Shown piece after piece: positions 1 through 64,000 of a stretch of DNA of 64,000 bases. Every line of letters starts with the position of its first letter. Position 1 is the first letter of the stretch. Both the position numbers and the translations under genes were made by a program. The notes beneath the pieces are model-generated. The model was not told the origin of the DNA and searched no databases. It worked only from the letters and a program-made list of their open reading frames with translations. Origin of the DNA: Acidobacteriota bacterium (lineage in GTDB: Bacteria; Actinomycetota; Acidimicrobiia; Spongiisociales; UBA5794); contig JADFQA010000011.1 of the NCBI GenBank assembly GCA_022562055.1, positions 11,273 to 75,272 of the forward strand. The letters are read 5' to 3'.

Positions 1-429
1 TTCCGAGACGACCGATGCCGCGAGGTGGCCACCAGCCGAGTGGCCGAACATTGCCACCGGGTAACCGAGCGTGTCAGCGATGATGTTGGCGGCGTCAATC
101 GTGTGATCGATGGCGTCGCCGATCGAGAATTCGGGACATAACCCATAGGGGACAAATCCAACAGCGACGTCGCACGCGAGAGCACCGGCTGCGAGGTGAC
201 TGATGTTCGTTGGTGCGCCCCGAACCCAGTACCCACCGTGGACCATCGCAACCGCGCCCTTGACTTGTCCTTCGGGGATGAAGATGTCAATTGCGCGACC
301 CAACGTTCCAACCGGGGAAAACTGCGGCGGGTGAGCAGCCCTGAATGCCGACGCCTCGGCGTCCATCACCTCGATCAATTGTGGAATATTCGGGTGTGGG
401 ATCGAGAGATCGTAGGCGTGTTCGGTCAT
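1..429 (-). CDS. alpha/beta-hydrolase fold esterase/lipase (partial; C-terminus lies beyond window start)
   Basis: Hand translation of minus strand from ATG at 429: MTEHAYDLSIPHP...VKGAVAMVHGGYWV...VAMFGHSAGGHLAASVV; HGG oxyanion motif and GxSxG nucleophile elbow; ORF runs off the window edge so absent from ORF track. Confidence 0.6.
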   Translation of the reverse strand, partial: MTEHAYDLSIPHPNIPQLIEVMDAEASAFRAAHPPQFSPVGTLGRAIDIFIPEGQVKGAVAMVHGGYWVRGAPTNISHLAAGALACDVAVGFVPYGLCPEFSIGDAIDHTIDAANIIADTLGYPVAMFGHSAGGHLAASVVSE

Positions 430-436
430 CGATGGG

Positions 437-871
437 TCAGCCGCTGTGGTTGGCAAGCAGGTACTCGACAGCTTGTCTGTAACCGGGCACCCCTTGCCCG
501 ACGATCGAGTGAACACACGCTTGCGCAGTGAAAGAGGTTGCGCGCCACTCCTCACGCTCGTAGATGTCTGAGATGTGGACTTCGACCGTTGGAAGTTCGA
601 TCGCTTCGATTGCATCCTGGAGGGCGCGAGAAGTGTGACTTAGGGCGCCGAAATTGACGACAACGCCGTCATAACGACCGATGGCATCGTGGAGGGCATC
701 GATGAGCGCCCCTTCGTGGTTTGATTGGAAACACACCACCTCGGCCCCAAGCTTCTCACCGGCTTCGATGAGGTCGACCTCAAGTTCGGCGAGAGTGATC
801 GAGCCGTACACGTCGGGGCGTCGGGACCCTAGCAGGTTCAGATTCGGCCCGTTGATCACCAAGATGCGCAT
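437..871 (-). CDS. aroQ: 3-dehydroquinate dehydratase, type II
   Basis: 144 aa, MRILVINGPNLNLLGSRRPDVYG... canonical type II DHQase N-terminus and length. Confidence 0.9.
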   Translation of the reverse strand: MRILVINGPNLNLLGSRRPDVYGSITLAELEVDLIEAGEKLGAEVVCFQSNHEGALIDALHDAIGRYDGVVVNFGALSHTSRALQDAIEAIELPTVEVHISDIYEREEWRATSFTAQACVHSIVGQGVPGYRQAVEYLLANHSG

Positions 872-1050
872 CGTCGACCTCGTTCGTTCTGATCCGGCAG
901 CGTAGCCGATTTTCGCGTTCTCAAGAAAATGTCACGATGCCCTCCATTGACTCGGGGTGAACCGGTCACTCATGCATATTCGGTGCCGCCATCTTGGAGG
1001 GCCCACGCTGATTGCCCGATGCTGCAGTAGCTTGCGGCGGTTCGAAACCT

Positions 1051-1815
1051 TCATATCTCCACGTCAGGGATGTGGTCGAGCCTCAGCGTCTCAGCTTCTG
1101 CCGACGTCCCCGCCGGCAAAGAAGTGCTGACTAGATCGGCGAGCAACGACAGCTCGGTGATGACCGCCGCATGAACATCGTCGGTTGTGACGCCCGGTAG
1201 AAAATCCTCAAGGGCCCCGGTGGTTTCCGGCTGCCAGTCGAGGCCGAGATGGGCATACACGGGCATCAGTACTTCCTTGACCGATGCGGAGTCGGTGACA
1301 ACGATCACGCCACCGATGTGAGCAGCGTGTTTGGTGAGCCGTTGGCCAACCCCCATCACCTTGTGAGTCCCGGCAACGTTGATCGAGTGCTCACCTGGGC
1401 AGTACTCACCGGTCACCTCGCCGACTCTGACGTCAACGACTCCGAGGTTTCGAAACGCGTTAGCGAGCAGCGCATCGACCATCGCAAAGCGGTCTTTGAT
1501 GCCGTCTGGCGGGTAATCGCAGGGGATGGTCCATCCAAATGCGAGCGTGCCGGCATGGAACACAGCCGCTCGACCACCGGCGAGACGCTCGATGGAGCCG
1601 AATCCCAGTTCGCGTGCGGCGTTGATCGCACGGGCATACCCCGTTTCGAGCCGGTCACGTTTCCCGAAAGCGACGATGCGTTGTGGGACCCGCAACCAAA
1701 AAGTCTCACCACTGCGGGCCTGGGACGCCCGTCTGAGTAGCACCCGCCCGACCGCAGCGTCGAGGCCAGGTTCGCGCGACGAGGGGGTCGTAATGAGAGA
1801 AATGGTTCGATCCAT
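1051..1815 (-). CDS. lipoate-protein ligase / octanoyltransferase family protein (BPL/LPL catalytic domain)
   Basis: 254 aa; EYCPGEHSINV...HKVMGVGQRL block resembles LplA/LipB catalytic core; exact subfamily not resolvable by eye. Confidence 0.55.
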   Translation of the reverse strand: MDRTISLITTPSSREPGLDAAVGRVLLRRASQARSGETFWLRVPQRIVAFGKRDRLETGYARAINAARELGFGSIERLAGGRAAVFHAGTLAFGWTIPCDYPPDGIKDRFAMVDALLANAFRNLGVVDVRVGEVTGEYCPGEHSINVAGTHKVMGVGQRLTKHAAHIGGVIVVTDSASVKEVLMPVYAHLGLDWQPETTGALEDFLPGVTTDDVHAAVITELSLLADLVSTSLPAGTSAEAETLRLDHIPDVEI

Positions 1816-1885
1816 AGTGCCAGGTTAGGGAACCTTATAAACCGTCAGATTCGTTGTAATGTCAATGCCGCCGTTCTCGCCTTTG

Positions 1886-1921
1886 GTGTTCGATAGTGCG
1901 CGACACCGCACTATTGAACAC
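1886..1921. promoter_or_regulatory. 36-bp near-perfect palindrome (GTGTTCGATAGTGCG-cgacac-CGCACTATTGAACAC) in divergent intergenic region; candidate operator
   Basis: 15-bp arms with one mismatch separated by 6 bp, located between divergent genes 1051..1815(-) and 1972..2652(+). Confidence 0.45.
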
Positions 1922-1971
1922 GAAACGCGGCTCGTGTGAACGGGGTGCATCGTTGTTAGTAAGGAATCAGC

Positions 1972-2652
1972 TTGAAGCGACTCGTGGTATTGACGGCCTT
2001 GTCTGTTTTGTTCGCCGCTTGTGGCGACGCCGGCCTGCTTGATACCGCAGGAGATCGGTCAAAGGACTTCGTTTTTGGAGACTCGTTACCGACCACCAGC
2101 ACCAACGCGCCGACCGTGATCGTACCGGCGGGAGGCGGGAAGTTGGTATCTACTAGGTCCGTAGCCTGGTTGAACGATACGCTTTCTGATTCGAATACCG
2201 GCTCCGCCGACTTTGTGATTGCCAAGGTGTGGCAGCGTCGAACGGATGAGACGAGATTTGTGCAGGCAAGCAGAGCGGAGATCGCGGCTGCCGTGCCGGG
2301 CATCTTCTTCCCGACCGCAGTGCCAGAGGATGTGACATGGGTCACCAGTCAACTGGTGTTCGACCTGGCGTCAGCGACGCTCGATGCTGACGTTTCGGCT
2401 GCGTTTGGCCTGTGGTCCGTTGACCCATACACGTCCGAAGAGGGGCGGCGCGGGATCTTGCGGGTAGGGTCGAGCGGCGGAACCACGCTGGTCGAGGGGG
2501 AGATTCGCCCAGAGCAAACCGATCTCGGGTTCGTGATGACGTGGGTTGTCGGCACGTATCGTTACGAATTGTTTTGCCCGATTCCGATATCCGAAACTGC
2601 TTGTCGCGAAACTGCGGAAAGCTCCCGGCCACTCGCCAGCCAGCTCCCGTAA
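1972..2652 (+). CDS. lipoprotein, function unknown
   Basis: TTG start with AAGGAA RBS; signal peptide MKRLVVLTALSVLFAAC with lipobox LFAAC. Confidence 0.65.
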   Translation: MKRLVVLTALSVLFAACGDAGLLDTAGDRSKDFVFGDSLPTTSTNAPTVIVPAGGGKLVSTRSVAWLNDTLSDSNTGSADFVIAKVWQRRTDETRFVQASRAEIAAAVPGIFFPTAVPEDVTWVTSQLVFDLASATLDADVSAAFGLWSVDPYTSEEGRRGILRVGSSGGTTLVEGEIRPEQTDLGFVMTWVVGTYRYELFCPIPISETACRETAESSRPLASQLP

Positions 2653-2689
2653 CGCAACGTCGGCATTGGAGCACAGTACGATCAAGAGC

Positions 2690-3307
2690 ATGAGCGCCGA
2701 CACACCGAAGAAGTCTCAGCGGGGGTCTGGCCGCCGTCGATGGGCGCTGCTTCTCGGACTCGCCGTGGTCGCCGCCGCGTGTTCAGGATCAGCACTCACC
2801 ACGAGTGCGTATTTCGACCGTGTCGGTGAGTCCACTGCAACACTCGACCAGGCCATGGACGACCTCGGCGCGACGTACAAGGCGGATCTCAACACCTCAA
2901 TTGACACCCTGCGCCTCGAACACGACCTCGAAGATCGCAGCGAGCTAGCGGCATTTGTGAAAGACCTCACAGAGATTGCGATTTCCAAGACCATCGTGTG
3001 GCTCGACGCGTCGACGCAGCCGTTGCGTGACTTTCTCGAAGCTCTCCAGACGACCGATCCTCCGCAAGACATGCGCGCCGGGCACGACGCCTTGATCGAT
3101 GCGACGCAGCGAGCGCTAAGCGCGCTTCCTGACACGATGGAGCAAGTACGTCAGGTTTCGACGATCGACGACCTGGCGGTGGTCGTCGAAAATTCCAGCT
3201 TCGCTAAAGCCACCGAGACTCTGCGTGGCGTGTGCTCCGCGCTCCAAACGGTCGCTCAAGACGAGGGCATTGAGCAGACTCTTGAATGCTTCTCGGACGC
3301 AGAATGA
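2690..3307 (+). CDS. lipoprotein, function unknown
   Basis: Start moved to ATG 2690 (MSADTPKK...RRRWALLLGLAVVAAACSGS): basic n-region, h-region, lipobox AAAC; upstream part of ORF overlaps previous gene. Confidence 0.6.
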   Translation: MSADTPKKSQRGSGRRRWALLLGLAVVAAACSGSALTTSAYFDRVGESTATLDQAMDDLGATYKADLNTSIDTLRLEHDLEDRSELAAFVKDLTEIAISKTIVWLDASTQPLRDFLEALQTTDPPQDMRAGHDALIDATQRALSALPDTMEQVRQVSTIDDLAVVVENSSFAKATETLRGVCSALQTVAQDEGIEQTLECFSDAE

Positions 3308-3771
3308 GGTGGAGACTCGTGGTCGTCGCGTTTGCTGTTGTACTCGCAGCGTGTACGGCCGCGCCATCACCGTCTTCTGAATTTCCGAGTACGACATCGG
3401 CCGTCACGTTGCGGACCGAGACGTCGAGTACGACATCGGCCGTTCCGACAACGACCCTGTCGGCAGGTGATCTGTGTGCCTCCGTGATCGATGTCGAAAT
3501 GAGTCGGCAGGGCGACACGTGGACGTTTGCGTTAACCGTTCTGTCTGACGATGTAGGTGCTACGGAGTACGCAGATCAATGGGAACTCCGTACTTCCGCC
3601 GGCGATGTAATCGCGACCCGGGTTCTCGTTCACGCCCATATCAACGAACAACCGTTTACGCGATCGCTCAGCGGGGTGGAAATACCGCCAGGGACGACGA
3701 CTCTGATCGGCGTGGCCCGCCACGGTGTGGGTGGCTACTGCGGCGACGTGTTCCAGATCGTGTTGCCGTGA
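3304..3771 (+). CDS. lipoprotein, function unknown (contains internal 36-bp tandem repeat encoding S/T-rich linker)
   Basis: ATGA overlap with previous stop; MRWRLVVVAFAVVLAACTAAPS lipobox; direct repeat agtacgacatcggccgt at 3391 and 3427. Confidence 0.6.
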   Translation: MRWRLVVVAFAVVLAACTAAPSPSSEFPSTTSAVTLRTETSSTTSAVPTTTLSAGDLCASVIDVEMSRQGDTWTFALTVLSDDVGATEYADQWELRTSAGDVIATRVLVHAHINEQPFTRSLSGVEIPPGTTTLIGVARHGVGGYCGDVFQIVLP

Positions 3772-4310
3772 CAGTCAGCATCACAATCAACGGCCCCGAT
3801 GGTCCGCTCGATGTAGACGTGCCGTCGGTCGGCGGCGAGCCCGTGGTCATACCGTTGGTCAGTGCTCTGATCGAGCGATCAGACGGAACCATTTTCCTTC
3901 AAAAACGCGCCAAACCTGGCGAGAGCGCATTTGGCCGGTGGGAGCTGCCCGGTGGCCGCTGGACGGCGGGGGAGAGCGCCGCGACAGTGGTACGGCGCGA
4001 GGTGAACGAGGAGACAGGTATGACCGTGGTGTCGGTGTTCGGGTCTCACGAGATCTCGGGTGATCTCGGCCGATTCGAGTTGCTTGCACCGGATCTCGTT
4101 ATCACCGGGCATGGTGGCGCATTTCCGCTGCACGTGACCGTCCTCCGCGTAGAGACGCATGGCTCGCCGCGGCCGCTGGAGGGCGAAACGTCGGACCCCA
4201 CTTGGATGTCACGGCGTGAGGTAGCGGCCCTACTAGCTAGGAACCGCAACGCGTTCGTGCCTATCGTGGCAGTAATCCTCGACGCGGTCTTCGCCGAGGA
4301 AGAAAGCTAA
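3768..4310 (+). CDS. NUDIX hydrolase
   Basis: GTG start overlapping stop (GTGA); Nudix box GRWELPGGRWTAGESAATVVRREVNEETG (GX5EX7REUXEEXGU). Confidence 0.8.
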   Translation: MTVSITINGPDGPLDVDVPSVGGEPVVIPLVSALIERSDGTIFLQKRAKPGESAFGRWELPGGRWTAGESAATVVRREVNEETGMTVVSVFGSHEISGDLGRFELLAPDLVITGHGGAFPLHVTVLRVETHGSPRPLEGETSDPTWMSRREVAALLARNRNAFVPIVAVILDAVFAEEES

Positions 4311-5200
4311 ATCGACTCCAGGAACTCGGTGATGCCTGCGCTCACCGCATCACTCTGGTCCTCTTGGAGGAAATGTCCGGCGTCTCGGATGAATTGCGGA
4401 TCCCCAGCGCCGGGGATCAAGGCGGCCATTTGTCGCGCCACGTCTGCGTTGAATATCGGATCTTCGGTGGAAAACATTACGAGGGCGGGATCGTGCCAGC
4501 TAGCGAGGGCATCCGCCACAGCGCGCATCGCGGCGGCGCCCGGATCGGTGGGTGTCTGAGCCACGATGAGCGGAAACCGGTGGGCACCGACTTTGTAGGT
4601 CGCATCGGGAAACGGGGCTTCGTAGCCAGCAAGGACAGAGTCGTCCCACGCCGCGACCATCGAGCGTTCCATGAGGAACCGGATTGGCAGGTCGGGAGTC
4701 CTTGCCACGAAATTCCGCCACGACATGAACGCCTCCGACAGCGGTGCCCCGGTGAATAGACCCGTGTTCATGACAACCAGGCTCGAAAACCAGTCGCGAT
4801 GTTCCACAGCCAGACGTAGTCCGATCGGCCCGCCCCAGTCCTGTACGACGGCGGTTCCGGCGTGAAGGCCGAGGGGTTGAAGAATCGCCTCGACGTACTC
4901 AATGTGACGCTCGTAGGTGTAGAAGTCTGGGTCGGTCGGTTTGTCAGAGCGTCCGAAACCGGGATAGTCGGGGGCCACCACACGGTACCCGGCAGCGACC
5001 AGTGTGGGTATCACATTGCGGTATAGGAAGCACCAGGTTGGTTCCCCATGAAAGAGCACGATTGGCGTACCTTCACCCTCGTCGAGGTAGTGAAGACGCA
5101 TACCTTCGTGTTCGACGTAATGCGGTTCGAAGTCGAAGTCGGGGAGTGATGCAAACGCCGAGTCAGGTGTTCGCAGCGTTTCCCATTCGCGGTGACTCAT
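4307..5200 (-). CDS. haloalkane dehalogenase-like alpha/beta hydrolase (HLD-I/DhlA-type)
   Basis: 297 aa; VVQDWGGPIG nucleophile motif, HGEPTW oxyanion region, C-terminal cap; resembles DhlA-type dehalogenases. Confidence 0.7.
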   Translation of the reverse strand: MSHREWETLRTPDSAFASLPDFDFEPHYVEHEGMRLHYLDEGEGTPIVLFHGEPTWCFLYRNVIPTLVAAGYRVVAPDYPGFGRSDKPTDPDFYTYERHIEYVEAILQPLGLHAGTAVVQDWGGPIGLRLAVEHRDWFSSLVVMNTGLFTGAPLSEAFMSWRNFVARTPDLPIRFLMERSMVAAWDDSVLAGYEAPFPDATYKVGAHRFPLIVAQTPTDPGAAAMRAVADALASWHDPALVMFSTEDPIFNADVARQMAALIPGAGDPQFIRDAGHFLQEDQSDAVSAGITEFLESI

Positions 5201-5709
5201 TCGATTTCCTCTCGATCGTCAGGTTGGTGGTTCTTTGCCTCGGACGGAAGGACCAGTACTGGCTTCCCTGATTCGATCATGATGCGCGCCGACACGCTCT
5301 CCCACGCGGTTTGGTCGAAAAGCTGCCGGGTGGCACCCAGCATGACGACGTCCGCCCCGATCCTCGCTGCAAGATCAGAGATTGCAAGGACAGGATCTTC
5401 ACCCTCGGTGAACTCAGTCTCCGCGTCAAGGCCCGCTGACCGCAAACCCTGCACCACCGGCTCGGTGAGGCGGGTGCCGCGTTCTTCAAGGTAGAGCGCG
5501 ATGGTTGCCTCGTCCGCAGTGACCAGCGTCCGATCCGAGCTTTCGTCGAGCGGATGCCACGAATCCCCGCGAATCTCGTCCAAGAACGAGCGGGGCACTT
5601 CGACGATTGTCGTGACGGTCACACGGCCGTCGTCGCCGACGAGTCTGGCCGCAAACCTCACTGCCAGCTCAGGAGATAGGGCTCCAGTTGTCGCAATTAG
5701 CACATGCAT
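5197..5709 (-). CDS. universal stress protein (UspA family)
   Basis: 170 aa; MHVLIATTG...VVMLGATRQ... Usp-like alpha/beta fold pattern; ATGA overlap with downstream dehalogenase gene. Confidence 0.7.
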   Translation of the reverse strand: MHVLIATTGALSPELAVRFAARLVGDDGRVTVTTIVEVPRSFLDEIRGDSWHPLDESSDRTLVTADEATIALYLEERGTRLTEPVVQGLRSAGLDAETEFTEGEDPVLAISDLAARIGADVVMLGATRQLFDQTAWESVSARIMIESGKPVLVLPSEAKNHQPDDREEIE

Positions 5710-5867
5710 AGTGCGATGTTATAGCGCGCCGAACGCCTATGTACGCAAAATCGAACACCTTGGCTTCGTTTGCCCGTGCGGAGTGACTTCTGAACAGTAT
5801 GTGAACACACTCCGTGTTGGGTACCGGGAAGTCGCCGTCCGTGTTTCCATGACATATGATCCTGACT

Positions 5868-6554
5868 ATGAACCACCGGCAAAAGATCCTTGTGGTCGAT
5901 GACGAGCCGATGGTTCGCGAGGTAGTTACCGCCTACCTCGAACGGGATGGCTTTGATGTTCACGTCGAGGCTGACGGTGCGAAGGCCCTCGCCTACCTTG
6001 CAACGTCATCACCCGACCTTGTCGTTCTTGACGTGATGTTGCCGGCTGTTGACGGCTTGCAGATCCTTGCAAAGCTCAGGGCCGTGTCTGACGTACCGGT
6101 GATTTTGCTGACCGCACGAACCGAAGAACCTGACCGCGTTATGGGTCTTGAGTTAGGGGCGGACGATTACGTCACCAAACCGTTCTCGCCACGCGAACTC
6201 GCGGCCCGGGTTCGCTCGGTGTTGCGCCGTTCGAGTCCGGTTAGCGAACCGATGCGTCTTGAGTTCGATGGCCTCATAATCGACGAGGAGTCGCGCGAGG
6301 TGACCGTTCGCGGCGAACTCGTCGACCTCACACCGAAGGAGTTTGAGCTGCTCGCCCATCTCGCTGCCTCCCCGAAGAAGGTGTTTACCCGCGGCGATCT
6401 GCTTGAGGATGTGTGGGCGTCATCACCCGACTACCAGGATCCATCGACCGTGACGGTGCACATTCGGCGCCTCCGACGCAAGATCGAATCCGATCCTGAG
6501 GCTCCGCGGTGGCTCACCACGGTATGGGGCGTCGGTTATAGGTTTGAGCCGTGA
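5868..6554 (+). CDS. two-component response regulator, OmpR/winged-helix family
   Basis: KILVVDDEPMVREVV receiver with D in LVVLDVMLP; C-terminal winged-helix TVWGVGYRF; alternative ATG at 5856. Confidence 0.85.
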   Translation: MNHRQKILVVDDEPMVREVVTAYLERDGFDVHVEADGAKALAYLATSSPDLVVLDVMLPAVDGLQILAKLRAVSDVPVILLTARTEEPDRVMGLELGADDYVTKPFSPRELAARVRSVLRRSSPVSEPMRLEFDGLIIDEESREVTVRGELVDLTPKEFELLAHLAASPKKVFTRGDLLEDVWASSPDYQDPSTVTVHIRRLRRKIESDPEAPRWLTTVWGVGYRFEP

Positions 6555-7762
6555 AACTCGTCGCCGCACTTGTTGCGTCCGTCGCCGGATCGATGTTGGT
6601 GTTCGAGTTCACGATGTCGCCCACGGCCGCCGAGCGCGTGCACCTTCTTCAGATGTTCGTCCCATTGGCTATCTTGACGGCCCTGCTGTGTGGCGTAGTT
6701 CTGCGATTCTCACGCCGCCTCGGATCGCTGCGGACCGAGATCGTTGTGCTTGCGGTCGCCTCGACCGCCATCGTCGTCGCAGCCGCCGCCGTCACGGCAC
6801 GGTTGATGTTTATCGAAGTACACGACTTGCAGTTGCTGTTCGTTGTCCTTGCGTTCGGTCTCTCGCTCGGGATCACCCTGGCGGTCACCGTTGCGCGACC
6901 GTTGGCTGAAGACTTGCGGCGGATGGAACAAGCCGCCCGCCGTGTCGCGAGTGGTGACCTCAGCACAACGACCGGCGTCGTCCGGCCTGACGAACTTGGT
7001 CGGACCGCAGCGGCCTTTGACTCGATGGTTGCCAAACTCGCTGATGTTGACCGCGAGCGTCTCGCGCTAGAAACCGAACGGCGCGAATTCCTCGCCGCCA
7101 TCGGGCATGACCTGCGAACACCCTTGGCGGCTCTGCAGGCAGCAGTGGAGGCACTTGAAGACGGCGTCGCACGCGATCCTGCCCGCTATTTGCGCTCGAT
7201 GCGGAGCGATGTCGATGCGTTGCGACACATGGTTGAGGATCTGTTCACGTTGTCAACGATCGAGGCTGGACGGTATGTCATGAAGTTCCATCCCACCGAT
7301 CTCGGCGAACTCATCGACGAAACGGTCGACGCACTCCACCCAACAGCGGCTTCTTCTGGCGTGACGCTCTCGGTTCCGCACCCTGAGGCACTCCCGATTG
7401 CGGCTGATGACGCCGCACTTCGTCGTGTGTTGCGCAACCTCGTCGACAACGCAATTCGATATGCGGGTGATGGTGGGTCGGTGACCCTCTCTGGCGTAAG
7501 AGTCGGCGACACAGCGGTGGTATCTGTGCGCGATAGCGGTCCGGGGTTTCCCGCTCTGTTCGTGGAGCAGGCCTTCGATTCGTTCTCAATGGTCGATCCG
7601 GCACGGCACCGTGACTCTGGCGGGGCAGGTCTTGGCCTTGCGATTGCCCGCGGTCTCGTCGAAGGGCACGGGGGAATAATCCAGGCATTTCCCGGTCCGG
7701 GCGGGCGTGTCGACTTCAGCTTGCCGATCTCGAGCAGCGCGCCAACGGTGTCTTCGTCGTAG
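6551..7762 (+). CDS. sensor histidine kinase (TM + HAMP + HisKA + HATPase_c)
   Basis: GTG start overlapping RR stop; H-box IGHDLRTPLAALQAAVEAL; N box LRNLVDNAIRYA; G boxes DSGPGF, GLGLAIARGLVEGHGG. Confidence 0.85.
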   Translation: MKLVAALVASVAGSMLVFEFTMSPTAAERVHLLQMFVPLAILTALLCGVVLRFSRRLGSLRTEIVVLAVASTAIVVAAAAVTARLMFIEVHDLQLLFVVLAFGLSLGITLAVTVARPLAEDLRRMEQAARRVASGDLSTTTGVVRPDELGRTAAAFDSMVAKLADVDRERLALETERREFLAAIGHDLRTPLAALQAAVEALEDGVARDPARYLRSMRSDVDALRHMVEDLFTLSTIEAGRYVMKFHPTDLGELIDETVDALHPTAASSGVTLSVPHPEALPIAADDAALRRVLRNLVDNAIRYAGDGGSVTLSGVRVGDTAVVSVRDSGPGFPALFVEQAFDSFSMVDPARHRDSGGAGLGLAIARGLVEGHGGIIQAFPGPGGRVDFSLPISSSAPTVSSS

Positions 7763-7793
7763 GCTGGCGTCTTTCGAGAGAGGGCGTCACACC

Positions 7794-8564
7794 GTGGAGA
7801 TCAGACTGGACGACAAGGCAGTACTCGTGACGGGTGCCAGTCGGGGGATCGGAGAGGCCATCGCGGCGGCGTCGCTCGAGGCCGGGGCGAAAGGCGTTCT
7901 AATCACGTCACGTAGATCGGCGAATCTCGACGAAGCGAAGGTTCGTCTTGCGGACGACCGAGTGGTCTCTGTCGTAGCGCCGGCAGACGACGTTGACGCG
8001 GCAGAGTCGGCCGTGTCTGCATGCATCGAGGCGTTTGGAAGCTGTGACATTCTTGTCAACAACGCCGGTACGAACCCCGCGGCGGGTCCGATGATGACCG
8101 TGGATCTCGGCGCGGTCGGTAAGACGTGGTCGGTGAACCAGCTCGGACCGTTGCTATTCGCACGGGCCGCATGGGCCGGTTGGATGAAAGACCACGGCGG
8201 TGTCATTCTCAACATTGCTTCTGTCGGGGGGTTGACGGTCGGAGAGATGCTCGGCGCCTATAACGTTTCAAAGGCCGCTGTGATCCACATGACGCGCCAA
8301 ATGGCGCAAGAGATGGCTCCCAATGTGCGTGTCAATGCCCTCGCACCGTCGGTGGTGCGCACCCGTCTTGCGGCGGCGTTGTGGGATGGGATTGAGGAGC
8401 GGACAGCCGCTGCCCATCCGCTCGGTCGCATCGGTGAACCCGAGGATGTCGCCAACGCTGCGCTATTTCTCATGTCAGATGCGGCGTCATGGATAACCGG
8501 TGTGACTTTGCCCGTTGACGGTGGTGCAAGCGGTGCGGTCGGGAACCCCGGCCTCGCCCCGTAG
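7794..8564 (+). CDS. SDR family oxidoreductase
   Basis: GTG start at 7794 with GAGAGAGGG RBS; TGASRGIGEAIA cofactor motif, NNAG, catalytic YxxxK (YNVSKAA). Confidence 0.8.
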   Translation: MEIRLDDKAVLVTGASRGIGEAIAAASLEAGAKGVLITSRRSANLDEAKVRLADDRVVSVVAPADDVDAAESAVSACIEAFGSCDILVNNAGTNPAAGPMMTVDLGAVGKTWSVNQLGPLLFARAAWAGWMKDHGGVILNIASVGGLTVGEMLGAYNVSKAAVIHMTRQMAQEMAPNVRVNALAPSVVRTRLAAALWDGIEERTAAAHPLGRIGEPEDVANAALFLMSDAASWITGVTLPVDGGASGAVGNPGLAP

Positions 8565-8593
8565 GACGCGGTGCTACCACTCATCGGCGACGG

Positions 8594-9031
8594 TTACGCC
8601 CATGAATCCTTTTCTTGTGCGTCAATCATGAACTCAAGGGCTGTCTTGAGCTCTTTCTGTCGTTCGTTGAGCTTCGCAATCGTGTCTGCATTGTTTTCGT
8701 CGATCGCCTTGTTTATGGGCAGCGAGTACGCCTCTGGGTCTTGAACACTGAAGGAAGTGGCGGCAAATGGGGCTTTTATTCGTTGGCTATCCAATTCGGA
8801 TAGGCGTCGGTCGATGTGTTCGAGGTCGATGGTCAGCGCGGCAACGCTACGGCCGCGATCGGCCGCGAGTCGGATCTCTTTCCGGTAGTCGTCGAGCTCG
8901 TCCACTAGCGCGGCCCGGTCGGGGTCGTCGTTGGTCATGGTGCGGAGTTTGGAAGTGAGATCGCGAGCGAAGGCAAGAGCTTCGTCGATTGATGTGCTCA
9001 TGGGTGTCCTCGATCGGGTCGAAGTGTCCAC
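8594..9031 (-). CDS. hypothetical helical protein (alternative start ATG 9001 gives ATGA coupling to upstream lhr remnant)
   Basis: 145-aa ORF, coiled-coil-like, lower GC in 3' half; no recognisable motif. Confidence 0.4.
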   Translation of the reverse strand: MDTSTRSRTPMSTSIDEALAFARDLTSKLRTMTNDDPDRAALVDELDDYRKEIRLAADRGRSVAALTIDLEHIDRRLSELDSQRIKAPFAATSFSVQDPEAYSLPINKAIDENNADTIAKLNERQKELKTALEFMIDAQEKDSWA

Positions 9032-9834
9032 CCACGGTAGCCAGGCGCAAAACCGGCGTCACGTAAGGCGGGGCCGATCGACGATTCGGCTGGTGTGAGT
9101 CCGTTGACCTTGCCGACGGCGTGGCTGCGTCCCTGTACCCACTTGACCAATGCTGAAACTACCTGTCGCGGATCAGCGTCCGGTACAACCATCATGTTTT
9201 TTACACCCCGGGTCCAATACGCGGCAATTTCACCCTCAATGAGTACGACTGCGTGTCCGTGTCGTCGTTGGGCCTGATGTCGCCGAGGTCGGACCATGGC
9301 AGTGTCGAGCCGTATGGTTGCGACGGATCTGTGGCGCCAATCACGAACGGTCCCGCGTCAGCGGCACGACGCAACACGTCCACCGCTGTGGGTCGTGCAA
9401 ACTGCGCCCCGCCGAGGCCCTCGACGAAGTAGCCGCGGCGTATCAGGCCAGCCGACTCCAGAGCTGCGAGTACCGGGTAGATAGCGGAGAATCCGCCACG
9501 AACCCCTTCGGCACGGACGCCATCTCTGGTGACAATTCCATGGCGGTCAAGGAGGGTGTTCACGAGTGCAGTAGCGCGTTGCTCCTGCGTGGGGGGTGTG
9601 TCGGGGCGGACGAGTCGTTGGACGAGGGACCAACGTCAGCTTGTCTATCGCTGAAAGAAAAGCGGCCAACGTCTTGCCCGACCCCGTTGGTGCGTGGATC
9701 AACGTGTGTTCGCCGCGTTGAATCGCCTCCCAACCTTTGGTTTGTGCGGGAGTCGCGGACGGAAAGCTCTGCTTGAACCAGCCACCGGTCGCTGACGAAA
9801 ACTGCGTCAAGATGGTCACATTCGTAGGGTACAC
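8998..9834 (-). pseudogene. lhr: Lhr-family ATP-dependent helicase, degraded remnant (N-terminal motif I fragment + C-terminal fragments in three frames)
   Basis: ORF 9547..9834: ...WFKQSFPSATPAQTKGWEAIQRGEHTLIHAPTGSGKTLAAFLSAIDKL (Lhr N-terminus with Walker A) then frame lost; ORFs 9201..9563 (...LIRRGYFVEGLGGAQFARPTAVDVLR) and 8998..9297 (...VVLIEGEIAAYWTRG...) resemble Lhr C-terminal region; total 0.84 kb versus ~4.5 kb for intact lhr. Confidence 0.6.
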
Positions 9835-9866
9835 GTCCGGTGTGACGGATCCTTACTCGCCGTCAT

Positions 9867-9947
9867 AACTACAAAATCGTCTTACGCGCGACATCGCGCG
9901 TAAGAAAACCTATCGGTGGCGCGAACTACAAAATCGTCTTACGCGCG
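9867..9947. repeat. two identical 24-bp direct repeats (aactacaaaatcgtcttacgcgcg at 9867 and 9924) plus perfect 10-bp-stem palindrome cttacgcgcg-acat-cgcgcgtaag (9881..9904)
   Basis: read directly; lies in divergent region between lhr remnant and gene at 10078. Confidence 0.7.
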
Positions 9948-10077
9948 TTGGCGGTCTAAGACGACCCTCGGACTCACGTGTACGCGGAATCGAGGACCCG
10001 CGGCGTGGGTTCAAGGTAGGGCCGCCATCGTGATCCGGTAGGCTGCCGTCGCGCTCACATCCCCCGCGCGCTCGAAA

Positions 10078-10728
10078 TTGCTGTCAAAACGGTCGGAGGA
10101 CCATGTGGATATTGCTGTCAACCTTGTCGAAACCTATCTCCGACTCACCGGGTATTTCACGTTGAGCGAGTTCGAGGTACAGCGGCGTGAGGACAACGGA
10201 ACCTACACCACGATCACGGACATCGACATCATGGCAATCAGGACGCCGGGCACGATTTTTGTAGGCGATCCTCACGGGAACATGCCGAACGCAATTGTGC
10301 TGCAAGACCCGGTGCTCGGACTAGAGGATGATGTCGTCGATGTCATCATTGGAGAGGTAAAACAAGGTGAGGCGGTATTGAATCCGGGGATCAAGGACCA
10401 CGGTGTGCTGCATTCGATGTTGCGAAGAGTCGAATGGTTATATGACACGCCGATTCAGGACGTAGTTCAAGGGCTCCAACGCGACATGACATGTCGGACG
10501 CCGGCGCGCGGAGGAGGCGAGATTCGCACCCGTATTGTCGCATTTGGGAGGGCCGACCGATCAACCGAAAACACGATCTCGATAAGCCAAATGATTGATA
10601 CGATCATCGGGTTCTTTGAAGAGTATGAGGCAGCGTTTCGTCCGCTCCAATTCAAGGATCCGGCACCGGCGTTTCTCAAACTGCTCCACAAGACCGGCTA
10701 CAGCCTTTCCCGAGAGTCCGAGTCCTAG
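10078..10728 (+). CDS. PD-(D/E)xK nuclease-fold protein, function unknown
   Basis: 216 aa; E (VETYLRLTGY) ... D (TDIDIMAIR) ... E-x-K (IIGEVKQGE) in canonical order/spacing of restriction-endonuclease-like fold; locally lower GC. Confidence 0.5.
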   Translation: MLSKRSEDHVDIAVNLVETYLRLTGYFTLSEFEVQRREDNGTYTTITDIDIMAIRTPGTIFVGDPHGNMPNAIVLQDPVLGLEDDVVDVIIGEVKQGEAVLNPGIKDHGVLHSMLRRVEWLYDTPIQDVVQGLQRDMTCRTPARGGGEIRTRIVAFGRADRSTENTISISQMIDTIIGFFEEYEAAFRPLQFKDPAPAFLKLLHKTGYSLSRESES

Positions 10729-10742
10729 CGTCCCGCCATGAT

Positions 10743-11507
10743 CTAGTAGGTGCGGATGATGTGGAGGGTCTGCGCGGCCACGTCGTCGCTGGTGCGGAGT
10801 TTGCCTTCGCTGGGCTCCATACGGTGCACCGCAATCCGGCAGAAATCCCCGGCGAGCCCCTTGATGACGTGCGGCGAATCCTTGGGTCCGAAGGTCCACA
10901 GCGCATACTTGGGTCCCATGATCTCGACGCGTATCCCGGCTTGCGGGAACTCCACTCCGGCTTGTTCGTACGCCCACGGCAACATGCGGTGTGCTAGCCA
11001 GGCCACGTGCCGGATGCGTGGAGTGTCGGCCCTCGGGTCTTCCTCGTCCTCTTCGACGAAGATCTTGTCGTCCATCGTGAACTTGATGTCGAGACCATGC
11101 GCCCAGGTCTCAGCAAGCCGCAAAGTCGCGAATGTTTTAGCGTTGACCGCTGCCACCAGCCACGGAATGCGGACGCTCGCATCCATGCGCGAAAGCGGTC
11201 CGACGACGCCAGCGCGACCGTTTCGCCACCATTCGATGATCTCCTGGTACCGCCGGTTCCTACCTCTTTCGACTCCCTCCTGGGTCCATTCGTCATACGG
11301 TACCTGGAGGATTTTGTCGACGACCGCTTTACCGCTTTCGATTACCTGTGCTGCGAACTCCTCGGTGGCAGCCAAGTGGCTGACGGTATCGAGGATCGTC
11401 CATCCTTCACAGGGGGTCTGCCGTTTCCAGTCGCGCTCTTTCACGCCCTGGAGAAATTGGTCGAGCGCTTGCTGTTCGGCGACTAGATCTGAAAGTATTT
11501 CCCGCAT
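10743..11507 (-). CDS. DinB/mycothiol-dependent maleylpyruvate isomerase N-terminal-domain family protein (TIGR03083/03084-like)
   Basis: 254 aa; WTILDTVSHLAATEEF motif typical of this actinobacterial family. Confidence 0.55.
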   Translation of the reverse strand: MREILSDLVAEQQALDQFLQGVKERDWKRQTPCEGWTILDTVSHLAATEEFAAQVIESGKAVVDKILQVPYDEWTQEGVERGRNRRYQEIIEWWRNGRAGVVGPLSRMDASVRIPWLVAAVNAKTFATLRLAETWAHGLDIKFTMDDKIFVEEDEEDPRADTPRIRHVAWLAHRMLPWAYEQAGVEFPQAGIRVEIMGPKYALWTFGPKDSPHVIKGLAGDFCRIAVHRMEPSEGKLRTSDDVAAQTLHIIRTY

Positions 11508-11603
11508 GATTGAGCCAGTCTAGTGGTCCGGTTTGGGACCAGGAGCCTCATCGGGCCCGTAGACCGTCGATCCGCGTGCCTCTCCAGAGATTTGGAGAAC
11601 ATG

Positions 11604-12644
11604 TCATACCGAATCGTTGAGGAGGTCGATAAGTTGGCGGAGTTTGCCATGGCTGCGCCGGTCGAAATGAAGTCTCAACCGAAACAGGTCGACGTTGTCG
11701 TCGTCAGCGAGTTCGTGTTCAGTTGCCTCAATCTGTTCGATCCGGCCGCCGATGAGGATATCCGCAAAGTCGCTGTTTAGGGTCTCGAGGAGTTCGGTGC
11801 TCGGCTCGTGTTTGATCCTCAGTACAAGCTTCGCCTTCACATACCGCTGCGAATGGTAGTTCGCGTAGAAGTGCAGGATCTCCTCACAAGCCTCTTCGCA
11901 ATCGTTCGTGACCTTGAACAAGCTGAAGTCGTCCGGAGAGATCATGCCCTGGTCTCTAAGGTTCTCGACGAGTCTCACCCACGGTCCCCAGTAGTTGGTT
12001 CCCTCAGCTTCGATGAGGACGATGGGGTGGAGATCAGACTTGCCGGTCTGGATGAGTGTGAGCAACTCAAACGTTTCATCCTGGGTTCCAAACCCTCCGG
12101 GAAATACGACAAACGCGTCCGATTCTTTGACAAACATCAGCTTGCGGGTGAAGAAGTATTTGAAGTTGATGAGACGCGATTCGTGGATGTACTTGTTGGC
12201 GTCCGACTCGAATGGCAGTCTGATGTTGACGCCGAAGGTGTACTCGCGGCCAGCGCCCTTGTTGCCGGCCTCCATAATTCCCGGGCCTGCTCCGGTGATG
12301 ATCATCCAACGATGGTCGTCTGCCATTCGTGACGCAAAGTCTGCAGCGAGTTGGTAGTTTGGAGATCCCGGTGGTGTTCGTGCAGATCCATAGATCGTCA
12401 CTTTGGGTATGTCGCGGTACTGGGAAAAGATGACGAACGAGTACCGCATTTCTTTGATGGCTGTGTTTACGAGCTTGAGATCGCCTCGGTCGGTGTCGTC
12501 ACGCAGCAGCTTGAGGCCGCTCACCATCATTTCAGAAATGAGATCTACGTCATGCTCGTGTCCATCGTGGCCATCAAGAGCGGAGTTTATGAGTTCTGCG
12601 AGCTGTGCGTTGAGCGCCGGATCGCCTAGTGAGTATCGGCCCAT
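11604..12644 (-). CDS. LOG-family / TIGR00730 Rossmann-fold nucleotide-binding protein (PpnN-like long form)
   Basis: 346 aa; GAGPGIMEAGNKGA and PGGFGTQDETFE motifs diagnostic of LOG/YgdH family. Confidence 0.75.
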   Translation of the reverse strand: MGRYSLGDPALNAQLAELINSALDGHDGHEHDVDLISEMMVSGLKLLRDDTDRGDLKLVNTAIKEMRYSFVIFSQYRDIPKVTIYGSARTPPGSPNYQLAADFASRMADDHRWMIITGAGPGIMEAGNKGAGREYTFGVNIRLPFESDANKYIHESRLINFKYFFTRKLMFVKESDAFVVFPGGFGTQDETFELLTLIQTGKSDLHPIVLIEAEGTNYWGPWVRLVENLRDQGMISPDDFSLFKVTNDCEEACEEILHFYANYHSQRYVKAKLVLRIKHEPSTELLETLNSDFADILIGGRIEQIEATEHELADDDNVDLFRLRLHFDRRSHGKLRQLIDLLNDSV

Positions 12645-12730
12645 GTGTTCAACCTACAGTACATCGCCTGCGTACCGGACTATTTCGACTCAGACAGTGT
12701 CGTGTGTCGACGTCGAGACACCGTGGAGGG

Positions 12731-13216
12731 CTAGTCCCGAAAGTTCACGTATTGCAGCGGGAGCCGAAAGTTGAGGTCCTTAAGGAGCGCGATGACGTTC
12801 TGGAGGTCGTCACGTTTCTTGCCCTGGACGCGAAGCTGATCGCCCTGCACCTGGACCTGCACCTTCAGCTTGGAGTCGCGGATCGCCTTCCCGAGCTCTT
12901 TTGCGGCTTCCTGCGGAATGCCGTCATTGAGCGTGAACGCCGTGCGTACACGGCCCCCGGAAGCCGCCTCGACGTTCCCCTGTGTAATAGCTTTGGTCGA
13001 TATGCCGCGCTTGATGAGGCGCCCCTTCAACACGTCGATCGCGGCTTCCAGGCGCCCATCGGCGCTCGATTCGATCGTGATCGACTCGTCCGTGAGGTCG
13101 ATGGCAGTGTCGGTGCCCTTGAAGTCGTAGCGATTGGTGATTTCACGCATTGCTTGGTCAACCGCGTTGCGGAGTTCTTGTTTGTCGGTCTTTGAGACCA
13201 CGTCGAAAGCTGGCAT
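12731..13216 (-). CDS. yajQ: YajQ-family nucleotide/c-di-GMP-binding protein (UPF0234)
   Basis: Start at internal ATG (MPAFDVVSKTDKQELRNAVDQA...), typical YajQ N-terminus and ~160 aa length. Confidence 0.8.
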   Translation of the reverse strand: MPAFDVVSKTDKQELRNAVDQAMREITNRYDFKGTDTAIDLTDESITIESSADGRLEAAIDVLKGRLIKRGISTKAITQGNVEAASGGRVRTAFTLNDGIPQEAAKELGKAIRDSKLKVQVQVQGDQLRVQGKKRDDLQNVIALLKDLNFRLPLQYVNFRD

Positions 13217-13258
13217 AGGAATCAGCCTATCACCGACATCGCCCGCCATCTCGGACAT

Positions 13259-14248
13259 TCAAGAGAACGCTGGACCTTTGGGCCCGACACGGACGATTGC
13301 CGCCCACACGGTGTCGTAGTGATCTCGGTCAAACGGGTCGATGTGGGGAAGAATGAAGTCTTCCCACGCAGCACGCAGAGGGTCAGCCCGATGGTTGTGC
13401 ATGTGCAGGCCGGCGGGAAAGCGGTCAAGTACGCTGCGCAGCGACATCGGCGTTTCGACGCGGGTACGGGCGTCCGTTGAGGTGAATGATGTGTTTACTT
13501 CCACTGCGAGGCGGGCGATCAATGAGATGAACTCGCTGCCGAGGTTTGCGTGGCGTCGCTTCATCATCTTCGTCAACTCATCCTCTTTAGGGAAGTCCTT
13601 TTCCCATACGATCCACCGGTCGGCGAACGCCTTGTTTAGTGTCTGAGTGCCCGCGTAGTCGCGCAAATCGGTCGGATTTAGGGTTCCAAACACTCGAACA
13701 TCGGCGCGTAGCTTCACCATCTCGCCTGTGGGTAGCTCCAGCGCCTGGTGCCGATCCAAAAGACCGTGCAAGGCGAACAGCGTCTCAGCCCCTGCGGCGT
13801 TCAGCTCGGACAGGTTGATTAGCGCTGGGCCACGGAGCGCTCGGGTGATGTCTCCATCCTCCCATCGACTTTCGGTGCCACCTTTGCCGTCGCCGTACAG
13901 CTTCACGGACCCTATCAACGTAATGTCGCGCACCTCACCGGTGAGCGGAATGCGATAGTGCGGCATCCGAAGAATCGCCGCAAACTGCTCCAAGTCGTGG
14001 TCCTTGCCCGTCCCCATGTGGCCTCGTAGGGCAAGGTGGAGGGGTGTGTCCGCAAACGGTCCGCGCCGCACCGCCTCGAGCGCCGCGAGTTTGTACAACA
14101 TGCCGAGGTCCACATAGAACGGGTCGGGGGTTGGGATGTGCCCCATGCGACGCTCGTAGTCGGGCAACGATGGGTCGACCACCACGGTTTCGAGTTCGAT
14201 ATCGGGCTCAGCGCCGGTCGGGTGTTTAAACGTGACGACGTCCGTCAT
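13259..14248 (-). CDS. AAA_5 (MoxR/CobS/NorQ-like) ATPase with degenerate Walker A and B motifs
   Basis: 329 aa from ATG 14248 (ATGA overlap with upstream gene); Walker A GHMGTGKD (Asp where Ser/Thr expected), Walker B position ALINLSELNAA (Ser for Asp of DEIN), NPTD...ADRW C-terminal AAA_5 blocks. Confidence 0.65.
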   Translation of the reverse strand: MTDVVTFKHPTGAEPDIELETVVVDPSLPDYERRMGHIPTPDPFYVDLGMLYKLAALEAVRRGPFADTPLHLALRGHMGTGKDHDLEQFAAILRMPHYRIPLTGEVRDITLIGSVKLYGDGKGGTESRWEDGDITRALRGPALINLSELNAAGAETLFALHGLLDRHQALELPTGEMVKLRADVRVFGTLNPTDLRDYAGTQTLNKAFADRWIVWEKDFPKEDELTKMMKRRHANLGSEFISLIARLAVEVNTSFTSTDARTRVETPMSLRSVLDRFPAGLHMHNHRADPLRAAWEDFILPHIDPFDRDHYDTVWAAIVRVGPKGPAFS

Positions 14249-16494
14249 GCCGTGTTCCTCTTGTTCGAGGCGTAGTTGATTACTGGTGTGATTGACCACT
14301 TTCGAGATACCCCGAGGTGGTTCAGTGTTGTGTGAAGGGTGGAGCGGACGCCGTTGATTATTGCGGCAGTGAGCTCAGTCGGTTTTTCTACGACTTCATG
14401 ACGCCCATAGGCCGCCTCGACGGTGTTGTCGCCGATCCCTATCCCGAGCACCGTCGTTCCGTTGTGCTCCGTCATCGCTACCGTCTCCGCAAGCGCCTGG
14501 ACCGAGCCGCGAGTCATGCCGTCGGCGAGGACGACCAGAATCCGAGTTGACGTTCGGCGTCCTGCGAGTCGCTGTGCGGCAAACGCCACGTTGAACTCGT
14601 CAACGTTTGCTGCTTTGTCGAACATAGAGATCGGAGGTGCTGCTGCTCTGTCGAGGCGCGCCTGCTGCGCAGCTGCCGAGGGGGCAGAAGCCATCCAGAA
14701 CAATCCCGCAACCGTGTCCTTCGCAGTTCTCCATCGTTGATCGAACGACTTGAGCAGATAGTGGTTCACAGTGCGGGTGAGACGATCGGCGTTGCTGCCG
14801 TAACTCCGTTTGAGTCCACCGGTCGCGGCGTGCCGCCGGTCTGAGAATGTCGCTTCAGAGTCATCAGGCATTGCAGCAAACGCTCGGTTGAATATTGCGA
14901 CCTCGAACTCGATCTGGAGTTCGTCGCAGAGTTCCGCAAGCGACCATGCTCCCAACGTGGCCGCAGCAAGGGCCCACGGTGCTTGTGCCAGCGGCGAGTT
15001 TCGACTTGGCTGGAGCATGCTGGCCGAGCCGTCAATGAGCAGGCTGACGGCGTATGAGCGTCTTGTTGGACGGTCTCGTCTCTCGAACATCCGTTGGTAC
15101 AGCCCCGCACCCAACAACAAAGCCGCGTACGGTGAGAGGTCTCCCGCGTCGTACCCGGAGCGCAGACCACGGCGTTGGTTGGCAAGGAACAGCGGATACA
15201 GCTCACCCGACATCCGCCGCTGGGCGACACCCCACTGTTGCGCGGCTTGCGCAAGCTTGATGTGACCTTCGGCTGCAAATGCTGTGAATCGGTGTGGAAA
15301 CTCCGTCATAACTAGCTTGCCACTTTGGCCGGTTGGGAGATAAACCGACGGGGCCTCGGAGACACGTACGAGCTGGTCGCTTGCCGGGTCGCCGGCCTGA
15401 TCTGACGCGCCCTTGCGGCCGTCTTTGGCACTCACCGTCTGCGCTTGGCGTGTCTCCTCATACGACTCCATTGAGGCGAGCGGCGGCGTCACGATTCTGA
15501 CGGCATCTACGGTGTCAGAGATCGCGTTGACGTCGACCTCCTCTTTGAGCTTTCGGGTCGTGATCGAATCGCTGCGGCCATCTTCCTGCACAAGCCGATG
15601 GAGTTTCGCGACCTGGAGGATCTGGAGCGCAATCCCACCAACTGCCCATGGGTCCTGTGCGCCACGAACCTCGTCCAGAAAGGGCTGCGCGTCATCGAGA
15701 GCTGCCGCGACATGGGGAGCAGCCCGGCGGGCAACCTCGTCCCTGGTTAGGTAACCACCGACTATGAGGAAACATCCGAGGGCGTATTGGCCAAGTGGGC
15801 GGGCGTTTGCCAGCGCTTCTGGGGCAGCAGATCGGTAAAGGTCTCGTAACACGGATCGTGCGCCTTCGAAGGCGTCGAAGAATTGGAACTCCTGCCGAGC
15901 ATCTTCGAGCGAGAGGAACAACGCTTCGCCAACCATGCCGGCCGCCTCATGCAGTGCGTCGACGAGCGAGACCTCCACGACTTTCTGAGTGAGTGACACA
16001 TCACCTGGTGTGGGCGCGATGTCGGTGTCGAGGACGTCGGCGACTAAAGCGCCGATCTCGACGTCTTCGTCTTCGAAATCGAAAAGCGCAATGTTAAGCT
16101 GGAGTTCTTCTTCGTCCTCGTCATAGAGATGTTCGGCCACGGTCGGGCTGTCGGGCGTGATCCACGATTCCGGGATCGGGCGTTTCTCCTCGAAGTTGGT
16201 GGCGATCAGATGAACGACTTCATGTAGGGCCGAGGTGAGAGCAACCTCTGTCGGGGTCACCGGCGCGTGGCGGGCGTAGGCGGCTTGGAACACGGCCGGG
16301 TCTAGAACGATCTCGTCGGGACCGCCCGAAGATAGGGAGCCGAGGCGAACTTGGAGGTCCGGGTTGCCTGACAACGAGCGCGCAAAACGCGTGACGGCCG
16401 GTGCCACACGCTGGTAGCGGGCCACAACAGCTTCGATAGCCCGTTCTTCGATTGGCAGGATTTCGGCAAGTACCGACGTTGTCCGATCGCGCAT
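14245..16494 (-). CDS. VWA-domain protein (CobT/NorD/CbbO-like C-terminal VWA) with N-terminal HExxH-containing region
   Basis: 749 aa from ATG 16494; MIDAS LLIDGSASM ... VVLADG ... IGIGDN; N-terminal LHEVVHLIATNFE (HExxH). Confidence 0.65.
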   Translation of the reverse strand: MRDRTTSVLAEILPIEERAIEAVVARYQRVAPAVTRFARSLSGNPDLQVRLGSLSSGGPDEIVLDPAVFQAAYARHAPVTPTEVALTSALHEVVHLIATNFEEKRPIPESWITPDSPTVAEHLYDEDEEELQLNIALFDFEDEDVEIGALVADVLDTDIAPTPGDVSLTQKVVEVSLVDALHEAAGMVGEALFLSLEDARQEFQFFDAFEGARSVLRDLYRSAAPEALANARPLGQYALGCFLIVGGYLTRDEVARRAAPHVAAALDDAQPFLDEVRGAQDPWAVGGIALQILQVAKLHRLVQEDGRSDSITTRKLKEEVDVNAISDTVDAVRIVTPPLASMESYEETRQAQTVSAKDGRKGASDQAGDPASDQLVRVSEAPSVYLPTGQSGKLVMTEFPHRFTAFAAEGHIKLAQAAQQWGVAQRRMSGELYPLFLANQRRGLRSGYDAGDLSPYAALLLGAGLYQRMFERRDRPTRRSYAVSLLIDGSASMLQPSRNSPLAQAPWALAAATLGAWSLAELCDELQIEFEVAIFNRAFAAMPDDSEATFSDRRHAATGGLKRSYGSNADRLTRTVNHYLLKSFDQRWRTAKDTVAGLFWMASAPSAAAQQARLDRAAAPPISMFDKAANVDEFNVAFAAQRLAGRRTSTRILVVLADGMTRGSVQALAETVAMTEHNGTTVLGIGIGDNTVEAAYGRHEVVEKPTELTAAIINGVRSTLHTTLNHLGVSRKWSITPVINYASNKRNTA

Positions 16495-16558
16495 AAGAAT
16501 GCATTGTCTCACATGCGTCAAATCTTCCGATTCCGGCGTTGAGGCCTACGATTGGCTC

Positions 16559-16990
16559 ATGGAGCCCTTGGTGATCGATGCCAAACACGAAATCCCGGGC
16601 GCTGAGTTGATTGAGAGTTTCTCGACGTCAGGCGGGCCCGGTGGGCAGCACGCAAACCGCTCATCGACACGGGTGACCCTCACATTCGACCTTGGCGAAT
16701 CGGAAGTGTTTGACGATCTACTAAAGGGACGATTGCGGCGCAACCTTGGTCATCGTCTAACGAAGGGGGTGCTCGTTGTCGCGGTCGACGACAGCAGATC
16801 CCAGTGGCGTAACCGACAGCTTGCTCGAAGCCGGATGCGAGTTCTCTTGGTTGCTGCACTGCGCACGCAGAAGGTTCGGCGACCCACGCGCCCCACCCGA
16901 GCCGCACAACGCCAACGCGTCGACGAAAAAAAGGCGCGTGGTGAGACGAAACGTCTGCGGTCCAGGCCTCGGCACGACGACCCGCAGTAG
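16559..16990 (+). CDS. arfB: alternative ribosome-rescue factor ArfB (peptidyl-tRNA hydrolase, GGQ family)
   Basis: MEPLVIDAKHEIPGAELIESFSTSGGPGGQHANRSSTRVTL + basic C-terminal tail. Confidence 0.85.
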   Translation: MEPLVIDAKHEIPGAELIESFSTSGGPGGQHANRSSTRVTLTFDLGESEVFDDLLKGRLRRNLGHRLTKGVLVVAVDDSRSQWRNRQLARSRMRVLLVAALRTQKVRRPTRPTRAAQRQRVDEKKARGETKRLRSRPRHDDPQ

Positions 16991-17027
16991 AGGTTTTTCA
17001 GACTCCGGGCGCTCCTATCATGGCCGG

Positions 17028-18278
17028 ATGCACTACTCGTTGACCACCCTTGACAACGGTCTGCGCGTCATCACCCAGGCAATGGCGTCGGCCCGGTCCA
17101 CATCGATTGGCGTCTGGGTTGACGCCGGGAGTCGAGACGAGGTAGGTGCCGAGCATGGTGCGAGCCATTTCCTTGAGCATCTGCTCTTCAAGGGGTCTGA
17201 GCGCATGTCGGCTCGCCACATCAGCGAAGCGCTCGATGCGGTCGGTGCCCAGCACAACGCTTTCACATCCAAGGAATACACTTGTTACTGGACCCGTGTC
17301 CGGTCGGCCGACACGCCGCTTGCTGTTGACATCTTGTCGGAAATGATCCAGTTCCCTGCGTTCCGTCCATCCGAAATCGACTCAGAACGTCATGTTGTGC
17401 TCGAAGAAATCAACATGAACGATGACGATCCGAGTGACGTTGCGCACGAGCAGTTTGTCAACGCAATGTGGGTCGACCACCCAATCAAACCCCCAATCCT
17501 CGGTACCCGCAAGTCCATAACGGCAATGACTCGCGACACCATTCACGATTATTGGGCGCATCGTTACACACCTCACTCGGTGGTGGTATCGGCGGCCGGA
17601 CGGCTGGACCACGACGACTTTGTGGCGCTCATCGAGAAGCACTTCGGAAAGTGGCAGGGTGATGCGCCATCACGCGAGTTGCGGACCCTTAAGTATCGGT
17701 CAGGAGTTGAGGTGGTCCGCCGCGACACCGAGCAGGCACACCTCGTCCTTGGTATGCCGGGGTACGTTCGTGATGACGAGCGCCGGTACCCACATCTTGT
17801 TGTCGACCATGTGCTCGGTGGCGGCATGTCGTCTCGTCTGTTCGAGGAGATCCGCGAGCAACGTGGCCTGGCGTACTCGGTCCACAGCTTTCGTATGCCG
17901 TTTGTGGATACAGGTGCCTCGGCTATCTACGTCGGGACCACACCGTCGCAGGCGCCCGATGTCCTCAAGCTGATTCGCGCCGAACTCGCAAAGATCGTCG
18001 AGAGCGGCATCACCACCGCTGAGATGGAGCGTGCCAAGGGCAATGTGAAGGGGAGTCTTGCGCTCTCAATGGAGGACGTAACTTCGACCATGACCCGAAT
18101 AGGCAGGTCAGAACTCATCGGAATTGAACATTCGAGCATCGACGAGGTCGTTGCTCGCGTCGAGGCAGTCACCCCAGCCGAGATCGCCGAAGTGGCTTCC
18201 GATGTCTACGCCGGGCCGTTTGTCCTCGGCGCGGTTGGTCCGTTTGACGCATCTGATCTCGAAGAATTCGTGTCGTGA
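17028..18278 (+). CDS. M16 family zinc peptidase (PepR-like)
   Basis: Start at ATG 17028 (MHYSLTTLDNGLRV); inverted zinc motif HFLEHLLFKGSE (HxxEH); ~417 aa. Confidence 0.85.
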   Translation: MHYSLTTLDNGLRVITQAMASARSTSIGVWVDAGSRDEVGAEHGASHFLEHLLFKGSERMSARHISEALDAVGAQHNAFTSKEYTCYWTRVRSADTPLAVDILSEMIQFPAFRPSEIDSERHVVLEEINMNDDDPSDVAHEQFVNAMWVDHPIKPPILGTRKSITAMTRDTIHDYWAHRYTPHSVVVSAAGRLDHDDFVALIEKHFGKWQGDAPSRELRTLKYRSGVEVVRRDTEQAHLVLGMPGYVRDDERRYPHLVVDHVLGGGMSSRLFEEIREQRGLAYSVHSFRMPFVDTGASAIYVGTTPSQAPDVLKLIRAELAKIVESGITTAEMERAKGNVKGSLALSMEDVTSTMTRIGRSELIGIEHSSIDEVVARVEAVTPAEIAEVASDVYAGPFVLGAVGPFDASDLEEFVS

Positions 18279-19033
18279 AGGTCGGCGTTTCTGGTGCCGG
18301 GGGAAAGATGGGCCGCACGGTTGCGTACGCCGTGGCTGGGGCGTCCGACCTTGACTTGTCTGGCCTCTACGATCCGCACGCTGTCGATCAAACGTTATGC
18401 GAGATCCGTATCGGTAACGAACGTTCCACGTTGTCTGGGTGTGACGTGGTCGTCGAGTTCACGCGTCCCGACGTGGTGTTGCACAACGCCGCTGCGTGGG
18501 GCCAAGCGGGTATGCACGCCGTCATAGGCACCTCAGGTTTTGACGATGATCGCATTGCGGAGCTCGAAGGTGTGTGGCCGAAAGACGGACCGAGATGTCT
18601 CGTCGTTCCGAACTTCTCTATCGGGGCCGTTGTCATGCAGCGGCTTGCCGAGATTGCGGCACCGCATTTCGCAGCCTCGGAGATCATCGAGTTTCATCAT
18701 GATCGCAAGGTTGACGCCCCGTCGGGAACCGCGCTGGCCACCGCAAAAAGAATGGCCGCAGTATCCGAGCAGCAACGCTCGGTCGAGTCAGAGAATCTCG
18801 TTGTTGGCGCGACTGGAGCTCGTGTCCACGGTATCCCCGTCCACTCGGTTCGTCTCCCTGGCCTCGTCGCACATCAAGAGATCCTGTTCGGGGCGGTGGG
18901 GGAGACGTTACGAATCCGACACGACACAATCGATCGCAGCGCTTTCATGCCTGGGGTGCTCGCTGCTTTGCGGGGCATTGCCGACCTGGCCGACCCGGTC
19001 ACGGTAGGACTCGACGGAATTCTCGGAATCTGA
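18275..19033 (+). CDS. dapB: 4-hydroxy-tetrahydrodipicolinate reductase
   Basis: GTG start overlapping upstream stop; MKVGVSGAGGKMGR NAD(P)-binding N-terminus, DapB C-terminal domain. Confidence 0.9.
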   Translation: MKVGVSGAGGKMGRTVAYAVAGASDLDLSGLYDPHAVDQTLCEIRIGNERSTLSGCDVVVEFTRPDVVLHNAAAWGQAGMHAVIGTSGFDDDRIAELEGVWPKDGPRCLVVPNFSIGAVVMQRLAEIAAPHFAASEIIEFHHDRKVDAPSGTALATAKRMAAVSEQQRSVESENLVVGATGARVHGIPVHSVRLPGLVAHQEILFGAVGETLRIRHDTIDRSAFMPGVLAALRGIADLADPVTVGLDGILGI

Positions 19034-19293
19034 GTCGCTGGTTGGCACTGCCAGCTCCTTGTCGAGAGAACGGATAGTCACGGAGTGCCGAGTGCGTGAC
19101 GACAGGTTGAACGTGCCGGTCGCATGAAACCGCTGAGACGAATCGAGATCCAGCGGGAATAGAGCCACACAGCTCGTCGAGATGTCGGCATTTGGCGACC
19201 TGAACGTTGCCCGGTCTGTGCCCGAGGCACTCGACCGCAGGCATCTTGCGGTCATCGGCCGCTACGCCTGGCGGAACTCACAAGTCGGGATTC

Positions 19294-20526
19294 TCATCTG
19301 TTTTCGCCGCGTCGCGCATGTTGCACGTAGTCGCGAGACAACTCATGGACTGAGGTGCACCCAATCAGGGCGAGGGTTCGTTGAAGCTCGTCTCTGAGAA
19401 GGCTAAGGGCGTGGTCGACTCCCCGTTCTCCTGCCGCACCTAGCCCGTACAGGTATGCGCGGCCAGCCATGGATGCTCGCGCTCCAAGGGCCACTGCTTT
19501 GACGATGTCGCTGCCGCGGCGCAGCCCGCCATCGCACAGCACCTCCAGTCGATCACCGACAGCATCTGTGACCGGGGCGACAAGTTCAATGGGAGGGGGA
19601 GCGCCGTCGAGTTGCCGACCTCCGTGGTTGGAAAGCGCTATCGCATCGACACCGTGGTCAGCGGCGATGACGGCGTCTTCAGTTGTTTGGACGCCCTTGA
19701 GAACAATCTTCCCTTTCCAACGATCTTTGAACCACTTGATATCGTTCCAGTTCAGCGATGGATCGAACTGACTAGCGATGAATTCTGAGAGCGAAACAGG
19801 GTCGGACCCGTCCGTTACCGATGTTCCGACAACGTTGGCAAATCGGATCGGTTCATGCCGGATAAAGTCCCACGTCCAGCCTGGATGGACAAGCCCGTCA
19901 ATGATTGTGTCGAGTCCTATCTTGGGTGGAAGGTTGAATCCACGACGCACATCCCTTTCGCGACGACCAAGCACCGCAGTGTCGACGGTTATGACGATCG
20001 TCGAGTAGCTGGCGGCCGCGGCACGCTCCAGCATTTCAGCAAGGAGACCCTTGTCAACCCAGACATACACTTGGAACCAGAGGTCCCCGCTTGATACTGC
20101 CCTGACGTCTTCGATCGATCGGGTCGCGAGGCTGGAGAGCGTGTAGGGAATCCCGGCTCGTTCTGCGGCGCGGGCGACCGCCAGTTCCCCAGGCGAACAC
20201 GCGATTCGACTGAATCCGGTCGGAGCGAGCACGAGGGGGAAAGCGAGCCTTCTGCCAAGCACTTCGGTTGAAGTGTCGACGACTGAGACATCGTTGAGAA
20301 TCCTTGGCCGGAATTCCAGATCACGAAATGCTTGCGTGTTGCGTGCAAGGGTGGTTTCGTCCTCAGCCCCGCCATCGATGTAGTCGAACACACCACGCGG
20401 TAGCCTCCGCTTGGCTATGAGACGAAGATCTTCGACACTCGCTGCGCGGTTCAGGCGGCGCGTCACGCTGTTCGTTTCGAAGCCCCGGAAACGAACTACC
20501 GAGCGCAGCGTCTTGATCATGCCCAT
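19294..20526 (-). CDS. FMN-dependent alpha-hydroxy-acid dehydrogenase (L-lactate dehydrogenase LldD / glycolate oxidase family)
   Basis: start at MGMIKTL; RRLPRGVFDYIDGGAEDETT and TIM-barrel FMN motifs. Confidence 0.8.
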   Translation of the reverse strand: MGMIKTLRSVVRFRGFETNSVTRRLNRAASVEDLRLIAKRRLPRGVFDYIDGGAEDETTLARNTQAFRDLEFRPRILNDVSVVDTSTEVLGRRLAFPLVLAPTGFSRIACSPGELAVARAAERAGIPYTLSSLATRSIEDVRAVSSGDLWFQVYVWVDKGLLAEMLERAAAASYSTIVITVDTAVLGRRERDVRRGFNLPPKIGLDTIIDGLVHPGWTWDFIRHEPIRFANVVGTSVTDGSDPVSLSEFIASQFDPSLNWNDIKWFKDRWKGKIVLKGVQTTEDAVIAADHGVDAIALSNHGGRQLDGAPPPIELVAPVTDAVGDRLEVLCDGGLRRGSDIVKAVALGARASMAGRAYLYGLGAAGERGVDHALSLLRDELQRTLALIGCTSVHELSRDYVQHARRGENR

Positions 20527-21415
20527 TCTTTGCTCCGTTCGACCTGCGCATCGGCCAATGTGAAATCGGTTGACCCGACCAATAGCGGGTGTCATCCGCG
20601 CAAGCGGTTTGCATTGATCTGAAGATAGCGTGCAAAATGCTTTCGCGAAAGATCAGCCGCATTTGAGGATCAACCGCGAGCGGAGGGAGCTCGGACTTCT
20701 CGGTCGATGGCAGGCGCTTCTTCAGGAATTTGGTTTGCTGCAACGAGGAGGCTCATCGCCGATGGCGGTGTGGTCTGCGGCGTTTCGCGCTACCCAGAAG
20801 GACTGTGGGCGACCGTGAGCCTTGGGGCATTTCTCACCTGTATGACGTCGCCCCGGCGTCGGGGCATGCGTGGCTGCTCAAGCGTCCGGTCGGTGTGCGT
20901 CGATTCTTGGCGCGGTCGGTGAGACTTGGTTGAGACACTTCGACGACATGACGGGCAGCGACCCTCCAACGTAGATCGCCATCAACTTGGGCGCGTCGCT
21001 GTTGCTCACTAGGCGGTGCCCGTGTGACGCCCTCGTCTCGAATCAATGTCCTTGTCTCGTCGGGCGACGGCAAGCTCGGTTTTGAGTTCGCGGATACGCC
21101 TTCTTCAAGCCGCCGGCCTGGCTGGTGACGGACCTTCGCCTTGACTGGTGTCGATCGTTTTGCGCCTTCACCAGTTGTAGATCATCTGCTCGCTGCTCCG
21201 GAGGGGTGTCTCAAATACGTGTCGTCTGTGAACAGGTTCGTGCGGTGATCAGCCGATGAGGCGTTGACCGGCCTCTCCGGCACCAACTAGCGGCGCAACG
21301 CCGCAGCGTTTCACAACTCACGATTCGGATTATTCGTACCTTGCACACAGCGCGGTCTCACACATCGCGAACGCAAACGTCAATCCCAAGAATCGATCGA
21401 CGTTGTTCTAGGTGT

Positions 21416-22261
21416 CTAGAACAAGGCGCTTGCGAGTTGGCGCCGATACGAGATTGTCAGTGGATGCTCGTTGCCAAGCATCCCGAAGACGTCGAGCATT
21501 GCGCGTCGGGCGTCGTCGGTGTCTTCGCCCTTGTTCCGCACGATGAGCAGCATGTGATCGAGCGCCGGTTCGTGCTCTCCGCGCGCTGCCAGGGCCTGGG
21601 CGAGAGCAAGGCGGACTTCGTCGTCGTCATGGTCGAGATCGAGGGCTGCGGTGAGGGCGTTGATATCGTTGCCGGCAGCGTCGCTGAGACGTGCAGCCGC
21701 TTGCAGGCGATCGACTTCGTCACCTGGGGGAAGTTTTCCAAGAACGATGAGGGCGTCCGCAGTTTCTCCTCTGGCGATAAGCATGCTGGCGACGCTCGTG
21801 GCGGCGTCGTGGTGATCCGGTACCTCTGCCAGAACACCTCGAAAGAGCATCTCGGCGCGCTCGTTGTCGCCTGCCAGTGCAGCGCCTCGTGCTTCATCTA
21901 CCGTGCGGTCCAGTTCGGAAGGCAGCATCGACGCGATCCAGTCGCGGACTGCAGACTCAGGAAGCGCGCCCGAGAACTGCCCGACAGGCGAACCGTTGAC
22001 GAAAGCGACGATTGTGGGGATCGACTGCACTTTGAACTGCGTTGCAAGTTCTTGGTTCTCGTCGATATCCACCTTGGCGAGTATGAACTCGCCGTTCGCA
22101 GCTTCGGTGACTCGCTCAAGGATTGGGCTGAGTGTCTTGCAGGGCCCGCACCATGTCGCCCAGAAGTCCACAATCACCGGAATCTCTCGGCTACGAAGCA
22201 CCACCTCCTCGTTGAAGGTGTCTGTCGTCACATCGACGATATTTGCGCGTTGCTGTTCCAT
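21416..22261 (-). CDS. thioredoxin-domain + TPR co-chaperone (YbbN/CnoX-like)
   Basis: WATWCGPCK redox motif followed by Ala/Leu-rich TPR-like C-terminal half, 281 aa. Confidence 0.8.
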   Translation of the reverse strand: MEQQRANIVDVTTDTFNEEVVLRSREIPVIVDFWATWCGPCKTLSPILERVTEAANGEFILAKVDIDENQELATQFKVQSIPTIVAFVNGSPVGQFSGALPESAVRDWIASMLPSELDRTVDEARGAALAGDNERAEMLFRGVLAEVPDHHDAATSVASMLIARGETADALIVLGKLPPGDEVDRLQAAARLSDAAGNDINALTAALDLDHDDDEVRLALAQALAARGEHEPALDHMLLIVRNKGEDTDDARRAMLDVFGMLGNEHPLTISYRRQLASALF

Positions 22262-22304
22262 GGACGAGAAGGTTAGTCGACGTCGGTCTGCTAGGTTTCA
22301 CGCG

Positions 22305-23201
22305 ATGAACGAATCCCTTGAGTCGCCATTTGGACCGGTATTGACCGCTGTCCTCACTCCGTTTGATGAAGCAGGCGCGGTTGACTACGAGACGTTCTGG
22401 CGGCTTGTGCGGCACCTCCTCGAAAACGGATCAGACGGGGTTGTCGTCGCCGGAACCACCGGGGAGTCGCCAACCCTGTCAAAGGTCGAAAAGATCGCAA
22501 TGTTCAAGGCCGCGGTCGAAGCTGCTGCAGGCAGAGGTGTCGTGATCGCCGGCACCGGAACGTACAACACTGCGGAGTCGGTCGAGATGACGCAGCGCGC
22601 CGCGGATCTCGGCTGTGACGGCGTCATGGCGGTGACGCCGTACTACTCAAAACCGCCCCAGGAAGGAATCTACCGGCATTTCATGGCGATCGCCGATGCG
22701 ACCGACCTTCCGCTGGTGGTCTACAACATTCCGGGGCGCACCTCGCGTCTGATCGAAGTCGACACCATGGCGCGCATCACGGAACATCCGCGGGTCGTGG
22801 CCATCAAAGACGCCACCGAGGATTTGGATTACGCCGACAAACAGTTCGCGGCGATCGACGGGCAGGCCGCGGTCTACTCAGGTGCTGATGCGTTCACGCT
22901 CGAGCTGCTTCGCCGCGGCGGCATCGGGGTTATTTCGGTGGCCGCACATCTGGTCGGCAACCAGGTCAGGGCGATGGTCGACGCGTACATTGCGGGTGAA
23001 GAGGAACAAGCGCAAGACCTCCACGATCTGATGTCCGATGTTGTTGACTCACTGTTTCTGGAACCGAACCCGATGGGTCTCAAGGCCGCAATGTCGTCGT
23101 TGTGGGGTGCGGTCGGTGACCCGCGGCTTCCTCTGATTCAGGCACAAGGGCAGACGCTGCATCTGATAGAGGTCGGTGTTAGAAAGGTTCTCGGTCAATG
23201 A
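22305..23201 (+). CDS. dapA: 4-hydroxy-tetrahydrodipicolinate synthase
   Basis: start ATG 22305 (MNESLESPFGPVLTAVLTPF); GTTGES, catalytic Lys region YNIPGRT; upstream 147 codons of ORF are antisense artefact. Confidence 0.9.
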   Translation: MNESLESPFGPVLTAVLTPFDEAGAVDYETFWRLVRHLLENGSDGVVVAGTTGESPTLSKVEKIAMFKAAVEAAAGRGVVIAGTGTYNTAESVEMTQRAADLGCDGVMAVTPYYSKPPQEGIYRHFMAIADATDLPLVVYNIPGRTSRLIEVDTMARITEHPRVVAIKDATEDLDYADKQFAAIDGQAAVYSGADAFTLELLRRGGIGVISVAAHLVGNQVRAMVDAYIAGEEEQAQDLHDLMSDVVDSLFLEPNPMGLKAAMSSLWGAVGDPRLPLIQAQGQTLHLIEVGVRKVLGQ

Positions 23202-24829
23202 CAGTAAAGGTTGGATTTCTCGGGGGCCTCGGCGAGATCGGTCGAAATTGTGCCGTGATCGAGGTCGATGGAAAGCTTGCGATGATCGACTGCGGTCTGA
23301 TGTTCCCAGAGGCCGAAATGCTGGGCGTGGACCTTGTCTTGCCTGACTTTTCTTGGGTACTCGACCGGGCAGAAGACGTCGAGTGTGTCGTGCTGACGCA
23401 TGGCCACGAGGACCATGTTGGTTCGCTAGCGTATTTCCTGCGCGAGGTGAACGTGCCCGTGTATGGGACTCGTATGGCTGTGAACTTCGCAAAGTCACGT
23501 GTGGAGGAACTCGGCGTTGAGCCCGACCTTCGCGCTCTCGAAACCAATGAGTGGGTCGAGCACGGTCCGTTTAAGTTCACGCTGGTTCGGGTTGCACATT
23601 CGACCCCCCAGGCGGCAGGTGTCGTGTTCGACACACCTCAAGGGTTGATCGTGCACTCGGGTGACTTCAAGCTCGACCCGACGCCAATCGACAACAACCC
23701 GACTGATCTGCAGACATTCGCCGGTTTCGGGCGGCAAGGCGTCAGGCTGTTGCTTGCCGACTCCACGAATGCAGAGGTGCCCGGTGTGGTCCCGTCCGAG
23801 CGTACCGTTGGCCCTCACCTGACCGCCCTGACCGCGGAGGCGGAGGGGCGGGTGATCATTGCGTGTTTTGCAAGCCATGTCCACCGTGTGCAACAGGCGA
23901 TCCATGCTGTGACCGCTGCGGGGCGCAAGTTTGCGTTTCTAGGTAGGTCGATGATCCGCATGTCAGCGATTGCCCGTGATCTCGGGCTTCTCGATTTCAA
24001 TGACGAGGATGTCCTTGAGATGGATGATCTTCTGGAGCTACCGGACTACGAGACCGCGGTGATATGTACCGGTTCGCAGGGTGAGCCGTTTGCTGCGCTT
24101 TCGTTGATGGCTGCGGGTCAGCATCGTCACATCAAACTCGATGACAACGACACGGTGATCATTTCAGCGACGCCGATTCCTGGGAACGAGTCGAAAGTCT
24201 CGCGGGTGATCAACAATCTCACCAGGAGGGGTGTGACGGTTCACCACGGGCGGAACGCAACCGTGCACGTCAGTGGACACGCTGCGCAGGAGGAACTCAA
24301 GACCTTTCTGAACATCATCAAACCGCAGTCGTTCATTCCGGTGCACGGCGAGTATCGCCACCTTGATGCACATGCCAAGATCGCTCGCCTGATGGGTGTC
24401 CCAGACGTCCACATCCTCGAAGATGGCGACATGATCATTTTGGAGGATGACGGCGAAGCCAGAATCGAGCGGGGGGCGTTTCCAGCGGGCTACGTGTACT
24501 TGGATGGTCACGGGATCGGAGACGTTGATGGTGTGCTGCGAGACCGCAGACATCTTGCCGATGACGGGGTCGTGATCGTGACCCTTGGTGTTGATATGCA
24601 GAGCGGTGCAATCATCTTTGGCCCCGACGTGGATAGCCACGGGCTCACAGACGAGCCCGAGGAGATCCACAAGATGGTGCGCGAGCGTGTCACGTCGGGC
24701 ATTACGTCTCTCGACACACCGCTCGATCACGACACGGTGCGGTCCAAGGTTCGCTCAATGACCGGCCGCGCCGTCAAATCTCATCTGGCCCGCCGCCCAG
24801 TGGTGTTCCCAGTAATCATCGAGGTTTAA
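23198..24829 (+). CDS. rnj: ribonuclease J (metallo-beta-lactamase/beta-CASP)
   Basis: ATGA overlap with dapA; HGHEDHVGSLAYFL motif, 543 aa. Confidence 0.9.
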   Translation: MTVKVGFLGGLGEIGRNCAVIEVDGKLAMIDCGLMFPEAEMLGVDLVLPDFSWVLDRAEDVECVVLTHGHEDHVGSLAYFLREVNVPVYGTRMAVNFAKSRVEELGVEPDLRALETNEWVEHGPFKFTLVRVAHSTPQAAGVVFDTPQGLIVHSGDFKLDPTPIDNNPTDLQTFAGFGRQGVRLLLADSTNAEVPGVVPSERTVGPHLTALTAEAEGRVIIACFASHVHRVQQAIHAVTAAGRKFAFLGRSMIRMSAIARDLGLLDFNDEDVLEMDDLLELPDYETAVICTGSQGEPFAALSLMAAGQHRHIKLDDNDTVIISATPIPGNESKVSRVINNLTRRGVTVHHGRNATVHVSGHAAQEELKTFLNIIKPQSFIPVHGEYRHLDAHAKIARLMGVPDVHILEDGDMIILEDDGEARIERGAFPAGYVYLDGHGIGDVDGVLRDRRHLADDGVVIVTLGVDMQSGAIIFGPDVDSHGLTDEPEEIHKMVRERVTSGITSLDTPLDHDTVRSKVRSMTGRAVKSHLARRPVVFPVIIEV

Positions 24830-24859
24830 TAGTTCTGGCCCACGGTGGTGGGCCGCCCG

Positions 24860-25075
24860 CTAGGTGGCAGCCAGCCGCTCGAGAAGTTCCTGATTTCGTT
24901 CCATTGCGGCCGCGAGCTGTTTCTGGAACGCAGGGTCGTTGCGCCGACTCTCGATGCGATCGGCGATCGCTCTTCTGATCTCCTCAGTCACAGTTGTGTC
25001 CTCAACCTGAGCGATGGCCTCGAGGTCGGCCGCGACGTCGGTGGCGAGCCGCAGTGTCAATGCCTTGGTGTTCAT
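24860..25075 (-). CDS. ribbon-helix-helix (CopG/Arc-type) protein, antitoxin-like
   Basis: 71 aa, MNTKALTLRLATDVAADLEAIAQVEDTTVTEEIRRAI... beta-strand-helix-helix pattern. Confidence 0.6.
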   Translation of the reverse strand: MNTKALTLRLATDVAADLEAIAQVEDTTVTEEIRRAIADRIESRRNDPAFQKQLAAAMERNQELLERLAAT

Positions 25076-25213
25076 GAGCGTCTCCTCGTAGTTGGTCGGC
25101 GCCGGCGTAACGTTTTGTCAGCGCGTTGCGTTACGTTGCGTTGGATCTTCCAACATCTTATGTCTAAATATCCAGATGTCAAGATATCAACCAATAGTGG
25201 TGTAAACGCGTGT

Positions 25214-25602
25214 ATGTTTGAAATTCCCATCGACGAATACCTTGCAATCGCATCCGTCGTACTCAACGTTGATGTTGCCTCGATCTTGAGGACTACCGAC
25301 CTTGGTCTTGCAGACTCGGCTCTACATGCGCCGTTTGCTGGATTCGGCGACATGAGTTCTACGCGTCAGATAGCGCGAAAGCCGGTGTTCTCCTGGTCAG
25401 ACTCATCAAGAACCATCCACTTGTCGATGGCAACAAACGTACGGCCTTGCTAACGACAATGCGCTTTCTTGAACTGGCAGGCTACTCGTGGAGCGTCGGC
25501 CCGACCGATGCGTTTGAAAAGTTGCTTGCTATTGCTGCGGGCGAAATGCGTGAAAATGCCGCTACTCGCTGGATGTCCGAGACAGCCGCTCGAATCCCCT
25601 GA
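25214..25602 (+). pseudogene. doc: Doc (Fic-family death-on-curing) toxin, frameshifted near 25352
   Basis: N-frame MFEIPIDEYLAIASVVLNV...LHAPFAGFGD then -1 shift into ...EFYASDSAKAGVLLVRLIKNHPLVDGNKRTALLTTMRFLELAGYSW... (Doc motif HxFx(D/E)GNKR); 389 nt, not a multiple of 3. Confidence 0.7.
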
Positions 25603-25752
25603 TCGATGACCGTTGGTCATCCGGACCTCTATTGATCCGCGCTTGGATCGGCCACTCATTGAGTGGTCAAGCGGGGTGGGCGCTACAGTTGTATCAGACT
25701 CGACGTTTGGCATTGCCAGTCGTGAGCACACTGACGGAATCTGGAGGGGTCC

Positions 25753-26172
25753 ATGGGAGCGGAACTACGAAACCCGAGAAGATGGGTTTCGTCCAAGGGC
25801 TGGTCATTCCTCGTCCTCGGGGCCGCGGTCGTCGCTGTCGTGGCGCTTTCGCTATCGCTATTGCCTAGCGGTGCAGCGGAGACGATCGTCCAGGATTGTG
25901 ATCTGGCGGATTTCGTAGAGAACGATCTGTCTGAAGCATCCGGACGCTTGCCGTCGGGCGAGCTGGTGCGGGTTCTCACGATCGCAGCTGCCAGCGAAAC
26001 GGATGCCATCTCGGTGCGTAAGGCTGTCTTCAGCGAATGCGCAGACTCAGGTGCCTCGATCGTTAGCGATGGAGTTCTGACGATGTCGTGGCGCACGGCG
26101 TGTGGCTCAGGGCTGCTGATGCGCTCCGGTGAAGACAGCATCGTTGTCATTGTCGAGGCCCCGACCTGCTGA
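25753..26172 (+). CDS. small secreted/exported protein, function unknown
   Basis: 139 aa with N-terminal signal peptide WSFLVLGAAVVAVVALSLSLLPSGAAE; the long antisense ORF over it is Arg-rich and rejected. Confidence 0.5.
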   Translation: MGAELRNPRRWVSSKGWSFLVLGAAVVAVVALSLSLLPSGAAETIVQDCDLADFVENDLSEASGRLPSGELVRVLTIAAASETDAISVRKAVFSECADSGASIVSDGVLTMSWRTACGSGLLMRSGEDSIVVIVEAPTC

Positions 26173-26385
26173 ACGGTCGCTGCGCTTTCGCCTCCTTCGT
26201 CGGTGACGCTGCGCTCCATCGTGTCGGCTCCGCCGACTTGAATGGGTAGGTCGTTGGGCCGATGGAACCGCTGTGGTGGCCAAGGTTCTTGGTTCAGCTT
26301 TGCTGAACGGTCGCTGCGCTTTCGCCTCCTTCGTCGGTGACGCTGCGCTCCATCGTGTCGGCTCCGCCGACTTGAATGGGTAGGT
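26167..26385. repeat. ~85-bp direct repeat (two copies, 134-bp period) duplicating the 3' end/stop codon of the upstream gene
   Basis: tgctgaacggtcgctgcgctttcgcctccttcgtcggtgacgctgcgctccatcgtgtcggctccgccgacttgaatgggtaggt at 26167..26251 and 26301..26385; each copy contains hairpin GTCGGC-tcc-GCCGAC. Confidence 0.85.
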
Positions 26386-26391
26386 AGGTCG

Positions 26392-26420
26392 TTTGCACAG
26401 CGCGGGGGTTGGGGTATCGT
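26392..26420 (+). promoter_or_regulatory. candidate ftsK promoter (TTTGCA-17 nt-TATCGT) giving a leaderless or near-leaderless transcript
   Basis: -35-like 26392..26397, -10 TANNNT 26415..26420, ATG at 26430. Confidence 0.35.
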
Positions 26421-26429
26421 TATTGGCCA

Positions 26430-28706
26430 ATGGCTCAAACAACTAAGAAACGTCGGGGTCAAGGGCGGAAAACGACGAGACGGTCGGGCTCCAAGCGATC
26501 GACCGCATCAAGAAAAACATCACAAAAGACCGGATTGCTTCCAGCGCTGCGAAGCATGAAAGTGCGGCTCCGAGATCGTCTCGGTCGTCAGACCGACGAT
26601 GTCTGGGGCGTCGTTCTCCTTGTCGGAGCGATCCTTCTGGGCCTGTCGTTTTTCGACAAGGCGGGTCCCCTTGGCAACTGGTCACGCGACGGTCTCGAAC
26701 TTCTATTTGGCCTGTGGGCGGTGTTCGTACCGCTGATTCTCGGGTACATCGGTTTTGCAATGGTCGGTTCGATACCGCGCAAAGATTACGCCAGGGTGAC
26801 GATCGGGTTGCTCGTCGTGTTTGTGTCTTCAATGGCCCTGTTCCATCTGTTGACGGGTGCGGTAGCGCTAGAAGGTTCGCTCGAAGAGGTAGTTGAGCGG
26901 GGCGGTGTTCTCGGATCTTTGATTGCGTTTCCGCTCGACAGACTGATTGGTTTCACGGGGGCAGCCGTTGTGCTGTTGGTCAGTGTCGCGATGGGTGCCT
27001 TGGTGGTTTCGCGAGCGACGATACGAGACGTGTGGCTCACCGTCTTCGGGAGTTTCCGACGACTGCGAGGTTGGCTCGGTATGCAAGCCGCCGCGACTGT
27101 AACTGCTCCCGCCTCGGCCCCACGCCAGGCTGACATCATTGTTGACAATGCAGGCCCGAAGTCGAAGGCTCCGTCCAAACCGAAGATCGCCAAGACGTCG
27201 CCACAGAATACGAAACCTCCTGAGGCACGCAGACCCGCGATTCCTGCACCATCGGGGGACGGCTACACCCTACCGCCGCTCGAATTGCTTGATCGTGGCG
27301 AAGGCGCCCACCAACCTCGCAAAATGTTGGAACGCACCGCCCAGGACCTTGAGTCTGCGCTGCTTGAGCACGGCGTGGACGCCCGTTTAACAAGGATCGT
27401 GCCGGGTCCGACCGTGACCCGCTACGAGATCGAGCTTGCCCCCGGGGTCAAGGTTTCGAAAATCACGAGCCTCAGCCAGGACATCGCCTATGCGTTGGCG
27501 TCGGTCGACGTTCGTATTCTTGCGCCGATCCCGGGGAGAAGTGCGGTCGGTGTCGAGGTACCAAACCGAAAGCGTGAACTTGTCACCCTGGGCGACATCC
27601 TCACCGCCGCGCATGCTTCGGGGGACACTGATCCGCTCAGGATCGGACTAGGCAAAGACATTTCCGGCAATGCCCGAATGTTGAAGCTCGACGACCTGCC
27701 ACATGTGCTGATTGCGGGTGCAACCGGCGCCGGCAAGTCTTCGTGTATCAATGCCCTTGTCGTGTCGATCCTGATGCGTGCGAAGCCCGACGAGGTTCGG
27801 ATGATCATGGTCGACCCGAAGCGGGTCGAACTCGGCCAGTACAACGACATACCCCACCTGCTCACCAGAGTCATCACAAACCCGAAAAAGGCAGCGGACG
27901 CCCTCGAATGGGCAGTGAGTGAGATGGATCGTCGTTACGACCTGCTTGCGGATGCCGGGGTGCGCGATATCACCAGCTACCGCACCAAGTGGGAGGCCGG
28001 TGGCCTCGACAAGGACGCCTTCGACAAGTTCCCCCGCATCATCATCATCGTCGATGAGTTGAATGACCTGATGATGGTCGCCGGGCGGGTCGTCGAGGAT
28101 TCCATTGTCCGCATTGCGCAGATGGCGCGGGCAATCGGGATACACCTTGTGCTCGCAACTCAGCGTCCCTCGGTGAACGTTATCACCGGGGTCATCAAGG
28201 CAAACATCCCGTCGAGGCTTGCGTTCTCGGTGTCATCGCAGACCGATTCACGGGTTATTCTCGATACGGTCGGTGCTGAAAAACTTATCGGTCTGGGGGA
28301 TATGCTGGTCGTCACCGCGCGCGAACCAAAGCCAGAGCGGATCCAAGGCGCCTTTGTGTCTGAAGGTGAAGTGCGAGCGGTGGTGGAGTACGTGAAAGCC
28401 CAGTGCCAGGCGCAGTACGACGAGAAGGCCGTGTTTGAGGTTGCTCAGAAGAAGGCGTCGCTCAAAGAAGAGTACGACGGCGAGGATCCGACGCTGATGC
28501 GCCAAGCAATCGAGCTGATCGTCCGTAGTCAGCTTGGGTCGACATCGATGCTGCAGCGGAAACTACGGGTCGGGTTTGCACGTGCCGGACGCATCATGGA
28601 CATCCTCGAAGAGCGCGGAATCGTCGGTCCCAGCGAAGGCTCCAAGGCCCGCGAAGTGCTGGTTACCGAGGAACAACTCGACGACCTGTTTGCGGAGTCG
28701 TCCTAA
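26430..28706 (+). CDS. ftsK: DNA translocase FtsK
   Basis: basic N-terminus, 4 TM helices, Pro-rich linker, FtsK/SpoIIIE motor (AGATGAGKSS Walker A; IIVDELNDLMM Walker B), gamma domain; ORF-track start is TTG 26409, ATG 26430 preferred. Confidence 0.9.
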   Translation: MAQTTKKRRGQGRKTTRRSGSKRSTASRKTSQKTGLLPALRSMKVRLRDRLGRQTDDVWGVVLLVGAILLGLSFFDKAGPLGNWSRDGLELLFGLWAVFVPLILGYIGFAMVGSIPRKDYARVTIGLLVVFVSSMALFHLLTGAVALEGSLEEVVERGGVLGSLIAFPLDRLIGFTGAAVVLLVSVAMGALVVSRATIRDVWLTVFGSFRRLRGWLGMQAAATVTAPASAPRQADIIVDNAGPKSKAPSKPKIAKTSPQNTKPPEARRPAIPAPSGDGYTLPPLELLDRGEGAHQPRKMLERTAQDLESALLEHGVDARLTRIVPGPTVTRYEIELAPGVKVSKITSLSQDIAYALASVDVRILAPIPGRSAVGVEVPNRKRELVTLGDILTAAHASGDTDPLRIGLGKDISGNARMLKLDDLPHVLIAGATGAGKSSCINALVVSILMRAKPDEVRMIMVDPKRVELGQYNDIPHLLTRVITNPKKAADALEWAVSEMDRRYDLLADAGVRDITSYRTKWEAGGLDKDAFDKFPRIIIIVDELNDLMMVAGRVVEDSIVRIAQMARAIGIHLVLATQRPSVNVITGVIKANIPSRLAFSVSSQTDSRVILDTVGAEKLIGLGDMLVVTAREPKPERIQGAFVSEGEVRAVVEYVKAQCQAQYDEKAVFEVAQKKASLKEEYDGEDPTLMRQAIELIVRSQLGSTSMLQRKLRVGFARAGRIMDILEERGIVGPSEGSKAREVLVTEEQLDDLFAESS

Positions 28707-28775
28707 CCGCTGATCGGCGACACCGGGTCTCGGCCCGTCGCAGTACCCTGTGCACAATGGAGATCTCGGCCCGAT

Positions 28776-30036
28776 TTGATGCGCTGTCTAAGGGTGCAGC
28801 TACCTCGTTCCGGTTCTCTGGTCTTATCGAAACACTGGTTGCCTACACCACCGCTGATTGCGTTCGGCGTGTTTGATGAACGAACCGATGTGGAACCCAT
28901 CACCAGCGGTCCGGTTGGCGCAACGTACTCGATATCGCCATGGCGGTCGCAGATCACCGAGCGCGAACACCGAGCCGGCGTCGATGCAATACGCGCCGCG
29001 ATCCGGGCAGGCGACACCTACCAAGTGAACTACACGTTTCAACTTGAGGCTGACTTTGATGGTGATCCGCAAGCGTTCTACCGCGATCTCATCGCGACCT
29101 AACGCGGCCGCCACGGAGCGCTGATCGACTGCGGGCGGTTTCAGATTCTGTCCGCGTCCCCTGAACAGTTCTTCTCGCTGCGGGGGCGGCAGCTGCACAT
29201 GACACCGATGAAGGGCACGTTGCCGCGGGGCCGGTGGCTTTCGGAGGACCGCGAACTGTCCGTCCAACTGGCTAAGTCACCGAAAGACCGCGCTGAGAAC
29301 TTGATGATTGTTGATCTCATCCGCAACGACATCGGAAGAATCGCCGAATACGGGTCAGTCAAAGTCGACGACCTGTTTGCGGTCGAGCCATGCGAGACCG
29401 TGTGGCAGATGACGTCGAAGGTGCGAGCGATACTGCGGGTCGGTGGGATGGATGGGTCGTGACGACACTGGCGAGTTGCGGGCCGAATTCAACGTTGCGA
29501 TTCGTACCGTCACGATCGACACACAGCGGGGCACCGCGACCTACGGCACCGGCGGTGCTATCACCTGGGAATCAGATCCGAGCAGCGAGTACGCCGAAAC
29601 CCGGTGGAAAGCTCGCCTGCTCACCACCCGGCGGCCCGACATGCGCCTCATCGAAACCATGCGATGGGATCCCGAAGGCGGATTCATGTTCCTCAATGAA
29701 CATCTCGACCGCATCGTCGAAAGCGGCATCTTTTTCGGGTTCGACGTTAGGCGAGGGGCAATTGTCGAGGCGCTGGAGCTAGTCGCGTCGTCTGCAAGCG
29801 CTCCACACATCACGCGGGTAGTGGTTGATCGGGCCGGTAGCGTCGAAGTCGAACAGCGCGAGCAGAGCCTCGCTTGTTTTGCGTCCGATCTGGTTGCGGA
29901 TGCGAAGGCTGTTCACCTCGCGCTGAGCCCGACCCCAATCGATGTTGACGACGTGTTCTGGTATCACAAGACCACCCAGCGCAGCGGATATGACCGACGG
30001 CTCGAGGCGGTTGATGGCGAAGAGCCATCTACATGA
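28776..30036 (+). pseudogene. pabB: aminodeoxychorismate synthase component I fused to aminodeoxychorismate lyase (pabB-pabC), multiply disrupted
   Basis: PabB blocks GDTYQVNYTFQ, PMKGTLPRG, ENLMIVDLIRNDIGR, NVAIRT, GGAITWESDPSSEY, then class-IV aminotransferase N-domain; in-frame TAA at 29100..29102, +1 frameshift/deletion at ~29443..29462, N-terminal ~150-200 aa and PabC C-terminal half missing. Confidence 0.75.
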
Positions 30037-30064
30037 ATAGCTAGCTGCCTGTCCCCGCGAGGGT

Positions 30065-30850
30065 TTAAGGGCGGACGGAGTCGAGGAAGTCGAAGATGTC
30101 GACGCCGTCTGAGAGTGACCGCATGATGTGCCCTTCGCCGTCTCGGATGTCGAGTGTCACTGTGCCTCCGAGCGATTCCAGCGTATCGGCCGTCTCCCTC
30201 ATGGGTCCGATCCAGCCGGGGTCCTCTCCACCGACAAACATCGCGACAGGCAGTTTTGCGAGATCGGCAAGGCTGCCCGCATCGGTGGGACCGGCTGGGA
30301 AGCCCGGGAACACCAGCACCGAGGCGAAACGTTCCGGCTCGAGGGTGGCGATACGAAAGGTGCTGCGCCCACCGTTGGACACACCTGCGATGTGGTACCG
30401 GCCGCCCTCAAGCTTGATCCAGGCAAGCTGGTCGAGGAATTCGGGGATGTACTGCTCTGAACCTTGGAAAAAGAGGACACCGTCTGGCGCGGCCGGTGTT
30501 ATCACGACCCACCCGCGTTGCATCGCCTGTTCGGCGTAGGTCGATTCTGCAAGCGAAGTCATTAGCCCGACACTCTGATCCCCTGGTGGCAACGCCAGCA
30601 GAACGGGGTACTGCTTGTCCGAGTCGAAGTCCTTGGGGAGTATCAGTCCGTAGGTGATCTCGGTCCCGTCTGACATCGTGGTCCTACGAATGTCGACCGT
30701 TCCGGGTCTGAGGTCGTCGGGCGCAACAGGCGACGACTGTGGGGGTTCTGATGAGGTCGCCACTGCCGGTGCGCCCGACACCTGCGAGGAACTAGACGCG
30801 CCACCGCAAGCCGCAAGCCCGATCGCGAAAAGAAAAAGCACACGTCTCAT
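30065..30850 (-). CDS. lipoprotein alpha/beta hydrolase (esterase, GxSxG = GVSNGG)
   Basis: start at MRRVLFLFAIGLAACGG lipobox; Ser/Pro-rich linker; nucleophile elbow HIAGVSNGG. Confidence 0.65.
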   Translation of the reverse strand: MRRVLFLFAIGLAACGGASSSSQVSGAPAVATSSEPPQSSPVAPDDLRPGTVDIRRTTMSDGTEITYGLILPKDFDSDKQYPVLLALPPGDQSVGLMTSLAESTYAEQAMQRGWVVITPAAPDGVLFFQGSEQYIPEFLDQLAWIKLEGGRYHIAGVSNGGRSTFRIATLEPERFASVLVFPGFPAGPTDAGSLADLAKLPVAMFVGGEDPGWIGPMRETADTLESLGGTVTLDIRDGEGHIMRSLSDGVDIFDFLDSVRP

Positions 30851-30876
30851 AACCCAACAGTAGGACGTCACGATCA

Positions 30877-31653
30877 TTACTCGTCCTCGGCACACACCGT
30901 GTGATCTGGCGGTTCAACCTGGACAGTGGTGTCGACTATCCCGAACCTGGTCTCGAGTAGGTCGGCTGCTTGGTCGAGCACGTCGTGGTGGTCGCCGCCG
31001 GCGGCCACCGTGATGGGCGCTGAAGCTACGTTTTCTCCAGTACTTACTGTCCACACATGCAACTTGTGGATACCGGTGACCGATTCGATCTCCGACAGGG
31101 ACGACCTGACTTCGTCGATGTCGATACTCTCGGGGGCGATTTGGAGAAGAATCCGCATTGCTTTCTTGCCGAGGCGCCACGCCCGCGGGACGATGAAGAC
31201 AGCGATCGCGGCACCGATGAGCGGGTCGATGATCTGCCACCCAGTGACCCATATGACGCCGGCCGCAAAGATCACGCCGATGGACCCGATCATGTCTGCC
31301 CATACTTCCAGGTAGGCGCCCTCGACGTTGATCGACTCATTGCAGCTTGCGCGCAGCAGCCGCATAACGATGATGTTCACGACAAGACCGACGATTGCAA
31401 TAACAAGCATGATGTCCGACTCGACGTCGACTGGTGTGCCGAGGCGGATGATGGCGATCGCCATTGCAAGGCCGATGGTGTCGGTGACCATGTGTCCGGC
31501 GTCAGAGAGAAGCGCAAAAGATTGGGTGACAATGCCGCCCACGACTTCGGCGACCATGAACACCGAGATGAGGAAAAACGAAATCGTGAGGAGGCGGAGA
31601 TGCGCGCTTCCCGACCCTTTCGGCACATGGTTGTGGTCTGCTCCTATTCCCAA
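30877..31653 (-). CDS. cation diffusion facilitator family transporter (CzcD-like)
   Basis: 258 aa, 6 TM, SFALLSDAGHMVTD signature, C-terminal cytoplasmic domain. Confidence 0.85.
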   Translation of the reverse strand: MGIGADHNHVPKGSGSAHLRLLTISFFLISVFMVAEVVGGIVTQSFALLSDAGHMVTDTIGLAMAIAIIRLGTPVDVESDIMLVIAIVGLVVNIIVMRLLRASCNESINVEGAYLEVWADMIGSIGVIFAAGVIWVTGWQIIDPLIGAAIAVFIVPRAWRLGKKAMRILLQIAPESIDIDEVRSSLSEIESVTGIHKLHVWTVSTGENVASAPITVAAGGDHHDVLDQAADLLETRFGIVDTTVQVEPPDHTVCAEDE

Positions 31654-31734
31654 AACTTAGCATAAAATGGGAAAACGCCGAAGCCCGGTGTGTCGAGTTG
31701 GTGTTCGCTGAGATGTGACTACGATCGCGGCGTC

Positions 31735-32631
31735 ATGGGCGACTACCACGTACACCTACATCAACACGGCCCGTACTCCGGCACCGGGCCTCGGCCCGGC
31801 GAATACCCTGACGGGCTTATCGAGTCGTACATCGAGGCAGCCGCTGCCCGTGGCGTTACCGAGGTCGGATTTACAGAGCATCTTTACCGTTGTGTGGAGT
31901 CGGCGGATGCCCTCGGTCGGTTTTGGGAGCGCGAGCCGCGCACCGACCTCGCCGATCAGGCTGCTGTGTATGTCGCGCAGGAGCGCAAACTTTCGTTGGA
32001 ACGTTACGTGGAGGTGGTCGAAGCCGCCAAAGACCAAGGCCTCGCCGTGAAACTCGGCCTCGAGATCGACTTTTTCCCCGACACGATGGCTGCGGTCCTT
32101 GATCTGATAGCGGACTATCCGTGGGACTTTCTTGTCGGCTCGGTGCATTGGATTGGCGGCTGGGCGTTCGACCAGGACGCCGTGTCATACGAATTTGACC
32201 GACGTGGTGTCTCCACAGCGTACGAAGAATATTTCGGATTGATCACCCAGCTTGCGGCGTCTGGCTCGGTGGATGTTCTTGCCCACATCGACCTCGTCAA
32301 GAAATTCGGGCATGTGTACCCAGGTTCCTCGGCCGAGCTGCACGAACCGGTTGTGAGCGCCGCGGCCGCCTCCGGTACTGCTGTGGAGGTATCGTCGGCC
32401 GGACTCTACAAACCGGTCAACGAGATGTATCCAGAGCGCGGATTGCTCGCAATGTTCAACACCGCCGGGGTCGCGATCACGCTTGCGTCAGATGCTCACG
32501 TGTTCAGCGAGTGCGGGCGTGACAACGACGAAGTTGTCCGCTACTCCAGGGCTGCCGGTTACTCCGAGTACGTCGTGTTCGACAAACGTGAGGCAAACTC
32601 AGTGCCTCTGCGGACTTTGGCGCAGACATGA
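31735..32631 (+). CDS. PHP-family histidinol-phosphatase-like hydrolase (HisJ/HisK family)
   Basis: MGDYHVHLHQHGPYSG N-terminal metal-binding HxH of PHP domain; 298 aa. Confidence 0.65.
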   Translation: MGDYHVHLHQHGPYSGTGPRPGEYPDGLIESYIEAAAARGVTEVGFTEHLYRCVESADALGRFWEREPRTDLADQAAVYVAQERKLSLERYVEVVEAAKDQGLAVKLGLEIDFFPDTMAAVLDLIADYPWDFLVGSVHWIGGWAFDQDAVSYEFDRRGVSTAYEEYFGLITQLAASGSVDVLAHIDLVKKFGHVYPGSSAELHEPVVSAAAASGTAVEVSSAGLYKPVNEMYPERGLLAMFNTAGVAITLASDAHVFSECGRDNDEVVRYSRAAGYSEYVVFDKREANSVPLRTLAQT

Positions 32632-34025
32632 AATACTCGAGCACCAGGGGAGGACTCCACGACGCAACCTTTGCAGAGGTACTGCTCGGAGGCCTTGCAC
32701 CAGACGGTGGGTTGGTAGTTCCGAATGAATACCCGTCCATCGAAGGCAGTCTTGGTGCGCTCGTCGGCGCCGACTATCCCGAGGTTGCGTTTGCCGTGCT
32801 GAGAATTTTCATTGGTGAGATGAGCGATTCGGATCTGCGCTCAGTCGTCAACGACGCCTACCGGCCAGGGATCTTTTCCGGACAGGGTGTGGTCCCCGTT
32901 GAACACGTTGGGGACCGATGGTTGATGGGGTTGTCGACCGGACCAACGTTGGCGTTCAAAGACTTGGGGATGCAACTTCTCGGTCGGTTGTTCGACTACG
33001 AGCTCACACGCCAAGACCGCACACTGACCGTCCTCGGGGCAACATCGGGGGACACGGGTTCGGCTGCCGAGCACGCAATGATCGGTCGCGCTCGCGTGTC
33101 GGTTGTGATGCTGTCCCCGCACGACAAGATGAGTCCCTTCCAGGCTGCACAAATGTACAGCATCGATGAGTCCAACATTGTGAACCTGGCGATTGAAGGT
33201 GTGTTCGACGATTGCCAAGATATTGTGAAGGCCATCAACGCCGACGCACAGTTCAAGGCGGCACACAACATAGGCGCAGTGAACTCCATGAACTGGGGGA
33301 GGATTCTGGCCCAAACCGTGTATTACGTGTGGGCGTGGTTGCAGGTCGGGGCAGACCGTGAGAGCGAGATTGATGTCACCGTTCCAACTGGAAATTTTGG
33401 CAATGTGTGCGCGGGTTGGGTCGCCAAACAGATGGGTGTCCCCATCAGACGACTCGTCGTGGCATGCAACGAGAACAACGTGCTGGACGAGTTCTTCAAG
33501 ACCGGCCGTTATGCGGTTCGTGCAGGCGAGGATGTTGTGACCACGTCAAGCCCATCCATGGACATCGCAAAAGCCTCGAACTTCGAACGGTTTATCTTCG
33601 ATCTGCTCGATCGCGATGCCGATGTTACGAAGGACGTGTTCGCAAGTCTGACGCCCGATACCCCACTCGAGCTGAGTCCCGCATTGGTCAGCGAAACCGG
33701 GTTTGTTAGTGGAACCTCGACCGAAGATGATCGCATGGCGACGATCCGGCAGGTCTACACCGATCACGGTCGCCTGATCGACCCTCACACTGCCGACGGG
33801 TGGCACGTCGCATCGCAGTACGTCGATAGTGCGGTCCCGATGGTGACACTCGAGACGGCGTTGCCCGCGAAGTTTGCTGACGCCATTGAAAGGGCGACCG
33901 GGGTCGTACCCGCACGGCCGGAGCGCTTCCGCGGCATTGAGGACCTTCCCCAGCACGTCACCATAATTCCTGCCGACACCGGTGTGGTCCGAACCCACAT
34001 CGAGGCGCTGCAAGCATCGCCCTAG
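32628..34025 (+). CDS. thrC: threonine synthase (long, E. coli-type class II)
   Basis: ATGA overlap; MKYSSTRGGLHDATFAEVLLGGLAPDGGLVVP N-terminus, PLP-lysine region FKDLG, 465 aa. Confidence 0.85.
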   Translation: MKYSSTRGGLHDATFAEVLLGGLAPDGGLVVPNEYPSIEGSLGALVGADYPEVAFAVLRIFIGEMSDSDLRSVVNDAYRPGIFSGQGVVPVEHVGDRWLMGLSTGPTLAFKDLGMQLLGRLFDYELTRQDRTLTVLGATSGDTGSAAEHAMIGRARVSVVMLSPHDKMSPFQAAQMYSIDESNIVNLAIEGVFDDCQDIVKAINADAQFKAAHNIGAVNSMNWGRILAQTVYYVWAWLQVGADRESEIDVTVPTGNFGNVCAGWVAKQMGVPIRRLVVACNENNVLDEFFKTGRYAVRAGEDVVTTSSPSMDIAKASNFERFIFDLLDRDADVTKDVFASLTPDTPLELSPALVSETGFVSGTSTEDDRMATIRQVYTDHGRLIDPHTADGWHVASQYVDSAVPMVTLETALPAKFADAIERATGVVPARPERFRGIEDLPQHVTIIPADTGVVRTHIEALQASP

Positions 34026-34089
34026 CCGCGTCCTCAGGATTCTTGCGCTCGCTCGTACCGCATACGGGTTCGTTTAGCGCCGGAATCCT

Positions 34090-35925
34090 TTACCGGAGGA
34101 CTCGGAGGGCAGTTTGGCGTAACCCCTCGGCATCCAGGCCGAGCTCTCGCAGTATTTTGGCGGGTTTGGCGTGCGGAATGAATTTCACGGGGACTCCCAT
34201 AACGTCAACACGACACGACGCTCCCATGTCTTCGAGCGCCGTGCGGATACCGGTACCGGCGCCGCCTTGTCTGAAGCCGTCCTCGATCGTGATGACGACG
34301 TCGTGGCGGGCAGCATCCTCAAGCATCGACTCGTCGAGAGGTTTGACAATCCGCGGGTCCCACACCGTTGTCTCAATTCCGTCGCTTGCGAGCAGCTCCG
34401 CGGCCTCGAGCGCCGGTGCGAGCATTTTGCCGACGCCGATGATGCAGAGCCGGTCGCCTGTACCGAGACGCGCCCGGCGCGCTGACAGGCCTGATCCCAC
34501 CTCGTCCTCTCCTGCAACAACGGCTTCGGTCTTCGGCCAACGAATCGACACCGGGCCATCACACAGCGAAACGGCGTCGGCCATCATTACCTGGAGTTCC
34601 TGATATGACGATGGTGCCATCACTGTCATCCCTGGCACCTTGGTGCACAGCACCATGTCGAGGACTCCGTGATGTGACGGCCCATCGTCTCCCGTGATTC
34701 CGGCGCGGTCGAGGCAAAAGATGACGTGCTGACCGAGCAGCCCGACATCCAGGTTTGCCTGATCGAATGCTCGGGTGAAGAACGTCGAGTAGATCGCGAC
34801 GACCGGTATCAGTCCGCCGAGGGCCATTCCGGCGGCGGCCGTCACTGCGTGTTGTTCGGCGATCCCGACGTCGAAGCTTCGATTTGGGAATCGCTCCGCA
34901 AAGGCGAGGACGCCAGTCGAATCGGGCATGGCGGCTGTGATGGCGACCAGGTTGGCGTGTTCCTCGCCGAGTTTGCAAAGGGTTTCCGTGAACGCCGCGG
35001 TGTAGCTTCCGGGGCTGATCGAACCGGTATCGTGCATCAGCTTGATGTTGTCGTTCTCCGCCGGTGCGTAACCCCGACCCTTCTGCGTGAGAACATGGAC
35101 GACGGTGGGTCCGTCGAATTTGGCAGCATTGCGCAGCGCGTTCTCGACCTCTTTGATGTTGTGTCCGTCGAAAGGCCCGATATAACGCACGCCAAGGTGC
35201 TCGAAGAAAGCCGGCGGTTCCCAAAAGTGCCTGATCGCCGCTTTCGCTGCTCCGAGAGCCCGGAACAGGAACCCCCCAAAGCGAGGAACATTCTCGGTCA
35301 CTTCCTCAAGCTTGCGCTGCCGCCGCATGTAAATCGGGTTCGAACGGATCTTGACAAGGCTGCCGCCGAGCATCGAAATCGTCGGTGCGTAACTGCGGCC
35401 GTTGTCGTTGAGGACGATCGTGATCTTGCGCCCTGAGTGACCGAGGTTATTGAGGCCTTCAAACGCCATCCCACCAGTCATCGAACCATCGCCTATCACT
35501 GCAACAATGTGGCCGTGATCCTTCGAATCGTCCAGGTCCCTGGCGGTTGCGAGGCCGTAGGCATAGGAGAGGACCGTGCTGGCGTGACTGTTTTCGATGA
35601 TGTCGTGTTCGGATTCTTCGGCACTGAGATAGCCACTTAGCCCGCCCTCTTTGCGCAGGTTTGCGAACCCCTCGCGGCGGCCGGTCACGATCTTGTGGAT
35701 GTACGCCTGGTGACCCGTGTCCCAGAGGATCAAATCTTTCGGCGATTCGAACACTCGGTGTAGCGCAAGCGTCAGTTCGACAACACCAAGGTTCGAACCA
35801 AGGTGGCCTCCGTTAGCCGTTACCGAGTCGACGACCAGCGTGCGGATCTCATCCGCCAGAACATCGAGTTCGTCGTAGTCGAGTCGACGGAGGTCCGCCG
35901 GCTCGTTGATGTGCTCCAGATACAT
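34090..35925 (-). CDS. dxs: 1-deoxy-D-xylulose-5-phosphate synthase
   Basis: start at MYLEHINEPADL (codon 214 of the over-long ORF); GHLGSNLGVVELT, LWDTGHQAYIHKI, GDGSMTGGMAFEGLN ThDP motifs; 611 aa. Confidence 0.9.
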   Translation of the reverse strand: MYLEHINEPADLRRLDYDELDVLADEIRTLVVDSVTANGGHLGSNLGVVELTLALHRVFESPKDLILWDTGHQAYIHKIVTGRREGFANLRKEGGLSGYLSAEESEHDIIENSHASTVLSYAYGLATARDLDDSKDHGHIVAVIGDGSMTGGMAFEGLNNLGHSGRKITIVLNDNGRSYAPTISMLGGSLVKIRSNPIYMRRQRKLEEVTENVPRFGGFLFRALGAAKAAIRHFWEPPAFFEHLGVRYIGPFDGHNIKEVENALRNAAKFDGPTVVHVLTQKGRGYAPAENDNIKLMHDTGSISPGSYTAAFTETLCKLGEEHANLVAITAAMPDSTGVLAFAERFPNRSFDVGIAEQHAVTAAAGMALGGLIPVVAIYSTFFTRAFDQANLDVGLLGQHVIFCLDRAGITGDDGPSHHGVLDMVLCTKVPGMTVMAPSSYQELQVMMADAVSLCDGPVSIRWPKTEAVVAGEDEVGSGLSARRARLGTGDRLCIIGVGKMLAPALEAAELLASDGIETTVWDPRIVKPLDESMLEDAARHDVVITIEDGFRQGGAGTGIRTALEDMGASCRVDVMGVPVKFIPHAKPAKILRELGLDAEGLRQTALRVLR

Positions 35926-36549
35926 TGGTCGAAGGTTCTCCGAAAAGAGGCTCAGCGGGGAATGTCGCGAGAACACTACCGCAAGTCGACACCGACATCT
36001 CTCGAATACTGCGTCTTGGTGATCGGCAACCGCCCGTTTCGATTGCACTATCGACGGCTGGCGCGGGAGCAGATCGGGAAGACCCTGGCTGACGAGGGCG
36101 CGACCTATTCCGACAAGTAGGGTTGTCTCATGAAGAAAACCACACAAGCCGCCACCTGGTCGGTGTCGGTGGGTTCGCTGGAATGTCCAGAATGCGGTGC
36201 GAATGCCGTCTCGACCGCGCCGGCGCCGTGGCGCCGTAGTGTTACCACATTCGTGCTGAAGGGCTCGCGCGTCCCGACGGTGTCGGTTTGTGACGCCGGT
36301 CACCAATGGCCCGCGGCGCGGCTGACAACACATCGCATCAAGGGTCGACGGCTTCGATGACCTCAGCGGACGGCGGCGACCGCCACTGACGCTGGAGCCG
36401 TGCTTGCTGATCACCAACCGCAAGGCGATGTGTGTGTGATGTTGGACCCTGCTGGTCACCCATTCTGCGTGTTTTAGGGCTTCATTCCGGTGGTGCTGTC
36501 GCGGGTGGAAAACACCAGTAAGAATCCCAAGAAATGTTGGGTTTTGGGG

Positions 36550-36578
36550 TTGACAATCGAACAAGTGTTCGATAGATT
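36550..36578 (+). promoter_or_regulatory. promoter TTGACA-17-TAGATT with embedded perfect LexA/SOS box TCGAAC-AAGT-GTTCGA (36557..36572); ATG 7 nt after -10 (leaderless)
   Basis: read directly; matches actinobacterial/mycobacterial SOS box consensus TCGAAC-N4-GTTCGA. Confidence 0.75.
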
Positions 36579-36584
36579 ACGGGT

Positions 36585-37985
36585 ATGAGTTACGCCCAGT
36601 TAGCAGCAACGGACAAACCCCGTAATACGGTGGGTGCTGGCACCGTGACGGGTTCGAGTGGTTCGGATTTCGAACCAATATTCTTTGACACACCCCACAT
36701 GGACGCCCGGGCAATACCCGTGGGGCTTGATGACATAGAACCCGGTGCCGTCCTCGCGTTCATCCTCGACGGTATCAATATCGGGGAACTGTGTGGTTAT
36801 GACCGGGTCATAGTGTTACGAGCCCACCAACGCTTGGTATCTCACTACCAAGCACAGCTTTACACAGACATGGCTGGCATCACGACAGTATTCGAGAACC
36901 CCACCGACACCCCAAACCACGTCGCCGACCATGTTTCTGGCGAGCCTTCTGGGGGTCCCAGTTTTGATGCTGTCAGGGATGCCGGTGTTGAGATCGGTTG
37001 TGCGTTACATCTCACCCGCCGCGCCGCCGACACCGAGCTTGGTGTAGCGCTTGAGCTCACTGGTCGGCTCCCGAGGCTCCATGAGATGCTCACCCTGGGC
37101 CTGGTAGATGTGCGGCGGGTAAAATGTATGTCTGCTGCCACTATCCACCTCGACACTGACACCGCCCGGGGTGTGATTGATAGTGTTGCTAACGAGGCCC
37201 CCGGGTTAACCACAGGGCAGCTCAGAGCCCGCATCGCGAAACTCTGCATCAACGTAAACCCTGATGATGCTGCCCGACGCTTTCAAACAGCACACGGGGA
37301 CCGTCGGGTTGTGATGGAAGCAACCACTGAGGGCACAGCCAACCTGATGGGTCTTGCTCTGGAACCAGGCCGGGTAGTGGAGATCACCAACCGGATCAAC
37401 AACTTGGCTAAAAGTCTCAGACGGGGCGGTGAGACACGCACCATGGACCAGTTACGAGCCGACGTCTACGTCGACCTACTGACAGGCACCAACTATCACG
37501 CTGCGGGTCGGGGTGTGATCCATATCACCACCGATCTTCAAACCCTCACCCGCCTCAACGATCATCCTGGTGACCTGGGTGGCTACGGGCCAGTAATAGC
37601 TGACATTACCCGCCAAATCGTCGCCCAAAACGCTGACACCAAAACTGAGTGGCGCTGGTCCATTACCGATCCTGACACGGGTGAACTCACCCACACCGGA
37701 ACCACGACCCGCCGCCCCGGTGCCGCGATACGCCGCGCAGTTGAGATGCGCCACACGACCTGTGTGTTCCCCGGATGCCGCATGCCATCCGTCGAATCCG
37801 ATTTGGATCACCGTGACCCAGTCACCCACGGCGGACCCACCACGCCGCCTAACCTGGCACCGTTATGCAGGTTCCACCACACCCAAAAACACCTCGACTG
37901 GCGCCTCGAAAAACTCGACAACGGCGACTACCAGTGGACCAGCCCCCTCGGCCACACCTACACCACTCGCCGAGCACCACCCTAA
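36585..37985 (+). CDS. DUF222 + HNH endonuclease protein (REP13E12-family repeat protein)
   Basis: 466 aa; C-terminal HNH HRDPVTHGGPTTPPNLAPLCRFHHTQKH with CxxC...CxxH; architecture of mycobacterial 13E12 repeat proteins. Confidence 0.8.
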   Translation: MSYAQLAATDKPRNTVGAGTVTGSSGSDFEPIFFDTPHMDARAIPVGLDDIEPGAVLAFILDGINIGELCGYDRVIVLRAHQRLVSHYQAQLYTDMAGITTVFENPTDTPNHVADHVSGEPSGGPSFDAVRDAGVEIGCALHLTRRAADTELGVALELTGRLPRLHEMLTLGLVDVRRVKCMSAATIHLDTDTARGVIDSVANEAPGLTTGQLRARIAKLCINVNPDDAARRFQTAHGDRRVVMEATTEGTANLMGLALEPGRVVEITNRINNLAKSLRRGGETRTMDQLRADVYVDLLTGTNYHAAGRGVIHITTDLQTLTRLNDHPGDLGGYGPVIADITRQIVAQNADTKTEWRWSITDPDTGELTHTGTTTRRPGAAIRRAVEMRHTTCVFPGCRMPSVESDLDHRDPVTHGGPTTPPNLAPLCRFHHTQKHLDWRLEKLDNGDYQWTSPLGHTYTTRRAPP

Positions 37986-38297
37986 AAATGGACCGAACCG
38001 GCCCGCGGTTTCCCATCGGAATTGGTGCGATGGGGGGAGCGGGGTGATTCCGCTGCCACCGGGTTGGCCGAAGCCACGGCGCTGGCTGCGAAGTATCCAT
38101 CGATTACCAGCATTCGTATCTACGAGGTCATGGAGCACTAAACCAGTGCCCCGACGGGCAAAAGGGCTGACACCGTTTCTGGCGACGTCGGCGATCGCTC
38201 GGTGCGAAAAGACAAGAGTCGGGTTCGTCGGTGCGGGAACGAACCGAGACGCAACCGGCTGTCGTGCGGTCGGCAGTGCTCTTCTAGACTCTGTGCA

Positions 38298-39620
38298 ATG
38301 TCTTCTTCTCCTCCGACCGTGTGGCTTGAGACGCTTGGGTGCGCCAAGAACCAGGTCGATTCGGACAAACTCACCGCGTTGCTTGACACGTCCGGATACG
38401 TGATGGCCGCGTCGGCGAAGGTCGCCGACGTGGTGATGGTGAACACGTGTGCATTCATCGAAGCGGCCCGTGAGGAATCGATCGACACGATCCTTGCTCT
38501 TGCGGATATCAAGAACGACGGTGCCAACCTTGTCGTGCTTGGTTGCATGGCGCAGCGTTACGAGACCGAGCTGGCTGAAGCGTTGCCGGAGGCCGACGCG
38601 GTCCTTGGTCTCGACCGCTACGGCGAGCTGATCTCCACACTCGACACCATGACGGACTGGCGGCCGCTTCGGGTCACGGCGGCGCCGACATCCAAGATGG
38701 ACATTTTGTACCAGACGAAACGTCCGACACCGACGACGCCGTACGCCTACGTCAAGATCGCCGAAGGGTGCGACAAGAGCTGCACGTTCTGCGCAATCCC
38801 GCAGTTTCGCGGCAAACAACGCTCGCGTTCACCGCTGAACATCCGCGACGAGATCGCCGACCTCACCGCACAGGGCGTCGGTGAAATCGTCATCGTTGCA
38901 CAGGATCTTGCCGCATACGGGCGCGACATCAACGCACCCGGAGGCATCGAGTCACTGGTGCAATTCGTCAGCGATGTTGAAGGCTTGCGAAGACTCAGGC
39001 TGTACTACTTGTTCCCTCGTGAGGTCCGGCCAAAACTGATTCACGAGATGGCTTCGAACCCTGTTGTGGCGAACTACTTTGACTTGTCGCTGCAGCACGT
39101 CAACCCAGGGTTGCTTCGAGCGATGAAACGTCCAGGCAGCGGGGAGAAACATCTCGACCTCATCGCGCGCATCCGCACGGAGGCCGACCGGCCTGCTTTC
39201 AGGTCGAGCTTCATTGTTGGGTTTCCCGGCGAGACGGATGATGAGGTCGAGGAACTTGCAACATTCATGCGCGACGCCACGATTGATTGGGTGGGGTTGT
39301 TCCCCTATTCGGCGGAGCATGGAACGCCGGCGGCGGAAATGGCGAACCAGGTCCCGGCCGACGAGATCGAAGAGCGGGTCCGATATCTACAATCCGTCCA
39401 GGATGAAGTCACGCTCGAACAGTCGCTCGCCCAGGTCGGACGGCGCTTCGAGATTCTGATCGATCAGGTCGAGGACGAGCGCCCTGTCGGGCGTTCGTAT
39501 CGCGAGGCGCCTGAAATCGATGGTGTGGTGTTACTCGACACGGGGAAACCAGGAGAATGGGTGACGGCTGAGATCACTGCGGCGTACGGCGTTGAAATGG
39601 AAGCGACCGTCGTTTCGTAG
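38298..39620 (+). CDS. rimO: ribosomal protein S12 methylthiotransferase RimO
   Basis: start ATG 38298 (MSSSPPTVWLETLGCAKNQVDSD); MTTase N domain, radical-SAM CDKSCTFCAIP, TRAM C-terminus. Confidence 0.85.
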   Translation: MSSSPPTVWLETLGCAKNQVDSDKLTALLDTSGYVMAASAKVADVVMVNTCAFIEAAREESIDTILALADIKNDGANLVVLGCMAQRYETELAEALPEADAVLGLDRYGELISTLDTMTDWRPLRVTAAPTSKMDILYQTKRPTPTTPYAYVKIAEGCDKSCTFCAIPQFRGKQRSRSPLNIRDEIADLTAQGVGEIVIVAQDLAAYGRDINAPGGIESLVQFVSDVEGLRRLRLYYLFPREVRPKLIHEMASNPVVANYFDLSLQHVNPGLLRAMKRPGSGEKHLDLIARIRTEADRPAFRSSFIVGFPGETDDEVEELATFMRDATIDWVGLFPYSAEHGTPAAEMANQVPADEIEERVRYLQSVQDEVTLEQSLAQVGRRFEILIDQVEDERPVGRSYREAPEIDGVVLLDTGKPGEWVTAEITAAYGVEMEATVVS

Positions 39621-39687
39621 CTTCCCGTTCGACCGCCGCGGCAAACGGCATGTGTGGGATGGACACCGGTTGCTGAGGCCGTAACCT

Positions 39688-40944
39688 ATGTCCATGATTG
39701 TTGAGACGCTGGCGGTGGGGACCGAGCTTTTACTCGGTCAGATAGCAAACACAAACGCCGCTGCGATCGGTGAACGGCTTGCCGAAAACGGTTTGACCCA
39801 TCTCCATCAGACAGTTGTCGGTGACAACATGGACCGCATGGTTGGGGCGATCAGACTCGCCATGTCGCGCGCCGATGCGTTGATCATCACGGGTGGCATA
39901 GGACCGACGGCTGACGATGTCACCCGAGAGGCCATCTGTCTCGCAACCGACCGAGCGACGGCTTTCAGCGAAGAGTACGCTGCCGAGCTACGAGAGCGAT
40001 GGCAGCGCCTTGGGCGTGACATGCCGCCGTCGAACCTTCGCCAGGCTGAGTACCCCGAGGGCGGGGAGCTGCTGGAAAACCCGAAGGGATCGGCCCCCGG
40101 CGTGTATATCGAGCACGAAGGCACGATGATCTTTTCGCTGCCGGGGGTGCCGGCGGAGATGTTGCCGATGGTGGATGCGCAGGTGCTCCCGCGGATTCTC
40201 GCTGCTGCCGGCGACCAGGGCGTTCTGATTAGTCGCATCATTCGCACGTTTGGCGAGTCCGAAGCGAAGGTCGGTGAATTGCTATCGGACATTTTCGAGA
40301 CAAGCGAGAACCCGACGGTTGCGTACCTCGCGTCGGCATCTGAGATCAAGATACGGCTGACGGCTCGGGCACCAGACGCTGAAGCAGCCCGTGCGCTTAT
40401 CGCCCCGATCGAAGCGATCGTCGTTGAGCGACTGGGGCACCGGATATTCGGGTTCGACGCCGACACGATCGAGCGTGGATTGGCGTCTCGGCTTCTGGAG
40501 CGAGGGTGGACGATTGGTACCGCTGAATCCGCAACGGGCGGCCTTATATCAGGCAGGTTGACGACTATCCCCGGTTCCAGCGGTTGGTTTCGTGGTGGGA
40601 TTGTTGCGTACCACGAAGACGTCAAGGTCGGAATCCTCGGGGTGTCACCGCTCACGATCGACGAATACGGTGTGGTGTCCGAAGAGGTCGCCATCGAAAT
40701 GGCGCGCGGTGCCCAAACGGCGCTTGGTGTTGAAGTTGCGGTGTCAGTCACCGGCTCGGCCGGTCCCGACCCGCTTGGCAAAGACGTCGGAACAATGGTC
40801 ATTGCAGTGGCAACACCCGATGATATCCGTGCCCGTACGTCGCGCTTGCCGGGTGACAGGGAGCGAATTCGCGCATACACGGCGACGGCCGCGCTCCACT
40901 TGGTGCGCCTTGCATTGGACGGCGTGTGGTGGGAGACGTCGTAG
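39688..40944 (+). CDS. cinA: competence/damage-inducible protein CinA (NMN amidohydrolase PncC family)
   Basis: MSMIVETLAVGTELLLGQIANTNAA MoCF-biosynthesis-like N-domain + CinA C-domain, 418 aa. Confidence 0.85.
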   Translation: MSMIVETLAVGTELLLGQIANTNAAAIGERLAENGLTHLHQTVVGDNMDRMVGAIRLAMSRADALIITGGIGPTADDVTREAICLATDRATAFSEEYAAELRERWQRLGRDMPPSNLRQAEYPEGGELLENPKGSAPGVYIEHEGTMIFSLPGVPAEMLPMVDAQVLPRILAAAGDQGVLISRIIRTFGESEAKVGELLSDIFETSENPTVAYLASASEIKIRLTARAPDAEAARALIAPIEAIVVERLGHRIFGFDADTIERGLASRLLERGWTIGTAESATGGLISGRLTTIPGSSGWFRGGIVAYHEDVKVGILGVSPLTIDEYGVVSEEVAIEMARGAQTALGVEVAVSVTGSAGPDPLGKDVGTMVIAVATPDDIRARTSRLPGDRERIRAYTATAALHLVRLALDGVWWETS

Positions 40945-41492
40945 ACATTGACACGCCGCGGCGCCTGTTCGTCGGCGTAGCGGTTGACAACGAGGCTCGT
41001 CATACGCTGGCGCACGCCTTGCAGATTGCCGGCGTCGAGATGATCGGCAAGCCGGTTCCGCCAAAATCGTGGCATGTCACCCTACGGTTTCTGGGCTTGA
41101 CCTCGCCGGTTGTGCAAGACCTGTTCATGCGAGAGCTTGAGGAAACGATCAGCGTTGCGCCGTTCACGTTGCGACTCCACACGATCGGTTCCTTCCCGCG
41201 ATCCGACAAAGCGACCGTTTTGTGGTTGGGGGCCGACGGGGGAGACGCACTTGCGATACTCGGTGCTCAGTGTGAGGCTGCTGCCGAGGTGGTCGGTTTT
41301 GAACCTGAGGGTCGCCCGTTTGTCCCTCACCTCACGCTGTCGCGCATTCGTCCACCCGCCGACGTCCGTGAATTGACCCGTATCGAGATTCCAGCGATTC
41401 GGACCAAGGTTGATCGGGTGACGCTGTTCCGGTCGTATTCGGGCGCAGGTGGCGTTGTCTACGAACCGGTCGATGAGATCATGCTTGGCTGA
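40926..41492 (+). CDS. thpR: RNA 2',3'-cyclic phosphodiesterase (2H phosphoesterase, ThpR/LigT)
   Basis: two HxT/SxS motifs (HVTLRFLG and HLTLSR), 188 aa; overlaps cinA 3' end by 19 nt. Confidence 0.8.
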   Translation: MVGDVVDIDTPRRLFVGVAVDNEARHTLAHALQIAGVEMIGKPVPPKSWHVTLRFLGLTSPVVQDLFMRELEETISVAPFTLRLHTIGSFPRSDKATVLWLGADGGDALAILGAQCEAAAEVVGFEPEGRPFVPHLTLSRIRPPADVRELTRIEIPAIRTKVDRVTLFRSYSGAGGVVYEPVDEIMLG

Positions 41493-41533
41493 GGTGGCCT
41501 TGTGGAGAGGCCTGTGAGCACAGTACTCGACAT

Positions 41534-41601
41534 CGAACACCTGTTCGTATAGAGTGGCGGCACACCAACACACAGAGTTTGTCACAGGTACCGGGTACGT
41601 T
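41534..41601 (+). promoter_or_regulatory. recA regulatory region: SOS box TCGAAC-ACCT-GTTCGT (41534..41549) with -10 TAGAGT, plus RecA-NDp/PafBC-like motif TGTCACAG-N8-TACGTT (41580..41601)
   Basis: read directly; 11/12 match to LexA box; second element matches tgtCagtg-N8-TAnnnT pattern described for mycobacterial LexA-independent DNA-damage promoters. Confidence 0.6.
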
Positions 41602-41632
41602 CTGTTGTACCGCCTGAGAAGGGAGAATCCCG

Positions 41633-42685
41633 GTGGATTCAGAACAGAGTAAGAATCTTGAAATGGCGATGTCGCAGATCGAACGGCAGTTCGGCAAGGG
41701 CGCCATCATGAAGTTGAGCGACAGCGCAGTGCGCAACGTCAGGGCGATTCCGACGGGTGCGTTAGCGCTCGACCTTGCCCTTGGCATAGGTGGTGTTCCT
41801 CGCGGCCGGATTGTCGAGATCTACGGTCCAGAGGCATCTGGCAAGACAACCCTTGCACTCCATATCGTCGCCGAAGCGCAGCGCAACGGGGGAGTTGCTG
41901 CATTCATCGACGTCGAGCATGCACTTGACCCTGTGTACGCCAAAGCGTTGGGTGTTGATGTGGACGAGCTTCTGATAGCCCAACCGGACACCGGCGAGCA
42001 GGCCCTCGAAATCGTCGACATGTTGGTTCGATCGGGTGCGCTCGATGTGGTCGTCATCGACTCCGTTGCTGCACTTGTACCTCGCGCCGAACTTGAGGGA
42101 GACATGGGCGATGTCCATGTCGGGCTCCAAGCTCGGCTGATGTCTCAGGCTCTACGCAAGCTTGCCGGCTCGATCAACCGATCTGATACAACGGTGATCT
42201 TCATCAACCAGCTTCGTGAAAAGATCGGTGTGATGTTCGGCTCACCTGAGATCACGCCGGGTGGTCGTGCGCTGAAGTTCTACGCAAGTGTTCGTCTAGA
42301 CGTTCGGCGTATCGAGGCGATCAAACAAGGCACCGAAAACGTTGGCAACCGTGTCCGGGTCAAGGTCGCCAAGAACAAGGTCGCACCACCGTTCCGTCTC
42401 GCTGAGTTCGACATCATGTTTGGTGAAGGAATCTCACGAGAAGGCAGCCTGCTAGACGTTGCGGTCGAAGAGGGAATCGTCCGTAAATCTGGTGCCTGGT
42501 ACACGTACGAAGGTGACCAGCTTGGCCAAGGACGTGAGAAGGCGAAACAGTTCCTTCGCGACACACCAGAGCTTGCAATGCAGCTTCAGGACCAGGTCCT
42601 GCGTGCAGTCGGTCTCATAGAATCGGACGATATCTCGTCAGACGCTTCTGCTGTCGAGGCGGACTCCAACGTGGCGGCCGAGTAG
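41633..42685 (+). CDS. recA: recombinase RecA (no intein)
   Basis: GTG start with GAAGGGAG RBS; [13 protein letters not shown] Walker A, IDSVAAL, 350 aa. Confidence 0.95.
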
Positions 42686-42709
42686 TCACCGCAGGACGTC
42701 GATCGGTAT

Positions 42710-42745
42710 GGTGCGGCGCGATTGCAGCGCCTCACCATATTTTTG
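42710..42745 (+). terminator. intrinsic terminator after recA (GGTGCGGCGC-gattgca-GCGCCTCACC + ATATTTTTG)
   Basis: 10-bp stem (one mismatch) followed by T-run. Confidence 0.6.
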
Positions 42746-43003
42746 CGAAAACAAGCCATGTAACCGTTCGACATGGGCTACGATCCCATCAACGAGAACC
42801 AATACTGAAAAATGGAAACGCCGTACAAAGCACTGATAAGGAGAGAACAGCGTAAGGGAGCCTCTTCGGTCAGACCGACCGAGAACCCCGCAACGCTGAC
42901 ACGACAGAGACAACCGAGTTAAAGCTACCGACCAGGTAGCTAAAGGGCGGGTCATACCGCCGATCTGTCAGTACAGCCACGGTGTCCCAGGATAGGGGAA
43001 CAA

Positions 43004-44539
43004 ATGACTGAGCCGTGGATGATGAGAGCGGTCGTCAGCGCCCTCCTCATGGTCATCGCATTTCTGGCTGGAAGAGCGGCCCACCGCCGGAAGACCGCCA
43101 ATGCAACCGCAGCGGCGCAAGCAACGCTGTCTGAGGCGCGCGCCGAGGCGCAGCAGCTACTCCTTCGGGCTGAAGACGAAGGGCGGGCAGTCGCTCTTGC
43201 ACATCGCGAACGAGAAGAGGAAGCGCTTGAGCATCGGAAGTTCGAAGCGAGCAGCCTAGAGGAACGTCTCGCCCAACGGGAAGCGACACTCGAACAACGC
43301 GCCGCAAACCTTGCCAACAGGGAGGAGCTTCTGCTCGAAAAGGAGCAAGGGCTTCAACAAGAGCGCGTCGAACTGGATACCGAAATCGAATCCGTTCGCA
43401 TCCGTCTCGAAGAAGTAGCAGGGATCGACGCCGACGCAGCACGCACCGAGCTGCTCGAAAGGGTCGAGGATGAGGCACGCCGCGAAGCGATGGTGCTGAT
43501 GAGGGACCTTGAACTCAAAGCTCGAGAGGAATCTGAGCGAAGATCGAGGCGGATCCTGGCCACCACCATCCAGAGGCTCGCTGCCGAAGTCGTGTCGGAC
43601 GCCTCCGTGTCGAGCGTGGCGTTGCCCAGCGACGATATGAAGGGACGGATAATTGGTCGCGACGGACGCAACATACGGACGTTCGAAGCTGTGACCGGCG
43701 TGAACCTCATCGTCGACGACACACCAGAATCTGTTTCGCTATCGACATTCGATCCGGTACGGCGTGAGATCGCGAGGCGCGCATTGGTGAGACTTGTTGA
43801 GGATGGCCGTATCCATCCAGCATCGATCGAGGAAGCGTACGAAAAGGCCCGCTCAGAGGTGGAGCATTCTGTTCGTGATGCGGGGGAGTGGGCGATGCTT
43901 GAGGCCAATGTCACTCGCGTTCATCCCGAGATCGTGACTTTGTTGGGCCGACTGCGATTCCGCACGTCATACGGCCAGAACGTGCTCAACCATCTCGTCG
44001 AGTCAGCGAACATCGCCGGGATGCTTGCCGCCGAACTCGGTGTCGGTGAAGCCGAAGCACGCCGAGCCGCGTTTCTGCACGATATAGGCAAGGCAGTGAG
44101 CCACGAAGTGGGCGGGTCACACGCCCTCATAGGTGCCGAGATCGCGAGGCGGTTCGGCGAGGAAGCCGGTGTTGTTCACGCTATCGAAGCTCATCACAAC
44201 GAGGTTGAACCGCGGACACTGACAGCAATCATTGTGCAGGCTGCCGATACAGTGAGTGCAGCTCGCCCAGGGGCTCGCCGCGAGGCAATCGAATCGTACG
44301 TCCGACGCCTAGAGCGTCTCGAGGAAATTGCGATGGGGTTCGACGGTGTGGACCGAGTGTTCGCCATGCAGGCGGGGCGTGAAGTGCGGGTCGTTGTTGA
44401 CCCCGGCTCGATAGACGACCTTGCGGCGAGTAGCCTTGCCAGGCGCATCGCGAGAACGTTCGAAGAGGACCTCCAGTACCCCGGTCAAATCGAAGTGACC
44501 GTTATCCGTGAGTTCCGAGCGAACGACTTCGCTAGGTAG
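43004..44539 (+). CDS. rny: ribonuclease Y (N-terminal TM, coiled coil, KH, HD domains)
   Basis: KGRIIGRDGRNIRTFEAVTGV KH motif; HD domain AFLHDIGK; 511 aa. Confidence 0.85.
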   Translation: MTEPWMMRAVVSALLMVIAFLAGRAAHRRKTANATAAAQATLSEARAEAQQLLLRAEDEGRAVALAHREREEEALEHRKFEASSLEERLAQREATLEQRAANLANREELLLEKEQGLQQERVELDTEIESVRIRLEEVAGIDADAARTELLERVEDEARREAMVLMRDLELKAREESERRSRRILATTIQRLAAEVVSDASVSSVALPSDDMKGRIIGRDGRNIRTFEAVTGVNLIVDDTPESVSLSTFDPVRREIARRALVRLVEDGRIHPASIEEAYEKARSEVEHSVRDAGEWAMLEANVTRVHPEIVTLLGRLRFRTSYGQNVLNHLVESANIAGMLAAELGVGEAEARRAAFLHDIGKAVSHEVGGSHALIGAEIARRFGEEAGVVHAIEAHHNEVEPRTLTAIIVQAADTVSAARPGARREAIESYVRRLERLEEIAMGFDGVDRVFAMQAGREVRVVVDPGSIDDLAASSLARRIARTFEEDLQYPGQIEVTVIREFRANDFAR

Positions 44540-44651
44540 GCAAACCACTCTGCTGACGAAGGCTACAGTTTGGCCATGCTGGCCATGCCGGCGCATGTGC
44601 AACGGTTGCTTGCCGCACGTTACGTAGTTCAACCTAGCGAAGGTTTCAAAG

Positions 44652-46040
44652 ATGAGCGACGTGGTGATCCTCGGGATGCCAACAGTCAAAGAAATGCGTG
44701 TTCCAACGCGCGTAGGTCAGAAGTACTTCGTACGCACAATGGGTTGTCAGATGAACGACCATGACTCCGAGCGTATTTCCGGCCTTCTCGATAGCGATGG
44801 CATGGTCTCAACCGATGTGATCGAAGAAGCCGATCTGATAGTGGTCAACACTTGCACCATCCGTGAAAACGCCGACCAGAGGCTTTACGGGTACCTTGGC
44901 TCGCTCAAAGCGCTCAAGAATGTGAAGCCGAGTTTGCTTATCGCGGTCGGGGGTTGTTCTGCACAAAAAGAGCGCGACATTATCCAGCAGCGGGCTTCTT
45001 GGGTCGATGTCGTTTTCGGGACACACAACATTCATCGCGTGGTTGATCTCTTGGACCACGCCGACGAATGGGGTCCAATCACTGAGATTCTCGAAGAGAC
45101 GACGTCCGTTGAAACCACTGCTTCGGCCCTGCCTGCGCATCGCGAGACCGCACACTCGGCCTGGGTGACCATCACCATTGGTTGCAACAACTCCTGCACG
45201 TTCTGCATTGTTCCAATCGTTCGTGGAGCCGAAATCAGTCGCCGTCCAGGCGACGTGATTCGTGAAGTTCAGCGGCTCGCCGCCGACGGCGTCACCGAGG
45301 TGACGCTGCTCGGGCAGAACGTCAATTCGTACGGGAGAGATCTCGATATCGACGGTCGCAAACCGCTGTTTGCGGACCTGCTCCGCCGGGTCGGCGAGGT
45401 CAAGGGGATCCGCCGTATCCGTTACACATCGCCGCACCCGAAAGACATCCGTGAGGACGTGATGTACGCGATGCAACAGACCGAGGCAGTGTGCGAGCAA
45501 CTTCATCTTCCCCTCCAGTCAGGGAGCGCCAGGATCCTCGCCGCAATGCATCGCGGATACACACCCGTGCGATTCCTCGCAAAGCTCGCGATGGCCCGCG
45601 AGATCGTTGCAGATCTCACCGTGTCAACCGACATCATCGTGGGGTTTCCCGGAGAAACCGAAGACGACTTTGCGCAGACGATGGATGTTGTGCAGACGGC
45701 GCGATTCGACACGGCGTTTATGTTTCAGTTCTCGGCTCGCCCGGGAACACCAGCAGCATCGATGGGCGACACCATCACGCCCGGCGTCATGAAGCGGCGT
45801 TTTGACGCGCTGGTTACAGCCCAGAACGCGATCACTTTCGAGCGGAACCGGGACCAAGTCGGACGAACCTTTGAGGTGATGGTCGAAGGTCCTTCCAAGC
45901 GAGACGCGTCGGTCGCGACGACACGAACGAGGGGAAACCGTCTGGTACACGTGCCCGGAGTATTCCCACCGGGCAGCGTCTTCGACGCGACTGTCACCCG
46001 CGCGGCTCCTCACTACCTCGATGGTGTGGTGGCATCCTGA
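44652..46040 (+). CDS. miaB: tRNA-i6A37 methylthiotransferase MiaB
   Basis: YFVRTMGCQMNDHDSE, radical-SAM CNNSCTFCIVP, TRAM; 462 aa (alternative start ATG 44694). Confidence 0.85.
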   Translation: MSDVVILGMPTVKEMRVPTRVGQKYFVRTMGCQMNDHDSERISGLLDSDGMVSTDVIEEADLIVVNTCTIRENADQRLYGYLGSLKALKNVKPSLLIAVGGCSAQKERDIIQQRASWVDVVFGTHNIHRVVDLLDHADEWGPITEILEETTSVETTASALPAHRETAHSAWVTITIGCNNSCTFCIVPIVRGAEISRRPGDVIREVQRLAADGVTEVTLLGQNVNSYGRDLDIDGRKPLFADLLRRVGEVKGIRRIRYTSPHPKDIREDVMYAMQQTEAVCEQLHLPLQSGSARILAAMHRGYTPVRFLAKLAMAREIVADLTVSTDIIVGFPGETEDDFAQTMDVVQTARFDTAFMFQFSARPGTPAASMGDTITPGVMKRRFDALVTAQNAITFERNRDQVGRTFEVMVEGPSKRDASVATTRTRGNRLVHVPGVFPPGSVFDATVTRAAPHYLDGVVAS

Positions 46041-46945
46041 GCCGTATCGGGATCGTCGGTCCGACTGCTTCAGGCAAGACCGAACTCGCGGAACGCCTTG
46101 CAACGGAGCGTGGTGCAGACATCGTGAGCGTGGACTCGATGCAGGTGTACCGAGGGATGGATATCGGCACCGCCAAACCGAGCAAGGAGACGAGATCCCG
46201 CGTTGCGTATCACCTCATCGATCTTGTGGAACCCAAACACGACATGTCGGTCGCGCAATTTCAAGCGGCGGGGAGACAGGCGCTTGAAACGATCGAGTCT
46301 CGTGGTCGTGATGTCGTTATCGCCGGAGGGTCGGGTTTGCACATGCGATCGCTCATCGATCCGCTTGTCTTCGAAGGTACCGATGCAGATCTGCGTACGG
46401 TCCTCGAATCGACGCCAACGCACGACCTCGTTAGCGAGCTCACGGCCGCCGACGCGGATGCCGCGAGTGTGGTCGACCTCGCAAACCGGCGGCGTGTTGT
46501 GCGTGCCGTCGAGATCCTTCGTCTGTCGGGTAGAACTCCTACACAGCGACACTTCACAAAAGAAGCGACGGCGGTGAGGGAGTACGAGCCAATCGATCCG
46601 ATCGTCCTCGTGGGTGTCGATCCGGGGGATGCGATCGAAGCCAGGGTCGCCGCTCGGTGTCAGGCAATGTTCGCTGCCGGGCTTCTTGAGGAGGTGCGAT
46701 CGTTGCAGGGAAAACTCGGGCGAGCGGCGGCTCAGGCAGTGGGTTACAAGGAACTGGTGCCCGTGATCGAGGGCCGGTCCACTCCTGCGGAAGGACTCGA
46801 GTATGTCGTGCGGGCGACGTTGGCTCTTGTCAAGCAGCAACGGACCTACTTCCGCAGGGATCCGAGAGTGCGTTGGCTGGTGTGGCACAATGACCGTGAG
46901 CGGCGGTGGTCTGCGCTGTGCGAGCTACTGGAGTCGGCCGAGTGA
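46025..46945 (+). CDS. miaA: tRNA dimethylallyltransferase MiaA
   Basis: frame extended upstream of ORF-track GTG 46124 to GTG 46025: ...IGIVGPTASGKTELAERLA P-loop lies upstream of the listed ORF start; SVDSMQVYRGMDIGTAKPS. Confidence 0.75.
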   Translation, partial: CGGILSRIGIVGPTASGKTELAERLATERGADIVSVDSMQVYRGMDIGTAKPSKETRSRVAYHLIDLVEPKHDMSVAQFQAAGRQALETIESRGRDVVIAGGSGLHMRSLIDPLVFEGTDADLRTVLESTPTHDLVSELTAADADAASVVDLANRRRVVRAVEILRLSGRTPTQRHFTKEATAVREYEPIDPIVLVGVDPGDAIEARVAARCQAMFAAGLLEEVRSLQGKLGRAAAQAVGYKELVPVIEGRSTPAEGLEYVVRATLALVKQQRTYFRRDPRVRWLVWHNDRERRWSALCELLESAE

Positions 46946-47700
46946 AGTTCATCAAAATGCAGGGGCTTGGCAACGACTTTGTGGTCATTGTCGGACCGAT
47001 GGAACCTTCGAGTTCCTTGATCAATGCGATCTGCGATCGGCGAAAGGGGGTCGGGGCCGACGGTGTCATCGTCGCAACCCAGCGCGGCGATGCGGTTCAG
47101 ATGGAGTATTGGAATGCCAATGGGACGCCGGCTGAGATGTGCGCAAACGGCCTGCGGTGTGTTGCACAACTCGCCATGCGCAGCGGATGGGTAGATCCGG
47201 GGGGTTTTACGGTGCATACGGAATCGGGTATGCACTCAGCCCTGCGGGTCGGCGACTACCTCGTGAGAGCGTTTGTCGGCGAGGCGCACACGTTGGATCG
47301 TGACGTGGCGTCGTGCGGTGCGGACCTGCACACCGTGACGGTCGGAAATCCGCATGCGGTGACGTTTGTCGAAGACCTGGCGAACGCTCCGGTGGAACTA
47401 CTTGGGTCTGACATCGAAGTGGACCCGCAATTCGCCAACGGCACAAACGTTGAGTTCGCATTGATTCGGTCGCGGAATCACATTGATCTTCGGGTATGGG
47501 AACGGGGAGTAGGCGAAACAAACGCATGCGGCACGGGTGCTGCCGCGACCGTGTTTGCGGCGCACGAACGTGGTCACGTAGACACGACAGTCACCGTCAC
47601 GCTACCTGGCGGAGACCTCCTCATTGAACTGACCGGAGAGGGTGTCTGGATGGAGGGGCCGGCTGAGTTCGTGTTCTCCGGCGAGTGGCCCGCGACCTAG
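46942..47700 (+). CDS. dapF: diaminopimelate epimerase
   Basis: GTG start overlapping miaA stop (GTGA); VKFIKMQGLGNDF, catalytic Cys motifs (NANGTPAEMCANGLRC, ACGTGAAA). Confidence 0.85.
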   Translation: MKFIKMQGLGNDFVVIVGPMEPSSSLINAICDRRKGVGADGVIVATQRGDAVQMEYWNANGTPAEMCANGLRCVAQLAMRSGWVDPGGFTVHTESGMHSALRVGDYLVRAFVGEAHTLDRDVASCGADLHTVTVGNPHAVTFVEDLANAPVELLGSDIEVDPQFANGTNVEFALIRSRNHIDLRVWERGVGETNACGTGAAATVFAAHERGHVDTTVTVTLPGGDLLIELTGEGVWMEGPAEFVFSGEWPAT

Positions 47701-47733
47701 AACCCTCTGGTCCGATTCCCGCCAACGACATTT

Positions 47734-47769
47734 GGATTTAGACCACCCGGCTGGATTTAGACCACCCGG
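47734..47769. repeat. 19-bp tandem direct repeat (ggatttagaccacccgg x2) spanning the lexA stop codon
   Basis: copies at 47734..47750 and 47753..47769; each copy carries the TAA (as tta on + strand) so the lexA stop is duplicated. Confidence 0.8.
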
Positions 47770-48389
47770 CGGAGCACCGCGGTTACGACCCCCAGAATCT
47801 CCACACCCTCGGTGAACACCATGGGCGCATAATCGCGGTTTTCCGCGATGAGTGTCACGCGCCCGTCCTTGAGCTGGAAGCGTTTGACTGTAGCTTCTTC
47901 TCCATCGATGAGAGCCGCTACCAACTGGCCGTTTCGGGCGGTGGACTGCTTTTTGACTACAACAAAGTCGTCATCGAAAATACCGACATCGATCATCGAG
48001 TCGCCACGCACTTTCAGCATGAAGACCGGGTCGTTGCCGACAAGGTCCACCGGTAACGGATAGATTTCTTCGATGTCCTCCTCTGCGAGCATCGGCGATC
48101 CTGCCGCGATTCTGCCGACGAGAGGTACGTCGCGTACCGGCGCACGGTGAAGTGATGGTTCCACATGTCCAGGGTCGAGAACTTCGATAGCGCGCGGCTT
48201 TGTCGGGTCGCGACGCAGGTAGCCGTAGTTCACAAGAGCGTTCAGATGCGAATGCACCGTCGAGGGCGAACTGAGTCCAACAGCCTCGCCGATTTCACGA
48301 ACTGCCGGGGGATACCCACGCTCGTTCACGCTCTCACGGATGTAGCTGAGAATCTGCTGTTGTCGATCAGTGAGTTGCTTGCGCTCCAT
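47757..48389 (-). CDS. lexA: LexA repressor
   Basis: start at MERKQLTDRQQQIL (codon 58 of ORF); HTH EIGEAVGLSSPSTVHSHLNAL; S24 autopeptidase domain (VGRIAAGSP ... GDSM ... VVKKQ). Confidence 0.9.
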   Translation of the reverse strand: MERKQLTDRQQQILSYIRESVNERGYPPAVREIGEAVGLSSPSTVHSHLNALVNYGYLRRDPTKPRAIEVLDPGHVEPSLHRAPVRDVPLVGRIAAGSPMLAEEDIEEIYPLPVDLVGNDPVFMLKVRGDSMIDVGIFDDDFVVVKKQSTARNGQLVAALIDGEEATVKRFQLKDGRVTLIAENRDYAPMVFTEGVEILGVVTAVLRRVV

Positions 48390-48465
48390 ATGGGGTCCCT
48401 TCAGCTGCTTTTGGAAACAGTAGCGCGAACGCGGCGTGAAACCAAACATATGTTCGACTTGACAT

Positions 48466-48513
48466 GCGAACAAATGTTCGATACCTTTGTTCTCGTAGCG
48501 AACACGTGTTCGA
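48466..48513. promoter_or_regulatory. two LexA/SOS boxes (GCGAAC-AAAT-GTTCGA 48466..48481; GCGAAC-ACGT-GTTCGA 48498..48513) in the divergent lexA / LysM-protein control region
   Basis: read directly, each 11/12 to TCGAAC-N4-GTTCGA. Confidence 0.75.
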
Positions 48514-48651
48514 GACACGGGGTGTGTCGGCGTTATCTGAGGGGATCGCGTTCTTGTCACACCCGTTCAATACATTGAGCAATGTTGGGACCTACACCAG
48601 CACACACACCACCGGAACTCCGGTACCAAGCGAGCAAGGAGGCAGCATCAT

Positions 48652-48951
48652 ATGACACAGCAGTTGACGCTCCCAACACGGGCCATCGTCATCATTTCCA
48701 CAATCGCAGTGGCATTGATGCTCCTCCTCGCTTCGCAGGTGTATGCAGCCGACTCCGATGGCGGAGATGGTCAGGGCACGGTTGGGTTGGTCGAATACAC
48801 CGTGGTGAGTGGCGACACCCTGTGGGATATTGCAACGCAGCACACGACCGACGACGTCCGCGCCATGGTGCGCTCCATCTCGAAACGGAACGGATTGACA
48901 TCGTCAATCATCCGACCCGGTCAAGTATTGTTGATAGAGTCCCAGACGTAG
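48652..48951 (+). CDS. LysM-domain membrane protein (ChiZ/Rv2719c-like, SOS-induced cell-wall hydrolase/division inhibitor family)
   Basis: AAGGAGG RBS; TM helix then LysM YTVVSGDTLWDIATQH; conserved position between lexA and nrdR. Confidence 0.75.
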   Translation: MTQQLTLPTRAIVIISTIAVALMLLLASQVYAADSDGGDGQGTVGLVEYTVVSGDTLWDIATQHTTDDVRAMVRSISKRNGLTSSIIRPGQVLLIESQT

Positions 48952-48960
48952 TCAGATCGC

Positions 48961-49010
48961 TGCAGTTCTGCAGGCTGTAACTCTGCAGGCTGTAACTCTG
49001 CAGCAAACGA
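48961..49010. repeat. short tandem repeat ctgcaggctgtaact x2 (+ partial copies) with four CTGCAG palindromes, upstream of nrdR
   Basis: read directly. Confidence 0.7.
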
Positions 49011-49048
49011 ATCGGGGATCCATGCGGGCTGGTGTAGCCTTACCGTTC

Positions 49049-49501
49049 ATGCAATGCCCCCTCTGTCAGACCGAAGATACCCGCGTCATTGACAGCAGAC
49101 CAGCCGAAGGTGGAACCGCGATAAGACGCCGCCGATCGTGTCCGACGTGTGGCCACCGCTTCACGACATACGAGCGCGCTGCGGTGTTCAACGTGCTCAA
49201 GCGTGACGGCAGGATGGAGCCATTCGACGTCGAAAAAGTGCGCCGCGGTATCGCGTTTTGTCTAGCGGACCGAGCACCACAGCCCGGTTCGGTCGACGAG
49301 ATTGCAGCAACCATTGAGATGCGAGTTGTGCAAGGCGGAGGCGACGTCACGGCGGACGACATCGGCCGCATGGTGTTGGATGCGCTCAAGGACATCGACC
49401 ACGTCGCCTACCTACGGTTTGCTTCGGTGTACAAGGAGTTCCAAGGCGCCGAGGACTTCGAGCGCGAACTCGCTTCCTTAGACGTCAGCGACGAGGTCTA
49501 G
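49049..49501 (+). CDS. nrdR: transcriptional repressor NrdR
   Basis: MQCPLCQTEDTRVIDSR zinc ribbon + ATP-cone; 150 aa. Confidence 0.9.
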   Translation: MQCPLCQTEDTRVIDSRPAEGGTAIRRRRSCPTCGHRFTTYERAAVFNVLKRDGRMEPFDVEKVRRGIAFCLADRAPQPGSVDEIAATIEMRVVQGGGDVTADDIGRMVLDALKDIDHVAYLRFASVYKEFQGAEDFERELASLDVSDEV

Positions 49502-49544
49502 CGTCTTATCAGGCGCCGAGCGATGTCCGGCGCCACTCAGGCCG

Positions 49545-50372
49545 CTACCCAAGAGCGATTGCAATCGCACCTGCCGCGGCGATCACTACCGCGACGATTT
49601 GGCGCTGAGTGACACGCTCTCGCAGATAGCGATGTCCGATCACGACAGCCAGAACAGTTGAAGTTTCTCGGAGACCCGACACAAGGCCGAGCGGCTCGGT
49701 GCGCGCCGCGATCATGACGAGGAGGTACGCAGCGGTTGATGCCAGGCTCCCGACGAAGAGTCTGGAAGGTTGAGCGACGACGGTTCGTCGCATTGCACTC
49801 CAACCCCGAGACACGACAACGATTGGTGTCAACGCAATCGAGTTCATCGTGAACACGAGTGAGATGAATTGCACGGTGTCATTGTTGGCGCGAACACCGG
49901 CGCCGTCCACGACCGTGTAAGCGGCAATCAGGATCCCGGTAGCGACCGCCCATTTCGTGCCGTGCATATTTTGAGAACTGATGAGTACAACGAGGCCGAT
50001 CGTCACTAGGGCGATCCCTGCAACACCGACGATCGAAAGCGTGTCGCCGAGAAGCACGATGCCGCCAACGCTGATGAGAGTCGGAGCTATGCCGCGAGCG
50101 ATGGGGTAGGCGACCGCGAGATCCGCATGTTCATAGGCTTTGGCTAGAAACAGGTTGTATCCCACGTGGAGCGCGGTGGAGACTGCCACAAGTGTCCACA
50201 CCCGCATGTCGGGTAGGCCAACGAACACGAGAAGGCCGATGTTCACCAGCGCAGAGCCGGCGCCGATCGCCCAGGTCGTGATAAGCCGGTCGGCGCTGGC
50301 CTTGACTAGCCCGTTCCACAAAGCGTGAAGAATCGCGGCGCTAAGAACAAGGACCGTTGCGGTCGGAGACAT
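49545..50372 (-). CDS. EamA/DMT-family transporter
   Basis: 275 aa, ~10 TM helices, two EamA-like halves. Confidence 0.7.
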   Translation of the reverse strand: MSPTATVLVLSAAILHALWNGLVKASADRLITTWAIGAGSALVNIGLLVFVGLPDMRVWTLVAVSTALHVGYNLFLAKAYEHADLAVAYPIARGIAPTLISVGGIVLLGDTLSIVGVAGIALVTIGLVVLISSQNMHGTKWAVATGILIAAYTVVDGAGVRANNDTVQFISLVFTMNSIALTPIVVVSRGWSAMRRTVVAQPSRLFVGSLASTAAYLLVMIAARTEPLGLVSGLRETSTVLAVVIGHRYLRERVTQRQIVAVVIAAAGAIAIALG

Positions 50373-50482
50373 CGAGGAACCTTAGTGCTCACCCACGTCG
50401 TAGGATCGCCGTGGCGGGAGCCGCGGTCACCCGTTGACATCGGAGAATTCGTTCCGGTTGTGATAACTAGGCGTTTACCACC

Positions 50483-51577
50483 CTAGGCGTTTACCACCAA
50501 GGCGATCGCGTCGGCGGTTTCGAGGATCAGCGTGTCCAGCGTGACACGTAGTGTTGCTAGCGCCTCGGTGAGGGATACCGTGACCGACAGTTCGCCTTCG
50601 TGGATATCGTTTGCTGCGTTTGCCGCAGTTGCCACATCTGCGTTTCGGAGAGCATCGAGATAGGTCACCTGGAGGCCTGACAGAGCGTCGAGCCACGATC
50701 GCAGGTTATCTCGGTGGTCGGCGAACGCTGCATCGGTTGGCAGTCCATTCGCAACCGTTGTCGAGTCCGCTAGATACGAGGCGAGGCTCACGGACAACGT
50801 GTTGACAGCCGCTGCGTCGGCAACGACGGGGAGGTCGGGCAGTTTCCCGACCGACGAGAGTGACGCCCTGTAGTCAAGAGCGGTCTTCAGGCGATCAGCG
50901 AGGGCTGACGACGATGTTGCGATCACTCCGATTTCGGAACGCAGAGAGTCGAGATCGTCTATCGGTGCTGAGGGGACGAGGGGCCAGGGCTGTGGCAATG
51001 GGGCTACAGCAACGGCTCGAACGATACTGGCCCGGCCGTCGAATGAAGCAAGGGGCGCGTACACCGCCCCGAGGTCGGCGGCGGATGTTGCGCCACCTGT
51101 AATAACGTCGAGGGCGTTCTGGGCGGCAACCATCTCACCATGAAGTGCAACCAAGGCAGACGTGTACTCATCGTGAGTGGCATCGGCAGCTCGTGATGGC
51201 TGGAAGAACGCGTACACACCCCCTGTCGCGATGAAGCTGAGCAACACAATCCAAGTCAACACGACAGAGATACGGAATCGGCGATCAGTGTCTGTATTGT
51301 CGTCCGAAACATCAGGTGGCGGGGTTTCCGCCAACCACAACGCACCGGCTACTTCGTTGGTCGTGGCGTCATCGGCAGTTTGGACGGCCGTCAGCGGATC
51401 GATTACGACCGACACTCGGTCTGTTGAATCAGACTCCGCGACCAGCCTGTAGAACCAGTGGCCTTGTGTTGTGTTCTCTGTGGTATCGGTCACCCGTGTT
51501 GCCCCTGCGGTTTCCAGAAGTCCTATTGTTGCAAGCCATGAAGATACATGTTTTTCGGCTTGACACCGAGCTTCCAT
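50483..51577 (-). CDS. Ala-rich membrane-anchored protein, function unknown (start uncertain; listed start overlaps dut by 40 nt)
   Basis: single TM (ISVVLTWIVLLSFIATGGVYAFF) then Ala/Ser/Leu-rich domain; divergent from dut as in mycobacterial synteny; in-frame GTG at 51496 is a plausible real start. Confidence 0.5.
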   Translation of the reverse strand: MEARCQAEKHVSSWLATIGLLETAGATRVTDTTENTTQGHWFYRLVAESDSTDRVSVVIDPLTAVQTADDATTNEVAGALWLAETPPPDVSDDNTDTDRRFRISVVLTWIVLLSFIATGGVYAFFQPSRAADATHDEYTSALVALHGEMVAAQNALDVITGGATSAADLGAVYAPLASFDGRASIVRAVAVAPLPQPWPLVPSAPIDDLDSLRSEIGVIATSSSALADRLKTALDYRASLSSVGKLPDLPVVADAAAVNTLSVSLASYLADSTTVANGLPTDAAFADHRDNLRSWLDALSGLQVTYLDALRNADVATAANAANDIHEGELSVTVSLTEALATLRVTLDTLILETADAIALVVNA

Positions 51578-51966
51578 TGCCTAAGCACAGTCACCCCGGC
51601 GATGCGGGCGTGGACCTCCGTTCGGTGATCGATGCATCGCTGGCACCAGGAGACCGGATTCTCGTGCCGACGGGAGTCGCCTTCGAGATCCCAGCTGGGT
51701 ACTGCGGCCTCGTCCTCCCGCGCAGCGGTCTTGCTCTGAGGTCAGGCATCGGGATTGCGAACAGCCCCGGTCTCATTGATTCGGGGTACCGTGGCGAGCT
51801 GAAGGTGATGCTGATCAATCACGGTTCGGAACCTTTCGCTATCGTACGGGGCGATCGCATCGCCCAGTTAGTCATCACGCCGTTTGTAACCCAGGACATT
51901 GTTGAAATAAACGATCTGTCAGCTACTGCGCGAGGCGACGGCGGTTACGGGTCGACGGGAGCCTGA
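51538..51966 (+). CDS. dut: dUTP diphosphatase
   Basis: start MKIHVFRLDTELPLPKHSHPGDAGVDL; dUTPase motifs PRSGLALRSG, IDSGYRGEL, GDRIAQLVI, RGDGGYGSTG. Confidence 0.9.
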   Translation: MKIHVFRLDTELPLPKHSHPGDAGVDLRSVIDASLAPGDRILVPTGVAFEIPAGYCGLVLPRSGLALRSGIGIANSPGLIDSGYRGELKVMLINHGSEPFAIVRGDRIAQLVITPFVTQDIVEINDLSATARGDGGYGSTGA

Positions 51967-52010
51967 CAACAAGTCAGCCTCTCGGGGCACCGTGGTAAAC
52001 TGCCGGTCCT

Positions 52011-52083
52011 TGCGGACGTAGCTCAGTTGGTAGAGCGCAACCTTGCCAAGGTTGAGGTCGCCGGTTCGAACCCGGTCGTCCGC
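52011..52083 (+). tRNA. tRNA-Gly (GCC)
   Basis: cloverleaf folded by hand: acceptor GCGGACG/CGUCCGC, anticodon loop UUGCCAA, T-loop GGUUCGAAC; no encoded CCA. Confidence 0.9.
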
Positions 52084-52090
52084 TCGACGA

Positions 52091-52116
52091 ATGGATGGCT
52101 GGTGTCATCCGTTTTT
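52091..52116 (+). terminator. hairpin GGATGgctggtgtCATCC + TTTTTT between tRNA-Gly and tRNA-Cys
   Basis: read directly. Confidence 0.5.
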
Positions 52117-52187
52117 TGGCGACATGGCCGAGTGGCTAGGCAAGGGTCTGCAAAACCCTGTACCCGGGTTCGAATCCCGGTGTCGCC
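52117..52187 (+). tRNA. tRNA-Cys (GCA)
   Basis: acceptor GGCGACA/UGUCGCC, anticodon loop CUGCAAA, T-loop GGUUCGAAUCC. Confidence 0.85.
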
Positions 52188-52211
52188 TCCGCCGGTTATC
52201 ATTCCGGTAAG

Positions 52212-52283
52212 CGGGCGCTTAGCTCAGCGGGAGAGCGCTGCCCTGACACGGTAGAGGTCACTGGTTCGATCCCAGTAGTGCCC
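52212..52283 (+). tRNA. tRNA-Val (GAC)
   Basis: acceptor GGGCGCU/AGUGCCC, anticodon loop CUGACAC, T-loop GGUUCGAUCC. Confidence 0.9.
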
Positions 52284-52454
52284 ACAAACGGTCAGTTCGA
52301 TGGCTTTCGAGTTCTATTCGATCTCGAAACCCATTCACGTTCCGGGTTGTGTTTTCCAGTTTCTGCCTCGCTTATCGGTGAAGCCATGCGGGCGTCCGAC
52401 GCGGTGCTTTGCTTCCATATATTGTTTGTGTAGCTTGAGTGGAAGAGGCAAACA

Positions 52455-53615
52455 GTGCCTGATACACCTGAGAATGGCGAACCAGGCGATGTCGACGAAA
52501 CGGGCAGTACGACCTCCTCGCAGACGGAGTCATCATCTCACGACGACGTACTGCAGTCTGCATTCGACCAAACCGGGATGGACTCATGGAGTCGGTTGGA
52601 GGCAGCGCGGCTGCCCATCGTGCCCGGCGAAAAGACAGACGCGGAGAAGCGGGCCGAGCAAGATGCCAAGTTCGAGGACGCCATGCAACGAGACGCGGAC
52701 GCCGCGCGCTCAGACCTTCCGAAGTCGGTCGTTGACGAATTGACGCCCGTGGTCGTCTTAGGATCCGCGACCCCACCCGACCAGACGTCACCCGAAGGTC
52801 CGGATGAATCTGATGCCGGTGAAGGGTTCGAATTCCAACCAGTGGGAGATCAGGGCTACATACCGCAGCCGTGGTGGAGGCAGTCGAAACCACTGAAGTG
52901 GACTCTGTTCGGCACGGCCGCAGTGCTTATAGGGGTTGGCGCAGTGGTGATCACAAACGGCACTGAGGCGACAGACGGGACCCAAGCGCCCTCTGTTGTC
53001 GTCGAGCAGGACCAGGCCAACCCGGTAGATTCGTCAGGAGCGTCCGGATCCGTGGGCATCGATACGCCCGCTGAAGATTCCGTCGACGCCACTTCTGACG
53101 CTACCAAAACATCGAGTGCGGCTGGAACGACCACGGATTCCGTGACCGACCCTCTCGGTGATCAATACCAGAGTTTCGATGATCTTGACCCAATAGACCC
53201 ATCCAAGACTCGCGACGGCGTATCAGGGCAGGACGTTTTGGACAAGACCGACCTGATAGGGATGAGCGTGACCGTCAACAGCGCCGATGCCACAACCGAG
53301 ATCGCGTTGACCTTCAGCGGCGCAGCGCAGGAAGTCCAGAATGCGTCGGGTCAGTCGCTCACGGGCGACGTTCTGATCTATCAGTCCAGCGGTCGAGTCC
53401 TCAACGTGCTGATCCGCAATGACGGTTCCGTAAAGATCTCCGACATTCCTGGAGGAATGAGTATCAGCTCGCGGTGGCTGACCCTAGATGAGTTTGTGAT
53501 CGTGATCTTCGGGCTCTCTCTGGACCCGGCGACTCAAGTCGAGGCGTACGCGCTGATAGAAGCCTACGCGGGATTCATGACCGACCTAGTAACTCTGGTA
53601 ACGTCGACGCCGTGA
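52455..53615 (+). CDS. acidic low-complexity membrane-anchored protein, function unknown
   Basis: GTG start with GGAAGAGG RBS; D/E/T/S-rich N-terminal ~150 aa, one TM (WTLFGTAAVLIGVGAVVI), S/T/D-rich extracytoplasmic region. Confidence 0.5.
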   Translation: MPDTPENGEPGDVDETGSTTSSQTESSSHDDVLQSAFDQTGMDSWSRLEAARLPIVPGEKTDAEKRAEQDAKFEDAMQRDADAARSDLPKSVVDELTPVVVLGSATPPDQTSPEGPDESDAGEGFEFQPVGDQGYIPQPWWRQSKPLKWTLFGTAAVLIGVGAVVITNGTEATDGTQAPSVVVEQDQANPVDSSGASGSVGIDTPAEDSVDATSDATKTSSAAGTTTDSVTDPLGDQYQSFDDLDPIDPSKTRDGVSGQDVLDKTDLIGMSVTVNSADATTEIALTFSGAAQEVQNASGQSLTGDVLIYQSSGRVLNVLIRNDGSVKISDIPGGMSISSRWLTLDEFVIVIFGLSLDPATQVEAYALIEAYAGFMTDLVTLVTSTP

Positions 53616-53734
53616 GGGGTTTCTCTGCTGTGGGGCCAAGGCTCCTGTGGACCTTGGGCTGCTTAGAACGACGATGACGGCAACATGGGCGCCTATGACA
53701 GATTGCGTCTAACCTCTGCTTGAGTCCTTGACGA

Positions 53735-54625
53735 GTGGAGAATCGCCTGGTGGGCCGTGTTACTGCTGCGTTGGTGGCGGGTATCCTGGTATTGACGTCA
53801 TGTTCGAGCGCCGACAGCGGAACTGAAGTGGCCGACGCGTCGGCGACGCGATCCACCTCAGCGCCACCTGTGTCACAGGACATTCTCGACTTCATGCCCG
53901 GTTTTGGGGACCCTGGTGGCTGCGGACACGCACACAACGACTACCTGCATGATCGGCCATTGATCGGAGCCCTAGAAAGCGGCTTCTGCAGTGTGGAAGC
54001 CGATATTTGGGACCAACCTTCCGGGCTGCTGGTTGCACACGACCTTCGTGATGTCGACCCGGAAAGGACGCTGCAATCGCTGTACCTAGATCCCTTGCGG
54101 ACATGGGTCGCGGAGCGTGGTGAGGCCTACAACTCGGGGCCGCTCATCCTGCTGGTCGACATCAAGTCGGACGCTTCGAGCACATACGCCGCTCTTCATG
54201 AAGTATTGAAACAATACAGCGACATACTCACAGTGTTCGAGGATGGTGCAGTCGAGGTAGGCGCGGTCACCGTGGTCGTTTCGGGGGCCCGCGATAGGGC
54301 CGCAATGGAGACACAGAGTCCGCGTTATGCAGCGTTGGATGGGCGCCTAGGAGACGTTGGTAATGAAGTGCCCATCGATCTCATGCCCCTTATCAGCGCC
54401 AACTGGCAGTCTGAGTTCGGTTGGGTCGGCATCGGTGAGCTGCGCGACGAAGAACGCACCAAGCTTGAGTCGTTGGTTGCCGCTGTCCACGCAGAAGGTC
54501 GACTCCTTCGATTCTGGAACATTCCCGACGAGGCCGTCGGTTGGCGCGAGATGCTTGATGCCGGCGTCGATCTTGTGAACACCGATGCCATCAAAGACCT
54601 GGCGAGTCTCCTGGCGCAGCGGTAG
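53735..54625 (+). CDS. lipoprotein with PI-PLC-like / glycerophosphodiester-phosphodiesterase-like domain
   Basis: lipobox LTSCSS; CGHAHNDY His-pair motif and FCSVEADIW, LLVAHD blocks typical of PLC-like phosphodiesterase TIM barrels. Confidence 0.5.
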   Translation: MENRLVGRVTAALVAGILVLTSCSSADSGTEVADASATRSTSAPPVSQDILDFMPGFGDPGGCGHAHNDYLHDRPLIGALESGFCSVEADIWDQPSGLLVAHDLRDVDPERTLQSLYLDPLRTWVAERGEAYNSGPLILLVDIKSDASSTYAALHEVLKQYSDILTVFEDGAVEVGAVTVVVSGARDRAAMETQSPRYAALDGRLGDVGNEVPIDLMPLISANWQSEFGWVGIGELRDEERTKLESLVAAVHAEGRLLRFWNIPDEAVGWREMLDAGVDLVNTDAIKDLASLLAQR

Positions 54626-54687
54626 TTGAGGCGATAGCGCAGCACAAACCAATGGCGGTATCATGCGTTGCATGGTACTGTATCGGT

Positions 54688-54960
54688 ATGAGTGAACAAG
54701 AGTTGATGCAGGAACTGGGAGAGATCCTTGACGAACTCGGCGTACTGCCCAATGACGCGTTCTCCGAGAGGTGGGCGCTCAAGGGTCGGCAGGGAGAACT
54801 CCGTTCCGAACTTGCCAATCTGCAGGCGGATCGACTCGCGGAGCAAAAGCTCGAGTGGGACCAGCAGGCTGCGAAGAAGCCATCCAACGGGGCTCCCGAT
54901 TTTGTGAGTCCTATCTCGGGGAACGAGGGGTTGGCCGGGTCTGGCGGTTTCGGCTGCTGA
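54688..54960 (+). CDS. small hypothetical protein
   Basis: 90 aa from internal ATG (MSEQELMQELGEILDELG...), helical, Gly-rich tail. Confidence 0.35.
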   Translation: MSEQELMQELGEILDELGVLPNDAFSERWALKGRQGELRSELANLQADRLAEQKLEWDQQAAKKPSNGAPDFVSPISGNEGLAGSGGFGC

Positions 54961-54999
54961 CATCGGCGGCCTTGTGCGGCCAGTTGTGCTGCCAGCGAG

Positions 55000-57024
55000 T
55001 TACCAAATTTCGACGCGAGCGTCACCGGTATTCACGAGCGGGGCGTCCGGCGCTAGTCCGAATGCCGCCGCAAACGGCGGGACATTCGCCAGCGTCCCAT
55101 TGCATCGATAGTTGCCGGGTGAATGCGGGTCCACAGACAAGCGTAGCCGGGTGAACTCGTCTGTGACAGTGTTGCGCCACACTGTGGCGAACGCGAGGAA
55201 AAACCGCTGGTATGGCGTGAACCCGTCTATCTCGCTCCGGTCGCCGTCCGCCAACGCGGTCTCCAGGGCCACAAACGCGACAGAAACGCCGCCTAGATCG
55301 GCGATGTTCTCTCCGAGTGTGAGCTGGCCGTTCACGTTGAGATCGTCAAACACCGGATAGGCGCCATATTGTTTGGCCAGGAGTTCCGCACGATCGTTGA
55401 AACGCTCCCGATCATCGTCCGTCCACCAGTTGCGCAGCTCTCCGGTAGCGTCGAATTTGCTGCCTTGATCGTCGAACCCATGGGTGATTTCGTGACCGAT
55501 AACCGCACCGATGGCGCCGTAGTTAACGGCGTCGTCGAGTTCGGGGTTGAAGAACGGCGGTTGAAGGATGCCGGCAGGAAACACAATCTCGTTCTGGAGC
55601 GGGTGGTAGTAAGCGTTCACTTCGTGCGCACCCATGCTCCACTCGGAGGCTACTGGTGTGCCGAGCTTGGCGAGCTTGCGAACGATTTCGAACCTCCTAG
55701 CGGCCAGGACGTTACCGAGGTACGAGTCGCGGGTAATGTCGAGTCCCGTGTAATCCCGCCATTCATCGGGGAACCCAATCTTTGGTGTCAACCCATTGAG
55801 CTTGACGAGCGCTTCCGAACGGGTTTCGTCTGACATCCACGTACGCGTCGTGATCGATGTCTCCATGGCCTGCATAAGTCTCGCGACCATCAAATCGCAT
55901 CGTGTTTTAGCTGTCGGCGAGAATGCAACGCCTACGTATAGTCGCGAGATCTGGTCGCGGATCGAGACGGTTGCTGTCCCAAGGACCCGTTTCCATCGCT
56001 CTTTCTGTTCTTTCTGTCCGCCGAGAGTTTTCCCGTAGAACTCGAATGAGGTTTCATCGAAGCGCTTGGGGAGATACGCCGCGATCGATGCGACGAGTCG
56101 TATGCGCACGTACGCCCGCAGTGTGTCCAGGGGTGTGACGGCGACCAGGCTGGCCATCGTGTCGAAGAAACTCAGGTTGTCGACGCTCACAGACATCTTT
56201 TCATCCCCCGTGTGTGCTGCCGCGACGGCGGCGACGTCAAAGTCGGGTGTCGCCTCGCTGAGTTTCTCCAACGAGTACGTGTTGAGAGTCTTTTCGACAT
56301 CACGAGCTTCTGTTGCGGTAAGCGATACCTCGGCGAGAGAGGTTTCGAACTGCATGACAGAGGCTGCTTCGTCGTCGTGCTGGCAGGTGGGATCGAGATG
56401 TGACAACATCGTCTGCACGTATCGAACGTAACCTTCCCTGATATCGATTGAGGTGTCGTCTTCTTTGAAGTAGTAGTCGCGTTCTGGCAGCCCAAGGCCA
56501 CCCTCGGAGAGGTACAGCAGATAGCTTTCGGGATGGGCGTAGTCGGCTTGAACTCCCATGTGGAAGAGGCCTCCGAGACCGGCCGCGGCCATGTCCGTGA
56601 TGAGTGAGTGCAGGTCGGTGAGCGAGTTGATGGCGTCAATACGTTTGAGCCAGACCTCGATCGGCTTCAAACTAGCTGCTTCGATGCCTTCGACGTCCAT
56701 GCCGGCAACGTAGAAATCGCCAACCATTCTTTCGACGGGACTCGGCGGAATTCTTGCCGTGGCGGCACTCTCAAGGACTTCATGCAAGATGATCTCGTTG
56801 CGGTCGATTACCTCGTTGAACGCGGCCCACCGGCCGTACGCGGGTGGCACCGGGTTGGCATCGAGCCAACCACCGTTGGCGTATCGGTAGAAATCTGTGC
56901 CTGGGTCGGCGGAGCGGTCAAAGTTCGACTCATGGAGGGGCGGGGTGTCAAGATTCATTGGGTGAGCGTACCGTGGTCCAGCCGTGAGTCGAACGAGACC
57001 CTCGGCCAGTCTCTCCAGAACCAC
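55000..57024 (-). CDS. M13-family zinc metallopeptidase (neprilysin/PepO-like)
   Basis: VIGHEITHGFDDQG (HExxH), GENIADLGG, C-terminal ...VNTGDARVEIW; no obvious signal peptide. Confidence 0.85.
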   Translation of the reverse strand: MVLERLAEGLVRLTAGPRYAHPMNLDTPPLHESNFDRSADPGTDFYRYANGGWLDANPVPPAYGRWAAFNEVIDRNEIILHEVLESAATARIPPSPVERMVGDFYVAGMDVEGIEAASLKPIEVWLKRIDAINSLTDLHSLITDMAAAGLGGLFHMGVQADYAHPESYLLYLSEGGLGLPERDYYFKEDDTSIDIREGYVRYVQTMLSHLDPTCQHDDEAASVMQFETSLAEVSLTATEARDVEKTLNTYSLEKLSEATPDFDVAAVAAAHTGDEKMSVSVDNLSFFDTMASLVAVTPLDTLRAYVRIRLVASIAAYLPKRFDETSFEFYGKTLGGQKEQKERWKRVLGTATVSIRDQISRLYVGVAFSPTAKTRCDLMVARLMQAMETSITTRTWMSDETRSEALVKLNGLTPKIGFPDEWRDYTGLDITRDSYLGNVLAARRFEIVRKLAKLGTPVASEWSMGAHEVNAYYHPLQNEIVFPAGILQPPFFNPELDDAVNYGAIGAVIGHEITHGFDDQGSKFDATGELRNWWTDDDRERFNDRAELLAKQYGAYPVFDDLNVNGQLTLGENIADLGGVSVAFVALETALADGDRSEIDGFTPYQRFFLAFATVWRNTVTDEFTRLRLSVDPHSPGNYRCNGTLANVPPFAAAFGLAPDAPLVNTGDARVEIW

Positions 57025-57075
57025 ACTCAGCGTGGTCTATCCACTACAATGAGTGTGAGGGTACAAGGAGTAGGA

Positions 57076-57372
57076 ATGGAAGATGAGCGTGTATTCACGG
57101 TTCATGAATTTCGCGAGCCACGAATAGTCCCCGGGCAAGCCCCCGTGGACCCAGTCGAGACCTTGCTGGGGTCATTTGCAACGGAAGGCGAAGCAGTCGC
57201 CGTAGGTCGCACCGCATGGGAAGCGTTTCGAGGATCCGAGTCACGCGATGTTGCATGGTGGCTGGTCCGGGCGTCCGGTGAGGAACTTGCGCGGTGGATT
57301 GCCGAGAGCAGGTCAAACGTCGAGCGAGTGTTGGATCTGCGAACGAATACGTTGGTTGAAATAAATCGCTGA
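57076..57372 (+). CDS. small hypothetical protein
   Basis: AAGGAG RBS 6 nt upstream of ATG 57076; 98 aa MEDERVFTVHEFREPRIV... Confidence 0.45.
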   Translation: MEDERVFTVHEFREPRIVPGQAPVDPVETLLGSFATEGEAVAVGRTAWEAFRGSESRDVAWWLVRASGEELARWIAESRSNVERVLDLRTNTLVEINR

Positions 57373-57454
57373 ACAGCGTGCGGATCGGCGGCGCGATGTG
57401 TGCTCGCGCTAAAGTCGTTAGCGACACATCCATTGACTACGGGGAGCACGACAC

Positions 57455-59230
57455 ATGAGCTCGAAATCGATACCCGCCGCCATTTTTCACAACGCGCAAA
57501 CGCGTCCGGATAAACCCGCCTATTTCGTGAAGCAGGCTGGCGCGTGGCAGCCGACGTCGTTTGCCACATACGCTGGCGAGGTTCGCAGCGCCGCAAAGTC
57601 ATTGCATGCGTTGGGGATCTCGAAGGGTCAGACCGTCAACATCCTCGGGTTCAACCGGCCCGAGTGGATCATTGCCGACGTCGCGGCGATGTGCCTGGGT
57701 GCGGTCGCTGCCGGCATCTACACAACAAACTCTCCTGCTGAGTGCAAGTACATCATCTCGCATTCTGAAAGTCCGGTCATCTTTCTTGAGGACGTCGGGC
57801 AGTGGGAGAAGGTCAACGCAGTGCGCGACGATCTTCCCGATCTCAACAAGGTAGTCATGATGAAGGGCGCCGGTTCTATCAATGATGACCTGGTGTTGTC
57901 GTGGGAAGAGTTCATGGCGTTGGGGGAAGATGTCGAGGACAGTGTTGTTTCTGACGGAATCGCTGCTCTGCAGCCAGGAGATTTGGCGACGCTGATTTAC
58001 ACGTCAGGGACGACTGGTCCGCCGAAGGGTGTGATGCTCTCGGTAGACAACCTCTATTTTACCGCATCACGAGCCGTCAAGCTGTTCGACCTCAACGACT
58101 CAGACGTGGGAATCTCGTATCTTCCGCTGTCGCACATTGCCGAGCAGACCTTCAGCATTCACGGCCCGACGCTGGCGGGCTGGCCTGTGTACTTTGCGGA
58201 ATCGATCGAAGCGCTTCCCGGCAACCTCACCGAGGTACGGCCAACGGTGTTCTTTGCCGTCCCACGCGTGTGGGAGCGTTTCCATGCGGCGGTGTCGGCA
58301 AAACTATCCGAGGCCACAGGCATCAAGGCGAAACTTGCCGCGTGGGCTCTCGGCGTCGGTTCCCAGGTGTCCCATCTGAAGCTTGCCGGCAAGAAACCGT
58401 CGGGGTTACTGGCTTTGCAGTATGCGGTTGCCGAAAAGCTCGTGCTTAGCAAGGTAAAAGGCGCGCTCGGCCTCGACCGGGTGAAGTTCGCCGCCGTGGG
58501 GGCGGCGCCAATCTCTGTCGAGGTTCTCGAATTCATTGCATCGCTCGACATCGTGGTCTGGGAGATTTACGGCCAGTCCGAAGACACTGGCCCGACCACC
58601 ACAAACTATGTGGGCAAGGCGAAGTTCGGCACAGTCGGGGCCCCGTTTCCGGAGACCGAAGTGAAAATCGCCGCGGATGGGGAGATTCTTGTCAAGGGAC
58701 GCCACGTCTTCATGGGGTACTTCAAGGCGCCAGAGGCAACCGCAGAGACGCTCATCGACGGTTGGCTCCAGTCGGGAGACCTTGGATCGTTCGACAGCGA
58801 TGGACTCTTGTCGATAACCGGGCGGAAGAAGGACGTCATCATCACCGCGGGAGGCAAGAACGTTGCACCGGCGGCGTTTGAGTCGGCGATGAAGGATCAT
58901 CCGTTGGTGTCCGAAGCCATCCTGATTGGCGACAGACGCAAATTCTTGTCCGCCTTGGTGACCGTCGACGAGGAGGCCGCTGCAGCTTTTATGGAAAAGC
59001 ACGGGCTGAGTGGCCCGGCGCACAGCTCCCCCGAAGTGCATGCATCCATTCAAGAGAAGGTTGACGCGGTCAACGAGAAGTTTGCTCGGGTTGAGCAGAT
59101 CAAGAAGTTCGTGATCCTCAGCCGTCAGCTTTCGATCGAGGGCGGCGAGCTGACTCCCACGCTCAAAGTGAAGCGAAACAAAGTCACCGAACACTTCGCC
59201 AACGAGATCGAGGAAATGTATGCCGGCTAG
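57455..59230 (+). CDS. long-chain fatty-acid--CoA ligase (AMP-binding, FadD-type)
   Basis: GGGGAG RBS; YTSGTTGPPKG AMP-binding motif, GWLQSGDLG, KKDVIITAGGKNV; 591 aa. Confidence 0.85.
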   Translation: MSSKSIPAAIFHNAQTRPDKPAYFVKQAGAWQPTSFATYAGEVRSAAKSLHALGISKGQTVNILGFNRPEWIIADVAAMCLGAVAAGIYTTNSPAECKYIISHSESPVIFLEDVGQWEKVNAVRDDLPDLNKVVMMKGAGSINDDLVLSWEEFMALGEDVEDSVVSDGIAALQPGDLATLIYTSGTTGPPKGVMLSVDNLYFTASRAVKLFDLNDSDVGISYLPLSHIAEQTFSIHGPTLAGWPVYFAESIEALPGNLTEVRPTVFFAVPRVWERFHAAVSAKLSEATGIKAKLAAWALGVGSQVSHLKLAGKKPSGLLALQYAVAEKLVLSKVKGALGLDRVKFAAVGAAPISVEVLEFIASLDIVVWEIYGQSEDTGPTTTNYVGKAKFGTVGAPFPETEVKIAADGEILVKGRHVFMGYFKAPEATAETLIDGWLQSGDLGSFDSDGLLSITGRKKDVIITAGGKNVAPAAFESAMKDHPLVSEAILIGDRRKFLSALVTVDEEAAAAFMEKHGLSGPAHSSPEVHASIQEKVDAVNEKFARVEQIKKFVILSRQLSIEGGELTPTLKVKRNKVTEHFANEIEEMYAG

Positions 59231-59311
59231 CGACTGGTTGCACCCGCCAATCGCTGTACACCGTTGTCGACCGTCGGGACGGCTACAGCGCTTCGGTATC
59301 ATGTCGCCACC

Positions 59312-59926
59312 ATGAGTACCTCACCCGAGACCGTCATCGAAATCACCGACGAAGCAATGGAGCAAATCCTTGCGCTGCGCGACCAGGAGGCAATTCCCGG
59401 TCTCGCCCTTGGAATCCGTATTTCGGGGGTGGGTTCACAAGGATTCATCTATGAGACCTCGTTCCTCAGGCCCGAAGATGTCAATGCTGATGACCACATA
59501 GAACAGCACTCGTCTATGCCCGTGGCGATCCCACAGGACAGCGTTGAGCGGTTGCAGGGTGCGGTCCTCGATCTCACCCCGGACAGCGGTGGGCTCGTTC
59601 TGCGAAACCCGAACCCGGCAACACCGCCACTGGGTGATCCGAATGAGGAGATCGAACTCGTCGGATCGGTGGACGAGCGGATTCGTACGCTCCTCGAGAA
59701 GCGCATCAACCCTGCAATCGCTAGCCACGGAGGGATCGCGACGCTCGTCAGGGTCGAGGAACCTATTGCGTATCTGGAACTCGGCGGCGGTTGCCAAGGA
59801 TGCGGTCTGGCAGCCGTGACTTTGAGGCAGGGGATCGAGACGACCATCAAGGACAAGATCCCCGAAATCGACGAAGTCGTCGACGTAACCGACCACGAAC
59901 TCGGCGAGAACCCCTTCTACGTGTAG
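59312..59926 (+). CDS. NfuA-like Fe-S cluster carrier (HesB/IscA-like N-domain + NifU-C domain)
   Basis: start at MSTSPETVIEITDEAMEQI (A-type-like) ; C-terminal Nfu domain INPAIASHGGIATLV...GGGCQGC (CxxC). Confidence 0.7.
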   Translation: MSTSPETVIEITDEAMEQILALRDQEAIPGLALGIRISGVGSQGFIYETSFLRPEDVNADDHIEQHSSMPVAIPQDSVERLQGAVLDLTPDSGGLVLRNPNPATPPLGDPNEEIELVGSVDERIRTLLEKRINPAIASHGGIATLVRVEEPIAYLELGGGCQGCGLAAVTLRQGIETTIKDKIPEIDEVVDVTDHELGENPFYV

Positions 59927-60117
59927 GGAGTCCGCCCGGGTAGCTAGCAATACGACCGGCGCGGTGGTGGTCGACGACCGTGAACAGGTGGTTGTCCGTG
60001 CGAGCGAACTCCCCGCAGGCGGCTACTCAGTCATTTCATTGAGCGACTGCGAAGGCTTCGAACGAGTTCGCGGCAACTAAATGGCTTGTGATGGTGCTTC
60101 TTGGTGTGTGTTGATAT

Positions 60118-60151
60118 GAAGAAGGCCACCCGGCGCAGGGTGGCCTTCTTC
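60118..60151. terminator. perfect 14-bp-stem hairpin GAAGAAGGCCACCC-ggcgca-GGGTGGCCTTCTTC in convergent intergenic region (nfuA-like / DivIVA-domain gene)
   Basis: read directly; candidate bidirectional terminator. Confidence 0.55.
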
Positions 60152-60234
60152 GCTGGGAGGGGTTGACGGGAGTGGAACGTCCTGCGCAGCCGTGCGCGTC
60201 ATGGCCGATGGTAAGGCGCCCACTCCCGCCAAGC

Positions 60235-61680
60235 CTACGCGGGTTGCTTTGCGCGGCCCTCGTCGGCCCCTCGACCTTGCGCACCGGCTGATTTCGCGGT
60301 TTTCCGCATTGCGTTGATTGCGGCGATGGTGCTTGAAGCAGCCTCGGGACCGATACGAGGGAGTTTGGCGGAGCGTCGTGCGTAGAACGAACCACGTTGT
60401 GGTCGCCCGTTGCTCTCCATCTCTTTGCCCTCGTCCGTTTCGGCGACGGTCTCAAGATCGGACTCGGCCCGTGCAACGGAGTCGACCTCTTTGGTGTCAT
60501 CGTCGGTCGAATCATCGTTGTGCAACGCGACGAGCGCCGCTAGCTGGTCAGGATCAGTGCTGTCCTCGCTGCTGGCGGCTTCGACAACCGCGTCCGCGGT
60601 CGAAACATCATCCGCTGGAGTGCTCGTCGGTTCTGCGGATGGCACCGAGCCAACCTCATGCGCGAGCGTTTCCTCGGCCGTATCCGCAGCGTGACCCTCG
60701 CGTGTTGGGCCGGAGATTGTCTGCTCCGATTCCGCGCTGTCGCTCGTAGGTACGGAAGTCTCTGGGAGCGGTTCTTCTCCCGCGTGCGCTGCGGAAGTAA
60801 CGATATCCGCGGCTGGAGTGGCGTCTGGGTCTGGTCGGGTGCGGGCGGTAGCACCGATCATCGCTTCAAGTTCGCTTGCGGGCAGGGTGACCGCCATTGT
60901 CGTGGACAGGGAACGGATCTCGTCGAGCGCCCCAGCGGCGATCGCCGTCAGTTGCGCTTCGAGAGCAGCGGTCGCTTTCTTCAGTTGTGTCGCTCGCGAG
61001 GCGGTTGACTGCACCACCCGATCGTACTCCGAGCGGAGCAATTCAAGCTCTACATCGCGTGACGCCAGAGCTTCGACGGTCTCAGCCTTCACGCGCTCGA
61101 GGAGCGTGATTGCTTCGTCACGCGCAGTTCGCAGGATCTGCTCGGCTTCGGCATTGGCCGTTTCGGTAGTGGACGCCGCGGCTTCCCACGCCGCTGCTTT
61201 GGTAGCGTCCGCCTCAGTCTGAGCTTCGCCGATGATTGCGTCGACACCGTTTGTGGCGCTTGCGGCCTTCTGCTCGGCCTCTGCGATGATCGTTTCCGCC
61301 ATATGGGTAGCGTTAGATGTTGCCGTTTCGGCGTCGGTTCGTGAGATGGCCAGGAGTTCCATGGCTTCACGCTTGGCACCATCAAGGATCTTGGCCGCTT
61401 CTGTGTCCGCTTCCTCTTTTGCTGTGGCGACAGCCTCTTCGGCGGAAGCAAGGAGTTCGTCCTTAGTCTTGGTCGCGGCAACCAGCGTAAGATGAATTGC
61501 CTCTTCCTGCTCTTTGGCGGCAGCGACGGAGGCACCGAGTTCGACAAGGCGCAGAGCCTGTTCATCGTGGCTGTTGGCCAGTTTACGAACCTGGGAATCA
61601 AGGAACTCGTCAACCTGAGCGGTGTCGTAGCCCTTTCTTCCGATGGTGAATTCGACCTTGAGGTCCGAAAAAGCTCCCAT
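60235..61680 (-). CDS. DivIVA-domain protein with long Ala/Glu-rich coiled-coil and acidic disordered C-terminal region
   Basis: start at MGAFSDLKVEFTIGRKGYDTAQVDEFLD (DivIVA N-domain); 481 aa. Confidence 0.75.
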   Translation of the reverse strand: MGAFSDLKVEFTIGRKGYDTAQVDEFLDSQVRKLANSHDEQALRLVELGASVAAAKEQEEAIHLTLVAATKTKDELLASAEEAVATAKEEADTEAAKILDGAKREAMELLAISRTDAETATSNATHMAETIIAEAEQKAASATNGVDAIIGEAQTEADATKAAAWEAAASTTETANAEAEQILRTARDEAITLLERVKAETVEALASRDVELELLRSEYDRVVQSTASRATQLKKATAALEAQLTAIAAGALDEIRSLSTTMAVTLPASELEAMIGATARTRPDPDATPAADIVTSAAHAGEEPLPETSVPTSDSAESEQTISGPTREGHAADTAEETLAHEVGSVPSAEPTSTPADDVSTADAVVEAASSEDSTDPDQLAALVALHNDDSTDDDTKEVDSVARAESDLETVAETDEGKEMESNGRPQRGSFYARRSAKLPRIGPEAASSTIAAINAMRKTAKSAGAQGRGADEGRAKQPA

Positions 61681-61823
61681 GAATGTCAACCTTTGTGCGC
61701 CGTGTTGACCTTCCACCATCCATTCTGTGCCCACAGTGAGTATACGGGCAACCGCGTTGGGTAGTCAACCTAGTTATTTCAGACCCCTTCGGCTGGTCAC
61801 GAAAACTATGGCGCGGGCCGTGT

Positions 61824-64000
61824 CTAGCCCGGGGTGGTCGCGAGCTCAGCTACCTGGTCGCACAGCAGACGCATGGTTGCCACGAATTCGAGCCGGTTGG
61901 AGATGCTGGTTGGGGAACCCTCCAAGAGGTTTCGGTATTTGGCGAGCGAGAGGGCGGATTCGAACAAAGGGTTACTAACAGATTCCGGGCTGGCAATTGC
62001 TTGCTGACGCAGATACTGACCACCGAGGCTCATGGCATCCTTCTTGATCGTCTTCTCGTCGAGTTGCGAGACGTATGTATCGCGTTCGATGACCTCAGCG
62101 ATGATTCGGTACGATTCGAAGAAAGGCCGGAGAACCAGCGGGGCCATCTTCGGATCGAATCCGTGGAGCAAAGCGCCGACATCGCCCGACTTGAGCAAAG
62201 ATCTCCATGAGCTATTGCGACGCAACAGCTCATGGCGGACTTCGCCGACAAACGCGTCTATGGCGGGGAAGAAGAACTCAAACTTCAAGAGGTCGCGAAG
62301 TTCAAGCGCCTCGTCGAAAACGGACCGCGCTGCATCTGGATCGGTGCGCACTCGAACAAGAGCGAGTTCTGTGATGGCCGTGGTCACGAAGAAGTGGATG
62401 ATGGTGTTCCGGTAGTACGACGCAGCTAGATGTTGACGGTGGGCGATTGAGTAGATCGGTTCGTCGACGCCATCGAACTCCTCGACGATCCCGTGTGTGA
62501 TGAGAGAATTGAGCGATTTACGGATCTGCTCATCGGCTTGGAAGTCGAGCGGTTCGGTCGTTGGCAGCGAGCGCACCGCGACAAACGTCGCAATCGGTTG
62601 CAGCATGTTCTGGAGGTCTGCAAAGTTCATCGCTGAGCCATCGCCCGAAAGCAACACCATCGACACCAGAGAGATGGGTGTGATCGGAGTGACCTCGTTA
62701 ATCCTGGTCGAGACTTCAAATGCGAGCTTTGGGATTACGGTGGAACGGGGATCGTCGGCCTCCTCGTCGATACCAACACTCGCGAGGAACTCGGCTAGCT
62801 GGATCGGGGCGCCAAACCGCACATAGATGCGTCCGTAACTATCGCTCAAATCCTTGCTGAGCTGACGAAACAGCCAGCCGGCTCCTTCGCTCTGCTTCGT
62901 GCCGCCGCTGGCTTCGGCGACGTGTGCGCTGACGTCTTGGATCTGGTCATACGCGATCGACACGGGGATGAACATTACGTCCTCGCATGCCCCGCGCTCG
63001 TACGCCTCGACAACATAGGACAACATCCCGTAGCGGGGAGGCCTGAGCTTGCCGGTGCGAGATCTGCCACCTTCGATGTACCACTCGAGCGAGAATCGGC
63101 GAGACAGGAGGTAATCGAGATAGCGGCGAAGAGCGAATTTGTATGGGGCGTTGTTCTTGAAGTCGCGCCGGATGAAAAACGCCCCGGTGCGCCTCAAGAA
63201 TGGCCCAATCGGAAAAAAGTTCATGTTGATCCCCGCAGCGGTGTGGGTCTGGGGCAATCCGTTCTCATAGAACAAGTGCTGGAGAGTGAGGTGATCAAAG
63301 TTCGATTTGTGCGACGGGAGGAACACCAGTGGGACTGTCTCTGACATGCGACAGACTGCAGCGAGTTCGTCGCTGTCATAGTCAATGTCAACATACGCCT
63401 TGGAGACGAGCCATTTGATAGCACTTGCGACGAGGTCAATCGTCCACCACCGATGACGTGCCGCGATCTCGTTGATGTACCGGCCCGTGCGCGCAGCCAT
63501 CACCTCGTATGAGACGTCCGCGTCCTGAGCGAGTTCGGCGACACCTTTCGTGAACTGGTTCGACGCAACGATGTCGTCCTTGACGAACTTGGCAACCTTG
63601 TACCTTGAACCACGAAGATGGCGTTCGGCGCGCTCTAGATCGAGCCAGGCTTTCCCGGCGACATGTGAGGCAAAAGCGGTTCCATCGTCGCGGCCACCTG
63701 AAAGCGCCTTCTCCCAACCGTTGCGGAGTACCGAGGCGTGCGTCGCGGTGCCGATGAGGATCCTCACCCTGTCGGGATGGCGATAGTACAGGTACACCTG
63801 CCGGAGCACGTTCGGATCACGGGGGTCCCCCAGGGCGAGCAACTCACGCAGGCGTGCAACGCGTAACCCGTTCCTTTTCTTCGAGGGCAACCACGCGATC
63901 CGAAGCGGGATCAGCAATGGGTCGGAGTCTGTGTCGAGGAATGCTCCGAGACGGGGATCGGACTTGCCTGCTCGGCGCCGTCGGCGGCGTGTCGTCGGGA
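61824..64000 (-). CDS. plsB: glycerol-3-phosphate acyltransferase PlsB (partial; N-terminus beyond window end)
   Basis: VFLPSHKSNFDHL (HX4D acyltransferase motif), FFIRRDF, EGGRSRTGK blocks; reading frame stays open past 64000. Confidence 0.8.
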   Translation of the reverse strand, partial: PTTRRRRRRAGKSDPRLGAFLDTDSDPLLIPLRIAWLPSKKRNGLRVARLRELLALGDPRDPNVLRQVYLYYRHPDRVRILIGTATHASVLRNGWEKALSGGRDDGTAFASHVAGKAWLDLERAERHLRGSRYKVAKFVKDDIVASNQFTKGVAELAQDADVSYEVMAARTGRYINEIAARHRWWTIDLVASAIKWLVSKAYVDIDYDSDELAAVCRMSETVPLVFLPSHKSNFDHLTLQHLFYENGLPQTHTAAGINMNFFPIGPFLRRTGAFFIRRDFKNNAPYKFALRRYLDYLLSRRFSLEWYIEGGRSRTGKLRPPRYGMLSYVVEAYERGACEDVMFIPVSIAYDQIQDVSAHVAEASGGTKQSEGAGWLFRQLSKDLSDSYGRIYVRFGAPIQLAEFLASVGIDEEADDPRSTVIPKLAFEVSTRINEVTPITPISLVSMVLLSGDGSAMNFADLQNMLQPIATFVAVRSLPTTEPLDFQADEQIRKSLNSLITHGIVEEFDGVDEPIYSIAHRQHLAASYYRNTIIHFFVTTAITELALVRVRTDPDAARSVFDEALELRDLLKFEFFFPAIDAFVGEVRHELLRRNSSWRSLLKSGDVGALLHGFDPKMAPLVLRPFFESYRIIAEVIERDTYVSQLDEKTIKKDAMSLGGQYLRQQAIASPESVSNPLFESALSLAKYRNLLEGSPTSISNRLEFVATMRLLCDQVAELATTPG

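Follow-up and report, generated by a model that had tools for sequence, protein, structure and literature searches.

On the minus strand of the window (the whole 64,000-nt stretch of DNA analysed here), between an intact gene for a 135-aa protein and a divergently transcribed gene for a 216-aa protein, lies what is left of lhr, a DNA-repair helicase gene that has been cut to a dead 0.82-kb stub in an ordinary case of gene loss. The remnant runs from 9819 (or 9834) down to 8998 and consists of three colinear pieces of Lhr, here called A, B and C (Table 1). Read along the minus strand, the pieces fall in frame 0, frame 1 and frame 0 again, and they are now distributed over separate ORFs of 90 (95 from the upstream GTG), 120 and 99 aa. 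The NCBI pipeline calls genes on these ORFs (90, 120 and 99 aa), so that the 90-aa DEAD and the 120-aa WH4_Lhr fragments stand as separate NCBI genes. The three Lhr peptides quoted in a first-pass annotation are all encoded on this strand where it had placed them. It had described a 0.84-kb remnant at 8998-9834, and that location is right; the true start, however, is likely the GTG at 9819, giving 822 nt, because this codon aligns with the ATG of the intact lhr genes in two relatives (L086 and L085) and is also the start called by NCBI.

Table 1. Features of the lhr remnant locus (positions in the window).
Feature	Position	Strand	Description
Lhr piece A	9634..9819	-	Codons 1-62; GTG start at 9819, in-frame GTG upstream at 9834
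Junction of the 3,584-nt internal deletion	9634..9636	-	Minus strand CTG A/CG/T TGG; from codon-level comparison with L086
Lhr piece B	9270..9635	-	Codons 1257-1378, one base out of frame with piece A
Second lesion, 1-nt deletion in a C-run	9270..9272	-	Ancestral CCN CAA (P Q) to CCCAA; from comparison with L086
Lhr piece C	8998..9270	-	Codons 1379-1468 plus the natural TGA stop (9000..8998)
135-aa gene, intact	8594..9001	-	Predicted downstream operon partner of lhr; sequence read directly
lhr 5' element	9867..9964	-	Two perfect 24-nt repeats CGCGCGTAAGACGATTTTGTAGTT at 9867-9890 and 9924-9947, 57-nt period
216-aa gene	10078..10728	+	Divergently transcribed; syntenic marker of the lhr locus

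Piece A includes helicase motif I, the Walker A sequence APTGSGKT (9670-9693). Its frame today crosses the deletion junction and stops at 9547, and the resulting ORF (9834..9547, 95 aa, minus strand) contains the Walker A stretch WFKQSFPSATPAQTKGWEAIQRGEHTLIHAPTGSGKTLAAFL. The piece matches Pfam DEAD (E=1.1e-8) and residues 9-70 of M. smegmatis Lhr in the PDB (5v9x/7lhl, E=2.9e-15), and it aligns without gaps to residues 1-62 of the L086 Lhr with 75.8% identity. Piece B extends from the conserved (G)RWSL motif up to and including the last winged-helix (WH) module (Pfam WH4_Lhr; RRGYFVEGLGGAQFA). That module sequence is now within the 120-aa ORF at 9563..9201, which NCBI annotates as a hypothetical protein. 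Piece B matches WH4_Lhr with E=1.7e-28 and residues 1308-1405 of PDB 7lhl with E=1.1e-22; compared with L086 it is 72.1% identical, ungapped and free of in-frame stops. Piece C corresponds to the terminal module of the C-terminal domain (VVLIEGEIAAYWTRG ... GFAPGYRGWTLRP) and now lies, with VVLIEGEIAAYWTRG, within the 99-aa ORF at 9297..8998 (ATG at 9297). Searched alone, it matched nothing in the PDB or Pfam, and it is 54.4% identical, ungapped and with a shared stop codon, to the last 90 residues of the L086 Lhr; its Lhr origin is thus established through this close orthologue and, weakly, through NCBIfam NF007284 (positions 1448-1534, E=0.005). The references used for long Lhr proteins were M. 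smegmatis Lhr (1507 aa, PDB 5v9x/7lhl), E. coli Lhr (1538 aa) and NF007284, the full-length Lhr model, which puts pieces A, B and C at 11-77, 1345-1440 and 1448-1534 of its 1538 positions. The Pfam, PDB and NCBIfam matches are colinear and far beyond chance, and the remnant derives from this family. The two later fragments had been described as lying in other frames; this is true of piece B, while piece C has returned to the frame of piece A.

Most of what makes Lhr a helicase is missing. Against NF007284 the three fragments score 59, 72 and 14 bits, where the curated cut-off for a full-length match is 1496 bits. From the complete SF2 motor (motif I, motif II DEAH through motif VI, RecA1/RecA2, Helicase_C) only motif I is present, and no match of Helicase_C or ResIII length was found in the remnant. 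The WH1/domain 4 region (WHD_Lhr, DEAD_assoc) is absent from the 64-kb window and present in the syntenic L086 protein, and the C-terminal domain (CTD), normally five WH modules and a terminal barrel, is represented by the last WH module and the terminal ~90 residues, in different frames; no single continuous lhr reading frame exists. The deletion thus took out helicase motifs Ia-VI and WH1, together with DEAD_assoc and most of the CTD. The Lhr-Core of M. smegmatis Lhr spans residues 1-856; behind it lies a CTD with five WH modules and a tetramer-forming terminal barrel (PMC8053096), and protection from mitomycin C and cisplatin in vivo depends on ATPase activity (D170/E171), helicase activity (W597) and the CTD tetramer (PMC9841417). 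As the remnant would be unable to bind or hydrolyse ATP, unwind DNA or tetramerise, Lhr function at this locus is predicted to be lost. Programmed frameshifting, or a functional gene in split form, is rejected as an explanation because 81% of the gene has gone and motif I is the only catalytic motif left.

The flanks of the remnant match those of intact lhr genes. A search with the downstream 135-aa protein found L086 (Logan SRR14803396), which encodes a 1,468-aa Lhr with all domains and in which the gene order is AAA_5, YajQ, LOG, MDMPI_N, a 225-aa gene, Lhr, a 133-aa gene, HK, RR, Usp, hydrolase and NUDIX. The window has the same order, except for an SDR gene present in the window only, and from this shared order it follows that the remnant occupies the ancestral lhr position. 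Partial synteny, with the LOG-like, MDMPI_N, 216-aa and SDR genes flanking an intact lhr of ~1,460 aa, was found in six further relatives (L009, L014, L022, L030, L061 and L070). In L085, recovered by a metagenome scan with the 216-aa neighbour (72% identical) and also partially syntenic, lhr is open over residues 3-558, where the contig ends; L087 carries the C-terminal 693 residues of an L086-type Lhr followed by a 133-aa gene. Both L086 and the syntenic relatives encode DEAD, Helicase_C, WHD_Lhr, DEAD_assoc and WH2-WH4_Lhr. Orthologues of the 216-aa gene, which itself has no Pfam or NCBIfam match, adjoin intact lhr in L030, L009, L040, L085 and L086. In all, lhr is intact in at least nine syntenic relatives, and the comparison of the locus with relatives that the first-pass annotation had proposed thus returned an intact gene at the same syntenic position. 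That annotation had put an intact lhr at about 4.5 kb; the local intact gene is 4.4 kb (4,407 nt in L086).

In a scan of a genome collection, the best Lhr C-termini were 53-64% identical, with Acidimicrobiia MAGs leading; most of these loci encode an intact Lhr of ~1,450-1,510 aa, and no near-identical genome was found. Judged from such sequence relatives, the host is an uncultured Acidimicrobiia-like actinobacterium and not a mycobacterium, and the NCBI label of the MAG, ‘Acidobacteria bacterium’, looks wrong. The damage-inducibility of Lhr in mycobacteria is therefore background only. Elsewhere in the window we found no second source of Lhr. When twelve intact Lhr proteins were aligned to the 64 kb with tblastn, as had been suggested, matches were confined to 9016-9852, and nothing in the window corresponded to residues ~72-1250. 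Ten large ORFs of the window scanned against Pfam included no helicase; they encode FtsK, Dxs, RNase J, RNase Y, an M13 peptidase, an acyltransferase, an AMP-binding enzyme and three proteins without a family. The window is normally gene-dense, at 59.4% GC. Genome-wide reductive decay is known from M. leprae; since the rest of this window is densely coding, the loss of lhr is an isolated one and not decay of that type.

Compared with L086, the best comparator, the remnant shows exactly two lesions. The relatives found first (53-65% identical) were too distant for breakpoints to be set at nucleotide level, and L085 and L086 DNA was used instead. The larger lesion removes L086 codons 63-1256 plus 2 nt. 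In L086 the 5' side reads GAC CGT CTG ACG / ACG AGT and the 3' side ACG GGC / CGC TGG TCC CTT GTC; in the window the junction reads GAC AAG CTG ACG TTG GTC, so that ...D K L T is joined to R W S L V.... Since both sides have the dinucleotide CG, the endpoint can be placed only to within these 2 nt, and compared with L086 no foreign sequence is inserted at the junction. Homology to L085 DNA ends at the same place, with ~80% identity up to ...GCGATAGAC and random similarity beyond. An N-terminal homology extending through TLVPRP (P-x-P) was considered and rejected, since DNA homology to both L085 and L086 ends at CTGACG. A multiple alignment with five other syntenic orthologues, all more distant, shows a gap of 1,185-1,188 codons in the remnant. 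Because 3,584 is not a multiple of three, the deletion itself broke the reading frame. At the second lesion L086 has TCG CCG CAG CGT CGA (S P Q R R) and the window AGG CCC/AA CGA CGA; LGDIRP in frame 1 here adjoins QRRHGHAVV in frame 0, with a one-base overlap, and the loss of one nucleotide restores the frame of piece A. Codon-level comparison with L086 revealed no further indels, and the arithmetic closes: 4,407 nt less 3,584 and 1 is 822 nt, exactly the length of 9819..8998. About 81% of the gene is gone. The earlier proposal that ~3.7 kb of helicase core had been deleted and the rest frameshifted thus stands for the large internal deletion and for the frameshifts, one from the deletion itself and another from the 1-nt loss; the size is corrected to 3,584 nt, and most of the C-terminal domain went with the core.

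The 135-aa gene begins with an ATG that shares bases with the stop codon of lhr (ATGA), and its ribosome-binding site, GAGGA, is contained in the 3' end of lhr. Neither Pfam nor NCBIfam gave a match for it. Its only homologues found immediately follow intact lhr, in L086, L087 (with a 4-nt overlap) and L079; from this distribution the 135-aa gene is predicted to be a lineage-restricted lhr operon partner that survived the loss of lhr. On the other side, the lhr 5' element sits between lhr and the divergent 216-aa gene. Each of its 24-nt repeats forms the 3' arm and tail of a hairpin, and an 11-bp stem at 9880-9905 resembles a terminator on the lhr strand. L086 carries two copies of the 24-mer and L085 three (with the same period), all 100% conserved; it is also present in L089 and, in degenerate form, in L079, and every time it lies directly 5' of intact lhr. 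It is kept even though the coding DNA is ~72% identical and the hairpin loops differ, and this conservation despite divergent surroundings suggests that it is presumably a sequence-specific cis element of the (former) lhr operon, an operator or a leader. An Rfam search of 8400-10400 gave no match, a simple scan for sigma-70 promoters found none, and comparison by eye with the LexA and PafBC (RecA-NDp) motifs gave no convincing match. The fold of the whole lhr leader is not exceptional (z = -1.4).

We consider it very probable that the stub is an lhr pseudogene, inactivated recently and still in its ancestral place on the chromosome. The fragments show significant colinear similarity to both ends of Lhr, and the flanking genes are those of intact lhr, in full in L086 and in part in the seven partially syntenic relatives. 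In the ancestor, a 5' control region of its own would have preceded a normal lhr of ~1,468 codons, to which the 135-aa gene behind it was translationally coupled. A single deletion of 3,584 nt, probably by illegitimate recombination or slippage and with at most 2 nt of microhomology at the junction, would have taken codons 63-1256 and, being out of frame, caused the first frame change; separate loss of 1 nt from a C-run would have caused the second. Motif I, one winged-helix module and the terminal module would thereby have been left over, spread across three short ORFs.

As both the window and its relatives are metagenome assemblies, one concern is that an assembler collapsed or mis-joined the region while the real genome keeps an intact lhr, the very outcome that the first-pass annotation had named as its refuter. 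Both disabling lesions, however, are reproduced identically in four other metagenome contigs (ENA ERZ23499143, ENA ERZ23499572, Logan SRR12886643 and NCBI GCA_022573205.1), which have the gene order of the window and are 99.6-99.95% identical to it, ungapped; the 120-aa ORF is found on other contigs as a called protein (P0001, 99% identical). These contigs come from different pipelines and samples (two samples for ENA), though they may partly share one sampling project. They differ from the window by 4-19 SNPs and no indel and are therefore not copies of one assembly, and with four independent contigs carrying the junction and the 1-nt deletion, the lesions are not an assembly artefact. Moreover, the missing 3.6 kb is unique coding sequence and not a collapse-prone repeat, and the sequences joined share at most 2 nt. 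We regard an artefact as extremely improbable.

Two other explanations accept the lesions as real and differ from simple gene death in what they suppose about the stub or the rest of the genome. A second intact lhr or an Lhr-core paralogue might lie elsewhere and compensate, the remnant being a redundant duplicate. The window covers only 64 kb of the genome, and Lhr-family paralogues occur in some bacteria (for Lhr diversity, see PMC8301817). However, the remnant is at the orthologous, syntenic position, which makes it the ancestral copy, and the window holds no other Lhr-like sequence. With the deleted L086 core as query, a protein collection returned only partial proteins of less than ~770 aa, L086 itself being missed, so this length-biased search weighs little; its best core matches, L088 (GC 63%, 63% identical to L086) and L089 (GC 64%), come from other organisms or MAGs. 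Compensation is, on balance, unlikely. The remnant might instead be kept for a residual role, as a scaffold for expression of the 135-aa gene or as a source of a 120-aa winged-helix DNA-binding protein. The overlapping ATGA and the ribosome-binding site inside the lhr 3' end are consistent with this, as are the perfectly preserved 5' control element, the sparing of both lhr ends by the deletion and the fact that the last ORF (9297..8998) still ends on the ATGA overlap. Yet a young pseudogene free of selection would look identical, the simple scan gave no promoter-like site, the 99-aa ORF has no obvious ribosome-binding site when the sequence is read directly, and the last ~30 residues of the 120-aa ORF are out of frame. 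Population SNPs within the remnant number four, two synonymous and two nonsynonymous, too few sites for a selection test and uninformative here. Such a role strikes us as quite unlikely. Equally doubtful is its more elaborate form, in which the stub would be a retained operon scaffold and the 24-nt hairpin repeats an undescribed damage-responsive operator or leader attenuator of an Acidimicrobiia subclade, now serving only the 135-aa gene, which would be a new Lhr-associated factor with an Lhr-independent function.

For the favoured reading, a pseudogene at the ancestral position, the sequence also bears on the age of the loss. None of the three pieces has a stop in its ancestral frame. Differences between remnant and L086 at codon positions 1, 2 and 3 amount to 26.3%, 20.4% and 56.9%, compared with 17.2%, 10.7% and 55.7% in the flanks, so that the remnant is mildly flatter. 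With retained pieces lacking extra stops or indels and a substitution pattern that is still coding-type, the loss was probably recent. The flanking proteins are 69-89% identical to those of L086 and the 135-aa protein 60%. Identity of the remnant falls from A through B to C, as it does among intact Lhr proteins compared with L086 (~61%, 52% and 35% for the respective segments); piece C is thus intrinsically fast-evolving, its segment being the fastest-evolving part of intact Lhr. The remnant's conserved-column violations (8 of 77) fall within the range for intact homologues. We rejected them as a measure of decay since they proved uninformative, some (e.g., FARPTAV) being native to the lineage and also present in L086. 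Relaxed selection was not demonstrated statistically, because the (1st+2nd)/3rd divergence ratio of 0.41, compared with 0.25 in flanking genes, equals that of the intact 135-aa neighbour. The coding signature, the intact-like gradient and column violations and the lesions shared across assemblies together bracket the inactivation, which would be much younger than the split from the L086 clade and older than the diversity (at most 0.4%) among the five assemblies.

As a recent pseudogene from a well-known helicase family, the feature is ordinary and has little importance beyond annotation. At its ancestral locus, one uncultured Acidimicrobiia-like population, marine or subsurface, no longer encodes the Lhr crosslink-repair helicase, and two public ‘hypothetical protein’ entries, the 90-aa DEAD and the 120-aa WH4_Lhr proteins (e.g., IIB04_04605), are pseudogene fragments. 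The clean two-lesion structure makes the locus a tidy example of recent gene death, and the 24-nt repeat 5' of lhr and the coupled small gene are mildly novel leads on the regulation and partners of lhr outside mycobacteria.

Set beside the long Lhr of bacteria, the remnant is alike in its motif I region, its WH4_Lhr and terminal modules, their order and the C-terminus, but it is without motifs II-VI, the WH1/domain-4 core and the tetramerisation surfaces, and what it retains is divided between two frames. The operon partner of mycobacterial lhr is Nei2 (PMC9841417, PMC11323726), whereas here it is a 135-aa protein without a family match. The WH and terminal modules of the remnant belong to the subdomain of the Lhr CTD that resembles AlkZ/HTH_42-type DNA glycosylases (PMC8053096), and the CTD of E. 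coli Lhr has uracil-DNA glycosylase activity (PMC10953399). Unlike that subdomain, the remnant keeps one of three WH modules and has its terminal module separated by a frameshift, and as predicted from the retained modules a glycosylase-like fold cannot form from any single remnant ORF. With ordinary pseudogenes, from which nothing distinctive sets it apart, the lhr remnant shares an internal deletion, a homopolymer frameshift and a position kept between conserved neighbours.

Directly 5′ of lhr lies a 24-nt element, CGCGCGTAAGACGATTTTGTAGTT, present in 2–3 copies with an exact period of 57 nt, each copy supplying the 3′ arm of a hairpin together with its tail. The element is 100% conserved, whereas coding DNA is only ~72% identical between the same lineages. 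It had no match in Rfam, and we consider it a candidate for an operator or a leader element that serves the lhr operon. The divergent gene for a 216-aa protein, which belongs to no family in Pfam or NCBIfam, adjoins lhr here and in five loci of relatives (L009, L030, L040, L085 and L086). Its start is spanned by a 13-nt direct repeat, GA(A/T)ATTGCTGTCA, with two copies 34 nt apart (window 10074-10120).

Features of the window and their counterparts in lhr loci of relatives
Feature	Location	Strand	Remark
Short-chain dehydrogenase gene	window 7707-8564	+	between the 135-aa gene and a histidine kinase gene
135-aa protein gene	window 8594-9001	minus	intact
Homologues of the 135-aa protein	L086 8001-8402; L087 2081-2482; L079 4829-5230		
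24-nt element	window 9867-9964	minus	
24-nt element, relatives	L085 1728-1857; L086 3416-3497; L089 2-46; L079 241-280		
216-aa protein gene	window 10078-10728	+	divergent from lhr
tRNA-Gly(GCC), tRNA-Cys(GCA), tRNA-Val(GAC) cluster	window 52012-52285	+	

The short-chain dehydrogenase gene is placed differently among relatives. The close relative L086 has no such gene at the corresponding position, and in more distant relatives it lies 3–4 kb downstream of lhr, past FO-synthase-like radical-SAM genes (L009). The lhr locus has thus undergone more than one rearrangement.

The MAG that shares the lhr lesions of the window (L003; GCA_022573205.1, JACZUK010000120.1) is labeled “Acidobacteria bacterium” at NCBI; an origin in the Acidimicrobiia (Actinomycetota) is indicated instead by the genes it carries (MDMPI_N), by synteny and by its best homologues. 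Its annotation gives the two Lhr fragments, 90 and 120 aa long, as ordinary proteins and does not mark a pseudogene. Elsewhere, in long contigs mostly from “MFD” MAGs (L006, L031, L035, L040 and L050), lhr is split into ORFs of about 200–670 aa, and the protein collection holds many ~200-aa proteins with only the last winged-helix module (WH4_Lhr), some with frameshifted tails (P0006, P0055 and P0087). These short ORFs and proteins may reflect sequencing frameshifts, or they may be further independent lhr pseudogenes.

Immediately 3′ of lhr, the start of the 135-aa gene overlaps the lhr stop (ATGA). Its product, which matched no known family, is probably helical, and its homologues were found only directly downstream of intact lhr. 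This protein may act as a partner of Lhr that is specific to the lineage, in the place next to lhr that Nei2 occupies in mycobacteria.

Follow-up and report, generated by a model that had tools for sequence, protein, structure and literature searches.

The closest described relatives of the gene pair analysed here combine an AAA_5 ATPase with a partner that carries a von Willebrand A (VWA) domain. CobS/CobT, the motor of aerobic cobaltochelatase, is represented by the Brucella cryo-EM structure (bioRxiv 10.64898/2026.07.21.739949) and by the Rhizobium pair. It consists of an AAA_5 protein of about 330 aa and a partner in which an N-domain, M48C-peptidase-like in CobT, is combined with a disordered acidic stretch, a shaft ahead of the VWA domain, and the VWA/MIDAS domain itself. 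In Brucella, helix alpha1 of CobT contacts CobS_S and the shaft comprises Q373-R413 (bioRxiv 10.64898/2026.07.21.739949). NorQ/NorD pairs a hexameric MoxR-class AAA_5 ATPase with a VWA protein that extends a finger into the pore (PMC13036017). The pore-inserted shaft or finger is the principle common to CobST and NorQD. Midasin (Rea1/MDN1) likewise has AAA_5 and MIDAS domains and pulls assembly factors off a large complex, but it is a single eukaryotic polypeptide of about 4900 residues with six fused AAA domains, and its likeness to the present pair is at the level of domain families only. Canonical cobS-cobT of Rhizobium is ordered ATPase-first, as are nor clusters. A VWA-first order without CobN context is common to the present pair and the CobT-like (metallopeptidase-vWA) plus MoxR pairs of phages and plasmids (PMC7824862, PMC8651126).

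The pair studied here was located in a stretch of 64,000 nucleotides, the window. It is a real, strongly conserved two-gene module of an AAA+ motor and a VWA adaptor and a distant relative of CobS/CobT, which it resembles over its full length. As judged from sequence, it appears to be a divergent variant of the CobS/CobT-type motor pair and not a canonical CobS/CobT orthologue.

Locus and gene neighbourhood

The pair and its flanking genes held the following positions.

14245-16494, minus strand: large adaptor gene, CobT-like, with zincin-like N-domain, acidic insert, shaft and VWA/MIDAS, 749 aa (ORF, homologues, AF2 model)
13259-14248, minus strand: AAA_5 ATPase gene, CobS-like and colinear with CobS, 329 aa (Pfam AAA_5, PDB sequence matches, alignment)
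14245-14248, minus strand: ATGA start/stop overlap of the large gene and the ATPase gene (sequence)
12731-13216, minus strand: yajQ (DUF520), starting 42 bp past the ATPase stop codon, a common neighbour, though not in all loci (Pfam 5.6e-62)
16559-16990, plus strand: arfB-like gene encoding an RF-1 domain and a GGQ motif, divergent, a common neighbour, though not in all loci (Pfam RF-1 3e-15)

The original prediction of a 749-aa gene followed by a 329-aa AAA_5 gene with a 4-bp ATGA overlap was borne out, with both genes on the minus strand. The length of 749 aa is counted from ATG; the ORF opens upstream at TTG 16521, and homologues begin with MRDR or MRRR. The overlap, preceded by GAGGAA, was real in the window but was not a family trait, since gaps of 36 and 105 bp were present in the two closest homologous loci checked. 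The two neighbours, also predicted, were confirmed by Pfam. The likely start of the arfB-like gene at 16559 was 64 bp from the large gene, and no terminator-like site was found between the ATPase gene and yajQ.

The predicted lack of cobalamin, nor, cbb and cox clusters around the pair held in the window and also in 85 related loci, whose neighbourhoods covered flanks of about 6-8 kb around the match in either direction; the locus thus did not have the context of NorQ/NorD or CbbQ/CbbO. Neither a CobN-sized ORF nor a cobalamin riboswitch was found in the 64-kb window. The larger ORFs scanned in it were all housekeeping genes (dapB, dapA, rnj, ftsK, thrC, dxs, miaB, recA, rny). Two expectations about such pairs had to be given up. 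The VWA-first order, held to be odd, was also present on a mobile-element-like metagenomic contig and on an Acinetobacter plasmid. Proximity to the serviced enzyme is no rule, as canonical Rhizobium cobS-cobT lies between a J-domain gene and rpmB.

The large CobT-like protein

Six features were assigned to the large protein, all on the minus strand.

16369-16452, minus strand: N-terminal helix aa 15-42 (IEERAIEAVVARYQRVAPAVTRFARSLS), nearly invariant (conservation; helix 15-42 in the AF2 model)
16210-16224, minus strand: HEVVH aa 91-95 (H91, E92, H95), zincin-type predicted metal-binding motif (conservation)
15979-16197, minus strand: acidic insert aa 100-172, disordered, separating the HExxH helix from the Glu helix (pLDDT, composition)
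15889-15891, minus strand: E202 in helix 177-205 (EDARQE), a candidate for the third zinc ligand (invariance)
15061-15222, minus strand: shaft-like segment aa 425-478 (YPLFLANQRRGLRSGYDAGDLSPYAALLLGAGLYQRMFERR), just before the MIDAS (near-invariant, low pLDDT)
14317-15054, minus strand: VWA domain aa 481-726 with complete MIDAS (D488, S490, S492, T575, D658) (Foldseek, profile, invariance)

The large protein had more than 1000 homologues, all annotated as hypothetical. The motifs named in the original prediction (LLIDGSASM, VVLADG, IGIGDN and HEVVH) were all present, and the assignment to a VWA plus AAA_5 module of CobT/CobS type was supported by Pfam, PDB matches, alignments and fold matches. 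The HMM searches that had been proposed matched PF07728 (AAA_5) in the ATPase. In the large protein, CobT_C (PF11775) scored 17.7 bits, below the 21-bit cut-off, and was borderline with 21.2 bits in the Actinomarina homologue. PF06213, PF13203 and PF09967 gave no match (E <= 0.1 for the latter two), which sets the protein outside the DUF2201 metallopeptidase plus VWA families in Pfam. Beyond its own family, an exhaustive search returned only CobT-family proteins, making these the nearest outgroup. Most CobT-like relatives scored 45-72 bits against 16.6 bits for canonical CobT, and the family profile matched the PDB CobT chains 21vt_A and 9uka_G. The protein showed the CobT layout, with an N-domain, an acidic disordered stretch, a shaft-like segment ahead of the VWA domain, and a DxSxS...T/N...D MIDAS in that domain.

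The AF2 model had a mean pLDDT of 74.8, with moderate quality in the N-domain (about 70 over aa 15-110) and values below 50 over aa 116-170. The best fold matches of the N-domain in BFVD were R4T663 of HHTV-2 (355 aa) and a protein of Gordonia phage GMA7, with a query-normalised TM-score of 0.49-0.55; the model thus matched the N-domain fold of Gordonia phage and haloarchaeal virus CobT-like proteins. In size, R4T663 would fit the N-terminal half of cobT, which is split in HHTV-2, and this is its candidate identity. A match to phrog_5298 (PHROGs) covered aa 17-77. By analogy with helix alpha1 of Brucella CobT, aa 15-42 probably form the docking helix for the small subdomain of the ATPase.

A predicted zincin-like N-domain with HExxH was fused to the VWA domain, in a gene upstream of the ATPase gene. 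HEVVH was kept in 119/120 homologues, and HExxH was invariant in both family branches and in five metagenomic CobT-like proteins, which kept HExxH...E as the large protein does. It was replaced by DSMALR in canonical CobT and by DQEVAK in the Acinetobacter plasmid copy. E202 was invariant in the family, in the CobT-like proteins and even in canonical CobT. The insert between the HExxH and Glu helices contained 21 D/E against 3 K/R and varied in length among homologues; unlike the acidic stretch of CobT, it lies inside the N-domain.

Via P0379, aa 425-478 aligned to the pre-MIDAS stretch of Brucella CobT, and this segment may insert into the ATPase pore. The best Foldseek PDB matches of the VWA domain were the NorD VWA 9qh8_G (2e-6) and the MDN1 MIDAS domain 8ql1. 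NorD has no zincin-like N-domain, however, and its finger projects out of the VWA domain; in the large protein, as in CobT, the candidate shaft lies ahead of that domain. The MIDAS residues were invariant in the family, with DGSAS at aa 488-492.

The ATPase and its Walker motifs

The ATPase matched Pfam AAA_5 with 1e-11, and its gene adjoins a VWA gene with intact MIDAS, as in MoxR-class AAA+/VWA pairs. Midasin AAA domains were its best PDB sequence matches; CobS 9ujv, NorQ (3e-10) and CbbQ were matched as well. Its score of 49.7 bits was far below the 558.55-bit cut-off of the NCBIfam CobS equivalog TIGR01650. The ATPase profile gave canonical CobS 58 bits, compared with 12.8 bits for the MoxR partner on the plasmid. 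The catalytic motifs were as follows.

14000-14023, minus strand: Walker A GHMGTGKD (K82, D83), with Asp at the position of the Mg-binding Ser/Thr (homologue motif counts)
13805-13810, minus strand: Walker B LINLSELN (Ser147-Glu148), with Ser at the position of Asp and the catalytic Glu kept (homologue motif counts)
13436-13678, minus strand: sensor-1 N191 (13676-13678), Arg finger R211 (13616-13618) and sensor-2 R271 (13436-13438) (invariant columns)

The ATPase was colinear with Rhizobium CobS (330 aa), including sensor-1 Asn, Arg finger and sensor-2 Arg, and these residues lay within 0-6 residues of their counterparts in Brucella CobS, N186, R210 and R271 (bioRxiv 10.64898/2026.07.21.739949). 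They were counted in 120/120, 120/120 and 113/120 homologues, respectively. The Walker motifs differed. Rhizobium CobS has GYHGTGKS and ALVFDEYD, i.e. GKS and DE against GKD and SE in the window, where the canonical patterns GxxGxGK[S/T] and hhhhDE were not matched. GTGKD was present in 120/120 homologues and in the Ca. Actinomarina branch, LSELN in 120/120 homologues, aligned to DE of midasin and CobS. ATPase copies on mobile elements did not show this change. The family thus carries a reciprocal Ser/Thr-Asp swap between Walker A and Walker B, invariant across the family in both deep branches. Together with the CobT-like shaft and the narrow vertical distribution in Acidimicrobiia, the swap goes beyond the original prediction.

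In P-loop NTPases, activity is normally lost when either the Ser/Thr of Walker A or the Asp of Walker B is replaced (PMC9599734), so the ATPase could be one that binds nucleotide but does not hydrolyse it. The protein would then be a relic that has lost catalysis and serves, with its P-loop inactivated, as a nucleotide-binding scaffold in a structural role, and the replacement of both residues, called strictly conserved and essential in P-loop NTPases, fits this. We consider it improbable, as the replacement is reciprocal and invariant in both deep branches, the catalytic Glu148 is retained together with the sensor-1 Asn, the Arg finger and the sensor-2 Arg, and the ATPase gene is the most conserved of the locus. 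Asp83 and Ser147 may instead be a compensated swap of the Ser/Thr-Asp pair, so that the ATPase would still hydrolyse ATP.

Inheritance, client and proposed mechanism

In 81/81 related loci whose sequence extended far enough downstream, the ATPase gene directly followed the large gene. Its product was the most conserved protein of the neighbourhood, with a median identity of 75% compared with 64% for the M16 peptidase and 57% for DapB. Both observations indicate strong selection on the pair. A family scan matched about 308 species genomes; the 80 loci listed were all from MAGs, most of them titled Acidimicrobiia or Actinomycetota. The family is narrow and limited to uncultured Acidimicrobiia, in which the pair is inherited vertically across two orders. 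Its chromosomal position was fixed within a housekeeping block, typified by dapB, arfB and yajQ, in the 85 loci surveyed.

This position bears on whether the pair is a mobile or anti-phage conflict module of the vWA-MoxR type or a recently acquired phage gene pair. Phage protein families (PHROGs) were matched, and the closest CobT-like relatives, which have the same gene order, include one on a mobile-element-like contig and one on a plasmid. For such a module, a patchy distribution with variable context is expected and the opposite was observed: unlike the mobile pairs, the window pair was chromosomal, vertically inherited and clade-restricted. Neither protein was matched in PADLOC, no member was found in IMG/VR, no integrase or effector gene was found near the pair, and its composition was that of the surrounding window. 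The ATPases of mobile pairs are also longer (414-433 aa with an N-terminal extension) than the CobS-like ATPase of 329 aa. A mobile origin therefore has a very small likelihood.

A survey for a third partner, suggested in the original prediction, identified no conserved one. yajQ was directly downstream of the ATPase gene in 39/75 loci, and arfB was divergent within 400 nt in 56/72. These frequencies, together with midasin AAA domains as best ATPase matches and the MDN1 match of the VWA domain, would suit a midasin-like remodeller for quality control of ribosomes or translation, with a functional link to arfB on the opposite strand and perhaps to yajQ. The high midasin score is, however, the sum over six AAA_5 domains. 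The flanking genes are part of a housekeeping block with broad synteny, and their adjacency may thus reflect inheritance only. Ca. Actinomarina minuta carries the pair, yet arfB, yajQ and the M16 peptidase were all absent from its locus. A link to translation is accordingly given little weight.

The Ca. Actinomarina genome is also relevant to a genuine, highly diverged CobS/CobT motor of aerobic cobaltochelatase, with CobN encoded elsewhere. Such a motor would explain the overall CobS/CobT architecture and colinearity and the 58 bits of canonical CobS; the Actinomarina ATPase is named cobaltochelatase CobS in IMG and UniRef, and canonical cobS-cobT can lie apart from other cob genes. Nevertheless, the window pair scored far below the family cut-offs, both for the CobS equivalog and for the CobT Pfam families. 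The two genes are adjacent as in CobS/CobT, but the order of T-like then S-like is the reverse of the canonical one. The window pair also has the Walker swap and still carries HExxH, which canonical CobT has lost. The neighbourhoods examined showed no cob gene, CobN or other cobalamin link, and the pair is retained in a genome of about 800 genes (PMC4285135). It also occurs across UBA5794-type MAGs. For the order UBA5794, B12 genes are described as enriched only in sponge-associated lineages (PMC12008989), with K00768 apparently in 9/84 free-living and 12/14 sponge-associated genomes, in data whose column labels are not visible. Taken together, a diverged chelatase motor is unlikely. Because the pair survives in the small Ca. 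Actinomarina genome, its client is probably a core protein and not CobN.

The best explanation, with a probability of roughly 0.55, is that the pair forms an AAA+ motor and its adaptor of the CobS/CobT type, acting in the manner of CobST or NorQD but on some client that is not CobN. Most likely the pair is a chaperone that uses ATP to remodel or mature its client and may also have peptidase activity. By homology, the ATPase would assemble as a hexameric ring, the N-terminal helix and zincin-like domain of the adaptor would dock on its small subdomain, and adaptor aa ~425-478 would be threaded into its pore. The MIDAS face may hold an acidic residue of the client protein. ATP turnover would then twist or pull the adaptor, and the client would be remodelled for metal-cofactor insertion, assembly or processing. 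The HExxH...E site of the adaptor is predicted to bind zinc and may add a proteolytic step; it might also be structural only, because canonical CobT and the Acinetobacter plasmid copy work without HExxH.

A more far-reaching joint reading is tentative and, on balance, rather doubtful: a fully active AAA+ motor with Walker A Asp and Walker B Ser exchanged, driving a new ATP-dependent, MIDAS-targeted zinc protease or maturation factor that is essential in Acidimicrobiia. If it is true, the ATPase would amount to a reciprocal-swap experiment done by nature on the Ser/Thr-Asp module proposed for proton relay and Mg coordination, and the peptidase site would be on the VWA adaptor, not on the ATPase. 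The system would then be essential in Acidimicrobiia, among them one of the smallest free-living cells known.

The gene pair and its surroundings

The gene pair encodes an AAA+ ATPase of the MoxR class and its VWA partner. It belongs to the CobS/CobT branch, as a motor and adaptor of the CobST type, and as a system it is real and looks ordinary in kind. Within that kind it is a variant specific to one clade and stands out by two strictly conserved, unusual traits, a swap of Walker residues and a retained zincin motif. The two-gene arrangement of the original prediction was confirmed, with both ORFs, the ATGA overlap and the neighbours yajQ and arfB all present:

14245-16494, minus strand, large ORF, 749 aa counted from ATG
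13259-14248, minus strand, ATPase, 329 aa, Pfam AAA_5 (1e-11)
14248-14245, minus strand, ATGA common to both genes, with GAGGAA just before it
14000-14023, minus strand, Walker A GHMGTGKD, with Asp where the Mg-binding Ser/Thr follows Lys
13805-13810, minus strand, Walker B LINLSELN, with Ser for Asp and the catalytic Glu kept
start 42 bp past the ATPase stop, yajQ (DUF520, by Pfam)
divergent, upstream of the large gene, arfB-like RF-1 gene with GGQ motif (by Pfam)

The quoted motifs were found as HEVVH (aa 91-95), DGSAS (488-492), LADGMTRG and GIGIGD. The claimed lack of a cobalamin context also held: no CobN-sized ORF was present within the 64-kb window, and Rfam over the whole window gave three tRNAs and nothing else, with no cobalamin riboswitch. 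The remainder of the window was housekeeping, comprising a two-component system, a LOG-like gene, an MDMPI-like gene, an M16 peptidase, dapB, dapA, RNase J, ftsK, thrC, dxs, two MiaB/RimO-type enzymes, recA and RNase Y.

The arfB ORF (16499-16990, plus strand) had its mechanical start at ATG 16499, giving 163 aa. Since the homologues have 141 aa, the true start is probably ATG 16559 (MEPLVID...). With this start, the divergent intergenic region between arfB and the large gene measured 64 bp and held no sigma-70-like promoter match. Scans of 12500-16800 gave no promoter-like site, which was within chance expectation, and one terminator-like site at chance level, located within the large gene.

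The longest ORFs of dapA (21864-23201, plus strand, 445 aa, domain from aa 156) and dxs (34090-36564, minus strand, 824 aa, domain from aa 216) both had long N-terminal stretches without domain match, and their true starts are probably further downstream. A DUF222-domain ORF (36585-37985, plus strand) adjoined dxs. The bins at 34-38 kb had negative GC skew, in contrast to nearly all others in the window. A cluster of three tRNA genes (52012-52284, plus strand) was flanked by ORFs without Pfam match (50483-51577 and 52455-53615). Pfam matches were also absent for ORFs at 10078-10728 (plus), 8594-9031 (minus), 9318-9776 (plus) and 39807-41075 (minus); of these, the one of 216 aa was kept in only a few related loci. 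NCBI record MCH7668603.1, identical to the large protein, was labelled as an 'Acidobacteria bacterium' MAG. This is probably a taxonomic mis-assignment, because its close relatives, without exception, and the synteny point to Acidimicrobiia (Actinomycetota).

Sequence features of the ATPase and the adaptor

In a PDB sequence search, the ATPase matched solved CobS 9ujv (6e-13), NorQ, CbbQ and midasin, the last through its AAA_5 domains. Matches to the CobS equivalog (49.7 bits, cut-off 558) and to phage family phrog_249 were weak. The protein was colinear with a canonical Rhizobium CobS of 330 aa (L087) in the alignment. Sensor-1 N191, Arg finger R211 and sensor-2 R271 were invariant columns, and the positions of their counterparts in Brucella CobS differ by a few residues (bioRxiv 10.64898/2026.07.21.739949). 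The window ATPase has GKD and SE in place of the normal GKS and DE, which are found in canonical CobS and in two mobile-element ATPases. Both changes occurred in 120 of the 120 homologues listed and in the deep Ca. Actinomarina branch. In a survey of P-loop NTPases, the same two residues are described as strictly conserved, mutually hydrogen-bonded and each essential (PMC9599734). As the swap is reciprocal and invariant, and all other catalytic residues are kept, its sequence pattern suggests compensation and not decay. Such an unusual natural variant bears on the current question of whether the pairing of Walker A Ser/Thr with Walker B Asp is obligatory for catalysis.

For the large protein, predicted to be CobT-like, HMM search with Pfam gave only a CobT_C hit of 17.7 bits, below the 21-bit cut-off, and no match to PF06213, PF13203 or PF09967; sequence comparison of the protein with the PDB gave no direct match. 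Searched exhaustively with the large protein, a set of 1.84 billion cluster representatives yielded one full-length family representative, one distant full-length member at 31% identity (P0251, from the Ca. Actinomarina lineage) and fragments. Outside the family, matches covered the VWA part only; among those scanned, PF11775 was found in 10 of 10 and PF06213 also in several. The family profile matched the solved CobT chains 21vt_A and 9uka_G. For P0348, a CobT-like protein, the N-terminal part gave nothing useful against the PDB by sequence.

The large protein comprised a nearly invariant helix (aa 15-42), an HExxH helix, an E202 helix and an acidic disordered insert (aa 100-172). A near-invariant, poorly modelled segment (aa 425-478) lay immediately N-terminal to the MIDAS, the metal site of the VWA domain (D488, S490, S492, T575 and D658). 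Through the CobT-like protein P0379, this segment aligned to the pre-MIDAS stretch of Brucella CobT, the region to which the cryo-EM work assigns the shaft. A preprint on CobSTN cryo-EM describes an M48C-peptidase-like CobT N-domain that binds the CobS small subdomain, a disordered linker of ~90 residues after it, a shaft (Q373-R413) that goes into the ring pore and a VWA domain with its MIDAS turned towards CobN (bioRxiv 10.64898/2026.07.21.739949). Each of these four parts has a counterpart in the large protein. This places the gene family, so far hypothetical in annotation and nearly without Pfam assignment, as a divergent CobT-like adaptor.

HExxH...E was invariant in the family and in five metagenomic CobT-like proteins. 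At the HExxH position, canonical CobT has DSMALR and the copy on an Acinetobacter plasmid (L088) DQEVAK, in contrast to HEVVH in the window protein. The motif thus looks ancestral, with at least two losses, and constrained in this family. Its retention in relatives and loss in canonical CobT suggests that the chelatase adaptor CobT descends from an active peptidase-VWA protein.

Distribution, synteny and mobile-element relatives

Relatives were present in 308 genomes in a scan with one genome per species. All 80 loci listed were MAGs, most titled Acidimicrobiia or Actinomycetota, UBA5794 included; the few other taxon labels among them are probably due to mis-binning. The synteny comprised dapB, the M16 peptidase and arfB on one side, and the pair, yajQ, the LOG-like and the MDMPI-like gene on the other. 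In each of the 81 loci with enough downstream sequence, the adaptor gene was directly followed by the ATPase gene. On one TARA scaffold from the Ca. Actinomarina lineage (L003, 3499-4575), no gene was called for the ATPase, as an assembly gap (a stretch of N) interrupts it. The architecture and conservation of the pair are direct observations. Median identity to the window proteins was 75% for the ATPase and 62% for the adaptor, with YajQ at 68%, M16 at 64%, DapB at 57% and ArfB at 47%.

A conserved third partner, sought among the orthologue neighbourhoods, did not emerge. yajQ lay directly downstream of the pair in only 39/75 loci and arfB was divergent from it in 56/72. The P0251 locus adjoined dapB and lacked arfB, the M16 peptidase and yajQ. 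Both yajQ and arfB were rejected as obligate components, since many loci lack them or have them rearranged, as does Ca. Actinomarina. An ArfB- or ribosome-linked role of the pair has adjacency as its one argument. The 4-bp ATGA overlap was likewise rejected as a family trait, as the closest homologues checked have gaps of 36 and 105 bp.

The VWA-first order, taken at first as an oddity of this locus, recurred in a CobT-like/AAA_5 pair on a contig with integrase, ParA and Pol III alpha genes, and on a 114-kb Acinetobacter plasmid. Relatives of P0379 were found on over 1000 plasmids in PLSDB. Most of these were non-mobilizable, those listed measured ~106-118 kb, and the hosts were Klebsiella, Escherichia, Acinetobacter, Yersinia and Salmonella. 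In the example examined, A. baumannii plasmid NZ_CP150098.1 (L088, 4992-8303), the P0379 relative precedes a gene for a MoxR-family ATPase and is the copy with DQEVAK instead of HExxH. The large-protein profile scored 45-72 bits for HExxH-bearing relatives and 16.6 for canonical CobT, and the ATPase profile 58 bits for canonical CobS versus 12.8 for the plasmid ATPase. MoxR and metallopeptidase-vWA pairs are described in jumbo phages (Iyer et al., PMC7824862); tailed viruses widely carry cobST clusters, and cyanophage cobT often has a peptidase annotation (Liu et al., PMC8651126). An IMG/VR scan showed no relatives of the pair. A defence-system reading was dropped, with 0 PADLOC hits for the pair.

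Proposed mechanism and role

A cobaltochelatase role of the pair is disfavoured. Scores were far under the family cut-offs, the active site was altered, the housekeeping context was fixed and the pair persists in Ca. Actinomarina. In UBA5794, B12 genes are reportedly enriched only in sponge-associated lineages (PMC12008989), and in the accessible part of the supplements to that paper cobN, K02230, K09882 and K09883 did not occur, which is weak evidence. A literature search for B12 auxotrophy in Actinomarinales gave nothing usable. For the Ca. Actinomarina protein, the existing CobS label calls for caution and should not be taken as evidence of B12 synthesis. On Rhizobium sp. NLR16a plasmid p3 (L087, 950-3857), an annotated canonical cobS-cobT pair lay between a J-domain protein gene and rpmB, the latter a few genes away, with no other cob genes within 3.5 kb; true CobST is thus not always clustered with its pathway.

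For the CobST-type motor and adaptor, assembly steps may be drawn from CobST and from NorQD, whose pore-inserted finger follows the same principle as the CobT shaft (PMC13036017). ATPase subunits would form a hexameric ring, to which the adaptor would be anchored through its N-terminal helix and zincin-like domain, with the shaft going into the pore. The MIDAS face could then grip an acidic residue of the client, which ATP-powered twisting or pulling would remodel.

UniRef100_S5DMK9, from Ca. Actinomarina minuta, was identical to the partner ATPase of P0251; this organism has about 800 genes (PMC4285135). The pair ranks with the best-conserved genes around it and has been kept through extreme genome streamlining. 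A core process of the abundant marine and sediment Acidimicrobiia therefore probably relies on a CobST-like motor.

Follow-up and report, generated by a model that had tools for sequence, protein, structure and literature searches.

Organization of the locus

The window, i.e., the whole 64,000-nucleotide (64-kb) stretch of DNA that was analysed, carries on its minus strand two overlapping genes, which encode a large CobT-like protein and, downstream of it, an AAA+ protein. The main features of the gene pair were as follows:

14245 to 16494, minus strand: CobT-like partner gene, 749 aa (present in 80/80 loci, identical protein deposited, PHROG matches)
14256 to 14260, minus strand: Shine-Dalgarno-like GAGGA, 7 nt 5' of the ATG of the AAA+ gene (read from the sequence)
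13259 to 14248, minus strand: AAA+ gene (AAA_5, CobS-like), 329 aa (open reading frame and translation)

The start codon of the AAA+ gene (ATG at 14248) overlaps the TGA of the partner gene as ATGA (14245-14248 in the window sequence), and the AAA+ gene is translationally coupled to its CobT-like partner. The AAA+ protein is deposited as MCH7668602.1. The partner was 100% identical to a deposited 749-aa 'hypothetical protein', and its length is counted from the ATG of that protein; the open reading frame reaches a TTG at 16521.

The locus lies in a conserved dapB-dapA-rnj-ftsK-cinA housekeeping region. Among 80 genome loci that were fetched, mostly labelled Acidimicrobiia or Acidimicrobiaceae, the AAA+ gene had the partner gene immediately upstream in every case (80/80). 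Strict linkage was limited to this VWA partner, and the gene context of the 80 loci gave no clue to a client. A DUF520/YajQ gene adjoined the pair in 62 of the 80 loci, with variable strand and distance. Neither the operon nor the 64-kb window contained another AAA+ gene, i.e., there was no canonical paralogue to regulate; moreover, no CobN-sized ORF and no cob genes were present in the window, and no nor, cbb, or cox genes were found near the AAA+ gene.

Two further candidates were rejected. A role in anti-phage defence, of the vWA-MoxR conflict type, was discarded because neither protein gave a PADLOC match and the region is a housekeeping one. A prophage or phage origin was discarded because the signature HMGTGKDHD was found on no viral contig and the flanking genes were syntenic across genomes. 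The gene pair forms a module that is syntenic, present class-wide, and unannotated, its deposited names being only 'AAA family ATPase' and 'hypothetical protein'.

Domain organization of the AAA+ protein

From the N- to the C-terminus, the AAA+ protein comprises an N-terminal domain (approximately residues 1-70), the AAA core, and a lid to which further C-terminal helices are added. It matched the whole Pfam AAA_5 profile (PF07728; E = 1.1e-11, 45.3 bits versus a gathering cut-off of 22), as well as phrog_249, a phage CobS-like family annotated as 'porphyrin biosynthesis' (2e-25). Its score against the CobS equivalog TIGR01650 was 49.5 bits, versus a cut-off of 558.55, which is below equivalog level.

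An AF2 model built from an alignment that included 23 phage sisters had a pLDDT of 90.6; a model from an alignment of 33 family members alone (74-85% identical) was discarded, with a pLDDT of 67 and an AAA core below 50. The best Foldseek matches of the retained model were NorQ and CbbQ (TM 0.83-0.86), and its strands 113-119/125-131 and 169-171/177-179 corresponded to the helix-2 insert and pre-sensor-1 beta-hairpins, respectively. The elements of the nucleotide site were located as follows:

14000 to 14023, minus strand: Walker A motif (P-loop), GHMGTGKD, G76-D83 (phmmer and MAFFT alignments; invariant in 120/120 homologues)
13856 to 13912, minus strand: helix-2 insert beta-hairpin, residues 113-131, GSVKLYGDGKGGTESRWED (AF2 strands 113-119 and 125-131, conservation, and alignment)
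13805 to 13822, minus strand: Walker B motif, LINLSE, L143-E148 (phmmer and MAFFT alignments, homologue comparison)
13676 to 13678, minus strand: sensor-1 Asn191, in TLNPTD (aligns with CobS N186)
13616 to 13618, minus strand: Arg finger Arg211, in ADRW (aligns with CobS MDRW, in which R210 is the R-finger)
13436 to 13438, minus strand: sensor-2 Arg271, in MSLR (aligns with the S-x-R motif of phage sister proteins; invariant in the family)

The protein thus exhibits a sensor 1 Asn, a trans Arg finger, a sensor 2 Arg, and both beta-hairpins, all of them features of the AAA+ group. The Arg finger follows from CobS, in which R210 has been assigned this role (preprint 10.64898/2026.07.21.739949), and Arg271 probably corresponds to CobS R271, the phmmer alignment having ended 4 residues short of it. 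The NPTD and ADRW blocks, which the earlier note had described as an intact scaffold, are indeed intact; the term 'scaffold' does not fit, since NPTD is the sensor-1 block (N191) and ADRW the Arg-finger block (R211). The helix-2 insert was nearly invariant in the family, with a tip 4 residues longer than in phage relatives, and by its likeness to NorQ and CobS it is a putative pore-lining element (PMC13036017; 10.64898/2026.07.21.739949).

Altered residues in Walker motifs A and B

The glycines and Lys82 of the Walker A consensus GxxGxGK[ST] were present, but position K+1 was occupied by Asp83 (GAC, 14000-14002) and not by Ser or Thr. Similarly, the Walker B motif, for which hhhhDE is the consensus, read LINLSE, with Ser147 (TCC, 13808-13810) in place of the Asp and the catalytic Glu148 retained. 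In phmmer alignments, GHMGTGKD aligned on G.GKT of midasin and GYHGTGKS of CobS, and NLSELN on LDELN of midasin; the same register was obtained in a MAFFT alignment with 25 canonical phage relatives. By these alignments, D83 and S147 fall exactly at the canonical Thr/Ser and Asp positions. The earlier note had read a Ser/Thr to Asp change in Walker A and an Asp to Ser change in Walker B: both are real, as the translation and 120 of 120 homologues agree, and the alignments with midasin, CobS, and the 25 phage relatives confirmed that they affect the true K+1 and Walker B Asp positions.

The alignment with the 25 canonical relatives also revealed further family-specific changes near the ATP site, namely His84, Asp85, and Asn145, the last of these being a polar residue at Walker B position -2. 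These extra polar residues around the site were invariant, and they indicate that the pocket has been remodelled beyond a clean two-residue swap.

Spread, conservation, and selection of the family

The two substitutions (GHMGTGKD and N[LM]SELN) were found together in each of the 120 closest database homologues; the K-D / S-E signature, whose sharing by orthologues had been proposed as a check in the earlier note, is therefore common to them. It was also present in every cluster representative or family fragment that covered both motifs. The family occurred in 408 species genomes, nearly all with an Acidimicrobiia label; within this class, the gene pair is a core feature that has been inherited vertically. 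In a library of 1.84 billion proteins clustered at 50% identity, the family corresponded to essentially one full-length cluster, and the next full-length relatives in this library, which were at most 40% identical, had canonical motifs.

Single-substitution intermediates (GKD with DE, or GKT with SE) were absent from the 150 best cluster representatives and from 48 viral relatives. GKD was found neither in these two sets nor among the 500 P-loops of 119 midasin-like proteins, a set in which a loose regex picked up two apparent GKT/S-E pairs. A literature search returned no paper joining GKD with Walker A and P-loop.

Among 81 genomic copies, D83 was encoded by GAC (63 copies) or GAT (18 copies), and S147 by all six Ser codons (TCC 40, TCG 26, TCT 7, TCA 6, AGC 1, and AGT 1). 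With a saturated pS of approximately 0.69 and a dN/dS of at most approximately 0.1 among family copies, the family is under strong purifying selection. Invariant residues numbered 142 out of 329 and included the whole nucleotide site. The view that the substitutions do not represent random decay, already put forward in the earlier note, was thus borne out by both dN/dS and residue invariance. That the signature reflects an error of sequencing or assembly, or a pseudogene in decay, has practically no probability. Nothing was found in favour of such an artefact: the same signature was recovered from independent assemblies from NCBI, ENA, JGI, and Logan, in addition to the 80 genome loci, the frame was intact, and the low dN/dS together with the synonymous codon variation at D83 and S147 refutes this reading.

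Five of the seven catalytic positions of the AAA+ protein were kept invariant. Indeed, K82, E148, N191, and R211 were identical throughout the family and in the phage sisters, whereas R271 and the P-loop glycines were invariant within the family, the S-x-R sensor-2 motif being kept. The invariance of the Lys, Glu, sensors, Arg finger, and glycines argues against a loss of nucleotide handling at this site. A fully nucleotide-free structural protein, in which Asp83 would occupy or repel the phosphate/Mg site and the fold would be kept only as a ring scaffold, is very improbable in our view. An acidic P-loop residue could in principle repel phosphates, and the canonical Mg ligand is lost; however, the added charge is offset by the loss of the Walker B carboxylate, and at least 120 sequences, with saturated synonymous divergence, show no variation in G-x-x-G-x-G-K, the catalytic Glu, the two sensors, or the Arg finger.

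The CobT-like partner protein

The partner has no P-loop and combines an N-domain with an acidic linker that is poorly conserved, a conserved stretch ahead of the VWA domain (the pre-VWA segment), and the VWA/MIDAS domain itself. Its elements were located as follows:

16210 to 16224, minus strand: HExxH motif, HEVVH (H91, E92, H95), invariant, in the N-terminal domain (conservation and sequence read)
16057 to 16122, minus strand: acidic linker, poorly conserved, DEDEEELQLNIALFDFEDEDVE (conservation and sequence read)
15058 to 15207, minus strand: pre-VWA segment, residues 430-479, near-invariant, GELYPLFLANQRRGLRSGYDAGDLSP... (conservation)
15019 to 15033, minus strand: MIDAS DxSxS motif, DGSAS (D488-S492), in the VWA domain (conservation, weak alignments)
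14509 to 14526, minus strand: ADGMTR, conserved, which supplies the distal MIDAS Asp (conservation)

Homology of the partner to CobT was assigned because of its PHROG matches, which were phrog_5298 ('cobalamin biosynthesis protein'; residues 17-77, 1.2e-11), phrog_17276 (CobT; 7.5e-7), and phrog_1576. The Pfam matches to CobT_C (4e-4) and VWA (8e-3) were both below the cut-offs, and no Pfam family was found for the N-terminal 303 aa. A PDB search gave no significant match, either for the single partner sequence or for its profile; the strongest profile alignments, both weak, were with the CobT VWA domain (E = 0.19) and the midasin MIDAS domain (E = 0.68).

The MIDAS residues of DGSAS and ADGMT were invariant, and the pre-VWA segment was among the longest invariant runs of the protein. 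By its position, this segment may be the counterpart of the pore-entering 'shaft' of CobT or 'finger' of NorD; in CobT, Q373-R413 precedes the MIDAS residue D422, and CobT_N has been described as peptidase-M48C-like (10.64898/2026.07.21.739949). The conserved adjacency of the AAA+ gene to a gene for a VWA-MIDAS protein is the arrangement of MoxR-class AAA+/VWA systems.

Interpretation of the altered nucleotide site

In P-loop NTPases, the K+1 Ser/Thr, which is Mg ligand #4, and the Walker B Asp are direct hydrogen-bond partners that flank Mg2+ (PMC9599734). In a survey that covered over 3,100 catalytic sites, they were the only strictly conserved residues capable of proton relay, and the natural exceptions to the Ser/Thr-Asp pair listed there are only Gly (kinases) and Glu (PMC9599734). 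The two changes described here are chemically reciprocal, with a hydroxyl turned into a carboxylate (Thr/Ser to Asp) and a carboxylate into a hydroxyl (Asp to Ser). Since the two positions are hydrogen-bonded, the metal still has a carboxylate and a hydroxyl beside it, with an unchanged net charge.

Judged from the sequences, a rewired ATP site seems more likely than a dead one. We give an even chance to a functional, rewired Mg-ATP site which would serve as the motor of a two-gene, CobS/CobT-like remodelling machine, composed of a MoxR-class AAA+ protein and a VWA-MIDAS adaptor. That the protein is a fully active ATPase in which Ser/Thr of Walker A and Asp of Walker B have changed places, so that the dyad works inverted, is a possibility that we place somewhat below even.

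In a functional rewired site, Asp83 would bind Mg2+ directly and Ser147 would hydrogen-bond to Asp83, a contact predicted from general P-loop geometry. The hexamer would still bind Mg-ATP and would probably hydrolyse it, perhaps slowly or only with the partner engaged, by means of the retained Lys82, Glu148, Asn191, Arg211, and Arg271. With NorQD (PMC13036017) and CobST (10.64898/2026.07.21.739949) as the mechanistic template, hydrolysis would rotate or pull the pre-VWA segment of the partner, presumably inserted in the pore and held there by the helix-2 inserts; the MIDAS site and the HExxH N-domain of the partner would engage a client. A Mg-bound Asp would be a poor proton acceptor in the relay model of PMC9599734, so that hydrolysis could be very slow. 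As a counterpoint to the rewired-site reading, ATP binding alone, as required for ring assembly, could explain the conservation of the Lys, the sensors, and the Arg finger.

The earlier note had proposed a probable pseudo-ATPase, i.e., a dead subunit with a regulatory role. In such a protein, ATP, with or without Mg, would be a structural or assembly cofactor that is not turned over, and the ring would act as a static scaffold or as an ATP-gated switch for the VWA partner. We regard this as unlikely, although it is the alternative to be taken most seriously. Activated hydrolysis is said to require both of the residues replaced here: the enzymes tested lost their activity when either one was exchanged, and mutants with Asn for the Walker B Asp could still bind NTP but hardly hydrolysed it (PMC9599734). 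Likewise, ring formation as well as ATP binding and exchange persisted in NorQ Walker B mutants (PMC13036017). Moreover, the invariance of Lys82, Arg211, and Arg271 is expected from binding and inter-subunit contacts alone. However, the residues whose main role concerns the attacking water, Glu148 and Asn191, do not vary here either, and the reciprocal chemistry is not predicted by a simple loss of function. Known non-hydrolysing AAA+ sites have typically lost the catalytic Glu, sensor 1, or the Arg finger. In this family, only the K+1/Walker B Asp pair was altered, which differs from the loss of hydrolysis residues and relaxation of the rest of the site by which a pseudo-ATPase is recognized. 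With reciprocal changes, the other catalytic residues invariant, and no active, canonical AAA+ partner encoded in the operon or the window, the proposal of the earlier note is left unsupported, without being refuted.

A rewired site with a changed cofactor seems improbable, if less so than a nucleotide-free protein. The K+1 carboxylate would in this case shift the preference for the metal (e.g., towards Mn2+, Fe2+, or Co2+) or for the nucleotide; more speculatively, Asp83 could accept the gamma-phosphate. A carboxylate does stand in place of a hydroxyl as direct metal ligand, which in general coordination chemistry alters both ligand-field and affinity. The relatives CobS, NorQ, and ChlI act in metal-insertion machines, and invariant polar residues (His84, Asp85, and Asn145) surround the site. 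These points, however, are purely inferential, and literature searches brought up no precedent.

The Walker A Ser/Thr and the Walker B Asp are textbook invariants, and are inverted here throughout a large family in which purifying selection is intense. This means either that the dyad operates in reverse, with a bearing on how the superfamily as a whole achieves catalysis, or that the family represents a precise new route from an AAA+ motor to an ATP-bound switch. If the inverted dyad is active, the proton-relay mechanism proposed for Ser/Thr-Asp could be tested on a natural example, and one that sits in an uncharacterised CobST-like machine, core to a globally abundant bacterial class. The class-wide, unannotated gene pair points to a housekeeping client of a chelatase-like remodelling machine.

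Comparison with known systems

The closest sequence relatives were phage CobS/CobT-like pairs of AAA_5 and VWA proteins (phrog_249/phrog_5298/phrog_17276; P0143, P0223, P0267, P0271-P0290), with 20-32% identity to the AAA+ protein over the full alignment and up to 40% over matched stretches. They share with it an N-terminal P-x-P, the blocks LNAA..E.LFALHGLLD and NP..YAGT..LN.AF.DR[FW], and the S-x-R sensor 2 motif. Both phage contigs examined carried an AAA_5 gene and a large gene: that of L083 encodes a VWA domain, and the 613-aa gene paired with AAA_5 on L081 gave no domain match. In contrast to the family described here, all phage relatives have canonical GK[TS] and [DE]E motifs, and their gene order, AAA followed by the large (VWA) gene, is the reverse of that in Acidimicrobiia loci. 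Moreover, they are rare singletons on phage-like contigs, whereas the Acidimicrobiia family is chromosomal, syntenic, and class-wide.

The likeness to CobS-CobT, the motor/adaptor pair of aerobic cobaltochelatase (structures including 9UJV and the CobS-ATP structure 9UDK), extends over both proteins. The N-terminal extension and AAA_5 core of the AAA+ protein align with CobS from residue 25 to 263, with an identical 'DRW' Arg-finger motif, and the H2-insert and pre-sensor-1 hairpins and the extra lid helices are shared. The partner resembles CobT in its N-domain, its disordered acidic linker, the conserved segment before the VWA domain, and the MIDAS motif. However, CobS has Ser78 at K+1 and Asp141 in Walker B, where the AAA+ protein has Asp and Ser, respectively; the gene order here is partner then motor, and the partner N-domain bears an invariant HExxH. 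In addition, the TIGR01650 score of the AAA+ protein was far below the cut-off, and no neighbouring CobN-sized ORF was found in the window.

NorQ (9QH4/9QH9) and CbbQ (6L1Q/5C3C), the best structural matches of the AF2 model, are 20-26% identical to the AAA+ protein, and their Walker motifs are canonical. NorQ-NorD and CbbQ-CbbO share the logic of an AAA+ hexamer with a VWA-MIDAS partner whose finger lies in the pore (PMC13036017), a logic that we infer here from sequence. The CbbQ_C domain was not detected in the AAA+ protein (Pfam), and the latter's N-terminal domain is absent from NorQ.

Torsins, whose Walker A motif is GxxxxGKN, provide a natural AAA+ example of replacement at K+1, with Asn in place of Ser/Thr (PMC5628414). 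They are eukaryotic ER proteins of another AAA+ clade, with a canonical Walker B DE, hence no reciprocal Walker B change, and no Arg finger.

Finally, among chelatase-type AAA+/VWA systems, the AAA+ domain of ChlD/BchD, from Mg-chelatase, is a non-hydrolysing module. In that system the degenerate module forms one polypeptide with the VWA protein, and a separate canonical motor, ChlI/BchI, works beside it, whereas the variant protein described here is the only AAA+ protein of its operon.

Motif register of the AAA gene

The earlier note had placed at 13259-14248 an AAA_5 ATPase substituted at both the Walker A Ser/Thr and the Walker B Asp. The gene starts with an ATG at 14248, which lies 7 nt behind a GAGGA and forms an ATGA overlap with the stop codon (TGA) of the partner gene upstream. 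All close homologues were 328-331 aa long with the same start position, and the coordinates are therefore correct. The gene and its two motifs are:

13259-14248, minus strand: AAA gene, 329 aa (ORF translation)
14000-14023, minus strand: P-loop GHMGTGKD (sequence read)
13805-13822, minus strand: Walker B strand LINLSE (sequence read)

Using phmmer, LRGHMGTGKD was aligned to LEGSPGVGKT and LIGKAGSGKT of midasin, and ALINLSELN to midasin WIVLDELN. In an N-terminal fragment of the AAA protein, GHMGTGKDHDLEQFAA aligned to CobS GYHGTGKSTHIEQVAA, and when 25 canonical relatives were aligned by MAFFT, the motif columns were the same. Because these three homology comparisons confirm the register, Asp83 is assigned to K+1 of Walker A, normally Ser/Thr, and Ser147 to the site of the Walker B Asp, and the substitutions are considered real.

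Conservation and selection

GHMGTGKD was present in all of the 120 best database homologues (74-98% identity) and xxNLSELNAA in 119 of them; the exception is most likely a Met variant, NMSELN, as in the cluster representative P0126. When one genome of each species was scanned, relatives turned up in 408 stretches, and the labels of the 80 loci fetched were nearly all Acidimicrobiia, Acidimicrobiaceae or Actinomycetota. Among 81 genomic copies, Asp83 was encoded by GAC (63) or GAT (18), and Ser147 by all six serine codons (TCC 40, TCG 26, TCT 7, TCA 6, AGC 1, AGT 1). Synonymous sites were saturated in the gene family (median pS 0.69), with a dN/dS of about 0.1 or lower. Across 122 sequences, 142 of the 329 positions were invariant, with stretches in the P-loop, the helix-2 insert, Walker B and the following helix, and the segment from sensor 1 to the Arg finger. 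The family-wide signature, the synonymous variation at both sites and the low dN/dS rule out an artefact, whether sequencing error or decay, and bear out the earlier view that the swapped residues are not random decay.

Relatives outside the family

In a library of 1.84 billion proteins clustered at 50% identity, the family comprised one full-length representative (71% identity) and fragments; the next full-length single-domain relatives (≤40% identity) carried GK[TS] with DE, or with EE in one sub-clade. In P0174, P0272, P0273 and P0275, proteins of a phage-type sister sub-clade, Glu replaced the Walker B Asp (LLEE[LM]N), one of the known rare variants, with a canonical GK[ST]. The 23 proteins retrieved with an outgroup profile were rare, of metagenomic origin and without exception canonical. 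From their gene content, both outgroup contigs inspected look phage-like: L081 contained YopX and lambda Ea47 domains, its AAA_5 gene being followed by a 613-aa gene without domain match, and L083 had a weak holin match, many small ORFs and, behind its AAA_5 gene, a VWA gene. All 48 IMG/VR relatives had GKT, and none of the viral contigs carried HMGTGKDHD.

The midasin-like set comprised 119 relatives with 500 P-loops, of which 97% had Ser/Thr at K+1 and none had Asp. One midasin-like protein from the representative search, P0160, had four repeated AAA_5 domains, in each of which GERGTGKN is combined with a canonical LDE Walker B; within the AAA_5 group, this is a K+1 Asn variant like that of torsins. 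Since no GKD protein outside the family was found in the library, metagenomic, IMG/VR, viral-contig or midasin-like sets, these sets offered no clear single-substitution intermediate. By these comparisons, the family is an isolated clade, all relatives outside it being canonical.

Catalytic site and fold

CobS motifs have been described as Walker A G71-S78, Walker B D141-E142, sensor 1 N186, R-finger R210 and sensor 2 R271 (10.64898/2026.07.21.739949). Their counterparts in the AAA protein are:

K82 and D83: Walker A, by alignment
S147 and E148: Walker B, by alignment
N191: sensor 1, by alignment
R211: Arg finger, DRW motif identical to CobS
R271: sensor 2, S-x-R motif common to the phage-type sister proteins

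K82, E148, N191 and R211 were invariant in a 35-sequence alignment including the phage sisters. The AF2 model obtained from this alignment (pLDDT 90.6, pTM 0.89) displayed the helix-2-insert and pre-sensor-1 hairpins, and its best PDB matches were NorQ and CbbQ (target-normalised TM 0.83-0.86). Further features distinguished the family:

13814-13816, minus strand: Asn145, invariant, Walker B -2; hydrophobic in nearly all aligned phage sisters
13994-13999, minus strand: His84-Asp85, invariant, directly after Walker A
13856-13912, minus strand: helix-2 insert hairpin; tip DGKGGTES nearly invariant, 4 residues longer than in phage sisters

With Asn145 and His84-Asp85 beside the swapped pair, the ATP pocket is remodelled beyond the two-residue swap.

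Partner gene and neighbourhood

In 80 out of 80 loci, the AAA gene was immediately preceded by the partner gene, whose product was annotated everywhere as a hypothetical protein. From N- to C-terminus, the HExxH domain was followed by a poorly conserved acidic linker, the segment 430-479 and the VWA/MIDAS domain:

14245-16494, minus strand: partner gene, 749 aa, counted from the start ATG of the identical deposited protein
16210-16224, minus strand: invariant HExxH (HEVVH, residues 91-95) of the N-terminal domain, by conservation
15058-15207, minus strand: near-invariant segment, residues 430-479, by conservation
15019-15033, minus strand: invariant MIDAS motif DGSAS of the VWA domain, by conservation, with ADGMT later in the sequence

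A conserved E-D-A-R-Q-E block occurred about 100 residues after HExxH, and no P-loop was found in the partner. As CobT_N has recently been described as peptidase-M48C-like (10.64898/2026.07.21.739949), HExxH may be a functional zincin metal site of the adaptor. The near-invariant segment and the helix-2 insert tip may form a co-evolved pore/finger interface.

With PHROG profiles, the AAA protein was linked to phage CobS-like proteins (E = 2e-25), and the partner to phage CobT-like proteins through its N-terminus (residues 17-77; E = 1.2e-11) and C-terminus (E = 7.5e-7). Because of these links and weak Pfam matches of the partner to CobT_C and VWA, the pair is classed by homology as CobS/CobT-like. 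A cobaltochelatase in the strict sense was rejected: the CobS equivalog model scored 49.5 bits against a cut-off of 558.55, and neither a CobN-sized gene nor a cob gene was present within the 64-kb window.

The neighbourhood is core chromosome (ArfB-like gene, M16 peptidase, dapB, dapA, RNase J, ftsK, cinA, RNase Y), with no PADLOC matches and no other AAA_5 gene within the window. Three adjacent genes are:

12731-13258, minus strand: DUF520/YajQ gene, starting immediately after the AAA stop codon (TGAATG)
16499-16990, plus strand: RF-1-domain (ArfB-like) ORF, divergent from the partner gene, its start overlapping the partner's longest ORF
16776-18278, plus strand: M16 peptidase ORF, with an ambiguous long upstream extension overlapping the ArfB-like gene

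DUF520/YajQ was close by in 62 of the 80 loci, at varying strand and distance, and in the window may be co-transcribed with the AAA gene. Window proteins MCH7668602.1 and IIC71_05275 were deposited under an 'Acidobacteria bacterium' MAG. However, the conserved synteny and, with few exceptions, the close relatives are those of Acidimicrobiia (Actinomycetota), and there is also a mycothiol-type DinB gene; the Acidobacteria label of the bin is probably wrong.

Meaning of the swapped pair

The K+1 Ser/Thr of P-loop NTPases provides Mg2+ ligand #4 through its hydroxyl, which is hydrogen-bonded to the Walker B Asp. This Ser/Thr and the Asp are described as the sole proton-handling residues that are strictly conserved; among the natural exceptions listed, nucleotide monophosphate kinases have Gly at K+1, and Glu can take the Walker B position (PMC9599734). 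In the sequences of the family, the pair is inverted rather than lost, with a carboxylate at the hydroxyl position and a hydroxyl at the carboxylate position, which would retain charge and hydrogen-bonding capacity beside the metal. Of the readings, a rewired Mg-ATP site that still works has the best support: the P-loop glycines and Lys, the catalytic Glu, sensor 1, the Arg finger and sensor 2 do not vary, the operon holds no separate active motor, and a K+1 residue other than Ser/Thr has a precedent among AAA+ families in the torsins (GKN; PMC5628414); we rate the chances of retained hydrolysis as about even. The main rival, a ring that binds ATP without hydrolysing it, seems rather unlikely to us; it would fit Walker B Asp mutants of other NTPases, which still bind without activated hydrolysis (PMC9599734), and an Asp bound to Mg would be expected to accept protons poorly. 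Lower probabilities are given to a shift in the preferred metal or nucleotide and to a scaffold that binds no nucleotide. The 'pseudo-ATPase' reading in the earlier note is only partly supported: it was right about both substitutions, but the invariance of the other catalytic residues, the reciprocal nature of the swap and the lack of another motor speak against it.

No description of a reciprocal Walker A/Walker B swap was found in the literature searched; here, the swap has become fixed in an unannotated pair of core genes found across the class Acidimicrobiia. The AAA protein itself belongs to a known kind, the CobS/MoxR-class AAA+ proteins with a VWA partner. In NorQD and CobST, the helix-2 inserts of the pore hold a VWA-proximal finger or shaft, which is rotated as ATP is turned over (PMC13036017; 10.64898/2026.07.21.739949), and with a rewired but working site, the AAA/partner machine would work like NorQD or CobST.
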